DNA of 49,866 nt from Candidatus Woesebacteria bacterium RIFCSPLOWO2_01_FULL_39_10. Its GTDB lineage: Bacteria > Patescibacteriota > Microgenomatia > UBA8517. The translations under genes and the position numbers were made by a program. Within the stretch, counting starts at the first letter, position 1; each line of letters starts with the position of its first letter. This document shows positions 1 through 49,866 of this stretch, one piece after another. The notes beneath the pieces were generated by a model. The model did no database searches and was not told where the DNA came from. It saw only the letters and a program-made list of their open reading frames with translations. The DNA lies in the NCBI GenBank assembly GCA_001793015.1, contig MGHC01000026.1:13829-63694 (forward strand), given 5' to 3'.

Positions 1-596
1 TCCGCAACAGGGGCTTCCTCGGGAACTGCAACTACTTCTTCCTTTTCTTCGTGCGGGGGTTCGACCTTCACAAGTATTTGTTCTACATCTGTTTTAACTT
101 CCACTTTTTTACCATCAATGGGTAGATCTTTTACTAAAACACTCTGGTCTACCTCGACTAAACTTGCGAGGTTAATCTCAAACTTATCAGGTAAATCTGT
201 TGGAAGAGCTTCTACTTCAATCTCATCAATATACTGAACAACTGTTCCAAGCCCCTGTTTTTCAGCAGGAGCCTCGCCTACTAATTCAACTGGAATTTGG
301 GCTGTGACTTTACTTTTAAGGTCAACTTGCAAAAAATCTACATGAAGTGCCGAATCACTTACTGGATCAAGCTGTAAGTTGTGGATAAGAACCGGTCTCT
401 TTTCCCCATTAACCTGGAGTTCTACCAACCCCGTCTCCCCAACCTCTTTATAAACCTTTTGAAATTCAGCTAAGTTTACCTGAACTGATTGTGACTTTAC
501 CTTTTTACCAAATATATTTGCCGGAAGGATTCCTTCACTACGTAATTTTTTTACTTTCCTTCCTTCAATTGATCTTTTTTCTGCCTTGAGATTCAT
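1..596 (-). CDS. rplY: 50S ribosomal protein L25/Ctc (C-terminal end runs off the window)
   Basis: Absent from the ORF track because it is open at the window edge. Reverse-complement translation from the ATG at 596-594 gives MNLKAEKRSIEGRKVKKLRSEGILPANIFGKKVKSQSVQVNLAEFQKVYKEVGETGLVELQVNGEKRPVLIHNLQLDPVSDSALHVDFLQV... I found no stop in the stretches I translated (both ends; the last codons read PPHEEKEEVVAVPEEAPVA). The N-terminal RK..KKLR..G..PA..FG pattern is typical of L25/Ctc. Confidence 0.8.
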   Translation of the reverse strand, partial: MNLKAEKRSIEGRKVKKLRSEGILPANIFGKKVKSQSVQVNLAEFQKVYKEVGETGLVELQVNGEKRPVLIHNLQLDPVSDSALHVDFLQVDLKSKVTAQIPVELVGEAPAEKQGLGTVVQYIDEIEVEALPTDLPDKFEINLASLVEVDQSVLVKDLPIDGKKVEVKTDVEQILVKVEPPHEEKEEVVAVPEEAPVA

Positions 597-609
597 TCTA
601 TTTTTCCTT

Positions 610-3501
610 TTACCAAGTTAAGTTTAAAAACTTATCTTGGGACAATGTTGTATTATACTCAAAGCTATCCCCATCGGTCAAGGTAAATGGTTCTTTTGAT
701 GAAAATATTAATTCATGAGGATGGGAAATTCTTATTTTTATAGGGTATTCAGCAATTCCAGATTGCTTTCTCCATAAAAGTTTATATTCTCCCCCTTGCT
801 TGTATGTGTGAGTCGACCCACTCTCCCATTTAAATATAACCGCTTTCACTTCACGGGCTGGTATTTCAACAAATACACCAACCTCTTTGAAGCCACGAAC
901 TCCTTTCGACTCCAGATCTTTTTTCTCAGTCTCCCTACTTACAATTTCAACCGGTTCAAAACCGCTGTCAAAAGTTGTAATCAATCGAAGGTAAGTCAAG
1001 TAATTGATATCGGAGTCATTATCCAAAAACAAAATGATTTTTCTTTTTACAAGATTTTCTTCTAAAGAAACTTCGAGCTCTGCCTCTCGTTTTACACCCA
1101 AACTACTTCCCTCTTTTACCGATTCTATCAGAGCTACAAAATCAGAGAAACAGTTTTCAAAACAACTACTTTGAGTCAAAGCTCCGTCCCAACCAAGGCT
1201 TGAAACAGCTTTTTGAGTATTTTGATCTTTAACAAAAACCTGAACGTTTTTGTTTTCTAAACCCTTTAAAATTATCTTTAAAATTTTTATCTTATTTCTC
1301 TTGTCTACATTTCTTGTATTTAACAATCCGCGTAAGATCGCTGTTGAAAAAAACTCCGTATCCTGAGAAAGGTTTGTCTTATTATCTTTCAAACGAGTTA
1401 AGAACTCATAATTCACTTCCTCCTCATCTCCCTCAATCTGGATGCCACCCAGAGAAGAAATAATGTCTCCCACAAAAGTCCCATCAACCGAAACAACACC
1501 ATCAATTCTCTCGTCCAATTCCTTATCTAAAAACCATTCGACCTGACTAGCGGTTGTAGGAAAATCTGGATCCCAACTAGCATCCTGTAAATACCAGGTT
1601 GAAGCATCAAAGTATTTTCTTAAAGGGCTTGGCGGGTCAATTTGTCCGACTAATTTACTGTCCGCCAATCCTGTATCATAAACACGTAAGTTGGTCATTT
1701 TTAAATTTTCAAAAGTGAAAATGCCAAAATTTTCAATTGTTCCCCCACTTCCTCTAGCTTGATTATTATTCTGGAAAAGTAGCGCGTATTTCTTGGGAGA
1801 TTCTTTACCAAGAACACCACTTGCTTCTTTAAATACGTTACTTAGTTTTAACGATTTATCTCTTAGGATCTTTATGTCCAAATCCCCAACAATCCAATTC
1901 GACACAATCTTTGTAAGTGCACTCGAAGATTGAAGTTCACCCCCAAGGAAGCCAAGTTCTCTATAAATATTCTCCAGTTCCAAATAAATTGTCTCTGAAT
2001 ATTCTACCCCCTCGGAAGGCTCACCCCCCAAAACACCGCCGGTAAGTTTGAGAAAGTTTTCCATGAGAGAAATCGTTTCCACTCCTATGTCTACCTCCTT
2101 TGTAACTACGGTTGAAGTCTCACCAACCTTTTTATATAACCCCCCCACTAAAGGAATTTTATTCATCAGTTGGGAGTAGTTACTTGCGGCATTTGAAAAA
2201 AAAGATGAAACTTTTAGTTGTCTACTTGAAGTAGTAAGGTACCCCATTGGTAATGTAAGTTTAGTTAAAAGTATAAATAAAATTGAGACGCTTATAAAAA
2301 TTGCTGGAGCGAGAAAAAGTAGAAAAATAAAAAATGCTAATAATTTTTTTTGTCGCTTAATGTTTTCAAAATTAAAAACGTGGATAAAAGATATCTTTTG
2401 CAAAAAAAAGGGCGTTTTAGTAAGACTTTTTTGTACTTCTATGGATTTTTTATCCGCCTTCGCAGAAAATCCTGAGCGAATTCGAAGGAATGAATGCGAA
2501 GAGTTTTTCGCTTCGGAGGATTTTGCTCCGACGAAGCGAGAGGAGAAGATACCACTGGCGTCAGCCAGTGGAGCTTCATTTTTGACTTTTCCTGTGTAGT
2601 CTTTCTTTTCAAGGCGGCTATATAATGGGGGCGTGGGTTTTTGTATCAATATATTTTCCTGCGCCCGAAAAGCGTTTTGGTATGCTTTCGAGAGTAGCGT
2701 TTTTTTCTTTTCGTAAACATATATCTTTTCGTCAACTTCGGGCTGAAATACTAAACCCTTTTCTGATGAAAAAGTAATTGAATAATAAGGGTTTATTTTT
2801 CTAAAATACAATTCTAGCTCTTTGCTAGAAACCTTCTTTCCTAATATTGCAATCTTTTTTCCAAAAGCTTTTAGAGAAAAAAGATAACGAAGTAAATGGG
2901 GCGCGGCCTTTTCAATACTGAGAGGGTAAAACAAATGGCTTTTGGTAACTACAGTTATTATCTGTCTTCCGACCGCTTCTTGAAAGAACTCTTGTAATAA
3001 GGCGTAAAGGTCTCTATCAAAAGTTTGAGGAATCAGTTCTCCTAAAAAGACTCCGGCGACATTAAGTTTATCGTTATTAATAATTTGGTTAGCTAAATTG
3101 AATTGCCCTTCGTGTGTCTTAAGTTTTGTCGAATAGGGCAAAACAAATACCGTTTTTGACTCGGTTTTGGTTGCAACACTTTCTGCAAGTCTTATTTTTT
3201 CTAAATCATGCTGAACTAACTTTTTGTGAGGATTATGCAGAGTCGAAGACAATAAAAGACAGATCGTGTATGCAGAATTGTATTTATAGATACTTTCTAG
3301 ACTAGATCCGCAAGATATAATTTCAACATTGTTTACGTCTGCAAACTTTTTATTCCACTCGCCAACTCCGTGCGCGATAATTATTGGGGTACAATTTTTC
3401 TCGATAAGCCGAAACACGACCTCCTTCGATAACAGGTTAAATTCTGAAATTACTAAAACTTTTGGGTTGTTCCTGCTGAAAGAATCTTTTCCTGTCGCCA
3501 T
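610..3501 (-). CDS. Membrane protein with a C-terminal DUF4012-type domain and an N-terminal Rossmann-like cytoplasmic domain
   Basis: ORF track, 963 aa. One TM helix (LLAFFIFLLFLAPAIFISVSILFILL) is followed by a DUF4012-like core (YALLFQNNNQARGSGGTIENFGIFTF). The N-terminus KVLVISEFNLLSKEVVFRLIEKN looks like a degenerate NAD-binding fold. The linker (aa about 305-350) is encoded by GC-rich repeat copy A. Confidence 0.6.
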   Translation of the reverse strand: MATGKDSFSRNNPKVLVISEFNLLSKEVVFRLIEKNCTPIIIAHGVGEWNKKFADVNNVEIISCGSSLESIYKYNSAYTICLLLSSTLHNPHKKLVQHDLEKIRLAESVATKTESKTVFVLPYSTKLKTHEGQFNLANQIINNDKLNVAGVFLGELIPQTFDRDLYALLQEFFQEAVGRQIITVVTKSHLFYPLSIEKAAPHLLRYLFSLKAFGKKIAILGKKVSSKELELYFRKINPYYSITFSSEKGLVFQPEVDEKIYVYEKKKTLLSKAYQNAFRAQENILIQKPTPPLYSRLEKKDYTGKVKNEAPLADASGIFSSRFVGAKSSEAKNSSHSFLRIRSGFSAKADKKSIEVQKSLTKTPFFLQKISFIHVFNFENIKRQKKLLAFFIFLLFLAPAIFISVSILFILLTKLTLPMGYLTTSSRQLKVSSFFSNAASNYSQLMNKIPLVGGLYKKVGETSTVVTKEVDIGVETISLMENFLKLTGGVLGGEPSEGVEYSETIYLELENIYRELGFLGGELQSSSALTKIVSNWIVGDLDIKILRDKSLKLSNVFKEASGVLGKESPKKYALLFQNNNQARGSGGTIENFGIFTFENLKMTNLRVYDTGLADSKLVGQIDPPSPLRKYFDASTWYLQDASWDPDFPTTASQVEWFLDKELDERIDGVVSVDGTFVGDIISSLGGIQIEGDEEEVNYEFLTRLKDNKTNLSQDTEFFSTAILRGLLNTRNVDKRNKIKILKIILKGLENKNVQVFVKDQNTQKAVSSLGWDGALTQSSCFENCFSDFVALIESVKEGSSLGVKREAELEVSLEENLVKRKIILFLDNDSDINYLTYLRLITTFDSGFEPVEIVSRETEKKDLESKGVRGFKEVGVFVEIPAREVKAVIFKWESGSTHTYKQGGEYKLLWRKQSGIAEYPIKIRISHPHELIFSSKEPFTLTDGDSFEYNTTLSQDKFLNLTW
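2451..2593 (+). repeat. GC-rich hairpin repeat, copy A (inside the 963-aa ORF)
   Basis: Shares tatccNccttcgc ... gattNNgctccNgacgaagcg ... gagaagatacc-[8 bp stem, 4 nt loop]-agcttcat-N-ttttcct with copy B (32638-32816). It shares only the 3-prime module with copy C (33266-33312). The stem is CCACTGGC/GCCAGTGG at 2552-2571 with loop GTCA. Confidence 0.7.
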
Positions 3502-3636
3502 TACCGTTTAATACTAATGTAGTTAATAAAGGTTTACAATCTATCCTTTACAAATTAAGTACTTTAATAGACTAAAGCATGAAGACTTAATAATTTTCAA
3601 GTGACAAAAAGACTAAAACTTCTGGTTGACGTGAAA

Positions 3637-4062
3637 TTACATTGGGTTTTCATCAAGTTTTAAATTTACAAGTTTGTCGGCAAGTTTATTTTTCTCTCTT
3701 CTGACAATGTTATATTTTATTTCTACGTCGGTTATCCTTTTTTCCAATGCTTTTATTTTAATTATTAACAACTTTAGCTTTTCACTTTTTACTTTATATA
3801 AGCCGGTTACCTGGCGGACCACCAATTCCGAATCAAGAAAAAATGAAATTTTACTATTTTGAAAAAGTTTCTGGTTATCGACAAGCCAGGAAAGGGCCAT
3901 TGCTAACGCTTTATATTCTGCTTCATTATTCGTAGCTATTCCTAAAAATTCCGAATGTTTAATTAACACCCCACCGTCTTTTAATACAACAAACGCCGCT
4001 GCCGCAGGACCCGGATTTCCCCTTGCACCTCCATCTGTATAAATTTTGGAAATATCCTGCAT
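3637..4062 (-). CDS. rnhA: Ribonuclease HI
   Basis: 141 aa. IYTDGGARGNPGPAAAAFVV, NNEAEYKALAMAL, DSELVVRQ and NKLADKL match the RNase H1 catalytic pattern. Confidence 0.85.
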   Translation of the reverse strand: MQDISKIYTDGGARGNPGPAAAAFVVLKDGGVLIKHSEFLGIATNNEAEYKALAMALSWLVDNQKLFQNSKISFFLDSELVVRQVTGLYKVKSEKLKLLIIKIKALEKRITDVEIKYNIVRREKNKLADKLVNLKLDENPM

Positions 4063-4100
4063 ACTTTTAGTCTACCATTAAAATATAGCTTTGAAGCCTG

Positions 4101-4592
4101 CTACTTGAGGTTGATTACTAAATACCGATCGCTTCCTTCTCCTTGGGATTCTGTTTGAATTTCTGAATCTTCTGATAGCACAAGGTGAATAATTCTTCTT
4201 TGGGAAGGAGCCAAATTATATAAATATTGGGGTTCCCCGGTTGCCTTCGCTCGTTCAGCGGCTTGTATGGCTAGTTTTTTTAACCGATCTTCTTCTTTTT
4301 CTCTCCAATCAGATGTGTTTACAAGAATTCTTACCCACTCGCCCGTTTCGCGCCTAACCATCATTCCTAAAAGCGTCTGGATTGCTTGAAGATTTTTTCC
4401 CCTATTGCCGATAATTAAACCCGTTTCCTCTCCAGCTTCAATATCTATTAGAATTCCCTTGTTTTCTTTATCTTCTGTAACTTTCGCCTTAGCTTTTGTT
4501 CCCAAAAGAGTAAGAAGTTTACCAGAAAGCTCTTCTACTAAATTTACAACGCTAACTTCTTCTTTTGTTTTCTTGGTTTTTTTTGTTCCCAT
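4101..4592 (-). CDS. jag: Jag/KhpB-like RNA-binding protein (KH plus R3H)
   Basis: 163 aa. It has a KH-like GNRGKNLQAIQTLLGMMV and a C-terminal R3H-like SQRRIIHLVLSEDSEIQTESQGEG. It sits in the conserved position after yidC. Confidence 0.75.
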   Translation of the reverse strand: MGTKKTKKTKEEVSVVNLVEELSGKLLTLLGTKAKAKVTEDKENKGILIDIEAGEETGLIIGNRGKNLQAIQTLLGMMVRRETGEWVRILVNTSDWREKEEDRLKKLAIQAAERAKATGEPQYLYNLAPSQRRIIHLVLSEDSEIQTESQGEGSDRYLVINLK

Positions 4593-4619
4593 TTATTTTA
4601 GGGCCTTGCCTTTTAGGCG

Positions 4620-5432
4620 TCATGATTGTACCAGTTTTAACTTATTTATCCAAGGACTTAAGCCTCCCCACCCCTGCATTCTCACTTGTTGAATTCCTTG
4701 AGAAAGCGAGAAGATAAACCAGTACAGTGCAAGTCCTGATGCAAACTGCATACCGATTAATAGAGTAAACAAGGGAAAAGTGTAAGTCATTGATTTTTGC
4801 ATCGCAACCTGAAAGTCGTCCGACGACTCTTTCGTTTTCTTAGCAATTTTTTCCTCAACTTTTGTATACGGAGCCATAACTTTGGCCGATAGAAACTGGA
4901 CGATAGCCGACAGAATTAATATTGGTCCTGGTATAGGAAAGGGTAAAAAAGGAAAGTTAACTATGTCTGGTTTAGTTATATCAAGGTAAAGAAATGAGGT
5001 GTTTACCTTTTCTTCTTGCGCAAACTTTAGAGGCTCATACAAAAGTTCGTTGAACTTTGCTGCCGGATCTACGTCGACAACCAAAGTTCTCGTAAAGACA
5101 TTAAAAAAGGCAATTAATATTACTATTTGCAAGAGGTAGGGGAGACATCCTGCTCCCGGGTTAACTCCCTTTTCTTTATAAAGATCTGCCTGGGCTTGAG
5201 CGAGTTTTACTTTGTCTCCTTTGTGTCTTTCTTTCAATTTATCAAGTTGGGGGGCAAAATCTTTCATTTTCTTCATCGACTCCATATACGGACGTGTAAG
5301 GGGGTTCAAAATAAATCGAAGTAATAAGGAAAAACCAATAATTGCAAGCCCCATATTTTCAAAAAGTAGGCGGTAGGTAAGTATTAATCCGTTCGCTAAG
5401 GGCTGTATTAAAAGGCTGGTAAAAATATTCAT
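4620..5432 (-). CDS. yidC: Membrane protein insertase YidC (short, Gram-positive-like form)
   Basis: 270 aa and multi-TM, with KKMKDFAPQLDKLKERHKGDKVKLAQAQADLYKEKGVNPGAGCLP. It follows the rnpA-yidD-yidC-jag synteny. Confidence 0.9.
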   Translation of the reverse strand: MNIFTSLLIQPLANGLILTYRLLFENMGLAIIGFSLLLRFILNPLTRPYMESMKKMKDFAPQLDKLKERHKGDKVKLAQAQADLYKEKGVNPGAGCLPYLLQIVILIAFFNVFTRTLVVDVDPAAKFNELLYEPLKFAQEEKVNTSFLYLDITKPDIVNFPFLPFPIPGPILILSAIVQFLSAKVMAPYTKVEEKIAKKTKESSDDFQVAMQKSMTYTFPLFTLLIGMQFASGLALYWFIFSLSQGIQQVRMQGWGGLSPWINKLKLVQS

Positions 5433-5456
5433 AAATTTATAATATTTATTTTATTG

Positions 5457-5705
5457 TTAACTTCTTCGCATTTGGGGTTGAAACCGTGGAACAGGATCGT
5501 AAAAACCTGAAGATAGGGAGTTGCATCGAAGAAATCTTCGGGTCGCAAGAAATCCCCCTTTTAGTACGCCGTATTTGTTAATTGATTCCATTGCGTACTC
5601 GCTACACGTAGGATAAAATCTGCAGCCGCCTCCTAACAACTTTTCGAGTATTGGTGATAAAACCTTTTTATAAACCTTTAAAATCATGACAAGTATAAAT
5701 TTCAT
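5457..5705 (-). CDS. yidD: Membrane protein insertion efficiency factor YidD
   Basis: 82 aa, with the family signature CRFYPTCSEYAMESINKYG. Confidence 0.9.
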   Translation of the reverse strand: MKFILVMILKVYKKVLSPILEKLLGGGCRFYPTCSEYAMESINKYGVLKGGFLATRRFLRCNSLSSGFYDPVPRFQPQMRRS

Positions 5706-5800
5706 TTTAGAGACAGGTTTTTTATGACATCCTCCCCGCTCTGAAGAGCGGTGTTTCCTCTAAAGGAGGACGACATATCAGAGCTCAATTCGTCCCCGCC

Positions 5801-6154
5801 TTAAAAGGGTGGGGTTTTCTTGAGATCTGCTATAAACCTTTCAACTTCTCTCATAATTTCTTCCGTGGACTTCGAAGCAATACTTTTCTTTGTTAGAATT
5901 ACAACGTCCCACCCCATAGGGGTTATTGATAAATTCCTTCGTACGCCTTCATTAAATGCTCTTGAAATTCTGTTTCTATGAACGGCAAGCTTTGAAACTT
6001 TTGTCGAAATTACAAAAGCAAATTGAGACGGCTCCTTGTCGTCTCTTTTCAATACAACCGTTCCAAAATTCTCACTTTGAAGAAGTTTACCCTCCTTCTT
6101 CACCTGCTCTATCCTTTTACTGCTTTTTATTCGATGTTCATTGGCAAGTATCAT
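5801..6154 (-). CDS. rnpA: Ribonuclease P protein component
   Basis: 117 aa, basic, immediately downstream of rpmH. It contains KLAVHRNRISRAFNEGVRR, which resembles the RNR motif. Confidence 0.85.
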   Translation of the reverse strand: MILANEHRIKSSKRIEQVKKEGKLLQSENFGTVVLKRDDKEPSQFAFVISTKVSKLAVHRNRISRAFNEGVRRNLSITPMGWDVVILTKKSIASKSTEEIMREVERFIADLKKTPPF

Positions 6155-6162
6155 AGCAGGTG

Positions 6163-6297
6163 TTACAGCCTTTCTCTTCCTTTCCTGACTCGTCGTTTCG
6201 AAACTTTTTTTCCTGATTTAGTTGAAATTCTTTTTCTAAATCCATGTGTCCGGGCTTTCTTCCTCTTACTTGGTTGGTAGGTTCTTTTAGTACTCAT
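6163..6297 (-). CDS. rpmH: 50S ribosomal protein L34
   Basis: Below the ORF-track size cutoff. The reverse-complement translation is [44 protein letters not shown] (44 aa), followed by TAA at 6165-6163. Confidence 0.9.
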
Positions 6298-6441
6298 GTT
6301 TATTTCGTATTAGGGATCAACATTAAAGATTATATAGATTCAAACTTGGATTGTCCATTCGTTTTTTTAAAGTTAGCTACAGACCAACGCTTAATCTAAA
6401 GGAAGAACTAAGGGTTTCGGTATTTTTGGGGGTTGACGCGT

Positions 6442-6450
6442 TGTGGATAA
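6442..6450 (-). promoter_or_regulatory. Perfect DnaA box (TGTGGATAA, the complement of TTATCCACA) in the rpmH-dnaA spacer
   Basis: Exact 9-mer read at 6442-6450, 187 nt upstream of the dnaA start. Confidence 0.7.
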
Positions 6451-6486
6451 CTTTTTTAATATAGTGAACACAGTAAGCATATCAAT

Positions 6487-6540
6487 CTTGTTTATCGTGC
6501 GAAGTACGCTGAGCATGACAAACTTTGTTTATCATGCGAA
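6487..6540 (+). repeat. Two copies of a 17-nt direct repeat (cttgtttatcgtgcgaa / tttgtttatcatgcgaa) upstream of dnaA
   Basis: The copies are at 6487-6503 and 6524-6540 and differ at 2 of 17 positions. Both contain a TTATC core, so they could be degenerate DnaA boxes or an operator. Confidence 0.5.
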
Positions 6541-6636
6541 CAGCAAGAGAACTACGGCCCAGTTAGTATTCAGTTGTTGTAGAAATATTCTGCTCTGCCG
6601 AATTTTTCGGTTCTTTAGACCTAACCTTATTCTATT

Positions 6637-8007
6637 ATGGACGATGTTGATAAAAAGAAAGTTTGGAATGAAGTTTTAGAAAGCATAAAAGTAAGCGTTT
6701 CTTCTGCAATTTTTACAACTTGGTTTGCACAAACATACCTCGCAACTTTAGTAAAAGATAAAGAAAAATATATTGCAGAAATAGGGTGCGCGTCTAGCTT
6801 TGTTAAAACAACAATTGAAACAAGATATTTTGGGTTAATTCAAGACTATCTAACTGAGTCTCTTGGATCAAAATGTGATCTTCTAATTATCGTAAAAGAA
6901 AACCCTGACAAAAGGATTGTCGATGAGGCCGTGATCCCTCTTTTTGGCAATGTAAACAAAAACGAGCAAGATATGCTTGAGGCAGCTAGGAGATTAGGAC
7001 TTCGTCCGGGATTTACTTTTGCTAACTTTGCTGTTTCTTCATCTAACCAAATGGCTCACGCTGCGGCAGAAGCCGTCTCCACGGACATTGGAAACGCCTA
7101 TAACCCTCTTTTTATTTGGGGTGGTGTCGGGATCGGTAAAACACACCTTATGCATGCGATCGGCCACAAAGCCTTGGGTGGAAACCTTACATTAAATATT
7201 TACTCCTGTACTGGAGAACAGTTTACTAATGACATAGTTGAAGGTATACGAAATAAAACTACAGCTAGCGTCAGGCAAAAATACAGAAAGCTTAAGTGCC
7301 TGCTTGTTGACGACATACAATTTATTGCCGGCAAGGATACCGTACAGGAAGAATTTTTCCACACGTTCAACGCTCTTGTCTCAAACGGAAGCCAGGTCGT
7401 TTTAACTTCCGATAAAGCACCTAATGAAATTTCTAAACTGGAAGAACGTCTGAAAAGCCGTTTTGAGGCTGGTTTAATAGTTGATATTGCACCTCCAGAT
7501 TTTGAATTACGGTGTGCTATTACTCAAATCAAGGCAAAACAAAGGGGTCTGGAAATTCCTATGGACATGGTTCAACTAATCGCTGGAAACATAGAAACAC
7601 CAAGAAAGATTGAGGGGCTTTTAACAAAGCTCGTCTCTGAAGTAAAGCTAAGAGGCAAAGAAATTACTCCTGAAACTATTGAAGGACTACTAGGTAAAGA
7701 CGGGGAAGAGAACGGAAAGCCTATCAAAGCAAACCCGAATGATGTTATTTCTGCTGTTTCAAAATATTATTCTTTAGGTAAACACTCGCTTCTTGGTGCT
7801 TCGAGACGTCGTCCTGTTGCAAGACCCAGACAACTTCTAATGTATTTATTAAGGATTTATCTCGGGCTTCCACTTCAGGAGGTTGGGAGATTGGTCGGAA
7901 ACCGGGACCACACCACTGTAATGCATGCTGTTAATACAATAACCCATTTAGCCTCGAGTAATGTGGGTATTCGTGAGGATTTAAGGGGGATAAAAAATAT
8001 GCTTTGA
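6637..8007 (+). CDS. dnaA: Chromosomal replication initiator DnaA
   Basis: 456 aa. It has Walker A GGVGIGKTHLMHAIG, Walker B LLVDDIQF, and a C-terminal DNA-binding region with GNRDHTTVMHAVN. Confidence 0.95.
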   Translation: MDDVDKKKVWNEVLESIKVSVSSAIFTTWFAQTYLATLVKDKEKYIAEIGCASSFVKTTIETRYFGLIQDYLTESLGSKCDLLIIVKENPDKRIVDEAVIPLFGNVNKNEQDMLEAARRLGLRPGFTFANFAVSSSNQMAHAAAEAVSTDIGNAYNPLFIWGGVGIGKTHLMHAIGHKALGGNLTLNIYSCTGEQFTNDIVEGIRNKTTASVRQKYRKLKCLLVDDIQFIAGKDTVQEEFFHTFNALVSNGSQVVLTSDKAPNEISKLEERLKSRFEAGLIVDIAPPDFELRCAITQIKAKQRGLEIPMDMVQLIAGNIETPRKIEGLLTKLVSEVKLRGKEITPETIEGLLGKDGEENGKPIKANPNDVISAVSKYYSLGKHSLLGASRRRPVARPRQLLMYLLRIYLGLPLQEVGRLVGNRDHTTVMHAVNTITHLASSNVGIREDLRGIKNML

Positions 8008-8032
8008 GGATTCCTTGTTAGATATATTCCAC

Positions 8033-8141
8033 ATATCCACAAAAAACACTAACTTATCCACTTTTTTATGCACATTTCACTACGTTCAATGTAAACAATT
8101 TACTTCGAGCTTTCCTGAAGAGAGAAGTCCACTTATCCACC
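8033..8141 (+). promoter_or_regulatory. DnaA-box cluster in the dnaA-dnaN spacer (candidate oriC)
   Basis: ATATCCACA lies at 8033-8041, TTATCCACT at 8054-8062 and TTATCCACC at 8133-8141. Each is one mismatch from TTATCCACA and all share one orientation. An AT-rich stretch follows at 8150-8200. Confidence 0.65.
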
Positions 8142-8230
8142 GTCCCTACTACTAGTACTACTATATTTTTTAGATAAAAACTCACAAAGGACTAGACATG
8201 TAATCCTTACTATATTAGTATACGTTTACA

Positions 8231-9352
8231 ATGAAGGTCCAGGTACTTCAGGAAAATTTATCAGAAGCTCTATCGTTTTGTTCTCGTTTTGCGGGTTCAC
8301 GTATTCAACTACCAGTTCTAGCCAATATTCTTCTGAAAACTAATAAAAATAAACTCCTTGTTGCCTCAACTAATTTAGAAATTTCAGTTTCCATTTCTAT
8401 CGGAGCCAAAGTTACAAAAGAGGGAGAAATTACTGTACCTGCAAGAACTATTACAGATGTAGTTTCAAATTTAGGTGCTGGCCAAATCAATATAGAAGTA
8501 GATAAAGAATTAGTTAAAGTAACAACAAACGACTTCGAATCAAGTATTTCTGGTATGAATTCAGCGGACTTTCCAGTAATTCCTCATGAGTTGGGATTAA
8601 ATTCATTACAGCTTCCAAGTAAAGACTTCACGAAAGCTTTATCTAACGTATTATTTGCGGTTTCTAATGATGAAACACGTCCTGTTTTAACAGGAGTTCT
8701 CACTATTTTCAAAAGTAACGAAATAACGCTTGTCGCAACCGACGGCTTTCGTCTCTCCCAAAAAAAGCTTCAACTAAAGGGAGATAAGGAAGAAAAAAGG
8801 GTAATTTTGCCAAAAAACGCCCTTTCAGAATTATCTAGGTTGTCAGGCGCAGAGGACTCAATCGCTTTTTCATTCAAAAAAAACGAAAACCAGGTTCTTT
8901 TGGGAGTAGGAAACTCAACCTTAGCAACGAGAGTTATAGAAGGAGAATTTCCTGATTTTGAGAGAATTATTCCAAAAGAAACGAAAATTAAGGTTTTTGT
9001 AGACAAGGAAGAACTGTTGCGGGCAGTTAAACTTGCCTCAGTTTTTGCACGAGACGCAGGTAACGTAGTAAAAGTATTTATAAGGGAAGATTCGATTGAA
9101 CTTTCTGCAGAAAGTCAGACTTCAGGAAGTCAAAAGACGAAAGTCGAGGCAAAAGTAGAAACTGATATTTTAAAAAAGGGTACAGACTTTGTTATTGCTT
9201 TTAATTATCGTTTCCTGGAGGAATTTTTAAATACTGTAGGAGGGGAGGAAGTTCAATTGGAACTTTCAGATCCTAACGCCCCTGCACTTTTTTTGGACCC
9301 TAAAGACACAAACTTTCTTCATATTATAATGCCGGTAAGACTTCAAGCTTAA
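8231..9352 (+). CDS. dnaN: DNA polymerase III beta sliding clamp
   Basis: 373 aa, the usual three-domain length. It sits directly after dnaA and ends IIMPVRLQA. Confidence 0.9.
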   Translation: MKVQVLQENLSEALSFCSRFAGSRIQLPVLANILLKTNKNKLLVASTNLEISVSISIGAKVTKEGEITVPARTITDVVSNLGAGQINIEVDKELVKVTTNDFESSISGMNSADFPVIPHELGLNSLQLPSKDFTKALSNVLFAVSNDETRPVLTGVLTIFKSNEITLVATDGFRLSQKKLQLKGDKEEKRVILPKNALSELSRLSGAEDSIAFSFKKNENQVLLGVGNSTLATRVIEGEFPDFERIIPKETKIKVFVDKEELLRAVKLASVFARDAGNVVKVFIREDSIELSAESQTSGSQKTKVEAKVETDILKKGTDFVIAFNYRFLEEFLNTVGGEEVQLELSDPNAPALFLDPKDTNFLHIIMPVRLQA

Positions 9353-9357
9353 CTTTT

Positions 9358-9930
9358 TTAATAGCCTTGTTGAACTGGAAGGTTTAAAGAGTAATTGGGT
9401 GCGTATTTTTGCATAAAAGTATTGAGATTGGTGGGTTGAAAATACCAAACTTCAATTACAGTTCCGTCTTGATGACCCAGATAAGCGATTCCTTTTTCAG
9501 GGTAGACAAAAAGAAAAAAAGTACTACTATATGAAGTCTGATCAAAAAGCTTATAAGGAGGTTCTCCATATTTTTGCTTCAAAACCTGACTACTAATTTT
9601 ATCTTCCAGTGTAACTATTTCCTTAACTAGGATAACTGTATTATTTTCCAGAGTAAATTTGTGTGGTACAAATGGACTTGTCGACTGATATTCTAATATT
9701 TTCTTGTCAGCTTCGGTTTTTGTGTTTAAAGGATTACCCAATTTATCAATTACTTCTTTTTCACTACTTATCCCAGGAACGATTGATTTATAACTTGCGC
9801 CCCCTTGAGGCGCAGTAGTAAGTTTTTCTTCAATAGGAGTTGTTCTAGCTAGAACAACTGCACTTATTAAAACCACCAGAATTAAAACAACAAATTTATA
9901 TTTCAAAAAAGTAGATAAAAGTTTTCTCAT
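9358..9930 (-). CDS. Hypothetical membrane-anchored exported protein (last gene of the minus-strand locus)
   Basis: 190 aa with a single N-terminal TM helix (FVVLILVVLISAVVLA). I recognise no family. Confidence 0.5.
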   Translation of the reverse strand: MRKLLSTFLKYKFVVLILVVLISAVVLARTTPIEEKLTTAPQGGASYKSIVPGISSEKEVIDKLGNPLNTKTEADKKILEYQSTSPFVPHKFTLENNTVILVKEIVTLEDKISSQVLKQKYGEPPYKLFDQTSYSSTFFLFVYPEKGIAYLGHQDGTVIEVWYFQPTNLNTFMQKYAPNYSLNLPVQQGY

Positions 9931-9947
9931 TGTTACATTATAATCTA

Positions 9948-12900
9948 TTATCTGAATACAACCGTGTCGGCAAAGTTGTAGTGTCGGGGATAGCGAGATT
10001 GAAAGGTTGTGTTACCGCACCTGCTGGCCCAAAATGACGGCAGTTGTACATAGAGAGCATTTCCTTCTGCAAAACTTTCGTTCTGGTTAGAACCAGCGCT
10101 AGGATATGAGCAGAGAGGGGGTGGCTCAAGCGTTGGCGCCCCTGAATTTATATATCGAGACATCCAGCTTCCGTCGATTGCATCGAGGTGATGAGAGGCC
10201 TCATGGGTTAATATGTAGGTTGCATTATCTTCTCTCGTCAGTCCACCACTATCAAAGCTAATATCGCAAGTTGCGCTATGAGAGTGATATCCCCAAGCCG
10301 CTACAGCGGGCGGGTTGTAGCAAAGATTGACGGTTCCGCCACTGCATACTTTTGAAACAAAAACTGGATATCTTGTAACAAGCCTATTTATTGCTCTTTG
10401 TAAATTGTTTTTATAACCAGAAACAACGGCGCTAGAATTCCAACTGGATGCGTTATCGCTGATTACAAAACAACTCGATGGGGGGGATCCTATTATGACA
10501 GAAACCACCCCCAACGAGGTTTGGGAAGTTCCTGAAGGTTCGGTAGCAGTTACAGTAAATGTGTCGGAGATTAGTGAGTCATTGAATTGGCCTCCTGTGT
10601 ACGGAACCTCGTAGCTTACTAAATAGGGTTGAGTTGCTGATATTTGTTGTGGCGCAGCCGCTGCAATTGAAGGAAAGCTCTGAAGCGGTCCAGATTGAGG
10701 ACCTGCTTGAATATTTGTTTCTAAATCTTGGCAATTTCTAGTGTAGCTTGCATAAACCGAACAAGTGTTAGAAAAACTTATGTTGGTCAAAGTTCCCTGT
10801 AAAGCAGTTATTGTAACTGTATAGGTAACAGTGTAAGTTTGGTTGTTAGCAAGTGGGCCAGAAGGGTTTGCCTCTTTAAAAACTCCGACATATGGATTTG
10901 TTAAAGGTCCTCCAAATGGCGCAAATGTTTGGTGCGGGGGGACGACGAAGGCGCTGTTATTAATAATTAGAATTATAAAAATAAAAAGTAATAGTACTGT
11001 GATTAAAACAATTATTACGGCTTTTGTAAAAATTGGCGCAACAGTATAAACAAGACCTAAGATCATTGAATGAACAAAACCAACAGCCTGTGTTCCAGCT
11101 CCTGCAACTCCGACCGTACTTAAAAAGCTCGAACCAAAAACAACGCCTCCGACCAAGGTCACTGCAAGGCTGGGCAATACGATACCGCCCAACATTATTA
11201 ATGCTCCCATTACCATATAACCATTGCCGCGGTCTTCCTCACCTAAAAGTTTTGGAATGATTGAAACCGCCTTTTTAATTACTGAAAGGACTATTCCTGC
11301 AGCTTTAATTGCGATAGTTACTGCTGTTCCTATTCCGCCAGTAGCTACACCAGTGACTGCACTAGCAGCAAGATTAGCAAGAACTTTACTGCCTGTTTTT
11401 ACTGCAACTTTGGTCACGGTTTTCTTCCCTTCAGTCTTGAGAGATTGCACGACGAGTTTTTTGACTTGCGATTTTGCAACTCCAACGGTTTCGCCAACTG
11501 CAGTTTTTACAATTGGGGAGAGAATTTCTTGCTTTCTTTCAAGCGTTAGGGTTTGAAAGGGAGGAGAGGGAATTTTTGGTGCAACTTGTTCTATTGTAAT
11601 TTCAGGATGCCTAAATGCTAACTGTAGATTTTTGGTTAATTCCTTTTCTGATTCTTCTAGGCTAGCGATAATGTCCGAGCTTATAAAGAAGGACTCCTTT
11701 TCTTCTGGTGTGAGAAATTTGGCCTTAGCTACTTTGTCAATTAAGTCATCACTCCTTCCTCCCTGAAAATAAATTCTTAGCGCGGTTGTAAATTCCACGC
11801 CGTTAAATTCTTTAGAGATTACCCTTGCGGCTTCAAGTTCGTTTCTGGTTACTAGGTCAAGATCAAAGTGTCCGGAATCCTCTACGTGTTTTAAATGTTC
11901 TTTAACGTCCTCCCTGTCTCTAGCTTTTTTTGTTTCCTCACTTTCCTCGACAGTTGGTGTAAATGTTAGATAAATTCTCTCAGGAGCTTTTTCTCCGCCA
12001 GCAAGAATCGGATTGCCTTCAGAATCTAAACTAAAGTAAAGACCTGATTCTACTTTCAAGTCTCCTTTTTCAAGTTTTTCTACAAATCCCTTTTTAAAAT
12101 TCTCGTATCCTTCAGGTGTCTCAACTTTTTGTTGGGATTTTGGTTCTTCCTTATCAGTTCGTTTAGCCCTCTCATCAACTGTTTCTGTATATATATTTCC
12201 TGCTTTGTCTTGCCAAACTAAATGGTAAGTCTTTTTACCTGCCTGCGCAGGCAGGTCTTCTTTTGTTGGAACAGCAAATACATCGTAGTTTGTAATTCCC
12301 GGCCGAAGTTCAAAGGTAGTTGGTGCTTCGAGTTTCTTGCTCGCTTTTTCAACTTCAGGTCCCTGGCCTTGGGGCTTACTTTCGTCTGGTGGTTTCTCGG
12401 GCTCCTTCTTCGCATCCCGATCCTGTCTTTCTTGGTTATATTTTTCTCTTTTAAAAACTTCACGATAGGCTTCATTAATGTCCCTAAGAAGTTCACCCCG
12501 CCTGTTATATTCCTCTTGGGATATCTTGCCTTCTCTAAAATCTTTGTCAATTAAATCTGGATGAAGTTCCTTTTGAAGCTTACGATAGGCGTTTTTGATA
12601 TCTGTTTGTGACGCGGCATCAGTTAACCCGAGAGCTGCGTAATAATGAGCCGATTTTGACTGGCCTGGAGCCCCTTGGCTTTTCCTTCTGAATTCGTCGT
12701 AGTACCTTCTTTTTTCCTCGTTACCCAACGCTTCATTAGCTTCTTGATAGTATTCGTATGCCATTTTGGCTTGCTTGAGCTGTTCTTGTACTTCGCTATC
12801 GGGCACGCCTCTTTCTTTTAAACTTCTTTCCAGCTCGTCCAGGTTTAAAAGTTTCAACCCTTTGTTATATGCAACTTCGATCTCGCGGCCAGTTGCGTTT

Positions 12901-13256
12901 TCGTTTACTCCGAGCTGGGAGTAATAATCATTTTCGGGGGTTACGGGGGTTATAACAGTTGGGGGTTCCTCTTGTTTTTCTTCTTCTTCTCTACCGCCGC
13001 CTCCGCCTCCACCACCATAGTAGTGTTTTTTATGCAATAGTGAATAAAGGATTTTGTAGGCTGTGGGGACTTTGGCTTTTGAATCGTATTCTAAGGCTAG
13101 TTCTGGGTTAGTTTTCCACAATTCCTCGTATTCTGGCTCATGTTTAGTTAGTCTGGGGTCTCCATCAGGACCTAAAAGTCCATTTACATCTGCGATAAAT
13201 TCTATCTCTCTATCTTTATGGCCTTCTTTTAATATTGCTCTTGCTTGATCTTGCAT
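9948..13256 (-). CDS. Large membrane protein: two cytoplasmic J-domain-like modules, a TM bundle, and an extracytoplasmic HExxH gluzincin-like domain
   Basis: 1102 aa. The J domain with an intact HPD is HYYAALGLTDAASQTDIKNAYRKLQKELHPDLID (HPD codons at 12555-12563). An upstream degenerate J-like copy, DYYSQLGVNENATGREIEVAYNKGLKLL, lacks HPD. Hydrophobic helices span aa about 625-770. The C-terminal domain has THEASHH (10188-10205) and a downstream NESFAEGNA motif that could supply a third zinc ligand. Confidence 0.7.
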   Translation of the reverse strand: MQDQARAILKEGHKDREIEFIADVNGLLGPDGDPRLTKHEPEYEELWKTNPELALEYDSKAKVPTAYKILYSLLHKKHYYGGGGGGGGREEEEKQEEPPTVITPVTPENDYYSQLGVNENATGREIEVAYNKGLKLLNLDELERSLKERGVPDSEVQEQLKQAKMAYEYYQEANEALGNEEKRRYYDEFRRKSQGAPGQSKSAHYYAALGLTDAASQTDIKNAYRKLQKELHPDLIDKDFREGKISQEEYNRRGELLRDINEAYREVFKREKYNQERQDRDAKKEPEKPPDESKPQGQGPEVEKASKKLEAPTTFELRPGITNYDVFAVPTKEDLPAQAGKKTYHLVWQDKAGNIYTETVDERAKRTDKEEPKSQQKVETPEGYENFKKGFVEKLEKGDLKVESGLYFSLDSEGNPILAGGEKAPERIYLTFTPTVEESEETKKARDREDVKEHLKHVEDSGHFDLDLVTRNELEAARVISKEFNGVEFTTALRIYFQGGRSDDLIDKVAKAKFLTPEEKESFFISSDIIASLEESEKELTKNLQLAFRHPEITIEQVAPKIPSPPFQTLTLERKQEILSPIVKTAVGETVGVAKSQVKKLVVQSLKTEGKKTVTKVAVKTGSKVLANLAASAVTGVATGGIGTAVTIAIKAAGIVLSVIKKAVSIIPKLLGEEDRGNGYMVMGALIMLGGIVLPSLAVTLVGGVVFGSSFLSTVGVAGAGTQAVGFVHSMILGLVYTVAPIFTKAVIIVLITVLLLFIFIILIINNSAFVVPPHQTFAPFGGPLTNPYVGVFKEANPSGPLANNQTYTVTYTVTITALQGTLTNISFSNTCSVYASYTRNCQDLETNIQAGPQSGPLQSFPSIAAAAPQQISATQPYLVSYEVPYTGGQFNDSLISDTFTVTATEPSGTSQTSLGVVSVIIGSPPSSCFVISDNASSWNSSAVVSGYKNNLQRAINRLVTRYPVFVSKVCSGGTVNLCYNPPAVAAWGYHSHSATCDISFDSGGLTREDNATYILTHEASHHLDAIDGSWMSRYINSGAPTLEPPPLCSYPSAGSNQNESFAEGNALYVQLPSFWASRCGNTTFQSRYPRHYNFADTVVFR

Positions 13257-13265
13257 TTTGATTGT

Positions 13266-15188
13266 CTAGTACACTGCTGTGCGCGTAGTATTTGTAAGGA
13301 CCGTTGCTTGTTCAAGAAGCTCAGACGGTTTTGTGGTAACTAGTTTGTGCTCTTCGGGGGAAGCAACGACGGTGATTGGTGCGTGGCTTGTTCCTGCAAA
13401 AAATATACCCTCACCAATATTCGCCCCTAAAAGTAGTTGTTTCTCTCCTTGAGAAAGGTAAAAAACTTCGGCAACACGATCAACGGCCGCAGGGGACTGT
13501 TTAAATAAAACCCTTAAAGCAGAATTTGTAACAATTGCTTTTCCAATATCTTGAGCCAAAAAATCCTCAACGTCTTGCGTAATAGTTGTTAATCCCAAAT
13601 AGTATTTTCTTGCTCTTTTTACAATAGACCAAAGAAACTGTGCTGAATCAGCAAATCTCATCATGTGCCAGGCCTCATCAACAACCATCAAGCGTGGCTT
13701 TAAGTCTTTTCTTATTCGTGTCCAGATAAAATCAAGGATTACAAACATGGCAATTGGGCGCAATGTATCTTGTAATTCCCGAATCGAAAAAACAGTAAAC
13801 GGATTTTCCAATTCAATATTTGTCTGCTTATCAAAAATTCCAACAAAGGATCCTTTAACAAACTTTTCAATTCGGGCAGCTAAATCCAGAGCATCTGTCG
13901 TTTCCATTCCGGTAAGAATCTTATAAAGATCTTCCATTAGGGGAGGTTCTTTTGTTTGGGTTTCAGGGTCCTGTGTTATTCCCTTACTCCTGTAGGTTGC
14001 AACAAGCGCTCTGTCCAATAATGCTTCTTGGAATGGGGTTATTTGACCCATAATGACTTTAAAAAGAGAATGGAGAGATAAGATTTTCAAACCGAGGTTA
14101 TTTTCTCCGGCTTCATATACTTGCGATAAATCAAAAGGATTAATTTTAGAAGGAGAGTTAAAAGAAAAAGCGATATTTTGGCCTCCGACGGCATCTGATA
14201 GTGCTATATATTCACCTTCCGGATCAATAATAATAACTTCGGTTCCCAACATAAGGGATCGTACTGACTCAAGTTTTACAAAATAGCTTTTCCCAGCGCC
14301 CGAAGTCGCGAAGACCGTCATGTTTGAATTCTCTAGAGAAAATCTGTCGAAAATAATAAATGAGCCGTTTTGAGTATTAATTCCGTAAAGAATACCTTTG
14401 TCGCTTGAAAGTTCAGCTGAGGTTAACGGAAATGTGGTTGCCAAGGAGGTCGTATCCATGTTTCTAGTAATTGATAATCTGTCCAGACCAAAAGGAGCGG
14501 TTGACAAAAACCCATTTTCCATATCTAAAGTTGCATGCTGAGCGCGTATTAACAATGATCCTAAAGTTGCTTCAACCTGTTTTGTTATATGATTTAATTG
14601 CTCAAGATCCGCAGCCCGAATTGATATATAGAAACCGAACTCGAAAAAATGTTCAGCTCCTTTTACAAGCTCGTCTTGCAAAAGCCTTGCGTCCTCAAGT
14701 TTTGAAGTTGTTCCTGGGTCAACTATTTTCCCTCGCTCAAGGTCCGTTGCCACTTCAGCCTCCATTTCAGCAACTTTTCGCATCAGATCATCCAAAACAT
14801 TTTTCCCCTCAATTGGGTAAATGAAAAACGATATATCCAGAGAACTATTAAAATTCACAACCTGCTCAAGCCAGCCAGGAGACACAAATCGAGGGTAGCC
14901 TGCGATAAAGAGCGTTCTTAAATAAACGTCGTTTATTTTAAAATAGTCGAAATCCACCTCTACTGCAGAGGATGCAACAACATCAAGAACTTCCATTTTT
15001 TGGTTATTTATTGCCTCGACAGGATCTTTAATTGACGGCTTTTTAGTGAGATCTGAAACGGCTGGTTGAGATTTTACTTCTGATGCGACCTGAATTTTTG
15101 GCACAATGGGAATTGCTTGAGTATCAGGTTGGGGAGGAACCTTTTTTTGCTCAGGCTTTTTATTTCGTTTAAAAAGATTAAATTTCAT
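13266..15188 (-). CDS. virB4: VirB4/TrbE/TraC-like type IV secretion ATPase
   Basis: 640 aa. Walker A is ATSGAGKSYF (about 14281-14309) and Walker B is LMVVDEAWHMM. QFLWSIVKRARKYYLGLTTITQDVEDF follows them. Length and motif order fit VirB4-family ATPases. Confidence 0.8.
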   Translation of the reverse strand: MKFNLFKRNKKPEQKKVPPQPDTQAIPIVPKIQVASEVKSQPAVSDLTKKPSIKDPVEAINNQKMEVLDVVASSAVEVDFDYFKINDVYLRTLFIAGYPRFVSPGWLEQVVNFNSSLDISFFIYPIEGKNVLDDLMRKVAEMEAEVATDLERGKIVDPGTTSKLEDARLLQDELVKGAEHFFEFGFYISIRAADLEQLNHITKQVEATLGSLLIRAQHATLDMENGFLSTAPFGLDRLSITRNMDTTSLATTFPLTSAELSSDKGILYGINTQNGSFIIFDRFSLENSNMTVFATSGAGKSYFVKLESVRSLMLGTEVIIIDPEGEYIALSDAVGGQNIAFSFNSPSKINPFDLSQVYEAGENNLGLKILSLHSLFKVIMGQITPFQEALLDRALVATYRSKGITQDPETQTKEPPLMEDLYKILTGMETTDALDLAARIEKFVKGSFVGIFDKQTNIELENPFTVFSIRELQDTLRPIAMFVILDFIWTRIRKDLKPRLMVVDEAWHMMRFADSAQFLWSIVKRARKYYLGLTTITQDVEDFLAQDIGKAIVTNSALRVLFKQSPAAVDRVAEVFYLSQGEKQLLLGANIGEGIFFAGTSHAPITVVASPEEHKLVTTKPSELLEQATVLTNTTRTAVY

Positions 15189-15193
15189 GATTA

Positions 15194-15862
15194 TTAACTG
15201 AAAATATCCTTTTCTTTTACCGGCGACTCAGGGTTATAGACATTGTAAATAAGTTTAATCAGATCTTCGCTTGCAAGGGGACGTAACTTGATTTGTAATC
15301 TTCCAGCCTGACGTATTAAGTGGTCCCTTCTAGGAAGGAGTGCAATTTTTGCTTTTCTGACAACATAGGATTTTGGATACGGAAGCGGGCTCTTTTGCCC
15401 TGAAGGTCGAAGAGTTGAGAGTATCGATTTAGCTACACCCAGTTCGTAAGGCGTAAAAGGAATAACAACGTAAAACTTTTTACTTAAAACGTTTTTCTTT
15501 TTGATCGCATCGAGAATAAACATCTTATAATCTTCCATTACACTAAATAGCTTTGGGTTCTTAATTTTTTTTTCGGCTTCGGTTAAAAATTCCATATATC
15601 GGGAAATATCCTTTTTCTGAGTTCTTACAATAATTTGCGTTGGAAAGTTAAAAGAGTTTAGAAGTCCCGCGTAACTTGCTATAACGGCATTCTGCTCCCT
15701 TTCGCTCAAAAGTCCAAAATTAAGTGAGGTCGACTCCATGATTAAAGCTGCGCCCCCGTTTTTGTAGATAACCACACCGTCAACAATATCTGCAATAGGA
15801 ATTAAATCTTGGGTTGTTGAGGTAAGGGCTTTGTCCGGTGTTGATAAAAACGGTATTGTCAT
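15194..15862 (-). CDS. Hypothetical T4SS-associated protein resembling the N-terminal domain of VirB4/TraC-type ATPases
   Basis: 222 aa. DLIPIADIVDGVVIYKNGGAALIMESTSLNFGLLSEREQNAVIASYAGLLNSFNFPTQIIVRTQ follows the pattern seen at the start of Gram-positive VirB4 homologs. It has no Walker motifs and sits 6 nt upstream of virB4. Confidence 0.45.
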   Translation of the reverse strand: MTIPFLSTPDKALTSTTQDLIPIADIVDGVVIYKNGGAALIMESTSLNFGLLSEREQNAVIASYAGLLNSFNFPTQIIVRTQKKDISRYMEFLTEAEKKIKNPKLFSVMEDYKMFILDAIKKKNVLSKKFYVVIPFTPYELGVAKSILSTLRPSGQKSPLPYPKSYVVRKAKIALLPRRDHLIRQAGRLQIKLRPLASEDLIKLIYNVYNPESPVKEKDIFS

Positions 15863-15947
15863 ATTAAATGGTTATTTGTTATTAGTTATTGGTTAGTTCG
15901 CTTTAAACTCTTCATTATCTTAATTACTTAGTAACTTTAATAACTTC

Positions 15948-16946
15948 TTAACTTGATTTCTTCGCCCATATTGCAATCGGTGGGATAATTTCTCCTTTTG
16001 CCTCGATCGAGACCGGTTCAAAAATAAGTCCTTCCTTTTCCGTTAGTATTTCGTACCTACCGTCAGCTAATGGAGTTACAATCATAAAATGGCCCAATTT
16101 GTTGCTTTTAAGTGCTCTGGCGGGTCTACCTTCAGTATCTTTTATTTCAAGAATTGCATTTTCCACGATTTTTCCGTCAGGATCAACGACCTGCCCGACG
16201 ATAATATTTGCTTTAGTAGGCGGTGTAGGAGGAGCTGACTCTGGTGAAAAAGTAGCAGACTGTAGATTATCACTCTTTGTTCCAGCCATAGGGTTAACAA
16301 TGGAACTGGTTAGGCTAGAAGGGGCAACAAATAGCTCAACAGGAGGCAAGTCTTGTATCTTTTCCTCATTAGCTACCTCAAGAGGCTGGATATTGGGAAC
16401 CTCGACTTTTTTGGGACTTTGTTGAGATTCTGGAAAAACTGGAGCGGGAGAAACATCTTTTGCAAAATGTTGGGAAATTGAGGTCAGAATCTCCTTTTCC
16501 TTTTTTTCGAGTTTTGTGAATTCAGGAGGATTTACCGCGTCTTCATCGGGCGTGACAAGCGGTTGGATAGGAACTGGTAGTTCTTGGGTGGCCGACGGTA
16601 GGGTAACGGGAGCAACGTTTAATATTGGCTCAGCGGAAAAGTAGGCGGGCTTTTTGTCAGATTTTCTCCAGGTATAAATTGTCGGAGAATAAATTGACTT
16701 AATAAATAAAAGTATCCAGGTTGAAAGCGGTCTATTCTGAAGTGGGAAAAAGGCGAAGGCAACTCCAGCCAAAAAACAAATTATGATTAAAGGCCATTTA
16801 ACATAGGATGGGAGTGAGGAAGAATACAAAAGAAGTGCAAGAAGTGATCCAGCAGCAACTTGAAAAAATTGCTTTAACGTCATGTCTCCCACCAACTTGA
16901 ATTGGAAGGAAGAAATTTGTTGTGGTATCGGATGTTCTAGTTCCAC
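15948..16946 (-). CDS. PrgI/VirB3-like membrane protein fused to a Pro-rich linker and a CarboxypepD_reg-like beta-sandwich
   Basis: 332 aa. The N-terminus IPQQISSFQFKLVGDMTLKQFFQVAAGSLLALLLY plus a second TM helix matches the PrgI-family layout. The C-terminus IIVGQVVDPDGKIVENAILEIKDTEGRPARALKSNKLGHFMI is typical of the carboxypeptidase-regulatory-like fold. Confidence 0.6.
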   Translation of the reverse strand: MELEHPIPQQISSFQFKLVGDMTLKQFFQVAAGSLLALLLYSSSLPSYVKWPLIIICFLAGVAFAFFPLQNRPLSTWILLFIKSIYSPTIYTWRKSDKKPAYFSAEPILNVAPVTLPSATQELPVPIQPLVTPDEDAVNPPEFTKLEKKEKEILTSISQHFAKDVSPAPVFPESQQSPKKVEVPNIQPLEVANEEKIQDLPPVELFVAPSSLTSSIVNPMAGTKSDNLQSATFSPESAPPTPPTKANIIVGQVVDPDGKIVENAILEIKDTEGRPARALKSNKLGHFMIVTPLADGRYEILTEKEGLIFEPVSIEAKGEIIPPIAIWAKKSS

Positions 16947-16997
16947 TGCGCGTTAGCACAGTACATAGCACATAGTGCATAAAGCAAAGCACATAGG

Positions 16998-17375
16998 CTA
17001 AGACTGCGTTTTCCTTTCTAAATTTTTCATCATTGTTGTAAGTATTTTTGCGATTTGGTTATTTTCTTCGATAAATACTTTAACGGTTTTGTTATCAAAC
17101 ATTCCCAGCTCTAATATAATTTCTAGCCAATATTCGGTTTCAAAACAAGAGCCTCTCGCTATACTTAGAAATTGTCTGTAACTTTTATCATAATACCTTC
17201 CGTAACCTTCTGCTATATTTGCCGCTATAGAACTTACACTTCGTAAAAGTTGTATTACTAAAAACTCTTGTGTTTTTGGGAACCTTAACTTCGAGAAGTA
17301 CAGACTTGTCTCAATTGTTAAACTTTTTGCTTTTTGGTAAGCTACCAAATTTTTATAGCTGGCTATCTCAATCAT
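16998..17375 (-). CDS. Four-helix-bundle protein (23S rRNA IVS protein / Avd family), copy 1
   Basis: 125 aa. It has AANIAEGYGRYYDKSYRQFLSIARGSCFETEYWLEI, the family signature. Confidence 0.8.
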   Translation of the reverse strand: MIEIASYKNLVAYQKAKSLTIETSLYFSKLRFPKTQEFLVIQLLRSVSSIAANIAEGYGRYYDKSYRQFLSIARGSCFETEYWLEIILELGMFDNKTVKVFIEENNQIAKILTTMMKNLERKTQS

Positions 17376-17482
17376 GACCTTTGTGCTATGCGCTTTGAGC
17401 TATGCTCTATAAGCTTCAGCTTACAGCATGAAGTTATATATTCAACCCCAAGCATTTTTCACAACCCATTATTTAGTTATTT

Positions 17483-19744
17483 TTGCCTCGAGATGGTAAA
17501 ATATCCTATATGCCAGAAGAAGGAGAAGGAAACCCTGCAAGTATGGGTGACGATATGGAAAGAGAACAACTACCAATTGGTGAAACTCCAGAAGGTCAGA
17601 CAGGCCAAGCTAGTAGTGGTGAAATTCCGACGACACCCGATAGTATATCTCCGGTAAGTCCAGAGAGCCAACCAGAAAGTTCTGCAGAGTCCGAGTACAG
17701 TAGACTTCAAGCCGAACTTCGAAAAACAAGAAAAAAGCTCGCAGAGGAAGCAGAAAAAGGCGGAGCAACAGGCTTAACAGCTGAAGCTTATTTACGCCAG
17801 TTAGAGTTTCTTGACCAGATAGCTGAAGCACAAGCCAATACTGCATTTTATGATCAAGCAACATTTGAACTTGCAGAACTTCAAACACCAGAAGTCTTTA
17901 GACTACCAACTCCTGCGAGAATGTATGAAAGACTTTCTGATGAGGAAAGAGGGACCATAGGGAGAGGGGAATATAATTACTCAAACGACAAATACAAAAA
18001 CGATGTAGAAAAATGGATGGAGGATAGGATTCGAACTTTAGAATCAATAGAACAGCATTTTGAGGAGCAGCCCCAAGCGTACCAAGCTTTAGTAAATGCT
18101 ACTTTCCACTTTTCGCACCGCACTGAAACGAGAACATTAGGAAGAAGAATGAAAGAAAACCTGGACAAACGAAGAATTATTCGGAGAATGGTTAGAATTC
18201 GGGAAGAGGCAGGGGTCCAAGGTTTTTCAGATGTGAGCTCTGCTCTTAAATTTGAGCACCTAATACATGCCTTTAGTTATGAAAGAATTTCAGGTGACGT
18301 AGAACGCGAATTCCAAAACTATGAGCGTATGGGAAGGATTTTGGCACGGAGAAGAGACCTTTTTGGGAATTTAGATCCGGATAGTCAGGAGGGCAAGGAT
18401 CTTAAAAAAGAAATAGATGTTAAAGAAAGATACATTATTGATTATTTTAAGCACGGTGGAGTCGTGGAGGATAAAGGACTTGAGACTGCATATGCACTGG
18501 GGGGCAGAGATAATTCTGAGGATTTTTTCTTTAGGTTGGGCAAAGAAATACCTGATTATGAAAGAGATTACTTAATCGACAGGCAAATTAATGTGTTGGA
18601 AGATGGTGTAAGCGACGAAGCAAAGAGAAGGGAAAGATCTATAGTTGCCAAATATAAGAAAATTAACGAAAAACAAAAAAGAGGACTGCCAATTTCAGAT
18701 GAAGAAAGACTTAGTGATGAAGAAACCAAACTTTTAAAGCTTTTAGAATTTAGAAACAAAGAGTGGGCAACAAAGTACACCGGAGGACTCTATAGTCTTA
18801 CTGGAAGAGCTGCCGCTCAGGGTATGCGATTGGGTGGTTTGGGGGACTTCTATTTGGAAAGGCTTCTTAATATTCAGAGATGGTTCAAAGGCCATAGGGG
18901 TTTAAGAAGAACGGAGGGTATATGGAAAGGCGTGGGAAAATTTGAGGGCAACCCTTTTGATATGGGGCTAAGAGACCCCCTTACCGATATGCTCAAAGAA
19001 GCAGAAGATGAAAACCTTCAATATCTTCAAGGGTTGGGTTTGAATAATGTGGATTTCATTAAAGTGAAAGATGAAGTAGGTGAAGAAATAAATAAGATCG
19101 ATAAAATAATTAGTTTGGAACATGTAAAAATAGGAAGTAAAGATTTGTGGCAAGAATTACTTGATAAAAGGCTAAAGACATATGAAGGAGTGGTTGGAGT
19201 TAATGCTGATTACGAAGCTAAGGCAGAAGTAACAAGAAAGGTGGCTTTACTACCTTATTTACTCAATCCAACCGATGAGAAGTTAATAGCTTTACAAGAT
19301 TACTTTGAACATATGGGGACGGGTGAAGAAAAAGTTGGTTTTACAAGGAAAAACGGAGAACTAGTAGCAGGTAAAACAGAAAAAGTGTCAGGTATAGAAA
19401 CAAAACATATTGAACTGGGAGAAAGAACTCTTGAGTGGATGAGGGCAGATAAAAATGCTCCCGAATCAATAGAAGCCTTAAAATATTCAAAGTTACAAGA
19501 GTATCTTAACTTGATAGATCTAATGTCTAAGGAAGAGCTGATAAGTAATGAAAGAAGAGACTTTCTTTACAAAGAGTATTTGGGAACTTCAATAAAAACT
19601 TGGGCTCAGACAAAAACGCAGGTGGATCAGATGGTAGGCTTTATTTTTCGAAATCCCGAAACCCGGGCATTGAACATAAGTAATTTCTTATCAAACCTTT
19701 TGAAACGACTTTTCGGATATGTATTTCAAGAAGAAGCAAGGTAA
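17483..19744 (+). CDS. Hypothetical highly charged soluble protein (the only plus-strand gene inside the locus)
   Basis: ORF track, 753 aa starting at a TTG. The first ATG is at 17510 (MPEEGEGN...). It is rich in E, K and R, has no TM helix, and I recognise no family. Confidence 0.55.
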   Translation: MPRDGKISYMPEEGEGNPASMGDDMEREQLPIGETPEGQTGQASSGEIPTTPDSISPVSPESQPESSAESEYSRLQAELRKTRKKLAEEAEKGGATGLTAEAYLRQLEFLDQIAEAQANTAFYDQATFELAELQTPEVFRLPTPARMYERLSDEERGTIGRGEYNYSNDKYKNDVEKWMEDRIRTLESIEQHFEEQPQAYQALVNATFHFSHRTETRTLGRRMKENLDKRRIIRRMVRIREEAGVQGFSDVSSALKFEHLIHAFSYERISGDVEREFQNYERMGRILARRRDLFGNLDPDSQEGKDLKKEIDVKERYIIDYFKHGGVVEDKGLETAYALGGRDNSEDFFFRLGKEIPDYERDYLIDRQINVLEDGVSDEAKRRERSIVAKYKKINEKQKRGLPISDEERLSDEETKLLKLLEFRNKEWATKYTGGLYSLTGRAAAQGMRLGGLGDFYLERLLNIQRWFKGHRGLRRTEGIWKGVGKFEGNPFDMGLRDPLTDMLKEAEDENLQYLQGLGLNNVDFIKVKDEVGEEINKIDKIISLEHVKIGSKDLWQELLDKRLKTYEGVVGVNADYEAKAEVTRKVALLPYLLNPTDEKLIALQDYFEHMGTGEEKVGFTRKNGELVAGKTEKVSGIETKHIELGERTLEWMRADKNAPESIEALKYSKLQEYLNLIDLMSKEELISNERRDFLYKEYLGTSIKTWAQTKTQVDQMVGFIFRNPETRALNISNFLSNLLKRLFGYVFQEEAR

Positions 19745-19775
19745 GCGAGCGAAGCTTCGTTAATTTGATACATTA

Positions 19776-21791
19776 TTATTTAAAAGCCTGAAAGGAATTT
19801 ATTAATCCTTGCTTTATACTCGTTTTGCGTATGGAGGAGAGAGTACTTCCTACGAGGATTCCATTTGCCCAATACAATCCTGTTTCCCCAGCCGGAAGTA
19901 TATCGTAAGTGAAGTCCTTCTGGTAAAAAATATTATCGGCGGTTGTTACGTGACCTCCATCGTAAACATCTGCTACCTTAAGATCAGCAATTGTATAACC
20001 GTCACTTCTAGGGTGGCCAGGTGAAACGAAGAGTTCACGCCCATCGTCAATGACAAGATGAGTTATTATATGTGTCTTCGGCACTGGTGTAATGATAGCC
20101 TTAAGGATCTTTACGGAGATACGCAAACCAGATTTGTTTAATGTCCATATTTTTACCCCCTTCTTTAGATGTTGAACAGCAATCGCTCCTTTTGGAGTGT
20201 CAATTAGCGTATCTTCGGAAAGACATGGTTTCCTCCCAAACGCACTGAAAAGCCCCCTCCATCCACGAGCTTCAATTTCACCCATGATTTTCTTTTCATA
20301 ACCGCCCCTTATAAGACCGTAAGGATAAGTAATAGGTTGTGCACCAATTCCCACTCCAGTCATAATAGCAGCACCAATTGCAGAACCATACCCAAACGGC
20401 CTCTTGGAAATAAGCGATTGAATTATATTAGCGATATTTGGAACCAAAGCGAGTATTCCAATTGCAACTATAAATCCGAAATTAATCCCCGTTCCCAGAT
20501 CGAAACCAGGCAGATGAATAGTACCCGAACCTCCTAAAGATTGTATTCCGTACGGGTTTAATAAATTTACAGTGTTAAGCCCAGTGAAAATCGTTTCAAA
20601 TATGCCAGGATTCGTTGCATTAAATGAACTCCAGAAAATAAAATGAGCCAAAAAAAACATAGCAATTATTCCGGGAAATACTGCAACTTGGGCTACTAGG
20701 TCTCTAAGCCAACTACCGAACCCTCCAGTATTGGGAAATATTCCGCCTAATATTATTATTGGGCCAAAAACTATAAGAAGAACGATATTTATAAAGGTTT
20801 TTATCCAAGTCCAAAGAATTCGTAGCCAGATAAGTATGAAAAAAGCGATAATTACAAGGAATATAATGCCCTGAATAAATAATGCTGGTACTGCCATGGT
20901 TACTGATAAAACTCCAACGGTTAGTGGGATTATTGTATACGCTGTAATGTAAGTATTTACAATCAAAAACATTGTAATCATTGGATGGCCTCCAATAAGT
21001 TTGGTGTAAAGTTCAACTGCAGAAAGAGAACTTACAGAATCAGCGGCAACGGCAAGAAGCCCGACGGATACAAAAGAAAGGTCTATAACAAATCCTGCTA
21101 TCGCATAGGAAAATGTGATTAACAATAAAACGAATATCATGCGGGGAATTGCGGACTGAATAGTGATTACTGTCTGCGGAGATATTTTCAGTCTAAACAT
21201 GACCATGAAGGAAATGGCAACGAATGCTATGACCAAAAGAAAGTACGCAATATTTCTTATTGCCTTCCAAATTTCTTGAATTGGAGAGAGCGTTGAAAAA
21301 CCAAATCCTTGGGCTTCGGCCTGAGGAATTAGGTGAAATTGTGATAATTTATTTTGTATATACCCAATACCGGAAATCGGATTATTGGATACAGTATTAT
21401 TAATTACCTGAGCTAAGTTGGTCTCACCCACATAACCGATCCCAAAAGCTTGGAAGATGCCGGAAATTACTCCTGCTAAACAAGCCGAAATAGATGTGGG
21501 GCTTGCAAAATTTGTTCCAATACAGAGTAATATTTCCGGGGGCATAAATGCCGCTTTCAACGCGTGTAGAATCCAAATTACTTGTGCCTGAGTATAGCGT
21601 TCGCCGAAAATCTCATCTGGATTGGTTTGATCGTAAACCTTTGTCGCGTACTCGCCAAATGTCGGGTGATACCATGTTCCTACTTGTGCCTGAGCATAAG
21701 GAGTAACAAGACTAACTAGAAGTACTGAAGCCAGAACTAAGGATATGATCAGTTTTTTGATTAATGACAATTGACTTTTGACTTTTGACAT
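19776..21791 (-). CDS. Polytopic VirB6/TrbL-like membrane protein with a C-terminal Hint domain
   Basis: 671 aa. A signal-like N-terminus (LVLASVLLVSLVTPYAQAQ) is followed by at least 8 hydrophobic helices, then a Hint domain starting at Cys523. The VirB6 assignment rests on topology and context only. Confidence 0.6.
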   Translation of the reverse strand: MSKVKSQLSLIKKLIISLVLASVLLVSLVTPYAQAQVGTWYHPTFGEYATKVYDQTNPDEIFGERYTQAQVIWILHALKAAFMPPEILLCIGTNFASPTSISACLAGVISGIFQAFGIGYVGETNLAQVINNTVSNNPISGIGYIQNKLSQFHLIPQAEAQGFGFSTLSPIQEIWKAIRNIAYFLLVIAFVAISFMVMFRLKISPQTVITIQSAIPRMIFVLLLITFSYAIAGFVIDLSFVSVGLLAVAADSVSSLSAVELYTKLIGGHPMITMFLIVNTYITAYTIIPLTVGVLSVTMAVPALFIQGIIFLVIIAFFILIWLRILWTWIKTFINIVLLIVFGPIIILGGIFPNTGGFGSWLRDLVAQVAVFPGIIAMFFLAHFIFWSSFNATNPGIFETIFTGLNTVNLLNPYGIQSLGGSGTIHLPGFDLGTGINFGFIVAIGILALVPNIANIIQSLISKRPFGYGSAIGAAIMTGVGIGAQPITYPYGLIRGGYEKKIMGEIEARGWRGLFSAFGRKPCLSEDTLIDTPKGAIAVQHLKKGVKIWTLNKSGLRISVKILKAIITPVPKTHIITHLVIDDGRELFVSPGHPRSDGYTIADLKVADVYDGGHVTTADNIFYQKDFTYDILPAGETGLYWANGILVGSTLSSIRKTSIKQGLINSFQAFK
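19848..20225 (-). other. Hint (Hedgehog/intein-like, BIL-type) domain at the C-terminus of the VirB6-like protein
   Basis: Block A is CLSEDTLIDTPKGAIAVQHL (Cys codon at 20225-20223). Block B is LFVSPGHP (an SxxH variant of TxxH). The terminal block is FTYDILPAGETGLYWANGILVGS, where the canonical HN is replaced by GS, and 23 more residues follow. Confidence 0.7.
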
Positions 21792-21894
21792 TTTACTTGA
21801 ATAACTTCGTCTATCTAAATTAATAATAACATACTGTCATTCTCTAATTGCAAGAATAACTCAAGAATAACTTTTGACTTTTGACTTTTGACAT
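21771..21894 (-). repeat. 21-nt perfect direct repeat that duplicates the start codon region of the VirB6-like gene
   Basis: ttgacttttgacttttgacat occurs at 21771-21791 (the real start, MSKVKSQ) and again at 21874-21894. The 82-nt spacer contains GTTATTCTTGA-like words. Confidence 0.85.
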
Positions 21895-21906
21895 TTAGTT
21901 ACAAAA

Positions 21907-22278
21907 TTAATTGCCATCTTTTAAAAGTTTTCTTCTGAAGGCAGTAATCTGATTTGCTAATTTTTGTGCATTCTCTAAGTATTGAATGTGAATTTCTTTT
22001 GAAATGTATCTATCTAACAATGCTATATCGAGGCAAGCGACAATTTCATTAATAGAAGTATGAGATTTATTTAAGAAATTGGCAAAATCTTTATCAGTAC
22101 TCCGATCAGTACCCTCTGCGATATTTAGTATGATTGAATTAGCGGCTCTAATTATTTGATCCCCTAAAAGATATAACTCGTAATCAGGGAAGTATTTCTT
22201 AACTAGCGTTTTAATTTCACTTCTAAAAACAAGTGCATCTTTATAAACTTGAAATTTTCTGAATCTAAATTTCTTCAT
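21907..22278 (-). CDS. Four-helix-bundle protein (23S rRNA IVS protein / Avd family), copy 2
   Basis: 123 aa, with IILNIAEGTDRSTDKDFANFLNKSHTSINEIVACLDIA. Confidence 0.8.
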   Translation of the reverse strand: MKKFRFRKFQVYKDALVFRSEIKTLVKKYFPDYELYLLGDQIIRAANSIILNIAEGTDRSTDKDFANFLNKSHTSINEIVACLDIALLDRYISKEIHIQYLENAQKLANQITAFRRKLLKDGN

Positions 22279-22303
22279 AGAGTCAAATGTTAATTGTTAA
22301 ATG

Positions 22304-22789
22304 TCACAGGTTTTGTTGGCAAAAACTAAGTTTATATATCTGACCTGCATTATCGGGATTTGCGGATGCAGGAGTCGCAACGTCCACGTTCAATTTGCAG
22401 GCCTCTTCCGGGGTTATTCCTAGTTTTTCTAAGAAAACTTTTTCAGCGGCATCCTTCTGTTCGTTAAATGGTGAGGCAGAGATTGTAATATAAAAAAGGG
22501 TTTGGTCGGGAAGATAGAAAATATGAAAATTGTCTGTGCGGGAAATTGTGACATAACTTTTTTTATCGAAATTTTCTATACCCTTTGTAAAGTCATTCAT
22601 TCTTACACCCGAAATTACGATTGTTGGGCCTTTAAATCTATTATTCCCAGGCAAGAATTTAGAAAGAAATTCGGTGTTTTTAAAAACTTTTACCAAAACC
22701 AATACACAAAGTATAAGAAATATAAAGAGAATTACTCTTTTTACGTCCCTTCCCGGCTTTGTGTTTTCGTTTTTTTTCTTTATGGGCAT
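22304..22789 (-). CDS. Hypothetical membrane-anchored protein
   Basis: The ORF track gives 22304-22843. I prefer the ATG at 22789 (MPIKKKNEN...), which overlaps the upstream stop by 10 nt. It has a single TM helix (VILFIFLILCVLVLV). Confidence 0.5.
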   Translation of the reverse strand: MPIKKKNENTKPGRDVKRVILFIFLILCVLVLVKVFKNTEFLSKFLPGNNRFKGPTIVISGVRMNDFTKGIENFDKKSYVTISRTDNFHIFYLPDQTLFYITISASPFNEQKDAAEKVFLEKLGITPEEACKLNVDVATPASANPDNAGQIYKLSFCQQNL

Positions 22790-25700
22790 AGGCTGGCTAC
22801 AAGTTGCATGCAAATAACATTGGGTGATCCCCAAGGACTCCAATCTTGTCCACCTCCGGACATTGCAGAAGCGTAAGCTGCGTTTTCGTCTGGATCAAAA
22901 TACCCAAAAAATGTTTGTCCATCGCCGTATAAACAATAATCAACTGTCGGTTGGTCTAGTATTTGGCAGGAGGGATTGGGGTACGATGTATAACTAAAGG
23001 CCGCTGCACACACAGGCGGGTGAACTAAGAGGTTTATTTGGAAAAGACCAGCTGAATAGTCGGGAGTCGCTCCAATTCTACAATCATCATTTAAGGCTGT
23101 GGGGTTTCCACCTGACTCTCTGTTGCAAATAACTGAGGCTTGGTTGGCGTGACATCCTGGGAACCATTGGCTAAGATATGTTGGGCTGCAAAGCCCCGTT
23201 CCGATCTGACATCTTCCTCCGGTCGGAGCAGCCGGTGCTGTACAAAGGGATTGAAATACTTGATAAGCATCTTTTAAGGGAGAAAAGCCGGCAAGGGGTT
23301 CTCCCGTTAGACCCATACAGAGAGGTCCCTCAGGGGGTGGGATATCATGAAGCATGTGTAAATCGGCAAACTCGACATAATTTTGTGTAAAGATCCAGCT
23401 TAGGGCGTCTTGTACTCTTTGGGCCTGTTCTGCATAACTTAAGCCACCTATACAATAATTAGAGTTAGTTGCATGGATAGTGTTGAAGCCGTATTCAGTC
23501 AGCCAGATTTTATTGTTTGAATAGCCCCTTGTAACCATAATATCTCTTATTGCCAAAACGTTATTACGGTCTAAGGGGTCAGTATTTCGATTTGCCCCAT
23601 AAGGGTGAAACGTAACTGCGTCAAATCTTCCATTATATCGGTAATAATCATCTACTGCGGAAGCTCCGGCTCCCCCCAGCGGGGCCGCTGCGGCGATTGT
23701 AAGGCTTGAGTCAACTTGCTTTGCGGCATCACTGAATTGATTTAACCAAAATACATATAGCGCAGGATCGAAGTTCCCATTGGGATCATAGTTCCCATTA
23801 ATACCTTTGAAGTTTTCCCACATATCTGGCTCATTCCAAAATTCCCAATTTCTAATTCTTGGGTATTTTCTGACCACGTCTTGTGCAAACTGTCTAAATT
23901 CATTTACAACATTTTGATCATTACGATCCATTACACATTTTGTTTGATTACGGATACAACTGTTGGGATCGTTAGGATCTCCGGGATTGATAGTATTCCA
24001 AGGAGGAATTGTGACAAAAATTCCAATTATTGTTGTATTGTTTCCCAGCATCGTGTTTACGGCTGTATCAATTCCATTTCCATTCCAGTCATAAACGTCT
24101 TTTGTTGCTCCTTCAACTGCCGCCCAGTCTATTCCGAACCTGACGTTGGTTACTCCCAAAGTTCTGAAGTGTTGGGTAAATTGGGTAGGATTGTCCTTGA
24201 TTCTCCAAGATTGGGCAGAGATTCCACACCTTGCTCCTCCAATTTGGCCGAGAGGGGCGTATGGGTCGTTGAGTGGGTCTGGGGCAGACGTACATCCTTG
24301 GCCAAAACCCTTAGGTCTAAGCGTTTTTTGAATACAATTTAAAAAGTATTCATGAATTCCGCCGATATGGGGAAAGTAAAGTTCGGCTTGAGACCCCAAC
24401 CGCCCGGTTGCTGGATTTCCTGCAAGTGCACCACCGGTGACTGTATAGTTTACGGGAGAGGCTGCCGGAATGTCCCAAAGCCGTCTAATAGGACGCCCCG
24501 GCGCATCCTCGATTTTTGGAAATATTCTTTTAAATACGGCGGCTGGACCTGCAACCAAACGAGACCAAACCTCATCGGCTAGAGGAGTCTCCGTTACAGT
24601 CTGAAGAGCAATTGTTGCCGTACTTGAGCAATTTTGAGTTAGATTAAGGTTACTGCCAAAATTGGGATCAATTCCGCAAGTTAGATTACCTGTTCCTGTG
24701 TTGCAGGCTAATCCTGGGCAACATTGACCAAGCGATATCCCCGAAGCCTCGCAGACTTGCCCCGAAGGTATACAAGTAGGAGCAGCAGGAGTGCATCCGA
24801 CACCACAGAATTGATTCAGTCCGCAGTCGACTTGACCATAGTAATTGCTACAGTTCCAGTTTGAAACAGGTAGGGGCTGACAAGAACCAGATCCACCTGT
24901 TAATTTACTACAAAGATTTCCTTGAAGAGTGGGGTCATAGATAGCAAAATCACAGGACATTTGGGCAGTATACTGAATCGTTGCGGTCAGATTTGAGGCA
25001 AAAAGAGAGTCTCCCGGGTTTGACCGAATTTCGCGTATGTCGCAATATTGAGCACTTGGCGCAATGGCAGGATCTGCTGGAGCAGCAAGATCTGCTCCTT
25101 TATACGAGTGAAGAGTTTGTAAAAGCTCTCCAAGCTCGTTTGATTCAAGCATGTGGGAAAAATAAAGAAAGGAAGGATTTTGTTTTGTAATTTGAGAACT
25201 TAAGATCGTTACACTACTGGAACCCGCGGGTTGAATGGAATAAGTATCTAATCTACTTTGACCAACCCTATCTTCAGTTGAGGAGAAAGGAATATAGGAA
25301 AACATTGTTGAACTTGCAGGATTAAATAATCTCCAGAACTGATACCGTATCCAATAAACAAAAAATGGACTGGGATTAACTGGAAGGGGTGGGGGTGGTT
25401 GTCCGGGATTAACTAAATTCCAATACAGATTCCATATTGAACTAAGAAGAGATATATTCCAGATGCGCTGAAGTGGCGGTGCTTGAGTTACAAAGTCAGA
25501 TAGCCTAGCCCCAGGTGGGATGAGTGGTGGGAGTTGAAGACCCGGATAACAGTGAGATACCCCAAGAAGGATGTTCGAGCACGCGACAATCTGATTATGA
25601 CGAATATTACCCTGCTGTTGTTTGTCTACCTCTTGAATTCTTCTGACGACCTGGCTCTCCCAAGAAAGCAGTCTTTTCAAAGGTCCGGAAAAGTCTATGA

Positions 25701-27843
25701 TCCTCTTTTCTCCTTGGGTTGTAAGATTTCCAAAGATGTCAGTATCTGGCGGGTCATATTCTGCTCGGCCTATTACTCCATTTAAATACCAACTGACATA
25801 TTCGTTTACTTTTTGTGGGTCGGTTACTGTTTCGTCTTGAAATCGGCTGTTTATAACTCTAAAAGGGTCAGACTGGTTACCTATTGAAGGTTCAGTGTAA
25901 CCCATTATCGGTAATTCTGTATCTTGAGGGTCGATGGTGATATCCCTGGTTCTTGAGATGTTAAAAACGCAAGTTTCGGTTCCGTCGCCGTTATCACGAC
26001 AATCAGGAGAGTTTGCGCACTGATTAGGAAGGGTCGGATCGCAAGTGTTTAAAGACGGAATGCATTGTGAAGATGGAGTAGTGGATACCGAAGTACATTG
26101 CGGAGCAAGCCAGTGTTCAATATCTGGCTCATTCGGCCCAGTAATTGCGTAAACAGTCCCGCTTACTTGACTGTCAATTGACCGAAGGAAGGCTCCGTAT
26201 TGTGATGCTGACGGACCACTTGTCCAACTTGCATCACCAATTCGGATTATCGGAATAAGGTTACGACTATGTGCGATACCAATATCTGTAAGGACTGGGG
26301 TTTCGTCGATGCCGTTGGAAATAGCTAGTGTGTAAATCATTCCATCGACTCCATCGACGTCTGAGTAAAATTGTGACGGGGCTGAGTAATATACAGCAGA
26401 ATTCGCTCCAAGTTTTGTGCACGGAAGGCTACCGCAGGCGGTTGCAAAGTCGGATATCTTTCCCTGGTTCAGTAAATTTGGATTCCAAGTTGCGGGATCG
26501 TAATTTCCGTAACCGAAACCGTTAAAGAATAGCGCCCCTAAGTAACTGGAATCTCCCTTTACTAACGACATTTGTGTTCCAAGATCGCCCAGTGTTCCAT
26601 CGATAACGCCTGTTTCGGTTACCATTACAGGAAGGTTTAAGCCAGTAGCTGTTCTGAAGGCCGACACGTGTCCGGTAACATTATTACCACAACAGTTATA
26701 AGCGTTTCCTGCGATACCAGTAAGAGATGACCAGTCGGCACCGGCAGCATTCATTGCGCTCGCAATTTGATATGTCACGGGATTTGTGAAGTTAAATGCA
26801 GGAGAAAGAAATTTAATATGCGTTAAAGGCCCTGCGCTTGTTGCGCTGGATATCACACCATTCATATAAGATGCAAGTGCAGTTCCCATACAAGTTGGGT
26901 CAAATCCGATTGGTGAACAATTTCCGCCTCGACAGGCATAGCATGCTGCTCCAAGAGGTGTAGAAGGAACTGCGGGAGGAGAGGAGTAGCTTCCTGAATA
27001 ATTTGAGGGGTCGAATTGTTTATCAACGCTAAAGCTGTCAGTTAAAATAAAATCGTTTCCGCAAAAAAGCGCCAAATCTTCCAAACGCCTATTACAAGGA
27101 CTTGCCTGGTAGGGTCTTAGAGAGTGAAATTCGCCTTCAAAAGGATGAGTTAAGTTTGGCCTCGTTTCGTTACAAGGAACATACGGATCTGGATATGGGG
27201 TGCGCCTTCCAGGCGGTGGAGGATTTGTAACAGAATTACTACAAATTGCAGGAGGACGCTTTGGGTCATATTCTGGATTTCGTACGCTGCAAGAGCCGTA
27301 TGTTTTTGACTCTGGGCAATGACTTACAGGTGAACCGCAGCAGAATACATTTGAGCCGCAGGCCAAAATATCAGTTATTCCAGTCCAGGCACCTGTATTA
27401 AAAGTAACATCTGAGGGTGTGGCAAATTGTTGCCATCCTTTGTCAACGGAAATACCGGCCGGTGTGATAGGACCATCAAAGTTTGTTCCCCAACAAATAA
27501 GGGACGTATTACTCCAACTTGTTCGAGAGCAATAAGGTATAGTTTCCGCAGCCGTACCACAAACTGGGTTTCTAACAGCGTCATAAGCATTTGCTTCCCA
27601 CTGAGTATCGCATTTTACCGCGACCCCCTGTGTATTAATTGTTGCGTCATATAGAATTGCAGGTGGGGTCGGAGCTGCTGTATCGCAGGCACAGTTACTG
27701 CCGTCAGGATTGACGCAATAACAGGCAGCCTTAATTTCTTTTGGAAATGTAAAAAATAGTAAGAAGAAAAAACCCACTAAGAAAGTCAAGAAGTATATTC
27801 TAATAAACTCTTTGTTATTAAAAAAAAAATTGGACAGAAACAT
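22780..27843 (-). CDS. Giant secreted Cys-rich multi-hydrolase with clan GH-A-like TIM-barrel module(s) and a C-terminal lysozyme-like domain
   Basis: 1687 aa with an N-terminal TM/signal (IYFLTFLVGFFFLLFFTF). The GH-A motif is IRNWEFWNEPDMW (Glu codon at 23830-23832) and the nucleophile motif is KIWLTEYGF (Glu codon at 23494-23496). Earlier NEP-like and TE-like motifs are YAITGPNEPDIEHW (about 26111-26150) and VMVTETGV. The C-terminus CNRESGGNPTALNDDCRIGATPDYSAGLFQIN (from 23127 downward) parallels the E...S..DYG.xQIN pattern of C-type lysozyme and lytic transglycosylases. Knottin-like Cys clusters occur throughout. Confidence 0.65.
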   Translation of the reverse strand: MFLSNFFFNNKEFIRIYFLTFLVGFFFLLFFTFPKEIKAACYCVNPDGSNCACDTAAPTPPAILYDATINTQGVAVKCDTQWEANAYDAVRNPVCGTAAETIPYCSRTSWSNTSLICWGTNFDGPITPAGISVDKGWQQFATPSDVTFNTGAWTGITDILACGSNVFCCGSPVSHCPESKTYGSCSVRNPEYDPKRPPAICSNSVTNPPPPGRRTPYPDPYVPCNETRPNLTHPFEGEFHSLRPYQASPCNRRLEDLALFCGNDFILTDSFSVDKQFDPSNYSGSYSSPPAVPSTPLGAACYACRGGNCSPIGFDPTCMGTALASYMNGVISSATSAGPLTHIKFLSPAFNFTNPVTYQIASAMNAAGADWSSLTGIAGNAYNCCGNNVTGHVSAFRTATGLNLPVMVTETGVIDGTLGDLGTQMSLVKGDSSYLGALFFNGFGYGNYDPATWNPNLLNQGKISDFATACGSLPCTKLGANSAVYYSAPSQFYSDVDGVDGMIYTLAISNGIDETPVLTDIGIAHSRNLIPIIRIGDASWTSGPSASQYGAFLRSIDSQVSGTVYAITGPNEPDIEHWLAPQCTSVSTTPSSQCIPSLNTCDPTLPNQCANSPDCRDNGDGTETCVFNISRTRDITIDPQDTELPIMGYTEPSIGNQSDPFRVINSRFQDETVTDPQKVNEYVSWYLNGVIGRAEYDPPDTDIFGNLTTQGEKRIIDFSGPLKRLLSWESQVVRRIQEVDKQQQGNIRHNQIVACSNILLGVSHCYPGLQLPPLIPPGARLSDFVTQAPPLQRIWNISLLSSIWNLYWNLVNPGQPPPPLPVNPSPFFVYWIRYQFWRLFNPASSTMFSYIPFSSTEDRVGQSRLDTYSIQPAGSSSVTILSSQITKQNPSFLYFSHMLESNELGELLQTLHSYKGADLAAPADPAIAPSAQYCDIREIRSNPGDSLFASNLTATIQYTAQMSCDFAIYDPTLQGNLCSKLTGGSGSCQPLPVSNWNCSNYYGQVDCGLNQFCGVGCTPAAPTCIPSGQVCEASGISLGQCCPGLACNTGTGNLTCGIDPNFGSNLNLTQNCSSTATIALQTVTETPLADEVWSRLVAGPAAVFKRIFPKIEDAPGRPIRRLWDIPAASPVNYTVTGGALAGNPATGRLGSQAELYFPHIGGIHEYFLNCIQKTLRPKGFGQGCTSAPDPLNDPYAPLGQIGGARCGISAQSWRIKDNPTQFTQHFRTLGVTNVRFGIDWAAVEGATKDVYDWNGNGIDTAVNTMLGNNTTIIGIFVTIPPWNTINPGDPNDPNSCIRNQTKCVMDRNDQNVVNEFRQFAQDVVRKYPRIRNWEFWNEPDMWENFKGINGNYDPNGNFDPALYVFWLNQFSDAAKQVDSSLTIAAAAPLGGAGASAVDDYYRYNGRFDAVTFHPYGANRNTDPLDRNNVLAIRDIMVTRGYSNNKIWLTEYGFNTIHATNSNYCIGGLSYAEQAQRVQDALSWIFTQNYVEFADLHMLHDIPPPEGPLCMGLTGEPLAGFSPLKDAYQVFQSLCTAPAAPTGGRCQIGTGLCSPTYLSQWFPGCHANQASVICNRESGGNPTALNDDCRIGATPDYSAGLFQINLLVHPPVCAAAFSYTSYPNPSCQILDQPTVDYCLYGDGQTFFGYFDPDENAAYASAMSGGGQDWSPWGSPNVICMQLVASLCP

Positions 27844-27851
27844 GTTGGGCC

Positions 27852-28172
27852 CTATGGTGCTATTTGGAAATTTAGAATGTTCAATTGTCCGGTAAAAACT
27901 CCGATGAATCGCAGGAATAAATATGATAAAGCAAGAAGTACCATTCCTCCAATTGCGTATGTCAAAGTTTTTTTGGCTTGTTCTATGGCCTTAGGGTCTC
28001 CGCCTCCTGTAATAAACTGAATACCTCCCCAAATAAGCATAAAAAAAAGAACGATGCCTGCAAGTCCAAGTAGAGCAGCAATTGCGTTTTCAAAAATGCC
28101 CTCCAATCCTTTGAGGGTAGCAATTCCACTTATATTGTGAACTCCCGCCTGGGCAAGTAGCTTACTTTCCAT
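27852..28172 (-). CDS. VirB2/TrbC-like T4SS pilin-module protein P1
   Basis: 106 aa. Two TM helices flank FITGGGDPKAIEQAKKTLTYAIGG. An AGAGG Shine-Dalgarno lies 2 nt before the ATG. Confidence 0.7.
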   Translation of the reverse strand: MESKLLAQAGVHNISGIATLKGLEGIFENAIAALLGLAGIVLFFMLIWGGIQFITGGGDPKAIEQAKKTLTYAIGGMVLLALSYLFLRFIGVFTGQLNILNFQIAP

Positions 28173-28242
28173 ACCTCTAGTTTAATTGAAGAATTTGAGA
28201 AGGGCAACTGGTGTATTGATAGAATCTTATAGTTTTGTCCAC

Positions 28243-28266
28243 AAAAAAACCCCGATTTAATCGGGG
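28243..28266 (-). terminator. Rho-independent terminator after pilin P2
   Basis: On the minus strand the sequence reads CCCCGATTAAATCGGGG followed by TTTTTTT (plus-strand A-run at 28243-28249). It lies 20 nt after the P2 stop. Confidence 0.7.
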
Positions 28267-28286
28267 TTCTCTTTTTCTTACTCCTT

Positions 28287-28637
28287 TTATGGAGCTTGTG
28301 CATTCGGGATATTGAGTTGCAATATGTTTACCCCGAAGAATATATTAACTAAGTTGATTATTGCCCAAGCTGCAAAGACTATAACTAATCCAACTAGTGC
28401 TGCGGTGATTTGACCTCGCGCAGCCTCTGTCTGGGCTTTGTCGCCACCTGAAGTTATGTATCTTACTCCACCCCAGACTAGCATGAAGAAGAAAACTAAA
28501 GCTGCGACAATAAGAACTAAAATTATTAGAGCGGAAATAATGTTAGCAATCGTAATGTTATTAAGACCCGAGAACTGTCCTCCAGGGCTAATGTTGATTG
28601 GACTTTGGGCGAGAACTGTTGAAAAAAGTGTTGTCAT
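28287..28637 (-). CDS. VirB2/TrbC-like pilin-module protein P2 (own promoter and terminator; candidate major pilin)
   Basis: 116 aa, with YITSGGDKAQTEAARGQITAALVG between two TM helices. Confidence 0.7.
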   Translation of the reverse strand: MTTLFSTVLAQSPINISPGGQFSGLNNITIANIISALIILVLIVAALVFFFMLVWGGVRYITSGGDKAQTEAARGQITAALVGLVIVFAAWAIINLVNIFFGVNILQLNIPNAQAP

Positions 28638-28670
28638 GAAATTTATTTAATTATCTTTATGCTGATTATT

Positions 28671-28700
28671 ATTATGGCCATCACCAATTCTTTTTGTCAA
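28671..28700 (-). promoter_or_regulatory. Sigma70-like promoter for P2 (TTGACA-N18-CATAAT)
   Basis: On the minus strand, TTGACA is the reverse complement of 28695-28700 and CATAAT is the reverse complement of 28671-28676. The -10 element ends 33 nt before the P2 ATG. Confidence 0.45.
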
Positions 28701-28801
28701 GGGGTAAAATGATCTCAATTTTATCCCCTAACGGACATTTTGTGTGCAAAAAAACTTTTTTCTTGACCCAACTTACATTTCCTGCAAGGTGAGTTTTTCA
28801 A

Positions 28802-29176
28802 TTAAGGTATTCTAATTGCATTAATCATTGACTGAAGGTCGAGGATGTCCGGGAGTCCAAGTAAGGTGGCGATAAGGTCAAAAAGAAACATTGCGGCAAT
28901 TACAGCGACAAAACCGATTGCCCCAGTTGTGATTCTTCTTCTGGCACTTTCGTACGCCGCTTTATCTCCACCAGATGAAATAATACCTAGGGCACCTGTT
29001 ATTAGTACGAACATAAAGTAAAGTGCTCCGATGACTGTTAAAACGCCGATGGTTGTCGACAAGATTTGAGCAAGAATTCCAACGGCTCCTCCAGCACCTC
29101 CCACCAAACCAATAGTCCCTATACCGCTTAAGGGATTACCAATGGGTGTAGGATTTTGTGCAATCAAACTTTCCAT
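28802..29176 (-). CDS. VirB2/TrbC-like pilin-module protein P3
   Basis: 124 aa, with IISSGGDKAAYESARRRITTGAIG between two TM helices. Confidence 0.7.
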   Translation of the reverse strand: MESLIAQNPTPIGNPLSGIGTIGLVGGAGGAVGILAQILSTTIGVLTVIGALYFMFVLITGALGIISSGGDKAAYESARRRITTGAIGFVAVIAAMFLFDLIATLLGLPDILDLQSMINAIRIP

Positions 29177-29178
29177 AG

Positions 29179-29514
29179 TTAAGGGGTAAAGACCTTTAAC
29201 TGTAATAATGCGTTTGCGTCGTTAAAGAGAATTAGTCCAATAACTGCCGCGAGTACGAAAGCCCCTGCAGCAATAATCAGGCCCAAAACGCTATGCCAAA
29301 TTTTTGCACCAGCATCTTGAATTCTTTTTGGGTCACCGCCTGCTGAAAGATAGGCATAACCGGCAAGAATTAAGTTAAGTACTGTATAGATCCCGGCTCC
29401 GACAATCAGAGTTCGCAGAATAATGTTTAGAAGTACCTGTAGTCCATTCACACTTCCTCCGGCAAAAGGACGTAGCCAGGTTGGTACAGGAACACTTCCC
29501 CAAGGATTTTGCAT
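29179..29514 (-). CDS. VirB2/TrbC-like pilin-module protein P4
   Basis: 111 aa, with YLSAGGDPKRIQDAGAKIWHSVLG between two TM helices. Confidence 0.7.
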   Translation of the reverse strand: MQNPWGSVPVPTWLRPFAGGSVNGLQVLLNIILRTLIVGAGIYTVLNLILAGYAYLSAGGDPKRIQDAGAKIWHSVLGLIIAAGAFVLAAVIGLILFNDANALLQLKVFTP

Positions 29515-29518
29515 ATTA

Positions 29519-29845
29519 TTAACCTAAAATACTTACACCAAATGTACTCTCAATAAAACGTACAATCAAAAATGCAACTGCTATTATTATAAAGCCAATG
29601 ATTCCTGCTGTGATAATATTTTTTCCCTGCTCAATCTTTTGCGGATCTCCAGCCCCAGTAATCATATAAAAACCCGCAATAATTATAAGAATTACAAGAA
29701 CAACTCCTGCTACCATTATGGCGTTAGATAAAAGGATGGAGACAAGTTGCCCTAATCCTTCAACGCCAGGGTTAAGATCTCCTAAAAAATGTCCAACCTG
29801 GCCAAAAAAAGATTGGTCTATATCAACCTGCGCAAGATAGTTCAT
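29519..29845 (-). CDS. VirB2/TrbC-like pilin-module protein P5
   Basis: 108 aa, with MITGAGDPQKIEQGKNIITAGIIG between two TM helices. Confidence 0.7.
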   Translation of the reverse strand: MNYLAQVDIDQSFFGQVGHFLGDLNPGVEGLGQLVSILLSNAIMVAGVVLVILIIIAGFYMITGAGDPQKIEQGKNIITAGIIGFIIIAVAFLIVRFIESTFGVSILG

Positions 29846-29914
29846 AGTTAAAGTTTAATACAATACTATGTTAGAACTCAAATATTAGATCTCAAAACCA
29901 TATCTTAGAGCTAT

Positions 29915-30304
29915 TTAACTTCTTTTACCTTTCATTGTCAAAAGACTAGATGCAATCATTTTTCCGATCTCTTTTGCTTCAGACAGGAGTGGCTCTACTT
30001 TGTCTACTTTTTCTAGTTTTGAATCTTCCAGGAGCATCAACCAATAGATAGTTTCGTTAGTGCTTTTAAGGGCAATCTCATAAAATTTTATGAAGTCCCT
30101 TTTAGAACTCGATGACTTGGCTTCGACTAGGTTTGCTCCGATAGAAGTCGCGCAACGTAATAATTGATCTTCGATTATCCAATAAACTCTTTTTTCAGGA
30201 AAATCCTTAACGAAAACAATAATTGATAACGAAAATTGATAGGCTCTGTATTTTACATTAGATCTTAGATTTAAGTTATGGTTTTGAGTTTTGAGATACG
30301 ACAT
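29915..30304 (-). CDS. Four-helix-bundle protein (23S rRNA IVS protein / Avd family), copy 3
   Basis: The ORF track gives 29915-30331. I prefer the ATG at 30304 (MSYLKTQNH...), which avoids overlap with the upstream gene. The signature is TSIGANLVEAKSSSSKRDFIKFYEIALKSTNETIYWLMLL. Confidence 0.75.
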   Translation of the reverse strand: MSYLKTQNHNLNLRSNVKYRAYQFSLSIIVFVKDFPEKRVYWIIEDQLLRCATSIGANLVEAKSSSSKRDFIKFYEIALKSTNETIYWLMLLEDSKLEKVDKVEPLLSEAKEIGKMIASSLLTMKGKRS

Positions 30305-30317
30305 ATGAGTTTGTTTC

Positions 30318-31115
30318 TCATCCAAAAACATTTATTATTGGTGGTAAATTAAGAATTCGTGCAACGAGCTGCACTATCCAGAATGCCACAAATATTACAA
30401 TGAAACCAACAATTGCGTACATAATTTTTTCCCGGCCTGCTGCAATTCCTTTCGGATCTCCCTGAGAGGTAAGAATTTGATATCCACCCATGACAATGTA
30501 AATAAGAATAAGAAAACCAACAATTCCAAAGATGTATGGTAAAAGTGCAGCGACAATATTTCCTACACTACATATATTCGTTAATCCGCAGTTCCAGAAG
30601 TTTGGCAACCCTAACCTAATAAATCTTCCAAATTGTATGCCAGCTCGTCCGACTGGCGGGGGGGTTGGTTGGCAAAATACGCAGGATAAACACTGAGATT
30701 GGCCGCATTGAGATGTCGTACAGTAAGGATCACATGGCAATCCTACAGGTCCTAGGACATCTAGATTTTCAATACAGTTTTTCGGACTCGTTGTACTGGT
30801 ACTTGTTGCTGATATTGAATATCTCCCACGGGCTGTACAATTTACCGAAATGGGGGTTGAATTTTGCCCCAACGCGTCAGTCTGAAATGGGGTGGTTGCT
30901 GAGCAGGCGTTATTATTGAAAGCCAGATTATACCTTGTATTTGCATTTCCATTCGTCAAATTGATATTACCGGGCACACCTGCCGAAAGTGGATTCGGAG
31001 TAAATGTTAGGTTGCACTGCCCAGCTTGTGCATGAACTTTGGTGGGTTGAGATAGGAAAAGCACTCCAAACAAAAGAAAGATAGTTGCAATTAAAGTAAT
31101 TTTAATTATCTTCAT
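30318..31115 (-). CDS. Pilin-module fusion P6: signal peptide, Cys-rich ectodomain, then a C-terminal VirB2/TrbC-like module
   Basis: 265 aa. The signal is LLFGVLFLSQPTKVHAQA. The Cys-rich part is CDPYCTTSQCGQSQCLSCVFCQP. The C-terminus LTSQGDPKGIAAGREKIMYAIVG lies between two TM helices. Confidence 0.65.
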   Translation of the reverse strand: MKIIKITLIATIFLLFGVLFLSQPTKVHAQAGQCNLTFTPNPLSAGVPGNINLTNGNANTRYNLAFNNNACSATTPFQTDALGQNSTPISVNCTARGRYSISATSTSTTSPKNCIENLDVLGPVGLPCDPYCTTSQCGQSQCLSCVFCQPTPPPVGRAGIQFGRFIRLGLPNFWNCGLTNICSVGNIVAALLPYIFGIVGFLILIYIVMGGYQILTSQGDPKGIAAGREKIMYAIVGFIVIFVAFWIVQLVARILNLPPIINVFG

Positions 31116-32506
31116 AATCCTGGAATATTAAGAATTCGTACTCCGATAAGTCTTAAAATATAAACTCCAAAAAGGAGTAATAATAAACCGCTAATAGCTG
31201 CGGTCAAAAGCTCTTTTCCCGCCTGAAGTCTCTGAGGATTTCCTGCTGAGGTTATTACCAAAAATGCTGCGTAGATAATCAAAAGAAAGGCAATGCCACC
31301 TGCAATTCCAATTGCCCAACCGAGAATAAATTCTGCAAAATCATTCTTGTTTGTTATTGGAATGCAGCCGATTGCTGTGTAAAGTTTTCCAGTTAATAAA
31401 GGATCTATGGTTGGATTTCCAGAAGCGTCGCAGTAAACCATGGGTGGTTTGGAAGTAGCAGGTGATGCGGGTACACAACAAATTTGGCCCAAAGAGCAAA
31501 CTGAATTAGGGTCAAGTGGATTATTTATTCCATCTGGGGTGGTTCCTGGAATTGAACCGCAAGTAAACCCAGTAACACATGTTCCAGATTGTCCTGTAGA
31601 AACCCCCGTACATGTGGTGGGAGCCTGAAGGCAACTGAGAGTATTTTCTACGCAATAACCGCCAACGCATTTTTGTAAAAGATTACATTGTCCATTAGCC
31701 CCACAAGTGCCACTTGTATCAGTACAACTAAGACAGACAGTTGGTCGGTAATCGCATTGATAACCAGTAAGGCCTATTCCGGTGTTATAGCATACATATC
31801 CTGGCGGGCATCCACCCCCTCCACAAGTGAGATTATAATCAGTACAGATATTACACGAAGAGAGGGGATCAAATACGCATTGCCCGCTTGCGTTACACGT
31901 TTCTGTAGGACGGCATCTTCCGCCCGCTCCACAGCCCCCAATAGCGGGATTACAAATTTGAGTTGTAGGTAGCGGTTGATTTAGAGTACAACCAGTAATT
32001 AAAGGAATAGCACCTCCATCCAAAATTTGTGTTCGATCTCTGATAATGAAGTAAGGTATGACTCTAATCCCGACTTGGCCGCTTGGATAATTAGATAAGC
32101 CACCTGGTGCTGAATGCGAACCAAGATTTGCGGTTTGTCCAAGAGGACAAATTGTGGGTAAATTACCAGTACAATCATAAATTTGGACATCGTTTGTAAG
32201 TCGGTAAGAAGAAACAACATTAGATGGTCCGCACGGCCCATCGCAACAATCGATTAGTAGACTGTAGGAGGGGTTTGATATAGTACTTAGGTAAACATCG
32301 GCATCAGCTATACCTTGTATTAATCTGCTACTTACGGTAATACTAACTTGAGCAGTTGAACAGCTGGAAATATTTGATAGGACTTCAATTTCACCTGCTA
32401 TACCTGACGGAGTGGGAGTTTGTGCGTAAAGTACGGAATTATTAAAAATGAAAGTCGCTATAAAAATAGTAATAAAGACTACCAAAATCTGAAGTAACCT
32501 TTTCAT
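31112..32506 (-). CDS. Pilin-module fusion P7: signal peptide, large Cys-rich ectodomain, then a C-terminal VirB2/TrbC-like module
   Basis: 464 aa. The signal-like N-terminus is followed by many CxxGxC-type clusters (CNASGQCVFDPLSSCNICTDYNLTCGGGGCPPGYVC...). The C-terminus ITSAGNPQRLQAGKELLTAAISG lies between two TM helices. Its stop overlaps the P6 start by 4 nt. Confidence 0.65.
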   Translation of the reverse strand: MKRLLQILVVFITIFIATFIFNNSVLYAQTPTPSGIAGEIEVLSNISSCSTAQVSITVSSRLIQGIADADVYLSTISNPSYSLLIDCCDGPCGPSNVVSSYRLTNDVQIYDCTGNLPTICPLGQTANLGSHSAPGGLSNYPSGQVGIRVIPYFIIRDRTQILDGGAIPLITGCTLNQPLPTTQICNPAIGGCGAGGRCRPTETCNASGQCVFDPLSSCNICTDYNLTCGGGGCPPGYVCYNTGIGLTGYQCDYRPTVCLSCTDTSGTCGANGQCNLLQKCVGGYCVENTLSCLQAPTTCTGVSTGQSGTCVTGFTCGSIPGTTPDGINNPLDPNSVCSLGQICCVPASPATSKPPMVYCDASGNPTIDPLLTGKLYTAIGCIPITNKNDFAEFILGWAIGIAGGIAFLLIIYAAFLVITSAGNPQRLQAGKELLTAAISGLLLLLFGVYILRLIGVRILNIPGL

Positions 32507-32577
32507 TAATTTGAGTGTAGCACGAAAAAGAAAATTGCTAAATTGCTAAATAGTAGGGAGCAACTAAACAAGTTTTT

Positions 32578-33057
32578 TCAGATAGATAATTGTGAGTGTA
32601 GTTTAAAATAAGGAAGAAAGATAACTTCAGTAGTGTTTATCCCCCTTCGCGAAATACCCCGGACGTAAGTCCGCGGATGAAAGCGAAGGAATTTCGTTTC
32701 GGTCGAACGTCGCCAAAGGCTTTGCCGACGGCGCGAGGGATTCCGCTCCCGACGAAGCGCTGGGAGAAGATACCCCGACCGCAAGGTCGTGGGGAGCTTC
32801 ATCTTGATCTTTTCCTCAAGGGATAGATTGGCAACAATTGCTTTTTCGGGTTTGTATTTTCCTATGAAATTTCTCAATGAACGCGTAATTTCAGGTTTTT
32901 TCATTGTAGAAAATTTAGTTTCGACAGGTACAATTGTCTTACCTTTTTCAATTATAAAATCGACCTCGGACTTGTCTTTGGTTCTCCAAAAATGGGGTTT
33001 TGACGGGAATTCTGAAACTAGTCTTAAATTATGAAGAATGTACCCTTTTATTACCAC
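32578..33057 (-). pseudogene. 3-prime fragment of a DUF4143-type AAA ATPase gene, interrupted by GC-rich repeat copy B
   Basis: WRTKDKSEVDFIIEKGKTIVPVETKFSTMKKPEITRSLRNFIGKYKPEKAIVANLS and the final TEVIFLPYFKL fit the C-terminal part of DUF4143 proteins. The roughly 250-aa ATPase N-terminus is missing. The middle 55 aa (MKLPTTLRSGY...SRRGI) are encoded by the repeat. Confidence 0.55.
32638..32816 (+). repeat. GC-rich hairpin repeat, copy B
   Basis: This is the longest copy. Its hairpins include CCGGAC-GTAA-GTCCG(c)GG, GAAAGCGAA-GGAA-TTCGTTTC and CCCCGACC-GCAA-GGTCG(t)GGG (32773-32793). The 3-prime module gagaagatacc...agcttcat lies at 32764-32802. Confidence 0.7.
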
Positions 33058-33265
33058 ACTACCTTTTTAGTACGAGATTACAGGTAGTCAAGTATCTAAT
33101 CATGTCAATTAACACTACTTTTTTATCAGCAAAAACAGAAAACCACGCATTTACCAAGTTTGACTTGGCCAAGCTTTGCTTATGCGTGGATGAATGATTT
33201 TTCCGAGATACAGCTGAAAGCTAGTATCGAGGTCGGCTGAACTGCTTTTGCAGTGAAGATGTCCT

Positions 33266-33312
33266 GAGAAGATACCCCGATCGTAAGATCGGGGAGCTTC
33301 ATTTCTTTTCCT
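33266..33312 (+). repeat. GC-rich hairpin repeat, copy C (3-prime module only)
   Basis: gagaagatacc, then CCCCGATC-GTAA-GATCGGGG (33275-33294), then agcttcatttcttttcct. Confidence 0.7.
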
Positions 33313-33317
33313 AATTA

Positions 33318-33419
33318 CTAACTACCATCTCTGCCGAACCTGATTGTAGTAATCCTGGCCGAGGAGATATCGATTTTTGTTTACAAAGAATCGGGAAAGA
33401 TCTAAACATCAATTCATAA
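33318..33419 (+). pseudogene. Duplicated 5-prime fragment of the SpoIID-like gene (paralog of 34441-34536)
   Basis: About 85 percent identical by eye over about 77 nt. It translates to TISAEPDCSNPGRGDIDFCLQRIGKDLNINS-stop, compared with TIFAEPDCDNPGRGDIDFCLQRIEDELN in the full gene. Confidence 0.7.
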
Positions 33420-33444
33420 CAGATTTACATGGTATAATTCGAAG

Positions 33445-33852
33445 ATGGTTAAATTTAACAAGGAGAAACTTGACGTTGTCCGAAAAAGATATAATTTATC
33501 TTTAGTTATCCTTTTTGGTTCTCAGGTTGACGGCAGGGTTCACCCCAAAAGCGATCTAGACATCGCCGTTGTCAGAAATGATCAGAGTTTAGAGCTTAAT
33601 TTAATTAGACTAATTAGTGATCTGATACATATTTTTAATAATGACCGTGTGGATTTGGTTGATTTGACTCATGCCGACCCACTACTATTATTTGCAACGG
33701 CCTCCAAAAGCAGACTTCTTTCTGGGGAAGAGAAAGATTATGAGAACCTTTTATTGCGTGCATATCTTAGATATTCTGACTATATTCCTTATCTTGACAT
33801 GGAAAGAGACTTTGTATTAGGAAAGCTTAAAGATTATGTCGCCACTAGATAA
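33445..33852 (+). CDS. mntA: MntA-type nucleotidyltransferase antitoxin
   Basis: 135 aa, with the minimal nucleotidyltransferase motif LFGSQVDGRVHPKSDLDIAV. Confidence 0.8.
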   Translation: MVKFNKEKLDVVRKRYNLSLVILFGSQVDGRVHPKSDLDIAVVRNDQSLELNLIRLISDLIHIFNNDRVDLVDLTHADPLLLFATASKSRLLSGEEKDYENLLLRAYLRYSDYIPYLDMERDFVLGKLKDYVATR

Positions 33853-34258
33853 ACAGCTAGTAACAAGAAAAGCCAAACTAATAACAGGTGATTTGGAAAA
33901 GCTCAAAAGGTTTGAAAAAACACCCCTTTCGAATTATCTGAGAAATCCTGATACCCAGCTTTTAGTTGAACGATTATTAGAAAAGATCACGTCCAGATTA
34001 ATTGAAATCAATTACCATATTTTAAGACAAGAATTTGGAACATTGCCAAAGGACTATTTTAATTCTTTTGAAGAAATGGGAAAGGTTGGTGTTATTTCTA
34101 AAGAGTTAGCCGAACAAATTGCGCCATCTGCTGGTTTGAGAAATGCGTTAGCTCATGAATATGACACAATTGACCAGTCCCAGGTGTATTACTCGATGAA
34201 AAGGGCTTTAGATCAAATTCCCCAGTATCTTCAATTAATAATTGAATATCTTGGTTAA
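33836..34258 (+). CDS. hepT: HepT-type (DUF86, HEPN) toxin
   Basis: 140 aa, with the HEPN motif RNALAHEYD (Rx4H). It overlaps mntA by 17 nt. Confidence 0.8.
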   Translation: MSPLDKQLVTRKAKLITGDLEKLKRFEKTPLSNYLRNPDTQLLVERLLEKITSRLIEINYHILRQEFGTLPKDYFNSFEEMGKVGVISKELAEQIAPSAGLRNALAHEYDTIDQSQVYYSMKRALDQIPQYLQLIIEYLG

Positions 34259-34299
34259 AATCCTTACTAAAACTTAGGATTGATATAATAGGAAGAAGC

Positions 34300-36081
34300 A
34301 TGATTATTCAGTTAATTTCCAAATTTTTAAAATTCAAGAATCTTGCATGGTTATCATTAGCCCTTTTAACTTTTTTATTTTTTTCACTATTCACTAATCA
34401 CAAATCACCCTCCGGGCTAGAAGCCCTCAAGGGCTGGCAGCTAGTCACTATCTTTGCCGAACCTGATTGTGATAATCCCGGACGAGGGGATATTGATTTT
34501 TGTTTACAAAGAATCGAGGATGAGTTAAATCAACTCAAACCTGCTCAAGAATATAACAAAAAAGAGCTCGCTGGTTTACGAAGCCAAATTACAAGTTTGG
34601 AAAAAAGGATTGTTGGTTTGTCAAACCAACTTAAGGTTGTTGAAGAAGATATAGGGGTTCGAGAGGAAGATCTTGCTTATGCCCAAGCAATTTTTATAGA
34701 AAAAACTAAAAATCACTATAAATTCATTCGTCTTTACGATCCGCTTATGCCTTTTCTTTCATCAGAAAACGCCTCATCTTTTTTTAGAGAAATAGTTTTT
34801 AGGCAAAAAGCAGCAAATGAAGATATAAAGACAATGGAAAAGTACGCTGATGATCTTTTAGCTTTAAAAAAGGACAAGGAAACTCTTGAAAAAAATAAAA
34901 AAAGCCTTTCTTCGCTTCGCACCCAAGTAAATAGCAGGGCTACATTTTTAGCAGGAGAAGTTGAGAAAACAGAAAAATACCTAGCGACTTTGACAGCAAA
35001 GCAAGAAGAACTTTTAGCTCTTAAAGCTGGAGGATTTCAGACTTCTGTTGGTGAAACCCCGGCAACTCTTGAACCGTGTTCCGGTCCTCCGGGATCTTCA
35101 AACTATTGCGATCCTGGATTTAGACCCGCATATGCCGCATTTTCTTTTGGTGCACCGCATAGGACTGGTATGAGTCAGTATGGGGCTTTAGGAAGAAGTA
35201 AGTCGGGACAATCAGCAGAGCAGATTTTGTCTGCTTACTACTCTGGTTCTGAATTAAGAAAAGATTACCCTATTCCTGCAACGATTGGAGTTTCAGGTTA
35301 TGGAAGAGTTTCTTTTGAAGAAAATTACTTACTTGGTATATATGAAGTGCCGGAACGTTGGGGTGATGAAGGAGGGTTCGAAGCCCTAAAAGCCCAAGCA
35401 GTTGCCGCGCGATCCTATGCGCTGGCAGTTACTAATAATGGTAGCGGTACAATTTGCCCTACAGAATCTTGTCAGGTTTATAAACCCCAACTCAAAAGTG
35501 GAAAATGGGCTGAAGCTGTTCGGGCAACTCGTGGTTGGGTAATGGTTAGAGGAGGTTCAGCCGCGACGACTTATTATGCTTCCACCTCCGGCGGCTTCAC
35601 GATTTCTCAGTGGGGTTGGAGCGGAATAAAAGATGCAAAAGATGACAGTTGGCCAAGCCAAGCTTATGAGAAAATAGCCAGCTCTCCCTGGTTTTATAAA
35701 GCCTGGTACAGAACTCGAGGAGGGGCAACCTGTGGAAAAAGTAATCCTTGGTTAACTGGAGAAGAGGCGGCAGATATAATAAACGCCTGGGAAGTACTAT
35801 ATAAAGGAGGAGGAGATGTGTCGAGAATTTCGCCTGTTGATACAAATTGCTGGAGTGGCAATCCTTATTCGAAAGGCGAGCTGGCTGGAATTGGAGGTTA
35901 TACAAGCGTAACAAGCGTGTCGACCGTGTATTCAAACTCCGGATCAACTTTAAATATTTCTTTTGGTACTAATAAAGGGACAGTTACAATAACAGGCGAA
36001 GAATTTAAAAGAGCGTTTAATTTACGCGCACCCGGTTATATTGGTCTTAAAAGTAGCCTATTTAATATAGAGAAATTGTAA
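34300..36081 (+). CDS. Membrane-anchored coiled-coil protein with a SpoIID/LytB-like peptidoglycan hydrolase domain
   Basis: 593 aa. An N-terminal TM helix is followed by a roughly 200-aa coiled coil. The SpoIID-type motifs are GMSQYGALGRSKSG, ALKAQAVAARSYAL, CQVY and YYASTSGGFT. Confidence 0.75.
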   Translation: MIIQLISKFLKFKNLAWLSLALLTFLFFSLFTNHKSPSGLEALKGWQLVTIFAEPDCDNPGRGDIDFCLQRIEDELNQLKPAQEYNKKELAGLRSQITSLEKRIVGLSNQLKVVEEDIGVREEDLAYAQAIFIEKTKNHYKFIRLYDPLMPFLSSENASSFFREIVFRQKAANEDIKTMEKYADDLLALKKDKETLEKNKKSLSSLRTQVNSRATFLAGEVEKTEKYLATLTAKQEELLALKAGGFQTSVGETPATLEPCSGPPGSSNYCDPGFRPAYAAFSFGAPHRTGMSQYGALGRSKSGQSAEQILSAYYSGSELRKDYPIPATIGVSGYGRVSFEENYLLGIYEVPERWGDEGGFEALKAQAVAARSYALAVTNNGSGTICPTESCQVYKPQLKSGKWAEAVRATRGWVMVRGGSAATTYYASTSGGFTISQWGWSGIKDAKDDSWPSQAYEKIASSPWFYKAWYRTRGGATCGKSNPWLTGEEAADIINAWEVLYKGGGDVSRISPVDTNCWSGNPYSKGELAGIGGYTSVTSVSTVYSNSGSTLNISFGTNKGTVTITGEEFKRAFNLRAPGYIGLKSSLFNIEKL

Positions 36082-36250
36082 TTTCGTTCGGTAATGCTTT
36101 TTTCAGAAACGGCCCCGCACAAGCCTTAGCTTTACGGGGCAAGCACCCCAAGAATATAGTTGACTGTTTACCCCATAAACGAGCAAAGCGAGTTTTATGG
36201 GGCGAAGGCTTTTTCAAAAAGATTACCTCCCTCAAATATAAGCCTAACAA

Positions 36251-36259
36251 TGATATAAT
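36251..36259 (+). promoter_or_regulatory. Extended -10 promoter element TGATATAAT
   Basis: A perfect TGnTATAAT lies 57 nt upstream of the 36316 ATG. The leader that follows contains four TATCTTRATA-like repeats (36273-36313). Confidence 0.45.
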
Positions 36260-36315
36260 CAAAATAGTTATTTTCTTAATATCTTAATATCCTAGTATCT
36301 TGATATCTTAATAAA

Positions 36316-37029
36316 ATGCCTGATGTTTTTGACGCAAAAAAAGTTGGCGACAATGTTCCTAAAACTGAACTTGATCAGGTAGCTCCACATAAGACTTCCC
36401 AGAAACATGTTCCTAAAAAAGTAATCGAAATTCCCGAAGGTGTAGATGAGCACCAATTGGAAGGTCATAATCACAATCCGTTAAGTGCATTTTGTTATTA
36501 TCCAGACAATGTTAAGTTCATTAATGAGGACCCTGAGGAAAAGATTATTCTTCTCCTGCGAAAGCACCCAATCACTAACTTAGGTTGGCTAAGTATTACC
36601 TTTTTAATGTTGATAGCCCCTCCTTTTTTGTCTGTTGCCTCTCCTTTTGAAATGCTGCCTTGGGGATTTCAAATAATTTTATCTCTAGTCTGGTACCTAA
36701 TAACAACAGCTTTTGTCTTGGAGCAATTCTTGAGTTGGTTTTTTCATGTAAACATCGTTACGGATGAACGAATCATTGAAGTTGATTTCGTGAATCTTCT
36801 TTACCGGGAAATAACTGATGCAAACCTTGATCAAATTCAGGATGTAACAGTTGAAGTTGGGGGAGCTTTAAGAACTTATTTACACTTCGGTAATGTGGTA
36901 ATTCAAACAGCAGCCCAGGTTCCAAAAATTGAATTTGAGGCTGTTCCTAATCCTGACAAAGTTGCGCGTGTACTTAGGGAACTTCGAATTGAGGAAGAAC
37001 AAGAAAAGCTAGAAGGGAGAGTTCGTTAA
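36316..37029 (+). CDS. Membrane protein with a bacterial PH (bPH_2, YdbS/YdbT-like) domain
   Basis: 237 aa. LLLRKHPITNLGWL plus two TM helices are followed by VTDERIIEVDFVNLLYREITDANLDQIQDVTVEVGGALRTYLHFGNVVIQTAA. Confidence 0.65.
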   Translation: MPDVFDAKKVGDNVPKTELDQVAPHKTSQKHVPKKVIEIPEGVDEHQLEGHNHNPLSAFCYYPDNVKFINEDPEEKIILLLRKHPITNLGWLSITFLMLIAPPFLSVASPFEMLPWGFQIILSLVWYLITTAFVLEQFLSWFFHVNIVTDERIIEVDFVNLLYREITDANLDQIQDVTVEVGGALRTYLHFGNVVIQTAAQVPKIEFEAVPNPDKVARVLRELRIEEEQEKLEGRVR

Positions 37030-37254
37030 ATGGAAATATTCGGAAGTTTGGGAACACCGCTTCTTTTTGTAGTGAAAGTCGCTATTTGGCTATTTTTGGT
37101 TCTTTATGTCCTTTTTGCGGCAGTTGTTATACGACAAGTTCGGGTGATGATAGAAACTTTACAGGTTGGTTTAGAAAAGCCTTTAAAAGGTATTGCACTA
37201 ATCCACCTTATCTTTTCTGTCACAGTTTTTGTATTATCCCTTTTTATTCTATAA
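37030..37254 (+). CDS. Small two-TM membrane protein, hypothetical
   Basis: 74 aa. Its start abuts the upstream stop, so it is probably translationally coupled. Confidence 0.45.
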   Translation: MEIFGSLGTPLLFVVKVAIWLFLVLYVLFAAVVIRQVRVMIETLQVGLEKPLKGIALIHLIFSVTVFVLSLFIL

Positions 37255-37287
37255 CTTAGGAGGTAGCCTCAAAAGGTAGTCAACGAC

Positions 37288-39213
37288 ATGTCTTTTACAA
37301 CCGTTTCGGCAAAACTTACAGGTAATCCAGATAAAGCTGGTTGGGCTCAGGCGTACGAATTTAGTCCTGAGGATGAGGTTAAACTAGTAAATCGTGGACA
37401 TTTTTTTTCAGTTATTTCAACGTCCCGTAAAGGTGAGGGAATCGATAACGTCCTTGCGGGGCGCGAGGTGTTGTCGCGCCTTCATGAAGAGTATTTTGGC
37501 TCAACAGGCGAGAAGGTGTTAGATGCGCTTCGCAGTGCAACTCAAAAGGTGATTACTGAATTTTCCTCTTGGGAGGACGTAGAAATTGCGAGTGTTGCGC
37601 TCACGAAAAACATGGTGTATTTATCTTCCGGGGGCGGAGCACAAATTGCACTTTTGCGCGATGGAGCTCTCGTACAAATAATAAAAAGTGCTAAGGGTGA
37701 AGTAGTTACTGCCTCCGGTTTTGCAAAAGATAAAGACGTTCTTATTATTGGTACAAACTCGTTTTTCCAAACTTTTTCTTCGGGAATCATCAAAGGTGCG
37801 ATTTTAGGTAAAGATCCAAACTTAGCCGTGGAAGCATTGGCTCCGACTATTCATTCGCATGACGCTTCAGGAAATATTGGTGCCTTTTTTTTACGGTTGG
37901 AAGAAGTAAAACTCGAAAGTCTACCTGATATCAACGCGGAAGAGAATAATCGTGAAGGTATAGAAAGTTATGATAGTGTAAAGAAAATTACGGATGTAGA
38001 TTATACAACCCAACCTAAACCCTATACTTCTAGACAAAATATTTTTGCGAAAGCCTTAAAAAATCTACGAGAAAAAAGTTTGTATGTGAGTAAGGCTGAA
38101 GGATTTAACACACTTACCTCGTCGCAAAAAAGGGTATCAGCGAGTGTTGGAGTACTACTGATTATTCTTTTAGGGGTGAGTATTTTTTTTGGAATAAGGC
38201 AGAAACAGGAACAGGAGAAGGAATCTTTCTATAAAGAGAAATTTACTGCCGCTTCGCATAATCTAGAAGAAGCCGAGGAATTGCATAGTTTGAATCCTTC
38301 AAGGGCCAGGGAACTTTTACTTGAGGCGCGTGAGTCTGTATTGGGTCTAACCAGCGACGGAGTTGAGCAGCAAGAACTTCAGGAGTTAAAGAAAAAAATT
38401 GAAGAACGAGAGAGAGAAATTTTAGGTGAATACAGAGAGGAAGCAAAAGTTTTTGTGGATCTGTCGCTTCTTTCAGAAGGTTTTAAGGCAGATGCAATTG
38501 CCTTATCTGGTTTAAATGCGTACGTTTTGGATAAAGAAGGAAAAAGAATTATTCGCGCAACTATAGATTCGAAGAGAAGCGAGGTAGTAACAGGGCCCCA
38601 CATAATAAGCGAAGTTTATGCTTTTGCCGTCTATTCAGATAGAGTTTTTACTCTCAATAATGAAGGAATATTTGAAGTTGATAGCGGAGGGAAAAATAGC
38701 GTAATTGAAAATGATTGGTTGGGTATGGTTTTGCCATACGTCTACGCTGGTAACTTTTATATTCTTGATCCAAACGCATCAATGATCTATCGGTATTCGG
38801 GTACGGAAGATGGTTTCGGTGGGAAAAATGAATGGCTCGCTCCAGGGACCTCTGCCGATCTATCGGAGGCAATTTCAGTAATTATAGACGGGTCCGTTTG
38901 GGTACTTACGAAAGAGAATGATGTCTTAAAGTTTACCTTAGGAAATCCTCAGCAGTTTCACTTATCAGGCATATTTCCGGAACTTACCGAAATTACTTCT
39001 TTTTACACGAATGAATCCCTTAAATACATATATTTCCTAGACAGGGATAGTAAAAGGATAGTTGTTGTTGTTAAAGACGGAGAGTACAAAGCCCAATATG
39101 TATCTGACGAAATCGGAAATTCTAGAGGACTGGTTGTTTCTGAAGAGGAGAGGAAAATAATTCTTTTAACTTCCGATAAACTTTTCTCGATTGACCTGAA
39201 ACACTTAGACTAA
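37288..39213 (+). CDS. Hypothetical single-pass membrane protein (weak PP2C-like N-terminal domain; repeat-rich C-terminal domain)
   Basis: 641 aa with a central TM helix (VGVLLIILLGVSIFFGI). The N-terminal pattern (VALTKNMVYLSSGGGAQIALLRDGALVQI ... DVLIIGTNSF) only loosely resembles PP2C/SpoIIE. An AGGAGG Shine-Dalgarno lies at about 37258-37263. Confidence 0.55.
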   Translation: MSFTTVSAKLTGNPDKAGWAQAYEFSPEDEVKLVNRGHFFSVISTSRKGEGIDNVLAGREVLSRLHEEYFGSTGEKVLDALRSATQKVITEFSSWEDVEIASVALTKNMVYLSSGGGAQIALLRDGALVQIIKSAKGEVVTASGFAKDKDVLIIGTNSFFQTFSSGIIKGAILGKDPNLAVEALAPTIHSHDASGNIGAFFLRLEEVKLESLPDINAEENNREGIESYDSVKKITDVDYTTQPKPYTSRQNIFAKALKNLREKSLYVSKAEGFNTLTSSQKRVSASVGVLLIILLGVSIFFGIRQKQEQEKESFYKEKFTAASHNLEEAEELHSLNPSRARELLLEARESVLGLTSDGVEQQELQELKKKIEEREREILGEYREEAKVFVDLSLLSEGFKADAIALSGLNAYVLDKEGKRIIRATIDSKRSEVVTGPHIISEVYAFAVYSDRVFTLNNEGIFEVDSGGKNSVIENDWLGMVLPYVYAGNFYILDPNASMIYRYSGTEDGFGGKNEWLAPGTSADLSEAISVIIDGSVWVLTKENDVLKFTLGNPQQFHLSGIFPELTEITSFYTNESLKYIYFLDRDSKRIVVVVKDGEYKAQYVSDEIGNSRGLVVSEEERKIILLTSDKLFSIDLKHLD

Positions 39214-39438
39214 ATGCTTGTTTCTGAAGGCAAACCCGGAACTGGACTTAAGATATTTTTCAAAATCAGTTGCTTTCTTTTTATTCTTAAAAGCTATATA
39301 GCAAACAAGTTTAGGAGAAGTATTTTTAGTTGCGAGAATTCTATTTTCTTTATGCGACCTTAGTCTATTTCTCAAATCTGAGGAAAAGCCTACATAAAAC
39401 TTTCCATTTTTTAGTTCAAGTAGATAGGTATAGTACAT
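39205..39438 (-). CDS. GIY-YIG nuclease family protein
   Basis: The ORF track gives 39205-39471. I prefer the ATG at 39438, giving MYYTYLLELKNGKFYVGFSSDLRNRLRSHKENR (GIY-YIG core). Confidence 0.7.
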   Translation of the reverse strand: MYYTYLLELKNGKFYVGFSSDLRNRLRSHKENRILATKNTSPKLVCYIAFKNKKKATDFEKYLKSSSGFAFRNKHLV

Positions 39439-39560
39439 TTGGTGTACCACTTCGCTAAAGCTTCGCGGCACACACTCCTAGACAAATAAATAGCGATTGA
39501 GTGTTACCGAAAGGTGGCCGTGCCACGCGAAGCTCTTTACATATAGTAAAGAGCGGAGTG

Positions 39561-39918
39561 TGGAGACGGAGGGAGTCGAACCCTCGTCCGAAAAGCCCAG
39601 TAACAAACGCCTACAAGCGTAGCTAATTTTATAATTTCCTTTGGTCCTTACCAATTAGCAGGATGAATCAAAGTAAGATTTATATTTCTTAGACTAAATC
39701 TCTAAATCAAAAGATTAAGCTGCATCTCAACAGGTTTATGCCTATCCGTATCGGTTGAGAAACGGGTACGGTAGACATTCAACTTAGCTTAAATAAGCGT
39801 AGTCGAAATCTAAATCGCGGTTATCAGCAATTATTTTTTTTGATTTCTGATTAACGAGTGTAAATCAAACTCGGCTTGCAGTTTGTAAAAGTACTTCCCG
39901 TCGAAACCGGTCGTCCCC
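39561..39918 (-). ncRNA. ssrA: tmRNA (ssrA)
   Basis: On the minus strand the 5-prime end is GGGGACGACCGGTTTCGACGGGAAG. The 3-prime end is GGACGAGGGTTCGACTCCCTCCGTCTCCA, a tRNA-like T-arm and acceptor complementary to the 5-prime GGGGACG. It sits directly downstream of smpB. The candidate tag ORF is at 39828-39784. CCA is not encoded. Confidence 0.85.
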
Positions 39919-39925
39919 ATGTTTT

Positions 39926-40363
39926 TCAATCTAAACTTTTACCTCTAAGTTCGCGTTCTATGTCACGCTTTATGTCGCGTTTTTTAATTAATTCCTTCTT
40001 CTCGAACTTTCTTTTTGTCTTGGCTAGTGCTACTTCAGCCTTAATCAGAGGTCCTCTAGTATACACTTTTGTGGGTACGAGAGTCAATTTCTTTTGCTTA
40101 ATTTTTCCTTCAATCGAGATGATTTCGTTTTTGTGCATCAAAAGCTTTCGCATTCGTGATGGATCATGGTTTAGTCCGTTCGCAATGGGCATATTTGCGT
40201 TAATTAGGAAAAGTTCACCGTTTATGATTTTTGCAAATGCATTCGAAATATCGATATGACCTTCTTTTATAGATTTAACCTCGCTTCCGGAAAGGACCAT
40301 GCCAGCCTCGAACTTTTCTATAAGTTGATAGTTAAACTTTGCCTTCCTGTTTATAACCTGCAT
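39926..40363 (-). CDS. smpB: SsrA-binding protein SmpB
   Basis: 145 aa, with NRKAKFNYQLIEKFEAGMVLSGSEVKSIKEGHIDISNAFA. Confidence 0.9.
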   Translation of the reverse strand: MQVINRKAKFNYQLIEKFEAGMVLSGSEVKSIKEGHIDISNAFAKIINGELFLINANMPIANGLNHDPSRMRKLLMHKNEIISIEGKIKQKKLTLVPTKVYTRGPLIKAEVALAKTKRKFEKKELIKKRDIKRDIERELRGKSLD

Positions 40364-40384
40364 ATACTCTTATTGTACCCCAAA

Positions 40385-41083
40385 ATGGGAATAATTGATC
40401 TTGTTTTTCCACGAAATTGCCTTGGTTGTAAAAAAAGCGGTGTATATATTTGCGGCTCATGTATTCAAAAGCTTCCGCAACCGACACCATTGTGTCCACT
40501 TTGTGAGAAACCATCTGTTGACGGATTCACCCATTTTAAATGTAAAAAGGCACAAGGTTTGGATGGTTTATTAACTCTATGGCCGTATCAGGGTGTGATA
40601 AGGCGAGCAATTATTGCCTTAAAATATAAGTACGCTCGAGAGGTGGGAGATGAGCTTAGAAAGTATGCTGCAACCAAAATTAAAGACTACTTGCCTTTTT
40701 TACCCAAAGACGCAGTTTTTGTGCCGATCCCTCTTTATTGGTATAAAGAAAATGTAAGAGGATTTAATCAGGCGGCATTTTTTGGAAAATATATTTCTCA
40801 GAAGGTAGGGTGGGAGTTTTTGCCAGATTTATTGGTGAGAAAAAAACATACCAGACCTCAAACGGAATTGAGAAGCGAGGAGCGCCAGAAAAATATAAGG
40901 GGGGTTTTCGCACTAAGTAAACATTCTCAGTCAATTGTCAAAAGTCAAAGGTCAATTGTTCTGTTTGACGATGTCTATACAACAGGTTCAACTCTCAAAG
41001 AAGCTTGTAAAGTATTAAAAACCTACCTTCGCAGGCAGGGAAATGGCACCGGAAAAGTTTGGGGCCTGACTATTGCTCGTTAA
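40385..41083 (+). CDS. comF: ComF family phosphoribosyltransferase-like protein
   Basis: The ORF track gives 40256-41083, whose first part overlaps smpB antisense. I prefer the ATG at 40385 (MGIIDLVFPRNCLGCKK...). It has a zinc-finger-like CxxC...CxxC N-terminus and a PRT motif VLFDDVYTTGSTL. Confidence 0.8.
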   Translation: MGIIDLVFPRNCLGCKKSGVYICGSCIQKLPQPTPLCPLCEKPSVDGFTHFKCKKAQGLDGLLTLWPYQGVIRRAIIALKYKYAREVGDELRKYAATKIKDYLPFLPKDAVFVPIPLYWYKENVRGFNQAAFFGKYISQKVGWEFLPDLLVRKKHTRPQTELRSEERQKNIRGVFALSKHSQSIVKSQRSIVLFDDVYTTGSTLKEACKVLKTYLRRQGNGTGKVWGLTIAR

Positions 41084-41224
41084 ACGGTTTGGTTTACTAT
41101 GTTGTGCCGTACTTCAAGAAACTTTGAAGTTAGTCATTTTTATATTTTTCACCAATTTCGTCTCGCCGTAGCTAAGCCGAATCTCGCCTACGTCCTGCTC
41201 AGCAGGACTTCGGCGAAGCGAAGG

Positions 41225-41309
41225 CGGAGGGTGTGGGAGTCGAACCCACTCTGGACTTTCATCCAGCAAGTTTAGCAAACTTGTCTCGTGACCGTCTGAG
41301 TCACCCTCC
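41225..41309 (-). tRNA. tRNA-Ser (anticodon GCT)
   Basis: Hand fold: acceptor GGAGGGT/ACCCTCC, a 3-bp D stem, anticodon stem CAAGT/ACTTG with loop TTGCTAA, a long variable arm CTGGATGAAAGTCCAGA, and T arm GTGGG-TTCGACT-CCCAC. CCA is not encoded. Confidence 0.85.
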
Positions 41310-41349
41310 AAATTTATTGAGTTAGATTTCAATTATACCAAAGGTTCTC

Positions 41350-41925
41350 TTGGTAGAGAAGTTTGGAGTAATGTATAATGAATTTGTAATGGTGGAAGTA
41401 CAAACAAAAGAGGCTGATTCACCAGAAAATTCAACTGAAAAAAAAGAAGTACCTGAGAAGGATGTTTTTTCTTGGCGAGCACCCGAACGCCCCTTCAAAA
41501 GAAGAGATAGACAATTTTGGATCACAATTGTCGCAATAGCGTCTATATTTGGACTGATACTATTTTTGGCAGAAGGAGTTATGCCGGTAATTCTTATCAT
41601 TTCTCTAATTTTTCTTTTTTACGTTTTATCGACAGTTGAACCTGAGGAGACAATCTATACGGTCACAAATAAAGGAATTAAGATTTCTGAAAAACTTACA
41701 GATTGGCAAGTTCTTACTCGGTTTTGGTTTACGAAAAGGTTGGACAGCGATCTTTTGGTTTTTGATATGAACGTTGTTCCTGGTAGATTGGAATTGGTAG
41801 TACATTCAAAAGACAAAGATAAAATCCGGGATATTTTAACTTCCTATATGAAGGAAGAAGAAGCACAACCCTCCAACATAGATCGCACTGCAAGCTGGTT
41901 TTCTCGGTTTCTTCCGAAGGGTTAA
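41350..41925 (+). CDS. Hypothetical two-TM membrane protein
   Basis: ORF track, 191 aa from a TTG. The first ATG is at 41371 (MYNEFVM...). The TM pair is FWITIVAIASIFGLILFLAEGVMPVILIISLIFLFYVL. Confidence 0.5.
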   Translation: MVEKFGVMYNEFVMVEVQTKEADSPENSTEKKEVPEKDVFSWRAPERPFKRRDRQFWITIVAIASIFGLILFLAEGVMPVILIISLIFLFYVLSTVEPEETIYTVTNKGIKISEKLTDWQVLTRFWFTKRLDSDLLVFDMNVVPGRLELVVHSKDKDKIRDILTSYMKEEEAQPSNIDRTASWFSRFLPKG

Positions 41926-42025
41926 TTTATCATTCCACCGCAGATTTTTGGCGACATTTCTGGTAAAATAGCTGGGTAGTGTGTTCCTTTAGGTTAAGGC
42001 GGAACGCACTTTTTCTTTTAAAACC

Positions 42026-42097
42026 GCCCCTGTAGCTCAACGGATAGAGCGTCGGTTTGCGGAACCGGAAATACCAGTTCGATTCTGGTCGGGGGCA
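42026..42097 (+). tRNA. tRNA-Arg (anticodon GCG)
   Basis: Hand fold: acceptor GCCCCTG/CGGGGGC, D arm GCTC-AACGGATA-GAGC, anticodon stem TCGGT/ACCGG with loop TTGCGGA, and T arm ACCAG-TTCGATT-CTGGT. CCA is not encoded. Confidence 0.8.
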
Positions 42098-42103
42098 CTA
42101 GCG

Positions 42104-42190
42104 GGTGGGATGCTGGAGCGGTCTAACAGGCTGGTTTCGAAAACCATGCGAGGCATTAGTCTCACGGGGGTTCAAATCCCTCTCCCACCG
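42104..42190 (+). tRNA. tRNA-Ser (anticodon CGA)
   Basis: Hand fold: acceptor GGTGGGA/TCCCACC, anticodon loop TTCGAAA (stem CTGGT/ACCAT with one C-T mismatch at the top), a long variable arm, and T arm GGGGG-TTCAAAT-CCCTC. CCA is not encoded. Confidence 0.75.
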
Positions 42191-42206
42191 CTTGTTGGAA
42201 TAAAGT

Positions 42207-42656
42207 ATGTTTAATAAAAATTTAGTATTAATATCAGGAGCCTGCACTTTTCGGGAAGTAAAGGGTCAAAACCGTTGGTTTTTGATCAAACTACCTGACC
42301 TTGAGGAATGGGAAATTCCAAAGGTATTGGTAAGAAAAGGAGAGTCGTCGGTTAGGGCAGCTCTGAGAATGATGGGAGAAAAAGGCGGAATGACAACGAG
42401 AGTTTTGGAAGAAGCCGGACGAGCAGGGGGAGTTACAACAATCAATGGCAGGACATTTCCCCAAAGACATATTTATTATTTAATGGTTGCAAAATCAATG
42501 GCAGGCGAAGCAATTGGTTTTGAAAAATATAAATGGTTTGAGTATAAACAGGCGTTGAAACAGCTTTCTTCCAAAAGAGAACGATCAATGTTGAAGGCTG
42601 CAAAAGAGACTTTGGAGAAGTGGAGAAAAGAGCGTCAGAAGAAAAAGACTTCCTGA
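42207..42656 (+). CDS. Nudix-fold-like protein with a degenerate Nudix box
   Basis: 149 aa. GESSVRAALRMMGEKGG sits where the Nudix box GX5EX7REUXEEXGU is expected, but the REXXEE glutamates are not conserved. Confidence 0.45.
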   Translation: MFNKNLVLISGACTFREVKGQNRWFLIKLPDLEEWEIPKVLVRKGESSVRAALRMMGEKGGMTTRVLEEAGRAGGVTTINGRTFPQRHIYYLMVAKSMAGEAIGFEKYKWFEYKQALKQLSSKRERSMLKAAKETLEKWRKERQKKKTS

Positions 42657-42657
42657 A

Positions 42658-43173
42658 ATGAAACGGCAATTTACTGCTGGAGGAGTTGTCTACAAAAGGG
42701 AAAATTCAAAGGGCAAGGATGAACCCTTGTGGCTTATAACAAAATCTTCACCGAGTGAAATTTTCCCTACAACTTTTTGGAGGTTACCAAAAGGGTGGTT
42801 AGATGACGAAGACCAAGGTAAAAACCCTGGCCCAAAAACAACTGGTGAGAAGAAAGCAACAGAAGAAGAAATTCGAGAAGCCGCCAAACGCGAGGTAAGA
42901 GAAGAGGGGGGAGTAGAAGCAAAAATAGTTAAAAAAATACAAACAGAAAGATTTTTTATAACATACGAAGGTGATCGTATACTTAAATTTATAACTTACT
43001 TTTTAATGGAATATATTTCCGACCTTCCGGAAGGTTTTGGTTTTGAAACATCGGAAATAGCTTGGCTTCCTTATGAAGAAGCCAGGAACAAGCTAAAACA
43101 TTCAAGTGAGAAAAAAATATTGGATAAAGCTAAAAATATTTTAGATTCAGGAGTTCAGGAAAATTTGATATAA
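42658..43173 (+). CDS. Nudix hydrolase
   Basis: 171 aa, with an intact Nudix box ending EAAKREVREEGGVEA. Confidence 0.75.
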   Translation: MKRQFTAGGVVYKRENSKGKDEPLWLITKSSPSEIFPTTFWRLPKGWLDDEDQGKNPGPKTTGEKKATEEEIREAAKREVREEGGVEAKIVKKIQTERFFITYEGDRILKFITYFLMEYISDLPEGFGFETSEIAWLPYEEARNKLKHSSEKKILDKAKNILDSGVQENLI

Positions 43174-43243
43174 TTCATACTCAAACTTTCTTTAAAAGAA
43201 AGTTTGGCAAAGAAACAGAAAATGCAATTCAGAGTCCATACGA

Positions 43244-43330
43244 GGAGAGGTGCGAGAGCGGTTTAATCGGTACGATTGGAAATCGTATGTGATCGCAAGG
43301 TCACCGAGGGTTCGAATCCCTCCCTCTCCG
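43244..43330 (+). tRNA. tRNA-Ser (anticodon GGA)
   Basis: Hand fold: acceptor GGAGAGG/CCTCTCC, anticodon stem TACGA/TCGTA with loop TTGGAAA, a long variable arm, and T arm GAGGG-TTCGAAT-CCCTC. CCA is not encoded. Confidence 0.85.
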
Positions 43331-43334
43331 CCGC

Positions 43335-43423
43335 GGAGACGTGCCGGAGTGGTCGAACGGGCCGATCTTGAAAATCGGTGTAGCCTGCAAAGGTTACCAG
43401 AGGTTCGAATCCTCTCGTCTCCG
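43335..43423 (+). tRNA. tRNA-Ser (anticodon TGA)
   Basis: Hand fold: acceptor GGAGACG/CGTCTCC, anticodon stem CCGAT/ATCGG with loop CTTGAAA, a long variable arm, and T arm AGAGG-TTCGAAT-CCTCT. CCA is not encoded. Confidence 0.85.
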
Positions 43424-43435
43424 CATTTTTTGATA

Positions 43436-43465
43436 TTGACAGACGGTATGGCATACCAATATCAT
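43436..43465 (+). promoter_or_regulatory. Sigma70-like promoter TTGACA-N18-TATCAT that would give a near-leaderless transcript of the endonuclease gene
   Basis: TTGACA is at 43436-43441, TATCAT at 43460-43465, and the ATG at 43471. Confidence 0.4.
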
Positions 43466-43470
43466 AAGTT

Positions 43471-43848
43471 ATGAGGCTAACGCAAAGGAAGGGAGATGTT
43501 GCAGTATCACAGGCAATATCATCGTTTACAAAATTAGGTTATGACGTTTCTATACCCTTAACTGAATCAGCCCATTATGATTTGGTTATTGATTCAGCTG
43601 AGGGTCTCAAAAGAGTGCAGGTAAAGTATACCAGTAAAAAAGATGTCGATTTGAGACGTGTCCATTCAAATTCCTCTGGATATGTCGTTAAAAAAGCACA
43701 AGAGAACGCATACGATTGGCTATATGTTTACAAGGAATCTGGAGAAGAATATCTTTTCTTAGTATGCCTTTTTGGTAGAAGAGCCGTAAGACCGTTTGAT
43801 AAAGATCTTTTAAGAAATGTATTGAAACGTAGGGAAGAAACCGAGTGA
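43471..43848 (+). CDS. PD-(D/E)XK endonuclease of the group I intron-associated / homing-type family
   Basis: 125 aa. KGDVAVSQAISSFTKLGYDVSIPLTESAHYDLVIDSAEGLKRVQVKYTS fits the family's D...(D/E)xK arrangement (DLVID ... VQVK). Confidence 0.65.
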   Translation: MRLTQRKGDVAVSQAISSFTKLGYDVSIPLTESAHYDLVIDSAEGLKRVQVKYTSKKDVDLRRVHSNSSGYVVKKAQENAYDWLYVYKESGEEYLFLVCLFGRRAVRPFDKDLLRNVLKRREETE

Positions 43849-43878
43849 GGTTTGGTTCGAATCCCACCCTCACCGCCA
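43844..43878 (+). pseudogene. tRNA 3-prime remnant (T arm plus acceptor 3-prime strand) with an encoded CCA
   Basis: AGTGAGG-TTTGG-TTCGAAT-CCCAC-CCTCACC-G-CCA. The T loop and acceptor strand are tRNA-like, but there is no D arm or anticodon arm upstream. The upstream GTGAGG pairs with CCTCAC to form a minihelix-like hairpin. Confidence 0.5.
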
Positions 43879-43891
43879 GTTTTGAAAAAAA

Positions 43892-44503
43892 TTGAACCTT
43901 TATTTAATAATAATGCCTAAAAATCTTTTAATAATCATTTTGCTTATTATCGCTGCCGCATTAGCCGTGCTTGGTATTTTAGGTTTTCAAAAATCGACGG
44001 GTAAAGTTGACCCAGCAGTCAAGGAGATAGCAGACGAATACGTTATTAGTTTAGTTGGGAAAACTGAATTTAATAAAAATTATGTATTCGACTTTGATAA
44101 ATCTGAAGAATGTAAAGATGACAACCAAGTAGGGGGATGTTATATCAGATATAAATTTATTCCAGCAGAAAAATATGGTGATACTGAATATCTTTTCTTT
44201 TACAACTTTAGTAATAATCAGGTAGCGATAGCAAATAATGGTGTTTCAGTAATTTTGCCGAGCTGCGAGAAAGATAAAAATAATTGTAATTTTAAAGTTT
44301 CGTTTGAAGAGTTGAAAGAAATTGCAAGACAGGAAAACCTGGACGATGGTATTGAGTTGATTATGTACAACGATGAGATTGTTGCAGAAATAAGTTATTG
44401 TAATTTGGAAACAACAGAAAATCGAAAGAAAATGTACGTTAGTCTACAAGATGGAAGTATCTTATGGAGCGGCCCTAATAGTGAGTGTCAAGGAATAATT
44501 TAG
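43892..44503 (+). CDS. Hypothetical membrane-anchored exported protein
   Basis: 203 aa with an N-terminal TM helix (LLIIILLIIAAALAVLGILGF). I recognise no family. Confidence 0.5.
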   Translation: MNLYLIIMPKNLLIIILLIIAAALAVLGILGFQKSTGKVDPAVKEIADEYVISLVGKTEFNKNYVFDFDKSEECKDDNQVGGCYIRYKFIPAEKYGDTEYLFFYNFSNNQVAIANNGVSVILPSCEKDKNNCNFKVSFEELKEIARQENLDDGIELIMYNDEIVAEISYCNLETTENRKKMYVSLQDGSILWSGPNSECQGII

Positions 44504-44504
44504 A

Positions 44505-44705
44505 ATTTGCCGCCAAACCGAGCGAAGCTCGAAGTTCCGCTAAAAGCGGAACGAAAAACTTGAACTCGTCCAATCCGAAAGGGTCGCTTCTCCGCCAGAG
44601 GCGGACAGGTGCGGCGGGCGGAAGGGGGGTGTGGGGGGAATTCCGCCCGCCCTACAAATTTTGGGCGAAATCTGTTCGAATTTTTTCGAACGCACACCGC
44701 CCCGT
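44505..44705. repeat. GC-rich hairpin island (non-coding)
   Basis: Hairpins are GTTCCGC-taaaa-GCGGAAC, CCGCC-aga-GGCGG, GCGGGCGGAA-[G6TGTG6 loop]-TTCCGCCCGC and TTCGAA-tttt-TTCGAA. The flanks GGTGCG ... CGCACACC can also pair. It shares GCGAAGC-type words with other GC-rich islands in the window. Confidence 0.55.
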
Positions 44706-44753
44706 ATAGAGTAAAATTAAAACTTTCTTTTAAGTGGATCTTCTACTTCAAAT

Positions 44754-46142
44754 TTGATTCGATCGCTCGTAGTATTTACTTATTCTTTCCCTTTGTGTGA
44801 TACTGTCAAGGTGATAAATAGAATCAATTTACTCGTTAGAAAAGTGAAGGTAGGATCTCTCACTTTTTACGGGGTAATTACAGAAATTATTTATTTATTA
44901 TTTTTTCTTGTCGAACCTTTAAAAGGACTTTTAGGTGACAACTTCCGTGAGGTGACGAGCGACCGCATATTCGTAATCTTATTTGTGGTTTTTCTTACTT
45001 TGACCTTTATTTATATTAAGGTAACCCGAGTCATCGATTTTCAGAAAGTAAAATTCAAGCATATCGTTCTTTTTTCACTCCTTTTTAACCTTACACTTTT
45101 GCCAATCCGACCAGTTATGTCTTCTGATTTGTATACATATATTTCTCGTTCAAGAGTTTACTCGGAATATCATGCCAACCCTTATACAGTTCCTTATAAT
45201 TCTTTTTCCGAAGACGTTCTTTATCAACAGCTTGTTACACGCTGGTCGACATATACAGCAATATACGGACCTTTATTTATTTTTTTCGGGAGCCTTATAA
45301 CTTTGATTGCCCAAAATAATCTTTTTTTAAATATTTACATTTTCAAATTATTTTTTGTAATTATGAATATTGCTAACATTTTCTTAATAAAAAAGATTAC
45401 AAATGACAAAAAAGCTGTACTTCTTTATTCCTGGAATCCACTCATTACTTTAGAGTTTGCACTGAACGCCCATAACGATGTTCTTATGATCTCCTTTTTT
45501 CTAGTGGGTGTACTGTTTTTGTTTTCAAAAAAGAGAAATATATTTACGTACACATCTTCCTGGTTATTCTTTTTCACTTCAGTTCTAGTTAAACTTTTTA
45601 CAGTTATTTTTATTCCCTTTATTTTTATCCACATAATAAGAAAACTTCCGAACAAAAGTAAGTTTATATTTTTGATTATTGCCTTTTTCGGTAGCGTAGT
45701 CTTACTTATTATGCCGTTCATACCGTTTTGGGATGGGTGGAGGATATTTTCTCGTTTATTCGAAGTAGTACAAATGGAGGGTTATGTGACAACGGTAGGG
45801 ATTCTAACACTCTTTTTTTTCCTTGCAATGCTGCGAGTGCCGAACCCTAGCGTTTTAAGCAAAGTTATTAGTAAGTCATTTTTTTATATTTCCTATACAA
45901 TAATTGTAGTAAAGTCGGTTTTTGACAGAAATATAGTTCAAGAAAATAGATTGCTTTGGTATCTTGCTATCTCTGCCTCGCTTTTTTATATATTTTTTAT
46001 TTCAAGATTTTTTCCATGGTACTTTACAACTTTGATTACTATCTATGTTATATACGTTGGGATAACCAAAAATAATTCACTGATCGCTCTCATTCATGGA
46101 ATGACACTTTATGCCCTTTCAACCTACATTATTCTTAGATAG
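44754..46142 (+). CDS. Polytopic membrane protein, GT-C-type glycosyltransferase-like (DUF2029/PimE-like pattern)
   Basis: ORF track, 462 aa from a non-ATG start, so the true start is uncertain. It has at least 10 hydrophobic helices and a first-loop motif SSDLYTYISRSRVYSEYHANPYTVPY. Confidence 0.5.
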   Translation: MIRSLVVFTYSFPLCDTVKVINRINLLVRKVKVGSLTFYGVITEIIYLLFFLVEPLKGLLGDNFREVTSDRIFVILFVVFLTLTFIYIKVTRVIDFQKVKFKHIVLFSLLFNLTLLPIRPVMSSDLYTYISRSRVYSEYHANPYTVPYNSFSEDVLYQQLVTRWSTYTAIYGPLFIFFGSLITLIAQNNLFLNIYIFKLFFVIMNIANIFLIKKITNDKKAVLLYSWNPLITLEFALNAHNDVLMISFFLVGVLFLFSKKRNIFTYTSSWLFFFTSVLVKLFTVIFIPFIFIHIIRKLPNKSKFIFLIIAFFGSVVLLIMPFIPFWDGWRIFSRLFEVVQMEGYVTTVGILTLFFFLAMLRVPNPSVLSKVISKSFFYISYTIIVVKSVFDRNIVQENRLLWYLAISASLFYIFFISRFFPWYFTTLITIYVIYVGITKNNSLIALIHGMTLYALSTYIILR

Positions 46143-46257
46143 AAGCTATTTCAAAACCTCCCAAGTCAAGACTTGGTCGGGTTTGAAAAGCCCTTCGGGA
46201 GCTTATGGCATCCCAGTTCAAAAAGGGTTTTGAAATGGGCTGTAGGATTCATTCATT

Positions 46258-47148
46258 GTGAAAAGAAAAAATTTCAATCTTGATTTTGTTGGAATAGGTG
46301 CTGAAAAGGCCGGAACTACCTGGCTGGCTGAGTGTTTAAATGATCACCCTGAAATTTATGTACCAAATCAAAAGGAGATTTTTTTCTTTAACGAATACGA
46401 CCCTCATTATCTTAAAGTGAAAAATTATCGATACTCCAAGGGACTTTCGTGGTACAAACACCAGTTTGACGGTTCGGGCAATGTGCTGAAAGGAGAATTT
46501 AGTCCGACCTATCTTTATGACGAAAAGGCGGCAAAACGAATTGCCAAAGATTTTCCAGACACAAAAATAATCGTTATTTTTAGAGAACCTGTAAGTAGGG
46601 CTTTTTCTCAGTTCATACACGATAAACGTATTGGACTTATTAAAGATGTAAGTTTTGAAGAAGCGATTTCACAGCAGGATAACTACATCAAAAAGGGTTA
46701 TTATTTCACCCACCTGAAAAGATATTACAAACTATTCAAACCTGAAAATATTTTGACTTTGATATACGAAGATATAAAGAAAAATCCCCTCGCGATAGTT
46801 AGAAAAACTTATAAATTCTTAGGAGTAAAAAAGATTAACTTCAGACCAAAACATCTTTATATGAGATCAAATACTGCAGGAGAAGCTCGGTTACCCTTAT
46901 TTAACTATTTTATGATGCAGACAGACTACTTTCTTAGAAAGAAAAGATTGGACTTTTTGCTAAAAGCGTTTGATACGTTGGGAGTGAGAAGATTCGCTAT
47001 GTATATAAGAGATCTAAATACACTTAAACTTAAGAAATATCCTGAAGTGGGTGGGGATGTAAAACAACAATTGCGGAAAAAATACGTAAGCGATATTCAT
47101 AAATTGGAGAAATTGCTAAAAAGGAATTTAAGTTTTTGGTACAAATAA
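46258..47148 (+). CDS. Sulfotransferase family protein
   Basis: 296 aa with a GTG start. The 5-prime PSB-like loop is GAEKAGTTWL and the 3-prime PB-like motif is FREPVSRAFSQF. Confidence 0.7.
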   Translation: MKRKNFNLDFVGIGAEKAGTTWLAECLNDHPEIYVPNQKEIFFFNEYDPHYLKVKNYRYSKGLSWYKHQFDGSGNVLKGEFSPTYLYDEKAAKRIAKDFPDTKIIVIFREPVSRAFSQFIHDKRIGLIKDVSFEEAISQQDNYIKKGYYFTHLKRYYKLFKPENILTLIYEDIKKNPLAIVRKTYKFLGVKKINFRPKHLYMRSNTAGEARLPLFNYFMMQTDYFLRKKRLDFLLKAFDTLGVRRFAMYIRDLNTLKLKKYPEVGGDVKQQLRKKYVSDIHKLEKLLKRNLSFWYK

Positions 47149-47154
47149 TGGTTA

Positions 47155-48390
47155 TTGCTATTCAAAAATATGACCAAAAGAAATTTAGAACTGAGGAAAG
47201 AATCTTCTTTTAACCCTTTTCGATTCTTTACAAATCCTGTTTTTTGGTTAAGTTTGATTGTCTTACAAGTAGTGATAATTCTTTTTAGTAGGTTTTTTTC
47301 TGAGTCAGCCTCTTTTCTTTTAGTTGGAAGCGATTACATCCACTACTTGGCTGCTGCACGCTTAGTAAGGGATGGAATGGGTGATCTTATTTATAATATC
47401 GAGGTAAATTATGAGGCACAGAGAATGGTTTTGGGACCAAACTCACCGATAAGTATTTTAACTTTTAGAAGCCTTCCTTTTGTTAGCTTAATTTTTCTAC
47501 CTTTTACTTTTTTTCCAGCCATAACGTCTTTTCGAATATTTGGGTTAATAAACATTTTGCTAATTTTTTTGATTATTTATCTTTTTATTAAATACATATC
47601 CAAAAAGAATGTACAGACACTTTATTTGCTGGTGATCAGTTTTACGTTCGTCCCCATCCTTGAAACTTTGAAAAACGGACAGGTTTCCATTATTTTGACT
47701 GCAATTTTATTTGGAATATACATAACCTTCAGGAAAAAGAAGTATTTGCTAGCGGGACTGTTAGTAAGTCTAATGCTTTTGAAAACTCAATTTATAATCT
47801 TTTTTCCCTACCTTTTTATTTTATGTAGCCAAAGGAAAAAATTTCTGTTAGGTTTTGTGACGGGGTTAGTTGGATTATTTTTGTTAAGTTCTGCGGTTTC
47901 CGGATTTAATTTCTGGCTTAGTTACCCAAAACATCTTTTAGAAACAGAAGGACCAGAGTATGGAAGTCGCACGAATGAGCTTTTTACGTTTTATGCGCTA
48001 TTTCAAAACTTAGGGGTTTGGCAGAAATTAAGTGCATTATTAACAGGAGCTTTTTATATATTTACACTCATACTTTTTAATAAAAAACAGAAAGAAGTTG
48101 GTTTTAATAACTCATTTATTTCTTTCGTCCTCTTATCAATTCCTTTGTCAATCCATGTTCTTTTACACGATTTAACGTTCCTTTTATTGCCACTTTTTGT
48201 TATTTCTAGTTCGCTGTCTCAAAGCCTCGCCAGGAAGAGAATCTTGTTGAAAACTTTCTTTATCCTAGCAGTACTTTTCGTATTACCGATATTATCTTTA
48301 AAAGTGTCTCCCAATTATCTTTTACTTATAATTTTTGGATTGGGTTTGTATTTTCTTTACAATAAATTACCCAAAATAAATTCTGTCTAA
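47155..48390 (+). CDS. Polytopic membrane protein, GT-C-type glycosyltransferase-like
   Basis: ORF track, 411 aa from a TTG. An ATG lies at 47170. It has at least 9 hydrophobic helices and no soluble domain. Confidence 0.5.
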   Translation: MLFKNMTKRNLELRKESSFNPFRFFTNPVFWLSLIVLQVVIILFSRFFSESASFLLVGSDYIHYLAAARLVRDGMGDLIYNIEVNYEAQRMVLGPNSPISILTFRSLPFVSLIFLPFTFFPAITSFRIFGLINILLIFLIIYLFIKYISKKNVQTLYLLVISFTFVPILETLKNGQVSIILTAILFGIYITFRKKKYLLAGLLVSLMLLKTQFIIFFPYLFILCSQRKKFLLGFVTGLVGLFLLSSAVSGFNFWLSYPKHLLETEGPEYGSRTNELFTFYALFQNLGVWQKLSALLTGAFYIFTLILFNKKQKEVGFNNSFISFVLLSIPLSIHVLLHDLTFLLLPLFVISSSLSQSLARKRILLKTFFILAVLFVLPILSLKVSPNYLLLIIFGLGLYFLYNKLPKINSV

Positions 48391-48407
48391 CCAAAATATG
48401 GTAAGAA

Positions 48408-49866
48408 TCTCACAAACCAGTAGACTATTACTTTGCTTTGTTATTTTATTTGCAGCCTTTTGGTTAAAAGGAAATCTTTTTCTTGATCCTGATTTTGGCT
48501 GGAGATTAAAAACCGGCGAATTAGTTTTGACTCAAGGAATACCAGAGACAGACCCTTTTACATACACAATGCCCAGTTTTCCCTGGGTTGATCATGCATG
48601 GAGCCAGTCTTTGCTCATGTACATAGCGCATTCTCTGTCTGGGTACGCGGGACTTGCTTTAGTCTACTCACTTTTTGCAGTTTTAGCTTTATGGATTACA
48701 AACAAAAGATTAAAACTTGATACCGTAAAAAAGTTGACCACTCCCAAGTATTTTATCGTTTTTCCATTTTTTCTTTTTGTCTCAATTTTATTTACTTTTT
48801 TTGGCGTTCGTGCACAGGTTCTTAGTTGGTTAATGCACGGAGTTCTTCTTTTTATTCTTTTCGAGCCTGAAAGGTTTAAACGACTGCGTAACTTTTTGCC
48901 ATTATTCTTTCTTTTCTGGGTGAATCTTCATGGAAGTTTTGCATCTGGTTTAGCAACGTTTTTTCTGTTCGTGATTGTAAAAGCAATTCGAGAAAGGAAA
49001 ATTGATAGAGGTGGCTTAATAATTTTCTTTTCGTCGATACTGATTACCTTAATTAATCCTTATGGAGCAGGTGTTTGGAGAGAAGTGTGGTCTTCGATAT
49101 CTGATTCTTCACTCCGCTGGACAATCGTTGAGTGGATGCCTGCACTCATCATGCTTGATGTCGCGATGGTTGTCTTGATGGGAATTTCTTTGGCTCTAAC
49201 TTTAAGATATAGAAAAAAAATAACTCTGGAAGAAAAAGTACTTTATTTTGTGTTTTTACTTCAAGCAATGGCTTCAAGAAGACACCTTCCTTTGTGGGCG
49301 CTTGTCGCATATCCAATTACAGTTAGGGGTGTCTATTTCGTATGGCTTGAGGCAAAAAAGTATAAAGGTGGGGTGGAGCGGTTTCGTAAAATGAATTCTA
49401 TTGCTTGGGTGTTTTGTTTAATTGTTTTTTTTACTCAATCTGGTTTGGCACTCCACGAAGCCTATTTATTGGGATTCGGAGATTTTTATCCGAAAAAGGC
49501 TGTTACTTTCCTAACAAGAAATATTCCGGAAGGCGAGATTTTTTCAGAGTACGGTTGGGGAGGATATCTAGTCTGGAAACTTCCAGAAAAAAAAGTATTT
49601 ATTGACGGAAGGATGCCTAGTTGGCGATGGAAACCCGGTGACGAAGCAGAGTTGGCGTCAGCATTTGATACCTACACTGGTATACAAAAAGGAGAAATAG
49701 ATTACAAAGAAGTTTTTAAAAAGTACGAAGTGTCAACGGTTTTATGGAGTAAGGCGAAAAAAGAAACCCCGATTGATAAACTATTTAGTGATTTGGAAGA
49801 CTACCTTGTCGTTTTTGGATTGGAGAAGGATGACTATGATTTTTTGACCGACCTGGAAAGTAACGG
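48408..49866 (+). CDS. Polytopic membrane protein (GT-C-like candidate), 3-prime end runs off the window
   Basis: Absent from the ORF track because it is open-ended. I translated from the ATG at 48408 (MVRISQTSRLLLCFVILFAAFWLKGNLFLDPDFGWRLKTGELVL...) to 49865 without meeting a stop. It has many TM helices and a late motif FSEYGWGGYLVWKLPEKKVFIDGRMPSW. Confidence 0.6.

Follow-up and report, generated by a model that had tools for sequence, protein, structure and literature searches.

A tandem array of T4SS pilin genes with a conserved order and variable cysteine-rich ectodomains in a Woesebacteria genome

Why should a single locus carry seven pilin genes in a row, two of them fused to large cysteine-rich domains? 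The question arose from a 49,866-nucleotide stretch of the Candidatus Woesebacteria RIFCSPLOWO2_01_FULL_39_10 genome (hereafter the window). A sequence-only reading of this DNA described seven VirB2/TrbC-like paralogues that end in one common module. It proposed that one of them, P2, is a strongly expressed major subunit and that P6 and P7 display adhesin-like or tip-like domains.

The array and its setting

All seven pilin ORFs are present as described and lie co-oriented on the minus strand between positions 27852 and 32506. The array and its neighbours, in the direction of transcription where they concern the array, are as follows; position numbers refer to the eight-gene order described below.

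31112-32506, minus strand: P7, position-1 pilin, 464 aa
30318-31115, minus strand: P6, position-2 pilin, 265 aa; 4-nt overlap between its start and the P7 stop
29915-30331, minus strand: 23S_rRNA_IVP-family gene (four-helix bundle), not a pilin, between P6 and P5
29519-29845, minus strand: P5, position-3 small pilin, 108 aa
29179-29514, minus strand: P4, position-4 small pilin, 111 aa; 4-nt gap after P5
28802-29176, minus strand: P3, position-5 small pilin, 124 aa; 2-nt gap after P4
28700-28671, minus strand: internal sigma-70-like P2 promoter, TTGACA-N18-CATAAT, in the 164-nt P3-P2 spacer
28287-28637, minus strand: P2, position-7 pilin, 116 aa
28243-28268, minus strand: intrinsic-terminator-like hairpin, AACCCCG-ATTAAAT-CGGGGTT then T7, downstream of P2
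27852-28172, minus strand: P1, position-8 small pilin, 106 aa, separated by 8 nt from the giant hydrolase gene that follows
22780-27843, minus strand: SLT_3 protein, 1687 aa, Cys-rich and secreted, with a C-terminal SLT_3 lysozyme-like domain
19776-21791, minus strand: polytopic membrane protein with a signal peptide, ~8 TM segments and a C-terminal Hint-like segment
15948-16946, minus strand: PrgI-family (VirB3-like) protein
13266-15188, minus strand: VirB4-like ATPase (P-loop_TraG, AAA_10, weak CagE_TrbE_VirB)

The array is a chromosomal pilin-gene block within the oriC-proximal T4SS locus of Patescibacteria, with dnaA and dnaN close by. Its neighbours in the locus are the VirB4-like ATPase, the PrgI-like protein, the polytopic protein, which is a candidate VirB6/PrgH-like component, and the giant SLT_3 protein, a candidate VirB1-like cell-wall hydrolase that comes after the array in most relatives inspected. 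Of the 18 related loci mapped, most likewise have a SpoIID-like gene ahead of the array and the SLT_3 protein gene after it. A scan of nearly all window ORFs of at least 100 aa turned up neither a relaxase nor a coupling protein.

The 23S_rRNA_IVP-family gene was absent from the earlier reading. Inverted repeats of 32 nt (29882-29913 and 30266-30297) flank it, and relatives carry IVP genes elsewhere in the array or lack them.

Family membership and topology

All seven ORFs share a C-terminal module, the Pfam PF18895 (T4SS_pilin) two-helix module, and the loop motifs quoted earlier for P1-P7 occur verbatim in the translations. PF18895 is the top Pfam match of every ORF but P4, where it comes close behind DUF6336 (0.02 for PF18895, 0.014 for DUF6336). 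Matches lie above the gathering cut-off for P1 (2e-11), P2 (5.9e-11), P5 (3.8e-10) and P6 (2.4e-8), and below it for P3 (3.3e-4), P7 (5.8e-4) and P4 (0.02), although P4 scores 145 bits with its class HMM. The NCBIfam model NF045849, ‘pilin-like conjugal transfer protein’, also matches P5 (43.9 bits, cut-off 40) and P6 (E 3e-7). An HMM built from the P1-P7 modules found no further module-bearing ORFs in the window. Within the array, the paralogues share 23-42% identity.

Description of the module as VirB2/TrbC-like holds in that the proteins belong to a T4SS-pilin family (Pfam, NCBI) and lie in a T4SS locus, but homology to VirB2/TrbC was not found. In hmmscan searches PF04956 matched only 3 of 38 family members, with E of at least 1.1; hhalign gave 1-7% probability against VirB2/TraA-type pilins; and neither an hmmsearch profile search of the PDB nor Foldseek returned any pilins.

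In each protein a short basic [ST]-G-G-D-P-K loop links two hydrophobic helices into a predicted membrane hairpin, and AlphaFold2 (AF2) predicts a confident helical hairpin for the module. The density of K+R is 0.17 in the loop versus 0.06 in the tails, and Cys residues are almost confined to the ectodomains (12 in P6, 33 in P7, none in P1-P5). Under the positive-inside rule, and together with the signal peptides, these features suggest external N- and C-termini and a cytoplasmic loop.

Eight orthologous positions across Microgenomatia

Comparison with 80 related Microgenomatia loci indicates eight orthologous positions in a fixed sequence. All eight, in the order 1-2-3-4-5-6-7-8, are present in 36 of the 80 loci, which share phylogeny, so that this and the other counts are not independent. 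The window array holds positions 1, 2, 3, 4, 5, 7 and 8 and lacks position 6, whose place in relatives is occupied here by the P3-P2 spacer. Proteins at the same position in different genomes score 84-122 bits and share 45-62% identity, whereas those at different positions score 20-78 bits and share 26-44%. These values point to paralogues that diverged anciently and are orthologous by position. Median intergenic gaps are -2 to 6 nt among positions 1-6, 15 nt between positions 6 and 7, and 52 nt between positions 7 and 8.

The amplification had been called unusual, which is so only relative to classical proteobacterial T4SSs. For Patescibacteria, 441 published arrays hold 2-11 pilin genes each (Quinonero-Coronel 2025; PMC12102498, PMC10633639), and a pilin series is essential in Southlakia (PMC12102498, PMC10633639). 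Tandem arrays of this size (Wang 2023; Quinonero-Coronel 2025) make amplification the norm for the phylum.

A putative promoter and terminator for P2

The promoter and hairpin-plus-T7 terminator attributed to P2 were both located. The promoter matches consensus at 11 of 12 positions, and the terminator lies on the minus strand at 28268-28243. Among the loci compared, 30 of 37 have a TTGACA-N17/18-xATAAT promoter (at least 10 of 12 matches) ahead of position 7, versus 1-6 of 37 at other positions, and a hairpin with a T-run is found after position 7 in 10 of 46 loci (about 22%) versus 2-12% at other positions; both are calls from consensus matches in AT-rich DNA. P2 is itself highly conserved, with its best 120 database matches 66-100% identical. 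The position-7 promoter lends comparative support to the suggestion of P2 as a major subunit with separate, strong expression, and we regard P2 as a candidate major, high-copy structural subunit.

The ectodomains of P6 and P7

P6 and P7 do place Cys-rich sequence behind a signal peptide; each has an N-terminal hydrophobic signal segment and two C-terminal helices. In P7, the signal peptide (aa 1-28, cleavage ...LYA|QT) is followed by a beta-rich N-terminal ectodomain, Cys-rich repeats, a Cys-bracketed beta-hairpin and the two-helix PF18895 module at aa ~385-460. P6 is 100% identical to A3A75_03045 of the source genome and combines a lineage-specific signal peptide with a ~150-aa Cys-containing ectodomain. 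Such length is rare at position 2, where 4 of 74 proteins reach at least 200 aa, and position-1 proteins range from 76 to 631 aa.

The two parts of these proteins evolve very differently. Among all positions, the module is best conserved at position 1 (P7), and P7 and its homologues are 50-74% identical there, whereas the ectodomains of the same pairs share 16-30%; the position-1 ectodomain is hypervariable. BLAST of the P6 and P7 ectodomains against 80 species-level loci found no relatives except two marginal matches (E 0.002-0.003) in one locus, L007, to the linker that leads into the module. AF2 models of the ectodomains are of low confidence (pLDDT mostly below 60) and their structural matches weak and of a generic beta-sandwich kind (E of at least 0.08), so the adhesin label is an analogy. 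A tip or adhesin role for the ectodomains is plausible.

Could the fusions instead be artefacts of sequencing or assembly frameshifts? Of 23 P6-bearing JGI/ENA contigs from different samples, six that had been assembled independently were inspected. All six are 99.95-100% identical to the window and show the identical gene order 464-265-IVP-108-111-124-116-106 (lengths in aa), which indicates that P6 and P7 are true fusions. Full-length homologues of P7 also exist, more than 120 of 255-528 aa sharing its architecture, and an N-terminal hydrophobic segment with two TM helices is the pattern in 65 of 67 long position-1 proteins. These observations rule out the frameshift explanation, which nothing was found to favour and to which we give virtually no credence.

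A working model and its alternatives

We favour, with moderate confidence, a model in which the T4SS pilin block builds a heteromeric surface filament or stalk with P2 as major subunit and P7 and P6 carrying variable adhesin-like ectodomains. The tightly packed P7-P6-(IVP)-P5-P4-P3 genes, probably translationally coupled, would supply low-copy ‘minor’ subunits. P2 would additionally be transcribed from its own conserved strong promoter, with a spacer or terminator after it, and P1 would be co-transcribed with the giant SLT_3 cell-wall hydrolase. A VirB4-driven machine may extract the hairpins from the membrane and assemble them. P7, and in the window's lineage also P6, would then display a disulfide-rich, rapidly evolving ectodomain that touches the surface of a partner or host cell, and the conserved module would dock the ectodomain-bearing subunit into the common scaffold.

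The hairpins might form no filament at all. Eight of them could make up a membrane complex of fixed stoichiometry, part of a translocation channel or a platform, with the module of P6 and P7 doing no more than anchoring surface proteins through two C-terminal TM helices. A set of eight different conserved subunits suits a defined complex, conservation is highest in the position-1 module, classical VirB2 shows no detectable homology, and T4SSs of monoderm bacteria are generally without pili (PMC12102498, PMC12857230). However, a dedicated, conserved strong promoter for one subunit suits a polymerising major subunit more than a complex of equimolar parts. In size and in having a hairpin with a basic loop, the proteins match conjugative pilins, and both the Pfam/NCBIfam curators and Wang 2023, in a structure-based annotation, name them pilins. 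We consider this reading unlikely, though a serious contender. A coincidental T4SS link, with the module belonging to an unrelated small two-TM family (holin, bacteriocin immunity, phage), is very improbable. The helical hairpin is a generic fold and its Foldseek matches are non-specific, but PF18895 matches all 38 family members, no holin or immunity family in Pfam matched any of them even at E ≤ 10, the VirB4, PrgI and SLT_3 genes keep their synteny with the array across relatives, and NF045849 relates the module to a transfer protein of a Mycoplasma ICE.

The published suggestion for Patescibacteria, drawn by analogy from the VirB2 arrays of Bartonella and Anaplasma, is that the paralogues can stand in for one another as alternative pilins, giving antigenic or host-range variation (PMC12102498). 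The low identity within the array and the hypervariable position-1 ectodomain would suit it. Yet each position is a conserved orthologous group, in the same order in 36 genomes and more alike across genomes than between positions, and this positional orthology argues against the antigenic or host variation favoured by the papers on Patescibacteria arrays. The genes are tightly packed or overlapping, suggesting co-expression rather than switching, and variation is confined to the ectodomain of one subunit. No invertible elements, DGR template/variable pairs or repeats were found. Interchangeable pilins thus seem distinctly unlikely, and a heteromeric filament or stalk remains our preferred reading.

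Comparison with known systems

Classical VirB2, TrbC, TrwL and TraA (PF04956, PF05513) resemble the window pilins in small size, two hydrophobic helices, a short basic loop, extracytoplasmic termini and genes beside VirB3-/VirB4-like genes. Their signal cleavage ends in A-Q (AAAQ|G and similar), as in P6, P7 and some position-7 proteins, but most small pilins of the window type lack a signal peptide. Classical T4SS loci also differ in having one pilin and a separate VirB5 tip protein, and we know of no natural VirB2 with a 150-350-aa ectodomain. The minor pilins of type IV pili (FimU-PilVWX) and of type II secretion systems (GspH-I-J-K), like the tip or base subunits of sortase pili, offer a functional analogy only: conserved low-copy paralogues accompany one abundant major subunit, and one minor subunit bears an extra tip domain. 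Their fold, assembly ATPase and processing are unrelated to those of the window pilins (no prepilin peptidase motif).

Tandem duplication of a T4SS pilin is likewise seen in the VirB2 arrays of Bartonella and Anaplasma phagocytophilum, but those copies are recent, variable and thought to provide antigenic variation, whereas the window paralogues appear ancient and orthologous by position. The Mycoplasma ICE protein NF045849 (Mbov_0395 / MMCAP2_0565) is similar in sequence to P5 and P6 and likewise belongs to a monoderm-type T4SS; it is encoded by one small gene of a mobile element, outside any array, and has no ectodomain and a putative pilin-like role.

Pilin arrays beside the replication origin of ultra-small Patescibacteria are already known. 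The papers on them that were consulted make no mention of fixed eight-position orthology, position-6 loss, a dedicated promoter for one paralogue or large Cys-rich ectodomains at position 1 or 2. Two features appear undescribed: eight genes in a fixed order, one subunit having a promoter to itself, and large, variable, cysteine-rich outer domains at the start of the series, on one pilin or on two. The window array is nonetheless a member of this published kind, reported to be especially abundant in Microgenomatia. Tandem, divergent PF18895 genes like those of the window occur in Southlakia epibionticum ML1 (a series within SEML1_0006-0019), in the TM7x ‘Sec secreted array’ and in the 441 arrays of Quinonero-Coronel 2025, and Patescibacteria arrays share with it a monoderm-type T4SS cluster near dnaA, away from any relaxase or coupling protein.

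The pilin genes and their family

All seven pilin open reading frames (ORFs) proposed by the sequence-only reading were found on the minus strand, with the quoted loop motifs verbatim in their translations.

Pilin genes of the array, in order of coordinate
27852-28172 (-), P1, 106 aa
28287-28637 (-), P2, 116 aa
28802-29176 (-), P3, 124 aa
29179-29514 (-), P4, 111 aa
29519-29845 (-), P5, 108 aa
30318-31115 (-), P6, 265 aa
31112-32506 (-), P7, 464 aa

Their C-terminal modules align in the form TM1-[ST]-x-G-[DN]-P/K-...-G-TM2, with two invariant glycines. By hydropathy the module (∼70–100 aa) is a pair of long hydrophobic helices with a short loop between them, and AF2 models place these helices at residues 30–62 and 67–101 of P2 (pLDDT > 90) and 387–419 and 424–458 of P7. 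P6 and P7 contain 12 and 33 cysteines, respectively, and each begins with a hydrophobic signal segment; P1–P5 lack cysteine. PF18895 (T4SS_pilin) is the best Pfam family for six of the seven ORFs and a near second for P4. P1, P2, P5, and P6 pass its gathering score of 26.6, and the sub-threshold P3 (E 3e-4), P7 (E 6e-4), and P4 (E 0.02) reach 104–145 bits with position-specific HMMs made from their orthologues. The loop G-D-P-K/E-x-x-E-x-A is also the helix-capping loop of de novo designed helical hairpins (PDB 7rmx, 7unj, 7rmy), which is compatible with a tight helix-turn-helix whose second helix is N-capped by Asp-Pro.

The description of these proteins as VirB2/TrbC-like holds by name and genomic context, not by demonstrable homology. 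Published ‘VirB2’ calls in Patescibacteria, among those listed in supplementary data, rest on PF18895. In hmmscan searches (E <= 10), PF18895 matches all 38 pilin-family members, and PF04956 only three of the 38, at E >= 1.1 and below many unrelated TM families. A 303-sequence module profile aligned by hhalign to six genuine VirB2/TrwL proteins (from R388, Oligella, Pseudomonas, two Xanthomonas, and pTiC58) scored above 100 of 100 column-shuffled controls, yet the aligned registers were inconsistent and the probabilities only 1.4–7%, and for these reasons we did not count the result as homology. A PDB profile search with the seven-module profile returned only de novo designed helical hairpins with a GDPxxxExA cap, and no pilin. 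Likewise, Foldseek found no PDB match at E <= 0.001 for the confident P2 model and no pilin among the top 50, although a two-helix hairpin is too simple for such a test. The NCBIfam model NF045849 (Mycoplasma ICE Mbov_0395 family pilin-like conjugal transfer protein) matches P5 and P6, with P5 above the curated cut-off. This match fits the proposed descent from monoderm MPF-FATA machinery and means that monoderm MPF-FATA-type elements do encode a related small two-TM protein; it qualifies the statement that the MPF-FATA class lacks pilin-like genes (PMC12102498). A holin or bacteriocin-immunity identity, which the sequence-only reading had named as the outcome that would overturn it, drew no Pfam match even at E <= 10.

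The surrounding secretion locus

The P6 sequence matches A3A75_03045 at 100% identity, a protein of Candidatus Woesebacteria bacterium RIFCSPLOWO2_01_FULL_39_10. The window contains dnaA (6637-8007), with dnaN, rnpA, and yidC nearby, and the pilin locus therefore adjoins the replication origin. On the same strand, 3′ of P1, lie genes for an SLT_3 protein, a polytopic protein, a PrgI-family (VirB3-like) protein, and a VirB4-like ATPase; the last (13266-15188) is 12.7 kb from the array, with the other three between. Together, at least two tandem PF18895 genes, a nearby VirB4-like gene, and a dnaA/oriC-proximal chromosomal site identify this as a Patescibacteria type IV secretion system (T4SS) pilin array. 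No relaxase or coupling-protein family was found among the scanned window ORFs of at least 100 aa, which are nearly all window ORFs.

Large genes downstream of the array
22780-27843 (-), giant secreted protein, 1687 aa, 66 Cys, C-terminal SLT_3 lysozyme-like domain
19776-21791 (-), polytopic VirB6-like candidate, about 8 TM segments

The giant SLT_3 protein starts 8 nt past P1, is roughly double the length of its orthologues (800–1300 aa), and has a weak glycosyl-hydrolase-core match. The polytopic protein (671 aa, versus 461–584 aa in mapped relatives) carries an added C-terminal Hint_2-like segment in the window genome (aa 522–559, E 2e-4). Published HMM surveys describe VirB6 as ‘scarce’ in Microgenomatia; the polytopic protein may be a divergent VirB6 counterpart.

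Eight pilin positions in fixed order

To place the array among its relatives, we fetched 80 species-level Microgenomatia loci (L001–L080) by the P7-type module and searched all their ORFs with the seven-module HMM. This yielded 459 pilin ORFs. In 37 loci there are exactly eight copies in one orientation, the first long and the other seven small. In all-against-all comparison, pilins at the same position in different genomes score 84–122 bits (45–62% identity), whereas pilins at different positions score 20–78 bits (26–44% identity), within or between genomes alike; orthology is thus defined by position. Position-specific HMMs recover the full order 1-2-3-4-5-6-7-8 in 36 loci, and contig ends truncate most of the others. 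Flanking synteny is repeated in most of 18 mapped related loci, with a divergent SpoIID-like gene upstream and, downstream, genes for an SLT_3 protein, a polytopic protein, PrgI, and VirB4.

The window genes are assigned as P7 = 1, P6 = 2, P5 = 3, P4 = 4, P3 = 5, P2 = 7, and P1 = 8. The window is the only locus missing position 6 alone; position 6 is the closest paralogue of position 7. The position-6 pilin is kept by 36 relatives and is absent from the window, where a spacer (28638-28801) separates P3 from P2. Position-6 proteins are enlarged in the closest relatives of the window (196 aa in L001, 296 aa in L002, and 172 aa in L005).

A dedicated promoter at position 7

Genes at positions 1–6 overlap or lie a few nucleotides apart (median gaps of −2 to 6 nt). 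The median gap is 15 nt between positions 6 and 7, and 52 nt between positions 7 and 8 (30 nt or more in 34 of 36 loci). A sigma-70-like promoter, called at >= 10/12 matches and <= 120 nt upstream of a pilin start, precedes position 7 in 30 of 37 loci versus 1–6 of 37 at other positions, and nearly always reads TTGACA-N17/18-[A/G/C]ATAAT. The promoter (TTGACA-N18-CATAAT) and the hairpin-plus-T7 terminator first noticed around P2 are both real (minus strand, 28700..28671 and 28268-28243, respectively). A hairpin and T-run follow position 7 in 22% of loci versus 2–12% at other positions; the position-7 terminator is accordingly enriched, not generally conserved. In the window and the closest related loci it is clean.

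The best 120 database matches of P2 are 66–100% identical. Promoter, spacing, terminator enrichment, and conservation lend comparative support to the earlier suggestion that P2 may be an abundant structural subunit. In most loci (L004–L078) the position-7 −10 box ends 6–14 nt before the start codon, which implies a leaderless or near-leaderless mRNA. Window P2 has a 33-nt AT-rich leader with no obvious Shine-Dalgarno sequence (28638-28700).

Cysteine-rich ectodomains of P7 and P6

The P6 and P7 fusions are real. Separate JGI and ENA samples supplied 23 contigs that carry P6. The six of these environmental contigs that were inspected, 99.95–100% identical to the window, all keep the gene order 464-265-IVP-108-111-124-116-106-1687 (protein lengths in aa; IVP, 23S_rRNA_IVP-family gene). 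More than 120 P7 relatives of 255–528 aa occur in Woesebacteria, Microgenomates, and Blackburnbacteria, and share one plan: a signal peptide first, then a Cys-rich ectodomain, and the conserved module at the C terminus. Alignments to three of these relatives (P0002, P0004, and P0005) cover 92–96% of P7. The conserved gene order and the shared plan led us to reject frameshift artefacts as the source of the fusions.

Position-1 proteins have a median length of 214 aa (range 76–631), with 50 of 86 reaching at least 200 aa. Nearly all long copies (65 of 67) have a signal segment and two TM helices, and their cysteines number 4–36. At 62% mean identity, their module is better conserved than that of any other position. 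Before it, two conserved cysteines (C359 and C381 in P7) enclose a predicted β-hairpin. In the same pairs of position-1 proteins, the module is 50–74% identical versus 16–30% for the ectodomain, which also carries large indels. BLAST found no relatives of the P6 or P7 ectodomains in the 80 loci beyond two marginal matches in one locus (L007; E 0.002–0.003), which cover only the linker just before the module. The P7 ectodomain is β-rich in a low-confidence AF2 model and draws only weak generic Ig/FnIII-like β-sandwich matches in Foldseek (E >= 0.08; RbmA, PsaA, NPC2), so we assign it no function.

Long proteins are rare at position 2 (at least 200 aa in 4 of 74). Apart from identical sequences, 5.8 billion clusters contain only two relatives of P6. 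Both share its Cys-rich CxxYCxxSxCGxxxCxxCVFC segment and lack its Ig-like insert of about 70 aa. The literature searched yielded no Cys-rich or ectodomain-fused pilins in CPR bacteria.

Because the window holds three Avd-like IVP genes, we considered a diversity-generating retroelement as the source of ectodomain variability, and rejected it: the window contains neither a reverse transcriptase of that type nor template/variable repeats. Its sole RT-like match is an RNase H/RVT_3 protein (3637-4062), and no repeats involving the P6 or P7 coding regions were found.

Membrane topology and an N-terminal peptide

Large N-terminal domains are always accompanied by a signal peptide, cysteines are restricted to regions that would be extracytoplasmic, and the density of K+R is 0.17 in the inter-helix loop versus about 0.06 in both tails. 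These patterns indicate hairpins predicted to be N-out/C-out with a cytoplasmic basic loop, a topology that resembles conjugative pilins in the membrane pool.

Among the seven, only P6 and P7 have the hydrophobic segment of a classical long signal peptide. P1–P5 begin with 6–11 residues ending in L-A-Q; they have no h-region, and upstream extension is impossible. A peptide ending in [LIV]-[LIF]-A-Q is seen in P1, P2, P3, and P5 and in small pilins of the 80 compared loci, where its frequency exceeds that in control ORFs more than 50-fold. Two hydrophobic residues followed by A-Q fall within the first 14 residues in 12–37% of small pilins per class versus 0.2% of control ORFs, and the position-7 family keeps it almost without exception (e.g., MTTLFSTVLAQ). 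The motif mimics the cleavage sites of P6, P7, and genuine VirB2/TrwL proteins, and is a possible site of processing or terminal modification.

Inserted elements and neighboring genes

Three IVP genes, predicted Avd-like four-helix bundles only 23–27% mutually identical, are spread across the T4SS locus.

IVP genes in the T4SS locus
29915-30331 (-), IVP gene between P6 and P5, interrupting the pilin array
21907-22278 (-), second IVP gene
16998-17375 (-), third IVP gene

Inverted repeats of 32 nt (29882-29913 and 30266-30297) flank the IVP gene in the array, and TTTTGAC-repeat blocks (21763-21793 and 21866-21896) flank another. IVP genes occupy different array positions in related genomes (L035, L024, L066, L001), which suggests that they are sporadic, possibly mobile, insertions.

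Upstream of P7, a 159-aa ORF (32578-33057, minus strand) matches only the C-terminal end of DUF4143; since its L001 homologue is 422 aa long, it is probably what is left of an ATPase gene after truncation. Beyond it lies an MNT/HepT toxin-antitoxin pair (Polbeta nucleotidyltransferase and HepT RNase, 33445-34258), which sits between two 83-nt direct repeats of 84% identity (33324-33406 and 34447-34529), the second lying within the SpoIID-like gene, in its 5′ part. In many mapped related loci the SpoIID-like gene directly abuts the position-1 pilin, and the pair therefore looks like a cassette insertion with target duplication. A tmRNA gene adjoining smpB and a cluster of five tRNAs (four Ser, one Arg) are ordinary housekeeping features (39558-39918(-), 39926-40363(-), 41223-43424).

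A putative heteromeric appendage among known secretion systems

The most likely mechanism, in our judgment, is a heteromeric surface filament or stalk in which P2 would form the shaft and P7 and P6 would display host-contact domains. By analogy with Bartonella and Anaplasma, it has been suggested that such paralogues are interchangeable antigenic variants (PMC12102498). The fixed order of eight anciently separated, co-linear paralogues speaks against that analogy and argues for a heteromeric assembly with distinct roles. The main rival to a filament or stalk is a membrane complex that would form no filament and would use the module as an anchor.

The proposed filament can be extended to a broader conjecture, which we consider doubtful as a whole. 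Microgenomatia, and perhaps other Patescibacteria, would assemble eight dedicated, anciently diverged pilin paralogues into a heteromeric T4SS appendage, with position 7 as the abundant shaft. The position-1 pilin would belong to a priming or tip complex, with its conserved hairpin plugged into the shaft and its hypervariable disulfide-rich ectodomain setting host recognition. If true, this would make the adhesin part of a pilin and independent of VirB5, an arrangement without a known parallel in any other T4SS.

The locus itself is of a known kind, which the sequence-only reading identified correctly; it matches the Patescibacteria T4SS of Quinonero-Coronel et al. 2025 (PMC12102498). The pilin amplification that the same reading judged unusual is an already published property of the phylum (PMC12102498, PMC10633639). 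In Southlakia epibionticum, a predicted pilin series within the T4SS cluster is essential (Wang et al. 2023, PMC10633639), as a 2025 review restates (PMC12857230). The T4SS is essential in the sole genetically tractable Patescibacterium, yet a 2024 perspective calls the role of the Patescibacteria T4SS ‘completely unknown’ (PMC11665869). Four features appear undescribed in the literature searched: the fixed eight-position architecture, the conserved dedicated position-7 promoter, the systematic presence, at position 1, of a hypervariable disulfide-rich ectodomain in front of the best-conserved module, and, in the window lineage, the loss of position 6 along with a second ectodomain, nearly unique, on the position-2 pilin. 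The array being already documented, these observations refine existing knowledge and define no new kind of system. The eight paralogues, the promoted subunit, and the fast-evolving domain nevertheless turn the ‘pilin array’ of known Patescibacteria systems into testable predictions of a shaft gene, minor genes, and a candidate host-specificity determinant.
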